From Porphyridium purpureum (taxonomy: Eukaryota): a DNA stretch of 20,000 bases. How positions within the stretch are numbered: position 1 is the first letter of the stretch; the number at the start of each line of letters is the position of its first letter. The DNA is taken from positions 983,436 to 1,003,435 of the forward strand of contig VRMN01000005.1 in NCBI GenBank assembly GCA_008690995.1, read 5' to 3'. The notes beneath the pieces were generated by a model that did no database searches, had not been told where the DNA came from, and worked only from the letters and a program-made list of their open reading frames with translations. The translations under genes were made by a program, and so were the position numbers. Shown here one piece after another: positions 1 to 20,000 of this stretch.

Positions 1-62
1 CCTGCTTCCCTCGGACACGCGACTTCGGCTCCTCGGGGCGAAAGACAACAATGCACAAACCA

Positions 63-109
63 GAGGTACAGGGTAAAAAACCACGCGGGCGAAAAAGCCC
101 CTGTACCTC
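63..109. other. Branched inverted repeat (three-way junction hairpin)
   Basis: GAGGTACAG (63-71) pairs with CTGTACCTC (101-109) and encloses GGT-AAAAA-ACC and GGGC-GAAAAA-GCCC hairpins. Confidence 0.6.
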
Positions 110-127
110 AAACAATTCCGAGACGCC

Positions 128-138
128 GGGTTACTCTG
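128..138 (-). other. Conserved 3'-terminal motif of copy A (CAGAGTAACCC)
   Basis: Plus strand GGGTTACTCTG, identical at 13896-13906 and 15168-15178, each just downstream of an ORF2 stop. Confidence 0.9.
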
Positions 139-192
139 GTTACGATTTTACTGTCGGATCCTTAACCTAAAGATAATCGCAAATCTAATGCA

Positions 193-3100
193 TTACCACT
201 GTCCCGGAGCAGTGGCCAATGTCGAGAGACATGGTGTGGGCGCCAGGGAGCGGAGGCCCGAAGAGAGCCATTGCAGTCCCGCCACGGGGATGGCGGGTGC
301 CGAATGCCGCAGAAGCACGGCCTCGGCTGCCGACCGGAAGACGGCCAAGGAAAGGGCCCGATGGAGAATCATCGAGGCTTGGCCGCGCCGCAGCTGCTTG
401 GCCATCTGGAATGACCCCGCGAGCGAGGCCAGGAAAGGTCGGGCATCGTCGCCCAGGCGCCCAAAGATGTCCAGCACCAGCGGGCAAAACGAAGTCGGAG
501 CCACCGCCGCAGAGTGAGCGGTGGCGCTGACTGCCGGCGGGCCCGGACGAGCCGACACGAGCGAAGTGTAGGCCGACAGCTTGGCCGCAGTCTTGATGCG
601 AATGGCGGAGCCGGGCGTGCGCCGCGCACCTGCCTTGTCCGGCAGGACGACCGAGACGTCGACGCCGGTCGTGCCAATCAGTACGTCGTACGGCCGCCGA
701 GCCGTGCTGGTGTCGCACACCGCGGGCTCGCGCACGGTCACCAGACCCGCCGCGTGGGCAAAGTCCCGGAGCGCTTCTGCCACGCGTTCGTGGCGCCCGT
801 AGCGCGAGGGCCCGAACACACAAGCGAGCGCGTGCCGGCCCAGAGCGTCCAGGCGCTCGCCACAAATGGCACCGGTCGTGGCCGAAATGGCCGGGCACCG
901 AGTCTGCGAAGCAAACTGGGCCAAGCGCGTCGGGAGCCCGAGCATGTGGCGCACCGCTGCTTGCCACACGTGCGGCCGCATCCGAGTCGCGTGACCTGCC
1001 AGAGGTGTAGCGCTCGGCATGCTCAGCCAAGCCAGCGCAAACGGAGCGGAAATGCCGTGCCTGCGGTGGAACTCCCACGTCGTGGTGCCTTGGTCAGAGA
1101 GCCAGTCTGTCTGCATTTTGCGGAAAAAGCGACGGCAACTCTGCGTCTGGGACGACAGGAGTGTTCCGGGAGGCGCATCGTCAGCGGCGACCGGCGCTGG
1201 GAGACAAGCCAGAGCCGCCTGGTCGCTGTGGAACCGAGCATCCCAGCGCACCAAAGTGGGTGGCACCACATCATCGGGTACCTGGTCCAAGGCACGCGCG
1301 GCTGCACGGCTGCCTGCCGCGAACGCGAACGGAGCAACGTCGGTGAGCGCGGTCAGGCCGAGGCCCCCCATTGACAAGGGCAAGCGCCACTCGGGTCGGA
1401 CGTCGGTGCCGTCGAGGCAGTCCGCCGGCGCAGTCCCGACTGTGCGTGCGACGCAGTGCCGCCAGCCTTCGTCAAAGGAAGCGAGCTCCGCACGGATCAC
1501 ATCGGCCGGCATGGTGCGCGTCAGGTGCGCGAGGCGGCGCGGGCCCACGCTGCCGCGGAGGAGGTGAAACGCCTCTTCGGAGCACGGCAACTCGGACACG
1601 GTGCGAGCCAGGTCGAGGACCTTGCGAGAGAGACGCGCGATGGGCGCCAGTGCACGGCCTGCACCGGTCGCGTCCAGGGGCACACCGAGAAGCTCCGCCT
1701 CGGACCACGAAGTGACGAGCAAGTCTTGCAGGCCGTCCGGCACATCGCTGCGCGTCATCGTGCCCGTCAAGATAAACTCGGTCTTTGCGCGATTGATCGC
1801 CAGGCCATGGGCCTGCGCGTCGTGCTCGAAGGCCAGAAGGAATGCAGCCAAGTGCGCTGGCGTGCCGACGACACAGCCGTCGTCCAAGTACCATACTTGG
1901 TGCACCTGCGGCGCCGAGAACTGGGCCAAGACGTTTTGCAGGACCAACGAAAACAAGAGCGGGCCAAGCGGGTCCCCTTGCTGCACGCCCCGAGCGCTGT
2001 ACAGCATTTGGGTCCCGAGCCGAAGAGGAGAAGGTGTTGAGTAAGTTGACCGCACCAGCGGCCACAACTCGGGAAAGCGCGCGTGCACCAAGCGAAGCAG
2101 CGTGTGGCGACTGACCGTGTTGAAAGCGTTCGCCAGGTCAATTTTCAGGGCCGCTACGGGCTCGGACTGCGTTGGCTCGAGCACGGCCATGCGAGTACCC
2201 ATGATGGCGGCCTCCAGGCCCGACTTGCGGCCTACGCCGAACTGCAGCGGAAGCAGGCTGTCCACGGCAGCTTGGCCGAGGCAGCGGAGCGCAAGCTTGC
2301 CGAGCGCGCGACGAAGCACCTCACCCACCGCGATGGGTCGCACGCCGCCATCCTTCTTGCGCAAAGGAATAAGGCGGGCGTGGTTCCAGAGCGCTCCGGC
2401 CTGGCCCTCGAAGCCACGACGAACGAGCGCCTGCGACACTCGCAGCAGAGCCACTTGGACCTTGGAGCCGGCCACCTCGGTCTGAAGCGCTTGATGCAGC
2501 AGACTTGCCGACCAGCGGGACGGACCGCTCCCGCTGGTGTGGGGAATGGCGAGGATGAGCTGACGAATGTCGTCGCCCTCCCAAGGAACGTCGGCTGCGG
2601 ATGTGGAGTCCTGACCAGGCCCGTGCGCGTCTTGGCGCTGTGAGCTGGTGTCGGCGGCTGACGGATGCAGCGCGCGCAGCTTGGCAAGCACGTCATCAGT
2701 GACCTGATGAATGCCGCTGGACTCGAGAAGACGCGCGGCAGCCCCGATGTGGTGCGCGCGCATGTGCTTCTGAACCTGCTTTGCGAGCAGGTCTGGAGTC
2801 AGCGTACCCGTTGGCAAAGCAGCGTCTACCGGGACGGCCGAAACAAGCTCAGTGATGCTGTCCGCGCGCCACTTGTGGAGTCGGTCCACCAAGAAGGCCG
2901 CTCGTGCGCGGGACGGCTGTCGCCCGGGCGGCAGGCACAGAACCAATGTCGGGAACGTCCACAGCCGGCTCAGAGCGCGCACTTGCTCCAGTTCCGACGG
3001 CGCCCGCGCCAAGTCCTCCAGCATGGCTGCGAGCTCGAGCGCCACCGTGGCACTGAGCCGCTGCGGCACCCGCTTCCATGTTCTGACCTGCATTGCCAAA

Positions 3101-4164
3101 ACCGCATCGACAAAACGGACGAGTGTATGGATGGAGGCGGCACCGAAAAACTCCGAGGGAGAGTTGCGGAGTTGCGCAAACACGTCGTCGAGCCCAGTCA
3201 GGTCATCTGCTGCGCGGTTGCGCCGGACAGCCAGCGTCTGGGCATGGGTGAGGCCCGAGCCACAAAGCACTGGGTCCAGGCATCGCGAGATGGCATGCGG
3301 GTGGTTCAGCGAGTTGACCTCGCAAATCTTGCCGCACGCTCGCTGGCCAACGCCCAGCGTGCGCAGAACCGCGGGCGGGACGGCGCGGACCTGCGCTGCA
3401 GAGTGGCGCGAGAAGTGGCGCACCTGCGAGGACCGAAGGTCGAGGCGAGTGTCACAGACTGGGCACTTGGGCTTCGCGGTCGTACATGGTCCGCACTGAC
3501 ATGCCGAGTCAGCCTGGGTTCGTGGCACCGCCAGCCCGCATTTGTTTCTGCGCAGTTCCAGCGCGCCCCACACGTCCGCCGGTGGCATGATCGTGGGATG
3601 CTCGCGCCCCCAGTGGCGGCCGACGTGGGCCATGGAGCTGCTCGCAAACGGGCAACGCGGCTCCGGGCACGGATATTGCGGTGTCCGGGGCCGTGCTAGG
3701 CCGCCGCGACTCTGCGGCCGCTGTCCGTGGTCATCTGATGGCTGGCCTGCTCGCTCACGCTGGGGCAGCCAGTCATCCCCAGAGTCGGAGGTCGAGTAGG
3801 AGCTGTCGGTGGGCGACTCTGTATCGCCCAGGATCGGTGCACGGGAAAGCGTCGGACGCCGTCGCCGGAGTCCCGGCGCCATGATGGTTTCATTGCCCGT
3901 GCTCGGAGCGGGCCGACTTGGCGCGTCATTGGACGCGGAGGATGTCCGTTCGGCGCCAGTCTCGCGCACAGAAGTCAGACTGCCCCGTTGTCGGAGTGAG
4001 ACTGCGGCATGCTCGGTGCGTACACCGACGTCCCCGCCGGCATCTGGAGTGTCCCAGGCCGCCCAGTCAGAGTCCGACTCGGACCCTGCCCGACCGGCTG
4101 CTTGCCGGTTCGGGGCATCCCCGAGAGTGGGTACAAACGTATCCTTACTCATCATGGTATTCAT
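193..4164 (-). CDS. ORF2 polyprotein: C2H2 Zn fingers, reverse transcriptase, CCHC knuckle, restriction-like endonuclease
   Basis: Zn fingers CPEPRC..RHWGREH and CPVC..RHFSRH. RT motifs LIPLRKKDGGVRPIAVGE, KIDLANAFN, GVQQGDPLGPLLF, WYLDDG, LPLSMGGLGL. Knuckle CPAIS..CGERLDALGRHALAC. RLE RHERV..RRPYD..VDVSVV..K..Y..FCPLVLDIFG. ATG at 4164 chosen (alternatives 4155, 4152) by analogy with copy C; the ORF-track start at 4419 lies inside ORF1. Confidence 0.93.
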   Translation of the reverse strand: MNTMMSKDTFVPTLGDAPNRQAAGRAGSESDSDWAAWDTPDAGGDVGVRTEHAAVSLRQRGSLTSVRETGAERTSSASNDAPSRPAPSTGNETIMAPGLRRRRPTLSRAPILGDTESPTDSSYSTSDSGDDWLPQRERAGQPSDDHGQRPQSRGGLARPRTPQYPCPEPRCPFASSSMAHVGRHWGREHPTIMPPADVWGALELRRNKCGLAVPRTQADSACQCGPCTTAKPKCPVCDTRLDLRSSQVRHFSRHSAAQVRAVPPAVLRTLGVGQRACGKICEVNSLNHPHAISRCLDPVLCGSGLTHAQTLAVRRNRAADDLTGLDDVFAQLRNSPSEFFGAASIHTLVRFVDAVLAMQVRTWKRVPQRLSATVALELAAMLEDLARAPSELEQVRALSRLWTFPTLVLCLPPGRQPSRARAAFLVDRLHKWRADSITELVSAVPVDAALPTGTLTPDLLAKQVQKHMRAHHIGAAARLLESSGIHQVTDDVLAKLRALHPSAADTSSQRQDAHGPGQDSTSAADVPWEGDDIRQLILAIPHTSGSGPSRWSASLLHQALQTEVAGSKVQVALLRVSQALVRRGFEGQAGALWNHARLIPLRKKDGGVRPIAVGEVLRRALGKLALRCLGQAAVDSLLPLQFGVGRKSGLEAAIMGTRMAVLEPTQSEPVAALKIDLANAFNTVSRHTLLRLVHARFPELWPLVRSTYSTPSPLRLGTQMLYSARGVQQGDPLGPLLFSLVLQNVLAQFSAPQVHQVWYLDDGCVVGTPAHLAAFLLAFEHDAQAHGLAINRAKTEFILTGTMTRSDVPDGLQDLLVTSWSEAELLGVPLDATGAGRALAPIARLSRKVLDLARTVSELPCSEEAFHLLRGSVGPRRLAHLTRTMPADVIRAELASFDEGWRHCVARTVGTAPADCLDGTDVRPEWRLPLSMGGLGLTALTDVAPFAFAAGSRAAARALDQVPDDVVPPTLVRWDARFHSDQAALACLPAPVAADDAPPGTLLSSQTQSCRRFFRKMQTDWLSDQGTTTWEFHRRHGISAPFALAWLSMPSATPLAGHATRMRPHVWQAAVRHMLGLPTRLAQFASQTRCPAISATTGAICGERLDALGRHALACVFGPSRYGRHERVAEALRDFAHAAGLVTVREPAVCDTSTARRPYDVLIGTTGVDVSVVLPDKAGARRTPGSAIRIKTAAKLSAYTSLVSARPGPPAVSATAHSAAVAPTSFCPLVLDIFGRLGDDARPFLASLAGSFQMAKQLRRGQASMILHRALSLAVFRSAAEAVLLRHSAPAIPVAGLQWLSSGLRSLAPTPCLSTLATAPGQW

Positions 4165-4179
4165 GAGCCCCGGAGGGCT
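4145..4179 (-). promoter_or_regulatory. ORF1/ORF2 junction signal of copy A: AGCCC-UCCG-GGGCU hairpin plus overlapping start and stop
   Basis: Minus strand AGCCCTCCGGGGCTCATGAATACCATGATGAGTAA; near-identical motif in copy C. Confidence 0.65.
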
Positions 4180-6268
4180 GTGCAGATGACGGCGACTGGC
4201 TCGTGCGCGCTGGCGCCGTGGCCTGGATGAATGCGCCCCAAATGGCGTCATCCACACGGGGGCAGCCCGCACTGACCCCCTCGCACCGACTGCGGTGCAT
4301 GCTGAGGGCCTTGCTGGACGTGCCCAGCTTGAACACGCGACCGCACGGGTACGCCCCGATGCCCGCCTGCGCCAGGCGCGCGCGATCAAGAAATGCGCCC
4401 GCAGCCGCGTGGGCGTCATTCATGTGCGCAACAAGTGCCTCGGTGGTGGCGTGCACGGTGTGGCTGCTCGTGCCTGCTGCACAATCCGCAGCGGGACAGC
4501 GAAGAGCCTGGTCTGTGCGTGTCGGGTCACCAACAAACGCGTCAGGAGCATCCGAGTGTGCTGCTCCAGGCAAGCTGGCCAAGCTCCCTGCCGGTGCGGT
4601 GCCGCTGTAGTCGGCCACCAGCCGCGCGTCTGGATGCGGCGGAGCTTCGGCTGCAAGCGCGGCCTGCGGGGCGTCGACGTCGGGCCCGACCTGCCCGTCT
4701 GGTCCAGGTGGTGTCTGCTGCTGCGAATCCGTACCCGCCGCTGGCTGCACGAAAAGCGCGCGAGACGCCCGGGGTGTCCCGTCACGGAGAGCCCCCGAAG
4801 GTCGCTTCGGGTTGTGCTCCGGGGAGCTTTTCTCTGGTGCACCGTGCTTTGCTGCCGGTGAGCGCTCTGGCGTGCGCACCACTGCGCAAGGTCCTGCGAC
4901 GAACTGTGAGGCCGGTCCCGGAGGACTGTCAGGACAGAGCGGCATAGACGAGTCCGAGCAGAATGCGACGGAGCTGGTCGAGCTCTCCTCGTCGGAGTGA
5001 CCCGACGTGGTCGCCGCTGGGCTTTCATTGTCACCCATATCCACCGGCAGTCCGCATGCCTCACGGTCGGTCATAGTACTCGCGGTGCCTGGTGATACCG
5101 GCGGTGGTTCAGCCACACTCGCCCCAGGCTGAAGGGGCACGTGTGTTTCTGGCACCAACTCGGCTGGACGTGCGGCGCTACCCGACGTGGTGGCGCGAAC
5201 CTTTGCAGCTGGTGGCCCAGGCGTCGTGCGCTCCAGGGTCTTGCGCAGGCGGTGGAGAAGTCCCAGCACAGCCTGCTTGCTCTTGAAAGAGCGGGCGTCC
5301 AGCGCACCCACGCGGTCCGTGTGCGTATGGGCGTCACGTACGAGAGCCGTGCGGGCCTTCTCCGACAGACTCTGGCCCCAGCGGGCCACGTCTACGCCAA
5401 GGCGCTGCATAAGCGCGGCCGTGCGGGTTGTCCCGTTCCAGAACGGGATGGTGTTCACATGTACTGCCCTCACTCTCGGCAGCATGTCCACCAGCACCTC
5501 GGCGTACCCGACCGGCACCAGCACCAGGAAGGATGGAGACGGCGCGCCCGGCAACGACAGGACCTCCACTGGAAGTTTGCCCTCCACCTGCCGGCGCGGA
5601 GAGCTCGAAGCCACCAGCGCCCGGATGCCTTTGCGCACGGAGCGCGGCTCTGCCGAGGTGTGGCAGCTTGTCAGGACAATCCACTCGAACGACTGCATCC
5701 CCAGTGCAGTCTGGGTCCATCCAGCGCCGTCACGGCTGCCAGACGCAGCCTTGAGGTTGCTGGCCCGCGGGGTTTGTGCAAGCGCTGCTACAGGTGCCCG
5801 GCCTGTGAGTGTGCGGCCCATGTGCCCATCACCCTGGCCGGTCGCAGGGACTGGCCCCGCTTGAGCGACTCGTGCCGCCCACGACAATGAGCCCGATGGC
5901 ACTGAGACGGAGGGAAGCGCTGCGGGGATGCCGCCAGCCGCGCGTGCCACACTGCCGATCTCCACTGCAGCGGCATCGGTGCACCCAAGAAATGGCGGCG
6001 CCACAGTCTTCGCGTCGTGCGGGCGCGCGGGGCCCCACGAACGCATCAGCTCGTCTGCTCGAGCGCGGGCAAGACCCAGGATCCCTTGCACCATGAAGTC
6101 GTCGCCGGACGCCCGGGCCAGCGACCTCACCTCCGCGTCGGCCGCCTCCAAGTCACGGAGCAGCGCCTTGACGCGCACCAAAACCGCCACCGTCGGATCG
6201 GCGTCCGCGACCACCTCGATCGCCACGCCGGTGTTCCGACCCAAACCATCGCCTGCTGGGTCCCCCAT
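4145..6268 (-). CDS. ORF1 protein of retrotransposon A (coiled-coil-like N terminus, low-complexity linker, C-terminal Zn-finger module)
   Basis: Frame is open from 6364 to the stop at 4145; first ATG at 6268 (track start 6358 is TTG). C-terminal LRCPAADC..HMNDAH..LDRARLAQAGIGAYPCG matches LDKDALAEAGLAADPCG in copy C, and both contain GAHE at the end. Confidence 0.8.
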   Translation of the reverse strand: MGDPAGDGLGRNTGVAIEVVADADPTVAVLVRVKALLRDLEAADAEVRSLARASGDDFMVQGILGLARARADELMRSWGPARPHDAKTVAPPFLGCTDAAAVEIGSVARAAGGIPAALPSVSVPSGSLSWAARVAQAGPVPATGQGDGHMGRTLTGRAPVAALAQTPRASNLKAASGSRDGAGWTQTALGMQSFEWIVLTSCHTSAEPRSVRKGIRALVASSSPRRQVEGKLPVEVLSLPGAPSPSFLVLVPVGYAEVLVDMLPRVRAVHVNTIPFWNGTTRTAALMQRLGVDVARWGQSLSEKARTALVRDAHTHTDRVGALDARSFKSKQAVLGLLHRLRKTLERTTPGPPAAKVRATTSGSAARPAELVPETHVPLQPGASVAEPPPVSPGTASTMTDREACGLPVDMGDNESPAATTSGHSDEESSTSSVAFCSDSSMPLCPDSPPGPASQFVAGPCAVVRTPERSPAAKHGAPEKSSPEHNPKRPSGALRDGTPRASRALFVQPAAGTDSQQQTPPGPDGQVGPDVDAPQAALAAEAPPHPDARLVADYSGTAPAGSLASLPGAAHSDAPDAFVGDPTRTDQALRCPAADCAAGTSSHTVHATTEALVAHMNDAHAAAGAFLDRARLAQAGIGAYPCGRVFKLGTSSKALSMHRSRCEGVSAGCPRVDDAIWGAFIQATAPARTSQSPSSAQPSGAHEYHDE

Positions 6269-6520
6269 CGCTGCAAACACCGCGCCGCCGAGTCGCGCGT
6301 CCACCCCTGCATGGATCGCGGCGGCTCGCGCGCCCGGCTCCGATTCGCCTAATAGCAATTCGCGTTAGGGTTTCCTTTTCCTAGTGTAGCTCATTAATGG
6401 AAAGTGCATTGCCCAGTGTTTTCACAGGCAAATGTGGAGCCAGAGAAGAGCTACCCGCAGACATTTTCGCCTTTCTCAAACGCCTCCTACTTCGAGCCAG
6501 TCCTTCGATTTAATGGTTTT

Positions 6521-6868
6521 GAGGGGTAGTCACTATCTGCTATATTAGTGGTTTTCAAATGCTACGGGGTGGTCACCATCTGCTACAAAAATTGCATTGA
6601 AATGCTTATGCAAAACTCAGTACAAATTTAGCTTTTTTCAGAAGGAAATTTCGTGGTAAAATCGTCTTGTTTGAGGGGGTAGTCACCAAACGTAAGGGGG
6701 TAGTCACCGTGTGAAAGCGTATGAAAGTATCTCATTTTCATAGAGACGTGTTGTATCTAAATGATTGTTTCCTGAGGGGGTAGTCACCATATGCAAGTGT
6801 ATAAAAATGCTCCAGTTACTTATACACATTCTGTACTTAAATGGCATCAATCTGAGGGGGTGGTCACC
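6521..6868 (+). repeat. Six iterated GGGGTRGTCACY motifs in AT-rich DNA; the last three at exact 80-bp spacing
   Basis: Copies end at 6534, 6577, 6687, 6708, 6788 and 6868. Copies 1 and 2 are both followed by ATCTGCTA. Confidence 0.9.
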
Positions 6869-7348
6869 AAAAGGAAGCGTGTCTTTAGTTAAACAGGCGG
6901 CAACTACATGAGCGCATGGATTTTACCAGTGAAATCTAGCTTTCCAAAGTCAAATCATACAGCGAGGCCACTTTGCCACGAAAACTCGCCATGGCAAGCG
7001 CATATGCGGAACCCCCATGTTTACGATTTTTCCTGGTCAAAATGAGCGTTTTGGTACAGAAGCCTCTGGTTTCTATGTGGGGGAATTATTTTAGTAAGAG
7101 TAATTATCGTACTAAAACGATCGCATTTGACGGGTCGATGTTCATTTCAATGTCATCCCTACAGTGTTCGTGGGCAAGCCTTTAGCCGTGGAGTGTGAGC
7201 GAGGGTGGTCGTCGGGGTCGAGGCGGTCGAGGAGTGGTCTAGAGAAGTTTGAGGACGGGGCGGCGGGTTGTGGGCAATGGGCAGCAGCGTACCACAGTGT
7301 TTTTACTCATGAGGCAATCACACATGCAGAGTGGAGCTAGTGTCGGTT

Positions 7349-10300
7349 TTATATTTTCTGAAGGCTCCATTCATTCGCCATGAGCTTTGTCGCTCGCTTG
7401 TACAACTCGAAGCCTTCCCAGCTCACGAGTTCGCACAGCTTGTGTGTGTAGAAGATGGTCAACTCTTCTGCTCCACCAGATCCGAGAGTGCCCATCAAGG
7501 AGAAAGCTTTCCGATACACGGCTTCCATTCTGTGCTTTAAGGCGCTCGGAGCCTTTTCGCATTTCTTTTCGCACACTTCGGTGGGGGCCAGACAACGGAA
7601 ACACATGCCTAAGTTTGGCGCGAGTCTTGGTCTGATGATATTTCCGGCCGACCGTTTGCTGCAGGAGACGTGGGCCGCTGCAGATGACCGTGAGTATCGA
7701 AACCCACAGTATGGGCAGGTGTTGGGAAACCTGTTCGGATTCTGGCATGTGCCAAGACATGTGACACCACTGCACCAGATGCATTTGTACATTGCAGTAT
7801 TCCATGTCGCTCTTGCTTGTCTGATCGTCTGTAATTGCTCGCCCAGCGCGCGCGCTGGTGCAGAGCTAGCCAGTGGCGTCGCCTCGTGCTGCTGCGAGCT
7901 GGCCTGCGCGAGCAAGTGCAAAGTTGGTTGCTCCGGCACGTGCGAAGTGGGCTGCGCCATCACGTGCGAGCTTGGCGCTGCGACCGTGTGCGAGCTTGGC
8001 TGGGCCAGCATGTACGACGTCGGTTGCGCTATCATGCCCGAACTTGGTTCTGCAACCACGTGCGTACTTGGCCGCACCATCTCGTGCAAGCTTGGCTGCG
8101 GCACCGTCACTGGGTTGGCTGTCTGAGTCACCATGGAGCGAGTGGTTAAAAGGTTGAGCACGCTGTGAACTTCGTGAGAGGATAAGTCAAGTGCACTCTC
8201 AACGAAGCGCCGTAGACCGGCTTTACTATGCCAAGGGTCGCGCTCAAAACCTGGAACCTGGCGAATGCTCGGGCTGTCACGCTGGTCCAATGCGTTCTGG
8301 AAATTTCTGTCGAAGAAAAATTCGCAGTGGGCGTGCTCACCGTCGCGACCAACTCTGCCCCATGCTTGGACCACTTGGCTGAGCGAATGTGCTCCGCGCA
8401 TCACGGCGCAGTACAAAACAGATTTGCAATTCAGAGATGAGCTCGCAGCGGATGTGCCAACGATTACCCGCGCTTGCTGCAATGCCTCAGCGTCGAGAGC
8501 TTCACGTGCTGTCAGTTTGTAACATGCATCTGAGTAAGACTTTCTCATTTCGTCAAACCATGTGTCGGCTTCTGCATGAGTAGCACACATTATCAGTGCA
8601 CGCCCACGACGAGCAAGCGCATTTTCCTGGATGGCGGCCGTAATCTGTTGAGTGCAGATTGCGCTCGTGCCAAACTCTGTCACGCTGATGTTCAATGATT
8701 CTCGAAGTGGTCGTGCACGCAAAAAGGAGTCGATGTTCACACCAAACTCTTTGGCAACGAACGCAGCAGCATCTTCACTTATCGTCGCACTGAGAAATAC
8801 AAAGCAGGATTTCGTCAAAAGCGACGCGCTCAGCTTGACGGACATTGACTCGCGGAACGAGTTATGTTCTAGTACGACGTGACTCTCGTCCACGACAACG
8901 AGTGCGATGCGTTCTGCAATGCGTCTAAGAGCTGCACGTTGTGATGCAAGTGCATCCATGCTGGTGACGACGAGGCCGCCATGCGAACGCTCGGTACATG
9001 AGTACAAGTCAACGGCTTCAATCCTTCTACTTCTTGCCTCCTGCAATGCAGCAAACATGGAAACGCGAAGCGGTACCAAAAGCAGAACAAAGGCACCTTG
9101 CAAGCGAACGACTTTCTCCATGCACAAGTATGATGCTGACTTACCACTTCCGCAAGGATACTGTACGCAAACGTTCTTGTCCATCAGAATTTCGTTCAGC
9201 ATTTCAAGCTGCTTCCTTGCTTGCGGGCTGGCGACGGAAGCGCTACCATATACATCACGGAGCAATGTGTCTGGCGTCAAACCCGCCAGTGCGGCCCATT
9301 CTCCGAGCGAACGCTCTCTCGGATGCACGGAGCCCATCCGTGACGAAGCGTGAGTTTCCGCGCCAATCAGTGCAAGCCATGCGTCGCGACATTCCACTGT
9401 GAATGCAAACCAGTCTTCGTCTTTTACTGAAGCCAGGTAGAATGCGGCGTCTGTCGCAAGCGAGTGACCTGCGCCGCGGATCTTGTACTTTTGCGCAGGT
9501 GTGTCTACGGGCTGTATCCCTTGCGGGGCGGCAATTCCTCGGAAAGCGTCAGCGTTGTCTCGTACGCAATGCAAGTAAAGATTGCGCAAGTCCCGTAAGG
9601 TCATGGGCACGGCGCAGAACTGCCCAACAGCACATTCTACTTGTGCAATCCACTCCTCCGGATTAAGTGCTGCACAAGTCGTTCTGCTGGCGCAGGCCCC
9701 AAAGTTTCGAAAGTCAATGCTCTCAGGTACATTTTGCCCCTGATTTTGCTGGCCAAGTATCTCGTCAATATATGCACTCGCAATCCAATGCATGATAAGC
9801 AGCACTTCTGCGACTTCCTCAGTTGGAAGATGCTCAACAGTTTCAGTTGCAAGCGCGCGACCCAATTTCTTCTCAACAACCTCGACAACTCTCACTACAC
9901 GAGTATTTAAAACAGGTCTAAGTGAATTTCCAACACTTCGGCTAGCGAGAACAAAAGTTTCCATACTTGACTTTCGCGGCGGGGCACACGCGGCAGAGAA
10001 CGCAAGTAATGCAAAATTGCTCAGTGCGTTGAAATCGATGTTCTGGCGTCTGGCGCTCGCGAGCAGTTCCGCAGGCTGAGCTGCATGTCGTTCACTGCCA
10101 TCGAGTATAATTTCACCGAGCATTGGCGCCGTTGTATTATGCTGCGACAATACCCGGACCGAAAAGTTATCGCGCGCTCCAAGAACTCGGGCAACCAAAG
10201 CTCGAGCGGCCGCTCTGGAGCCATTGTACAAATTACCAAAGACCTTTGCTTGCACCAGCACTTCCGTCTTTAAGTGCATCCAGGAACCATTGCCCATAGC

Positions 10301-11527
10301 TTTCCATGCCACGTACGTGGATGGCTCTTGCGCGCTTCTGAAGACGGAGTGCATCATGTACAGTACTTGCACACAGGGAACGTCGGAAAGAATCGTGTCG
10401 TTTGAGGTTTGTATTTCCCGGTCTTTCTCTTTCACAATTAGCCTCACAACCCACGCAGCTCTCAAAACCCAGAGCTGCGTGGCTGACAACTCACTTATCG
10501 TTAAGGCACTGCGACTGGTCAAACACGTGCCGGACTGCGATCCAGACATTTCGTCGTGGATACTTGATGGCTCTCCGTTTCGGTCACTCACTTGCTGGAG
10601 CGCGTGCGAGCGCAAAAATTCGCGTGCAGCTGGCCGTGTGTTTCCGGTGGATGTTGTAGGTTGCTCAAGTGCATAGTTCAAAATGCTTTGAAGGGCGCCA
10701 ACCACAGGACGAGTATTGCTTGGCACGTGGGTCTGCTCGTATTTCACAACGACGTCCTCGAGATTCATTTGCAAAAGCCAGTAAGCGTAAAAGGAAAACA
10801 GTCGTGCGATGTTCGGGATGCGCTTTTCCAAAGTCTCGTCTTTGAGGGTCGCCAAAGTTCTATACTTTGATCCATCGCTCCATACCTCTGGGTCATGCAT
10901 GTCAAGCTCCGATGGGTTGCCCTGCTTGCCAGGCACGGGAATTCTCAGCAGATGTGGCGTGGTCTTGAGAGCAAGCCTGATTGCCCGCCTCGCAAATTCA
11001 CACCACTCTCGCGCATAGATGACACTCTCCTCTGCTGGTTCTCGAATGGCATGTGAGTACGCTTCAAGCATGTCTTCATATGTGTCGTAAAATCCCAACG
11101 TCGTCAATGCTGATCCAGTCAGCGTACGCGCCGGATTGTACGGCTGCAACGGCGTGTCCATGATTGCACGGACAGCGGAAGATGATGCCACAGCGTTAGT
11201 TCCAATGACAATCGCGCGAGCGGAGCGGACCGAGCTACAGATGTTTTGTCGAAGTGTGTTCCCTTTGGCCGTCGCGAATGATGCGCAAGGAGCAATGAAA
11301 GGGGAGCGTGACAAATGCCTGGGGTGCATACGAGTCATATGCCTGCGAATGTATGCCCGCGCTTTCTTTTCTTCTCCTGGTGTGACCTTCACAGCAAATA
11401 TGCATTCTGGACAGCACATTCCATCGATGTCCTCGCTCTGTAAGAAACAGTAGCGCTCATGCACGTCGCGCGCGCTCTGACTGGTCAAGACTGAGCCGCA
11501 GCCCTTTCTGCACAAAAAGTGCGGCAT
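7349..11527 (-). CDS. Zn-finger / tyrosine-recombinase-like / RecQ-like SF2 helicase fusion (telomere-linked helicase, Crypton-like)
   Basis: Uninterrupted ORF with first ATG at 11527. Helicase motifs YPCGSGKS, LLVPLR, VVVDESH, FLSAT, VIVGTSA, QAWGRVGRDG. N-terminal CRKGC..HERYC and CPEC..HMTRMH. Middle APPRKSS..EKK..HLPTEEVAEVLLIMHWI..LRDLRNL..AGHSLATDAAFY. Cys-rich C terminus. Confidence 0.9.
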   Translation of the reverse strand: MPHFLCRKGCGSVLTSQSARDVHERYCFLQSEDIDGMCCPECIFAVKVTPGEEKKARAYIRRHMTRMHPRHLSRSPFIAPCASFATAKGNTLRQNICSSVRSARAIVIGTNAVASSSAVRAIMDTPLQPYNPARTLTGSALTTLGFYDTYEDMLEAYSHAIREPAEESVIYAREWCEFARRAIRLALKTTPHLLRIPVPGKQGNPSELDMHDPEVWSDGSKYRTLATLKDETLEKRIPNIARLFSFYAYWLLQMNLEDVVVKYEQTHVPSNTRPVVGALQSILNYALEQPTTSTGNTRPAAREFLRSHALQQVSDRNGEPSSIHDEMSGSQSGTCLTSRSALTISELSATQLWVLRAAWVVRLIVKEKDREIQTSNDTILSDVPCVQVLYMMHSVFRSAQEPSTYVAWKAMGNGSWMHLKTEVLVQAKVFGNLYNGSRAAARALVARVLGARDNFSVRVLSQHNTTAPMLGEIILDGSERHAAQPAELLASARRQNIDFNALSNFALLAFSAACAPPRKSSMETFVLASRSVGNSLRPVLNTRVVRVVEVVEKKLGRALATETVEHLPTEEVAEVLLIMHWIASAYIDEILGQQNQGQNVPESIDFRNFGACASRTTCAALNPEEWIAQVECAVGQFCAVPMTLRDLRNLYLHCVRDNADAFRGIAAPQGIQPVDTPAQKYKIRGAGHSLATDAAFYLASVKDEDWFAFTVECRDAWLALIGAETHASSRMGSVHPRERSLGEWAALAGLTPDTLLRDVYGSASVASPQARKQLEMLNEILMDKNVCVQYPCGSGKSASYLCMEKVVRLQGAFVLLLVPLRVSMFAALQEARSRRIEAVDLYSCTERSHGGLVVTSMDALASQRAALRRIAERIALVVVDESHVVLEHNSFRESMSVKLSASLLTKSCFVFLSATISEDAAAFVAKEFGVNIDSFLRARPLRESLNISVTEFGTSAICTQQITAAIQENALARRGRALIMCATHAEADTWFDEMRKSYSDACYKLTAREALDAEALQQARVIVGTSAASSSLNCKSVLYCAVMRGAHSLSQVVQAWGRVGRDGEHAHCEFFFDRNFQNALDQRDSPSIRQVPGFERDPWHSKAGLRRFVESALDLSSHEVHSVLNLLTTRSMVTQTANPVTVPQPSLHEMVRPSTHVVAEPSSGMIAQPTSYMLAQPSSHTVAAPSSHVMAQPTSHVPEQPTLHLLAQASSQQHEATPLASSAPARALGEQLQTIRQARATWNTAMYKCIWCSGVTCLGTCQNPNRFPNTCPYCGFRYSRSSAAAHVSCSKRSAGNIIRPRLAPNLGMCFRCLAPTEVCEKKCEKAPSALKHRMEAVYRKAFSLMGTLGSGGAEELTIFYTHKLCELVSWEGFELYKRATKLMANEWSLQKI
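7883..8098 (-). repeat. Intragenic 24-bp (8-aa) tandem repeat, about 9 units
   Basis: QPSLHEMV RPSTHVVA EPSSGMIA QPTSYMLA QPSSHTVA APSSHVMA QPTSHVPE QPTLHLLA QASSQQHE. Confidence 0.85.
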
Positions 11528-11995
11528 CCTTTCCAGCCACTTCCGCACAACTTGAGCTCAACCAACTTGGAACGAAAAGCTTGCCGACCTTCACTTTACG
11601 CGCGATCACGCTGTAGGCAAGTTCAAAGCCGGATAGGATGAAAGAGCAGGGGTTACAGATGTTCAGCGCTTCAGTCGCATTTTAGGTACTATTCGAAGAC
11701 TCGCAGAGAAAAGGTGTTGAAGTCAGCACCACGACGCGTTCAATACAAACTGGCATCGCTCGGTGCCTATCGAGTGAGACATCTAGCGCGCGGACATTGC
11801 GCAAGCGTCGATTGGTGTCGGACAACGTGCCGGCAGATCTTCTTTACCGTATGCGCAGCTGTGGCCGTACAAAATACAAATCTGGTTTTGGGTGGGCGGC
11901 GTCAAAGAGGTAACGGCCTGCGTATGGTGTATACGGGCTCGTGCACTCCACAGCGGTCGCTCGAGAAGTTTTGTCGCGCCGATTATTCGTCCGAG

Positions 11996-12062
11996 TGAGC
12001 TTTAGGGGCACACGTTGAGCTCTAGGGGCAAACGTTGAGCTCTAGGGGCAAACGTTGAGCTC
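11996..12062 (+). repeat. 20-bp tandem repeat TGAGCTCTAGGGGCAAACGT, about 3.3 copies
   Basis: Read directly; the first copy has TTTAGGGG and CAC variants. Confidence 0.92.
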
Positions 12063-12194
12063 AAAGTGCCCGTGGCGGGTCGTGCGATCCAAGGACGAAA
12101 GGTGCATGCAATCTTGTAGAAGGCCCCTCCGCGTCATGATCTGCAAGGCGTCTTGTTGTGTTGCTTGGAGGAGGAGTGATCATCAGACCATGCG

Positions 12195-12952
12195 TCAGCA
12201 CAGCGCGTAGGTCGCGCGTAAGCTCGTGATCTGTGCAGAACGCGGCACAAGCGGGAGATGTGGGCTTGCAGTGGAGGCCAGGTGAGAATGGTACGCACGC
12301 ATGGAGTGGTCGGCGCAAAAACAAGCGCATGACAGGGTGGTGATACCGCAAGACCACGGAAGAGGTACTCGCGGTCGCGTGCAAAACTGTGGCCCTGTTG
12401 TAAGACAACGGCGAACGCGATCTGACAAGTGACACTCGCGCGGCGATCAGCACAGCGCGTAGGTCGCGCGTAAGCTCGTGATCTGTGCAGAACGCGGCAC
12501 AAGCGGGAGATGCGGGCTTGCAGTGGAGGCCAGGTGAGAATGGTACGCACGCGTGGAGTGGTCGGCGCAAAAACAAGCGCATGACAGGGTGGTGATACCG
12601 CAAGGCCACGGAAGAGGTACTCGCGGTCGCGTGCAAAACTGTGGCCCTGTTGTAAGACAACGGCGAACGCGATCTGACAAGTGACACTCGCGCGGCGATC
12701 AGCACAGCGCGCATGCCGTGCATAAGCTTGAGATCTGTGCAGAACGCGGCACAGGCGGGAGATGCGGGCTTGCAGTGGAGGCCAGGTGAGAATGGTACGC
12801 ACGCGTGGAGTGGTCGGCGCAAAACAAGCGCATGACAGGGTGGTGATACCGCAAGGCCACGGAAGAGGTACTCGCGGTCGCGTGCAAAACTGTGGCCCTG
12901 TTGTAAGACAACGGCGAACGCGATCTGACAAGTGACCATCGCGCGGCGATCA
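12195..12952. repeat. 252-bp tandem triplication
   Basis: Units start at 12195, 12447 and 12699 (TCAGCACAGCGCG...). The third copy is slightly diverged and lacks one A in the A-run. Confidence 0.96.
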
Positions 12953-13370
12953 AGTGGTGGTGCAATGCGGCGGAACAGGGAGACGCAGGCAGCCAGAACA
13001 ACTTGGCCCGCTGATGCGAGAATAAGTGGAGCGATCTAGGCACAGGTCATTGCACAGCGGTCAAGTGGTGCCGCTGATCCATGGTTCAGAGACACGCTAC
13101 TGCTACTCTAGCCACGGAATCCGGAGACGCACAGGCGCCGTGCAACTGGGCACTTCTTATTCTCATGGGTTAGGCGGTCTGCCTGAAGACAAGAACACGG
13201 TGATCAAGTGGTTCTACAAGGCCGCAGAATAGTGAGGCGCGTGGTCACAGTGCAGTTGCTCGCTTCCCTTTTTAACGGGTTACGCAGACTGCGTACCGAC
13301 AAGATCGCGACAATTGAGTGGTGGCGCAAGGCCGCGGAGCAGGGATGCGTAGGGGAGCTGTACGCTTTGC
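12195..13370 (+). pseudogene. Degenerate Sel1-like repeat (SLR) protein pseudogene; boundaries approximate
   Basis: Plus-strand translations W*YRKATEE, AAIKWWCNAAEQGDAGSQNNLAR*, VQLGTSYSHGLGGLPEDKNTVIKWFYKAAE* and DKIATIEWWRKAAEQG match the Sel1 consensus, with several stops and frameshifts. Confidence 0.82.
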
Positions 13371-13480
13371 ACGCTCATCATACCGTGTTGGTAAACGCAG
13401 TCTGCACAACCAGCTGCGCAGCGGGTTAGCGCGGGTGTGCATACGCGCGAGTGAGACTGAGCGCGGATGATCACGCTGAA

Positions 13481-13895
13481 GCGCGCTGAACACTACTGAA
13501 GTGAACTGAACACTATTGAATCACACTGACCACTACTGAATCGCACTGAACACTCATGAAGTGCACTGAACACTACGCAAGCGCACTGGACACTACTGAA
13601 TCGAACTGAACACTACGCAAGCACACTGGACCCTACTGAATCGAGCTGAACACTACTGAAGCACACTGGACCCTACTGAATCGAGCTGAACACTACTAAA
13701 AACGACTGAACACTACTGAAACGAGCTGAACACTGCTGAAGACGACTGAACACTACGCACGCGCACCGGACACTACGCAAGTGCACTGAACACTACTGAA
13801 TCGAACTGAACACTACTGAAGACGACTGAACATTACTGAGGACGACTGAACACTACGAACGCGCACTGGACACTACGCAAGTGCACTGAACACTA
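13481..13895 (+). repeat. 20-bp minisatellite (NNNNACTGAACACTACTGAA / ..CACTACGCAA), about 20.7 units
   Basis: Strict 20-bp register without indels; ends mid-unit at CACTA, where copy B begins. Confidence 0.96.
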
Positions 13896-15167
13896 GGGTT
13901 ACTCTGAATTGAGTTTATTGTTAAAATTTAACCAATTCAGCGAGGTGATGACTCATCGTGGTCGGAGCTGAACTGGGATCAGCTCACGGGGCTAAGTTGG
14001 AGGGCGCCGGCCTCGTGAGTGGCAGTGTTCTGTTCGGAGGAGCCGAGCAGTCGCGCCACATGGGGGAGCCAGCGCAGCCCGCTCGCCGTGAGGGCCGAGT
14101 GTCCGGCCGGGTACCGCAAAAGAATGCCATGTGCGGCGGCGCGGTACACGGCCAAGGACACGGCCCGCGAGAGGACGGTCAGCGCCCAAGCGGGGCGGGA
14201 CCTGGCGCACGCGGGCAAAGTCACGCGCGAGCCCGGAAAGAAGCGCACGTGCGGGCACATCCACGTTGCTGTACGTGGTGACGATGAAGGCCACCATGTT
14301 GGCGGCGTGGCCCGAGGATCCGACTGGCGACGCAGCGCGGGCGGCAGCAAAGGAGCCGCGCTTGCGGGAACGAGCAGCGGCAACCCCGTCGGGCGCGACC
14401 ACGGCAACGTCGACGACATTGTTGTCGAAGGAAAAGTCGCCGGGTCGTGCGCTCGTTATGCCGGGCACGTCCTCGAGGCGCACCTCGCGGCGGACCGTGT
14501 GTCCCGCTGAGGTCGCAAAGCGGACGAGCACGTCAATGACCGCGGCATGGCGGCCGTACCGGGTCGGCCCCAGTGCGCAGTTTTGTGCATGGTGACCGAG
14601 CGCGTCCAGGAGTGCATCGCACGTGGCCGTTGTCCCGCGGACAATGGCCGGGCAGCGGAGGCCCGCAGAGCTCGCCACGCCAGCTACAGGCAGGCCCAGG
14701 AAGTGGCGCACTGCGGTGAACCAGGTGTCGCGGCCCAGGGCGGGTGACCACGGGATGCCACCGAGCACTGTGCCGGACGGCATGCCCAGCCAAGCCGCTG
14801 CATGCGGCGACGACAGGCTCTGGCGGCGGAAGCGTTCAGACGGCGTGGAGCCAGGCGCCGAGACCCAGTCTTTCTTCAGCAGTGAATAAAAGCGACTGAG
14901 GCCTCGGGCCTGGGAATCCAGCAGGTCTTCGACTTCGGCGTCCGGGACGCCCGGCACCTGTTGCAGCCACGCCTCCTCGAGGTCGTGGAACTGTCGCCAC
15001 CTGGCCAGGTGCGACGGACGAACGCGCGCGGCGGCGGCGGGGGCTCCGGCGGTTGCCGCGACAGAGGCGCCATCGGAGGCACGGCTTCCCGCTGAGCGCG
15101 TAGCACCTCACCTCGTCCAGTGTGCGAGCAGCAGCGCGGCTGCCGGCAAACGAAGCCTGGCAGGCTA
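13894..15167 (-). mobile_element. Retrotransposon copy B, 5'-truncated (about 1.27 kb)
   Basis: 3' end CAGAGTAACCCTA. Homology to ORF2 (FAGSRAAARTLDEV) continues up to the 3' terminus of copy C. Confidence 0.9.
13979..15167 (-). pseudogene. C-terminal ORF2 fragment (post-RT region, CCHC knuckle, RLE) with frameshifts near 15110 and 14185
   Basis: LLDSQARG, AAWLGMPS, CPAIV..CDALLDALGHHAQNC, RYGRH, RPGD..VVDVAVV. The C-terminal LSRAVSLAVYRAAAHGILLR is in a different frame. Confidence 0.85.
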
Positions 15168-15237
15168 GGGTTACTCTGAAATCGTTTTACATTATAAATC
15201 TAAAGGGCCTAAGCTCTGTACCTATGTATCAGCAAAG

Positions 15238-18200
15238 TCAGTGCGACTCTGCTTCCGATTCCGAGAGTACCTCGCCTACAAAGAGGCGCCTGCCCGTCTC
15301 CAGCCAGTGCTGCGAGGCAACTGACAGAGTCGGGCCCGGGTGCCGTAGAAGCACCGCCGCCGCCACCGAGCGGTATACCGCGAGCGACAGCGACCGGTGG
15401 AGCGCCGTGCTTGCCAGCATCTGGCTTACTCCACGGTGCCGCATGTACGCCGCCACCAGAGTCTCCAGAAACGCGGCTCCACACTGTTCGCGCCGGCCGT
15501 ACGTGTCCAGAATGACCGCCTGGAACGACACGCCAGCAGCGTCGCCAGTGCGCGCAGCAGCCTGGAAGGAGGCCTGCTTGCGACGCGCCGCTGCCGCGAG
15601 TGCCGCTCCGTCGGACCGCCTGGTGCCGGTGCGGTCGGCACCACCACCGCCACATCGACCCACGTGCTGTCCACGCGCAGGTCGCCCGGCTGGCGCAAGT
15701 CTGCCGCGCCGGAAGCAGACTTCGCGCTCCACCGGCAAGCCGGCGGCGCGCGCAAAGGCTGCCACGGCGTCGACCACCAGCGCGTGCCGACCGTACCGCG
15801 ACGGCCCGAGATGGCACTTGAGCGCGTGGTGACCGTGCTGGTCCAGCTCGGCCCCACAGACGGCATCCGAGCTGCCCGAGAGCGCCGGACACGGACGCCG
15901 CGCTGCGTGGCTCACAGACAGGCCCAGCATGTGCCGCACAGCCACGCGCCATGCATCTGCACTCAGCGGCGCACTTCCGTGCGTGCCGGCCAGCTGCGTG
16001 GCAGACGGCATCCCGAGCCACGCCAGCGCGTGCGGCGAGCTGACGCTGCGACGTCGGTGAAAGTCTGGGTCGGACGGGGCCGGCGCGTGGGACCAATCTG
16101 AGCACCATTGTCGATAAAAGCGACGGCTCCCACGTGCCTGCGAGTCCAGCAGGGCTTCCACATCTTCGTCTGGCTCCAGGCGCCACTGCGCCACGGCGTG
16201 TGCGTCTCCGTCAAACCTTCGCCACCACTGCGCGAGCGACGGAGGGTACACGCGTGCGGGCGGGTTGTCCACCACGCGCGCGGCAGCACGACTGCCGGCG
16301 GCAAACGCAAACGGCGCAATGTCTGCCACTGCGGTCAGTCCCAAGCCGCCAAGCGAGCACGGCAGCCGCCACTCGGCCTTGCACGGCTCGCCGACCTCGT
16401 GTGCCATCACACCCAGCGCGCGCGCGACAATGCTGCGCCACGCGCGGTCAAACTCGGCAAAGATGCGAGTCACGACGGGCGGAGGCATGGTGCGCGCCAG
16501 GTGCATCAGGCGCTTTGGCCCGACGCTGCCCCGCAGGAGGTAGAACGCCTCTTCGGGGTGGCTGAGCTTGGCCACCTGCTCCGCCAGCTGGAGCACCTGC
16601 GCGCTCGCGTTGGTGATCGGCACGAGCGACTCGCCACTGCCGGTAAAGTCGAGCGGCACACCGAGCAGCTGTGCTTGGTCCCACGCCAGACGCGGCAGGT
16701 CGGCGAGCCCCGCGGGCACGACTGCCGGTTGCGTTCCTGGCGGAAGCACCAGCTGCGTCTTGGTGCGGTTCACGCGCATGCCGTACGCGGCCGCGTCGCT
16801 CGAAAAGGCGTCCAGGAAGCCTTCCAGCTGCGCGAGCGGCCCCACAATGCTGCCGTCGTCCAAGTACCAGAACGACGACAGACCCGGCGACTCGGTGTCT
16901 GCCAGCACCTTGTGCAGCACCAGCGAGAACAGCAAGGGCCCCAGCGGGTCGCCCTGCTGCACGCCGCACGCGCTGGCCAGCACATGGGCGCCCACTCGCA
17001 GCGGAGCCGGATGCGCGTACGTTGAGCGCACCAGCGGCCACAGCGCGGGGAAACGGCCCTGCACGATGCGCATCAGCGTGGGCCGGTCGACGCAATTGAA
17101 CGCGTTCGCAATGTCGACGAGCAGCACGGCTGCGCCTGGACTCTGCATCGCGGCAAGGCGCGTCCCCAGCACCGCGCCTTCGAGCCCGGCCGGGCGTCCC
17201 ACGCCGTACTGGTCGGGCCGGAGCGACTCGGCTGCGTCGCTGCCCAGGTGTGCCAGCACCAGCTTGCCCAGCACGCGCCGCAGCAGCTCGCCCACTGCAA
17301 TCGGTCGGACGCCGCCGTCCTTCTTCTTGAGCGGGATGAGGCGTGCGTGGCTCCACAGCGCGCCAGCTTGCGGATGCAGACCAACACTGGCGATGCGCTT
17401 GAACGCGAGAGCCACGGCCCCGAGCGCCGTGTCACCCGCCACGGGCGTGCGGATGACCTGCTGCAGCACGCCTATGGACCACCGCGACGGTCCGCACCCG
17501 CTGGTGTGCGGAATGGCCAGAATGGACTTGCGCACCGCCTGCGCGTCCCACGGCACGCGCATGCACTGCAGCTGGTCGATACTGACCGACTCGACTGGTG
17601 CGACGAGCGCTGCGTCGTGGCTGCCGCTGCGAGCCCCTGCCTCTGGATGCAGCTCGCGCAAGCGCGCCAGCACCGAGTCCGTGACGTCGTGCACACCCGC
17701 CGACTCGACCAGTCGCGCCGCGGCGCCAATGTGGTTGGCGCGCACATGCTGCACGATGCGGTGCTCCACGGCCTCTGGTGGTATGGGTCTGAGGTGTTGA
17801 CCGTCCACCACAGGCACCGAGTCGAGCAGTGGCTCGAGCGCATCGGAGCGCCACATCTTGAGCCGCGTCGCCAGGTATCTTGCCCGCGCGCGCGTGCTCT
17901 GGCGCTCCATGGGCAGGCACAGCACCAAAGTCGGAAACACCCACAGCTTTCCGAGCGCGCGGACTTGTGCGGCCTCGGACGCGGCTTCGGCCAGCTCCGT
18001 GAGCATGCTGCTGAACTCGAGCGCAACGTCCGGCGCAAACTTTGCCGGTACGCGCTTCCACGTGCGCACGCGCAGCCCCAGCACCCAATCTACCGTTTGA
18101 AGAATGGTGAGTATGGGGGCGTCGAGCAGCGGCGACGGCGGATGCGCAGCGGCGTGACGCGCCGTCGACACATGCGTGTCTGCGGCCGTGTCGGAGCCAC

Positions 18201-19184
18201 TGCGAGTGTCATCGCATGCCCGCTTGCGCCCGCTCGCTGTGCAGACTGCACGCGACCGCCGTGCCCTTCAAATGCCACAGCACAACGCGCAGGATCCCGG
18301 CATCGACTGCGCTGGTGGCGCACGGACAGCGCAGGCAGCAAGCACATCGCGCCGCACGCCCGGCGTGCCAGCCCAACCGCTCTGAGCGCGTCCGGTGGCA
18401 CTGCGGCAAGTGTTTCAGCCGAGTGATTACTGCCCGCCAAGTGCCGCAGCAGTCCAGCTGGCTCGGCCCACGAGGCCTCACAGCCTGCCACGGGGCACGC
18501 GTTCCACAGCGCTCGGCACGCTGGACACTGGCACGCGTCTTGGGGCTGCACGTCTCGCACCGCCCATCCGCACGCGTTTCGCCTCAAGTGCAGGCTGGAC
18601 AGAAGCTCGGCACTCGCTGGCTCCGTCGGATGTGCCGCACGCCAGTGCTTGCCCAGCTGAGCCGCACTCTGGTAGCGTCGCATGCACTCGGCGGCCGGAC
18701 ATGCGTGCGGCGCTTCGAGCTGCGCCATCCGAGCCACGCTGCGTCGCGAAATGTCAAAGCCCGCCGGACGGAGCATGCGAGCAGAGCTGCGAACAGATGC
18801 GCTGTGGCCAAGCACGGCATCCCTGACCGCTATGTGTGCGGCAGGCCCCGCACGCTGGCGCGGTCGTCGTGCGGACCGACGTGTGGCGCGACCGTCTGCC
18901 GAGTCTGCGACACTGTGCGGAGATGCCACTGGCGCGTGCGTGGCTGCCAGCACCCTAGAGCTGGAGATGTGCGCATCCACCACCGCACTCTCTCGCGCAG
19001 GACCAGCACGCTCACGCAGTTCCACTGGTCCACCCGGCCGACTTTGTAGCCGGCCTCGCCCAGACGCTCGACGAGCGCGGGGGCGTGCGGGAGCCCATTC
19101 CGCGTCGCTTTCCTCACTTGAGGCTAGAAGACTTGCGCCGCGCGGACCGGGCCCTTCCCACGAGTCAGAAAGTGTCTCACTCAT
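15238..19184 (-). pseudogene. ORF2 of copy C (Zn fingers, RT, RLE) disrupted by frameshifts (real decay or assembly indels)
   Basis: N-terminal part 18090-19184 (CPAAEC..HWRAAH, CPVAGC..HLAGSNH) and RT part 15238-18171 (GVQQGDPLGPLLF, WYLDDG) are in different frames, with the shift near 18170-18200. The RLE motif RQPGDLRVDSTWVDVAVV (~15640-15715) is out of frame with the 977-aa ORF. Confidence 0.85.
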
Positions 19185-19198
19185 GAGCCCCGAAGGGC
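19177..19198 (-). promoter_or_regulatory. ORF1/ORF2 junction signal of copy C: GCCC-UUCG-GGGC hairpin plus AUGAGUGA start/stop overlap
   Basis: Minus strand GCCCTTCGGGGCTCATGAGTGA. Confidence 0.65.
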
Positions 19199-20000
19199 GA
19201 AGCCGCCGAGGGAGCCGGAGTCACAGCGTGGACCTCCGGAAGTGCGGGAGCGGCAAACTCTTGGCCGCTGGCACGGCCCACTGCGGAACGGTGGGCGTGG
19301 GCCGTCTTGCACTGCATGCAGCGTGCGCGGTGCTGGTCCCGAGAGTGCGCAGAGCCGCTGAGCGCATGCCATGCTCCACACGGGTCTGCAGCGAGTCCTG
19401 CCTCGGCAAGCGCGTCTTTGTCGAGACTGTGCGGATGCGCGCCACGGTGGCACTTTATTGCGTGGCGCGCACCATACTTGCCTCGCGCGCCGCCTGGAAA
19501 CAAGCAGGCCGGAACGGGCAGCGCAGCGCCCGTCCGAGCTGACTGGCCTGAGCCGCCGGCGCTGTAGTTCCGCGACTGGTGCATGCTGCACAGCGTCATT
19601 CAACAGACAGGCGGCAGTGCTCAGACCCGCACTGTTCTGCTGCGCCTGCGCGACGCCTCTGTCTGCTGCAGACTCTTGCTGCGCTGCTTCCGCCGTCACG
19701 CTAGGCACTTCTGCAGCCGCCCGGGAACGCTTGGGCAGAGTAGCCCGGGACGGAGACACCGTGCGCGATAACGCGGCAGCGGCGGGTCGCTTAGCGTGGG
19801 CCATCCCCGGAGCAGCATCATTCTTGCGTCCGGGGGCATCTGAAGCCTCTGCATCGCCGACCACAGACTCGGCGCTGCGTGAAAGGGCGGCATCTGGCTG
19901 AGCAGAGCCGCCTGCAGCGTCGACGAGCTGTCCTCCGTCCGGTTCGCCTTGAGAGTCTGACCCAGCTGACGGCATGGCCTCGTCACCGGTCGCGGCGTCA
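19177..20000 (-). pseudogene. C-terminal part of ORF1 of copy C, frameshifted, partial at the window edge
   Basis: ALRCP/VPAC..LDKDALAEAGLAADPCG..HRARC..GAHE* is homologous to the end of copy A ORF1; the upstream low-complexity linker is in another frame. Confidence 0.7.

What the first reader, a model, noticed from the sequence alone, without database searches (positions are those of the whole stretch)
128..15180. Three diverged retrotransposon families share a poly(A)-less, telomerase-template-like 3' end (CAGAG-TAACCC-TA)
Seen: copies A, B and C have largely dissimilar 3' UTRs and diverged proteins, yet all terminate in plus-strand GGGTTACTCTG (128-138, 13896-13906, 15168-15178). B and C extend this to CTAGGGTTACTCTGAA. 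A TAAA(A) lies 6-7 nt upstream on the sense strand in all three, and no poly(A) tail or target-site duplication is visible. Known: TAACCCTA is a permutation of the (CCCTAA)n telomeric strand, as in telomerase RNA templates, and the CRE-like elements MoTeR (Magnaporthe) and Cnl1 (Cryptococcus) are telomere-associated. Inference: the RNA 3' end anneals to a chromosome-end or broken-end 3'-OH and primes reverse transcription. This would be a multi-family end-extending or end-healing retroelement system, possibly undescribed in this host.
Basis: partly seen in the sequence, partly recalled or inferred. Interest (0 to 1): 0.88.

Follow-up and report, generated by a model that had tools for sequence, protein, structure and literature searches.

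The report
Telomere-stacking retrotransposons in a red alga
Three related retrotransposon families in a Porphyridium red alga all end at the same 11-base repeat, which is likely this alga's telomere repeat, so they likely stack at chromosome ends as fungal MoTeR elements do and point to a testable telomere sequence.

Summary
The motif is real: GGGTTACTCTG occurs three times, each at the 3' end of an R2-group (CRE-like) retrotransposon. Homologs are Porphyridium purpureum proteins. (1) At other copies the motif continues into short, variable tracts of an 11-nt unit GGGTTACTCTA mixed with GGGTTA. It is therefore a junction with a candidate telomere repeat, not only a TTAGGG permutation. (2) Some family-C RNA is polyadenylated right after CAGAGUAA (5 reads), so TAAA is likely a poly(A) signal. 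All 11 junctions scored show 1-4 nt in-phase microhomology. Accession order puts 6 of 9 named models on the five largest contigs at contig ends; one cluster looks internal. Two multicopy RecQ helicase families sit beside them. Best reading (0.55): MoTeR-like elements that target a host 11-nt telomere repeat. Rival (0.3): the elements make the repeat themselves, possibly without telomerase. Long terminal arrays and TERT were not testable. My paper searches found no telomere repeat for this alga.

The parts
1..128 (.). High-copy repeat of unknown identity into which copy A's 3' end is joined; elsewhere it continues with other letters after 128 (1-nt seed G)
   Evidence: depth at 56: 59,018 in X1 against 58.7 on A; loose end behind 128; 11-bp inverted repeat 63-73/99-109
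128..138 (+). Junction tract GGGTTACTCT(G) at the 3' end of copy A
   Evidence: another A copy has a different degenerate tract (X7 15341->139)
128..6347 (-). Copy A, apparently near full length, family A (5 protein members); 5' boundary about 6347
   Evidence: X1 contig 137-6341 with 0 differences and loose end before 6348
193..4419 (-). A ORF2: N-terminal zinc-finger motifs, RT, CCHC + RH + PD..D..K restriction-like endonuclease
   Evidence: model pLDDT 88.7, best folds R2 proteins
4145..6364 (-). A ORF1 (first ATG about 6268), overlapping ORF2 in another frame; no known domain
6348..7348 (.). AT-richer spacer with six GGGG(G)T(A/G)GTCAC boxes (6523-6866); left edge of the multicopy helicase block
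7349..11557 (-). Multicopy RecQ-type DEAD/Helicase_C gene with two N-terminal zinc-finger-like motifs; resembles telomere-linked helicases (public models start at 11338)
11996..12952 (.). Tandem repeats: 3.3 x 20 bp and 3 x 252 bp
13476..13895 (.). 20-bp satellite, 21 copies; its last CTA is the 3-nt seed of B's junction
13893..13917 (+). B 3' junction CTAGGGTTACTCTG with the sense TAAA at 13914-13917
   Evidence: joined to other flanks (330, 13341, 19643)
13896..15166 (-). Copy B, 5'-truncated, retains the endonuclease part
   Evidence: full-length B continues differently after 15166
15165..15189 (+). C 3' junction; poly(A) site at 15171 (after sense CAGAGUAA); sense TAAA at 15186-15189
   Evidence: X21, 5 poly(A) reads; variable repeat tracts before 15165/15166
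15168..20000 (-). Copy C, runs off the window; frameshifts at 15636 and 18219 are corrected in the runs and are likely assembly errors
   Evidence: table 4

Best explanation
A, B and C are RT-endonuclease retrotransposons of one Porphyridium lineage whose 3' ends abut short tracts of an 11-nt repeat (GGGTTACTCTA) that is likely the host telomere repeat, and they likely insert at chromosome ends as fungal MoTeR and FoTeR elements do. Shown: the domains, the shared end, the variable tracts at many loci, poly(A) on some C RNA after CAGAGUAA, and head-to-tail nesting. Inferred steps: (1) an end breaks or shortens, and host telomerase adds repeats on a 1-4 nt seed. (2) The element's endonuclease nicks the telomere tract, or uses its free G-strand end. 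(3) The DNA end ...TTACTCT-3' pairs with AGAGUAA just inside the RNA's poly(A), so reverse transcription starts inside the tail and leaves no poly(T) and no TSD. (4) cDNA extends the chromosome with the element's 5' end outermost. (5) Repeated rounds, truncation and recombination build arrays mixed with RecQ helicase blocks and satellites; copy A has been internalised behind such a block. All families keep CAGAGTAA because they must pair with the same target.
For: Variable tracts: loose ends and joints before B, C and A ends hold about 0.5-2.5 units of the 11-mer, often with a GGGTTA unit (table 5c, 6 of 6 rows; table 7 rows at 13893, 15165 and 15166 in X21, X22, X5). A tract also follows a truncated B at 14372 and leads into sequence that is not A, B or C (X7). 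Seeds: 11 of 11 scored junctions share 1-4 nt in phase with the repeat; two-sided null P(all >=1) = 8e-5, and 0.003 for the 7 read-derived ones. In M. oryzae 19 of 24 de novo telomeres formed on 1-4 nt seeds, and stable interstitial tracts held at most two repeats (PMC7367193 passages). Poly(A) after CAGAGUAA lies 17-19 nt from the start of TAAA; UAAA is the C. merolae signal at a mean 17 nt (PMC8831791). Position: CRE models bracket 3 of the 4 boundaries between the five largest contigs within 1, 6 and 3 accession numbers, and 19 of 31 named models lie on contigs under 100 kb. The window's helicase has 6 near-identical members. A second helicase family has 4 accessions, each within 1-4 numbers of a CRE or helicase model. 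FoTeRs co-occur with such helicases (PMC12857005 section 20). A-D form one clade (SH-aLRT 100, quick tree), and their UTRs are unalignable while the last 8-11 nt are kept.
Against: No long array of the 11-mer was seen: every displayed tract is 2.5 units or shorter, though contigs and 150-nt reads favour short tracts. The telomere identity is therefore inferred. TERT was not tested. One A+C+C cluster lies about 1,925 models into an estimated 2,600 on the 5.7-Mb contig, so it is internal or mis-joined; the 4|3 boundary had no sampled model. Contig ends are not chromosome ends, and any repeat array breaks an assembly. Five of 11 tracts start in the same phase (P about 0.02), which also fits a fixed RNA end. 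Read-through reads outnumber poly(A) reads (28 to 5 in X21; 123 in X22, with no poly(A) row among those shown), and 8 X22 molecules begin at 13896. A's 5' boundary has no repeat tract (print). Phases were assigned by eye after seeing the data.
Confidence: 0.55

Rival explanations
1. The elements carry the 11-nt repeat as their own RNA tail (...CAGAGUAACCCUAGAG...). Their RT primes on broken or shortened ends through 1-4 nt of pairing and stutters on the tail, making the variable tracts. They would heal and extend chromosome ends themselves, possibly in place of telomerase, as a CRE-clade counterpart of Drosophila HeT-A/TART/TAHRE.
For: All tracts shown are short and sit against an element end or unknown DNA. 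Five of 11 start in one phase. Tracts are degenerate (6-nt units, missing letters; X8 19493 and X7 15341 rows). Read-through RNA is abundant. No genuine telomerase activity was found in three red algae, and two probes failed in P. purpureum (PMC3622300). B and C insert into A and C bodies at many positions. Summed depth of C relative to A differs strongly between runs (depth is no copy number).
Against: Polyadenylated C RNA stops before the CCC and so cannot template the tract. The TRAP and probe tests used other repeat types and could not have detected an 11-mer. A tract caps a truncated B and is followed by non-A/B/C sequence. The proteins keep the endonuclease motif. Telomerase-healed seeds explain the same microhomologies.
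Confidence: 0.3
2. The repeat is an ordinary short-repeat 3' tail or minisatellite target. The elements nest in each other and in repeats at non-telomeric clusters, and their position at contig ends only reflects assembly breaks.
For: One cluster looks internal on the largest contig. Repeat arrays break assemblies wherever they lie. No chromosome end was observed.
Against: The unit has the G-rich telomere form with TTAGGG variants, and every junction shows the G-rich strand leading into the cDNA strand. Two multicopy RecQ helicase families and satellites co-locate, as in fungal subtelomeres. The nearest Atlas clusters of the helicase are long fungal helicases (0.96-0.97).
Confidence: 0.12
3. 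The shared ends are chance or an assembly artefact.
For: The window has indel errors in B and C (table 4).
Against: 0 of 200 shuffles reach the count. The same ends with other flanks occur in contigs of runs X2, X5, X7 and X8 and in raw RNA reads of X21 and X22.
Confidence: 0.03

Closest known systems
MoTeR1/MoTeR2 of Magnaporthe (Pyricularia) oryzae
   Same: CRE-related RT-endonuclease; head-to-tail arrays of whole and truncated copies; short interstitial repeat tracts; 1-4 nt seeds; internalised relics; a proposed annealing of telomeric DNA to the RNA 3' end; a possible partner element sharing the 3' end (15211 rows).
   Different: Red algal host; at least four autonomous families (A-D) at 40-50% identity; the repeat is an 11-mer with 6-nt variants; A has two ORFs; terminal position and telomerase are not shown here.
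FoTeRs with telomere-linked helicases of Fusarium oxysporum
   Same: 3' ends followed by telomere repeats, no definable TSD, truncated copies common, co-location with RecQ helicases (PMC12857005 sections 19-20).
   Different: FoTeR 3' tracts are about 3-8 TAACCC copies; here 0.5-2.5 units of an 11-mer. No tract was found at A's 5' boundary. Two helicase families occur here.
Cnl1 of Cryptococcus
   Same: Subtelomeric arrays that hinder assembly of chromosome ends and vary between strains (bioRxiv 10.1101/2021.08.11.455996 passages).
   Different: Several diverged families here; junction repeat differs; no reference sequence was available for a tree.
CRE1/CRE2, SLACS, CZAR of trypanosomatids
   Same: Zinc fingers + RT + CCHC + restriction-like endonuclease; two ORFs in SLACS/CZAR (recalled, not from a call).
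   Different: They target spliced-leader genes and make TSDs; no Rfam family reached its gathering score in the window.
HeT-A/TART/TAHRE of Drosophila
   Same: Several families stacked head to tail in one polarity (working resemblance only).
   Different: Jockey clade, poly(A) at junctions (recalled) and no telomerase; here R2-group proteins and repeat tracts at junctions, with telomerase status unknown.

Membership tests
CRE clade / R2 group non-LTR retrotransposons | Non-LTR RT domain | tested here: met
   RVT_1 E 1e-19 (A) and 3e-17 (C); the 7 best folds are R2 proteins, then LINE-1
CRE clade / R2 group non-LTR retrotransposons | C-terminal CCHC + RH + PD..D..K restriction-like endonuclease | tested here: met
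   Patterns found in A (P0011) and B (P0013); not matched in the two other models tried, P0004 and P0016, which look frameshifted there
CRE clade / R2 group non-LTR retrotransposons | N-terminal zinc fingers | tested here: met
   Three motifs in A ORF2; weak C2H2 hit in C
CRE clade / R2 group non-LTR retrotransposons | RT phylogeny groups with CRE1, SLACS, MoTeR, Cnl1 | tested here: inconclusive
   No reference sequences were available. A-D form one long-branch clade among 108 rows (quick tree). One homolog, P0083, is named SLACS-like by its source.
Trypanosomatid CRE/SLACS | Spliced-leader target and TSD | tested here: not met
   No Rfam family at gathering score; TSD at most 4 nt for A, none for B
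MoTeR/FoTeR-type telomeric elements | 3' end followed by the host telomere repeat | tested here: inconclusive
   Repeat tracts are present, but their telomeric identity is inferred
MoTeR/FoTeR-type telomeric elements | Location at chromosome ends | tested here: inconclusive
   6 of 9 named models on the five largest contigs are at contig ends and 3 look internal; contig ends only
MoTeR/FoTeR-type telomeric elements | 5' end faces the chromosome end and abuts telomere repeats | tested here: inconclusive
   All three copies share one polarity; truncated B copies abut tracts (window), but A's 5' boundary has none
Telomere-linked helicases (TLH) | RecQ helicase core, multicopy near ends | tested here: met
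   end positions are estimated from gene density
Telomere-linked helicases (TLH) | Two N-terminal C2H2 motifs of the published patterns | tested here: inconclusive
   One C2HC-type motif and one C2H2 with a 20-residue spacer, where the published pattern allows 11-16
Telomere-linked helicases (TLH) | TLH domain upstream of the helicase; grouping with fungal TLHs | not tested
   No profile or reference sequence; Atlas neighbours are long fungal helicases without a TLH name
Telomerase-replacing retrotransposons (HeT-A/TART/TAHRE-like) | Loss of TERT; ends built only of elements | not testable with these tools
   No genome held; no TERT query from any tool; one search found no paper

The most novel reading that the evidence does not exclude
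Porphyridium has no working telomerase. Four CRE-clade retrotransposon families build and heal its chromosome ends by priming on broken ends and stuttering an 11-nt repeat from their own RNA, a Drosophila-like telomere system evolved from endonuclease-bearing R2-group elements in a red alga.
Probability: 0.2. Interest if true: 0.92.

Novelty: new variant of a known kind. Interest (0 to 1): 0.7.

Why it matters
Red algal telomeres have resisted standard tests, and P. purpureum gave no signal with two telomere probes (PMC3622300). The junctions give a concrete candidate, (GGGTTACTCTA)n with GGGTTA variants, so one probe, one TRAP primer or one look at long-read ends tests it. If it holds, the fungal arrangement of telomere-targeted CRE elements beside RecQ helicases also exists in a red alga, with at least four families converging on one 8-11 nt end. 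The poly(A) site next to the pairing sequence offers a simple way for a polyadenylated RNA to leave no poly(A) in DNA. If telomerase is absent, it would be a new route to retrotransposon-built telomeres.

Tried and rejected
No whole genome was held, so motif mapping to chromosome ends and a TERT search were not possible. Pattern scans gave 4 metagenome and 46 viral loci. None of the 50 had a tblastn hit to the four family proteins, and only 7 had an 18-24 nt match at the motif, so all were treated as chance. A two-unit pattern found 0 in prokaryote genomes and 0 in viral contigs, as expected for a eukaryotic repeat. An RNA-gene target (spliced leader, snRNA, rRNA) was considered: Rfam gave 1 match at E 0.93, below gathering. 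The idea that TTAGGG is the host repeat was rejected: 2 copies in the window and a failed probe. The first seed null was one-sided and too generous, so one search replaces it. The careful tree did not finish; only the quick tree is used, with 3 of 111 rows dropped for short matches. Word-based helicase searches found only its own cluster. A ORF1 had no usable Atlas hit. A guess that the N-terminus of P0006 came from the spacer failed; P0123 shares it, so it is likely C's own 5' part. RNA strand could not be called: X22 first mates are mostly on minus (108.7 vs 13.2), X21 is near even (18 vs 12.2), and the library type is not given. Earlier scan findings: none. Starnes 2012 was not held.
Full report
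Observation. The 11-mer GGGTTACTCTG occurs exactly at 128-138, 13896-13906 and 15168-15178. With one mismatch there are 4 matches against 0.17 expected, and 0 of 200 shuffles reach 4. Each exact match lies 57-75 nt past the stop of a minus-strand retrotransposon ORF, and the UTRs are no more alike than shuffles. TAAA ends 8, 7 and 7 nt before the motif. The DNA has no poly(A). The TSD test gave 4 nt for A and none for B.

What the elements are. A ORF2 and C carry RVT_1. The best homologs of C are Porphyridium purpureum proteins at 74-100% identity, then three other families at 35-49%, then unrelated hosts at 36% or less. I take the host to be P. purpureum or a very close relative. The four families (A, B, C and D; D is not in the window) are 40-50% identical and form one clade in a quick tree (SH-aLRT 100, long branch; 108 of 111 rows kept). 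A and B show CCHC, RH and PD..D..K motifs, and A has three N-terminal zinc-finger motifs. The model of A's last 920 residues (pLDDT 88.7) matches R2 proteins best. This is CRE-clade architecture, but no CRE reference sequence was available for the tree. A has two overlapping ORFs, confirmed by a 6.2-kb contig with no differences. C's frameshifts at 15636 and 18219 are corrected in the runs and are likely assembly errors.

The junctions. No genome was held, so I laid public runs: 4 DNA-contig runs on the whole window, then 2 raw RNA runs and 2 DNA-contig runs on 13780-15420. That is 7 different runs of the 24 listed. Only part of each table is shown: 24 of 410 loose ends and 20 of 60. In one search the 3' ends of B, C and A are joined to other places: B to 330, 13341 and 19643; C to 18573, 19493 and 19927; A to 15341. 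The letters in between are T, T, TCTAGGGT, TCTAGGGTTAGGGTTAGGTTAC, GTTACT and TACTCTAGTTA (not given for 13341). In one search the loose letters before C's end finish in TCTAGGGTTACT (15165; 8 and 25 reads) or GGTTACTCTAGGGT (15166; 20 and 98 reads). Two X5 contigs end in GGTTACT and CTCTAGGGT, and 6 X21 reads before B's end finish in TTACT. All read as 0.5-2.5 units of GGGTTACTCTA, often with a GGGTTA unit. One X7 contig has TTACTCTAGGGTTA after a B copy cut at 14372, followed by sequence not found in A, B or C. No displayed tract is longer than about 2.5 units; short contigs and 150-nt reads favour short tracts.

Microhomology. I scored 11 junctions whose flank is in the window: 3 in the window and 8 from contigs. 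The 13341 joint had no letters, and the loose-end flanks are unknown. All 11 share 1-4 nt in phase with the repeat (1,3,2,1,4,2,1,1,1,1,2). A null that also allows the aligner's forward extension gives P(all >=1) = 8e-5, or 0.003 for the 7 contig-derived junctions left after dropping the weak 13821 case. Phases were set by eye. Five of 11 start in one phase (P about 0.02).

RNA. Five X21 reads carry a poly(A) at 15171, right after sense CAGAGUAA. The DNA beyond it is not A-rich, so internal priming is unlikely. The site is 17-19 nt from the start of TAAA, and UAAA is the poly(A) signal of Cyanidioschyzon at a mean 17 nt (PMC8831791 passages). Against a simple picture: read-through reads are more common (28 in X21, 123 in X22), no poly(A) row is shown for X22, 8 X22 molecules begin at 13896, and the strand is unknown. 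Reads in both runs leave C at 15211, so another element shares C's last 45 nt.

Position. Public protein accessions rise with contig size (checked), and I assume they run in order along each contig. On the largest contig the offset between locus tag and accession is constant for the two models that show both. CRE models bracket the contig boundaries 5|4, 3|2 and 2|1 within 1, 6 and 3 numbers; 4|3 has no sampled model. So 6 of 9 named models on the five largest contigs are at ends. The other three (A, C, C) lie about 1,925 models into an estimated 2,600 on the 5.7-Mb contig, so they are internal or mis-joined. Of 31 named models, 19 lie on contigs under 100 kb (one placed by accession only). 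Gene density fits end positions on contigs 8, 9, 10 and 13. Two public models join two families on one strand (C then D, B then C). The RecQ helicase at 7349-11557 has 6 near-identical members. A second family at 32% identity has 4 accessions, each 1-4 numbers from a CRE or helicase model. The Atlas neighbours of the helicase are long fungal helicases. Contig ends are not chromosome ends.

Mechanism. The best reading (0.55) is that the 11-mer is the host telomere repeat. Ends are healed on short seeds; the element RNA pairs through AGAGUAA with a telomeric 3' end just inside its poly(A); and cDNA extends the chromosome with the 5' end outermost. This accounts for the missing poly(T), the missing TSD, the single polarity and the convergence of diverged families on the same last bases. 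The pairing, the nick and telomerase are inferred. The main rival (0.3) is that the repeat is the elements' own tail, stuttered by their RT. The short degenerate tracts, the phase bias and the read-through RNA fit it; the poly(A) site before the CCC does not. A non-telomeric cluster model (0.12) and artefact (0.03) fit less well.

What is known. MoTeRs insert in telomeres with 5' ends outermost; stable interstitial tracts have at most two repeats; 19 of 24 de novo telomeres used 1-4 nt seeds; relics occur internally (PMC7367193 passages). Annealing of nicked telomeric DNA to the MoTeR RNA 3' end was proposed earlier (PMC3636483 passage; the original paper was not held). FoTeRs end in TAACCC tracts and co-occur with telomere-linked helicases (PMC12857005 abstract, sections 19-20 and passages). 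Cnl1 forms subtelomeric arrays (bioRxiv 10.1101/2021.08.11.455996 passages). TLHs were reported from fungi and a choanoflagellate (bioRxiv 10.1101/2024.02.27.582403 passages). A survey of telomeric retrotransposons lists no red alga in the passages seen (PMC10088271). For P. purpureum, human-type and Cyanidioschyzon-type probes failed after BAL31, and red algal TRAP signals were false positives (PMC3622300 passages and section 13). A 2020 review calls red algal telomere data mostly missing (PMC7046594 passages).

Novelty. Seven searches showed no paper on these elements or on a P. purpureum telomere repeat. The 19 hits for permutations of the 11-mer were seen as listings only and look unrelated by title. 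One TeloBase supplement had no Porphyridium entry. The TeloBase database, Repbase, subscription papers and bioRxiv supplements could not be seen and may hold the repeat or the families. Verdict: a new variant of a known kind. It works like MoTeR/FoTeR; membership of that clade is unproven. The interest lies in the candidate 11-nt telomere repeat and in the open question of whether telomerase or the elements make it.

Noticed in passing
window 1-128: Very high-depth repeat (summed depth at 56 about 1,000 times that of A in X1) with an 11-bp inverted repeat; identity unknown. The sequence after the tract at 14372 in X7 loosely resembles its 66-80 part.
   Followed up: partly
window 15166-15211: RNA reads in X21 (12) and X22 (9) share C's last 45 nt and then diverge: a further family or a non-autonomous partner like MoTeR2.
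   Followed up: no
window 7349-11557 and protein P0142: [quoted passage not shown]
   Followed up: partly
window 6523-6866: Six GGGG(G)T(A/G)GTCAC boxes, some about 80 bp apart, downstream of the helicase gene; possible protein-binding sites.
   Followed up: no
window 13476-13895: The 20-bp satellite is covered by RNA reads in X22 and is longer or rearranged at other loci; a C end is joined to a satellite-like flank in X5.
   Followed up: partly
window 15168-20000 vs 128-6347: Summed contig depth of C relative to A differs greatly between runs (below 1 in X1, about 30-60 in X7), hinting at strain-level expansion; the tool warns that depth is no copy number.
   Followed up: no
window 6294-6348: Other contigs join at 6294 (X7) and 6348 (X1), so the sequence at A's 5' edge is shared with other contexts; A's true 5' end is uncertain.
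   Followed up: partly
window 7893-8100: 24-bp repeats inside the helicase gene encode a P/Q/S-rich repeat in its C-terminal part.
   Followed up: no
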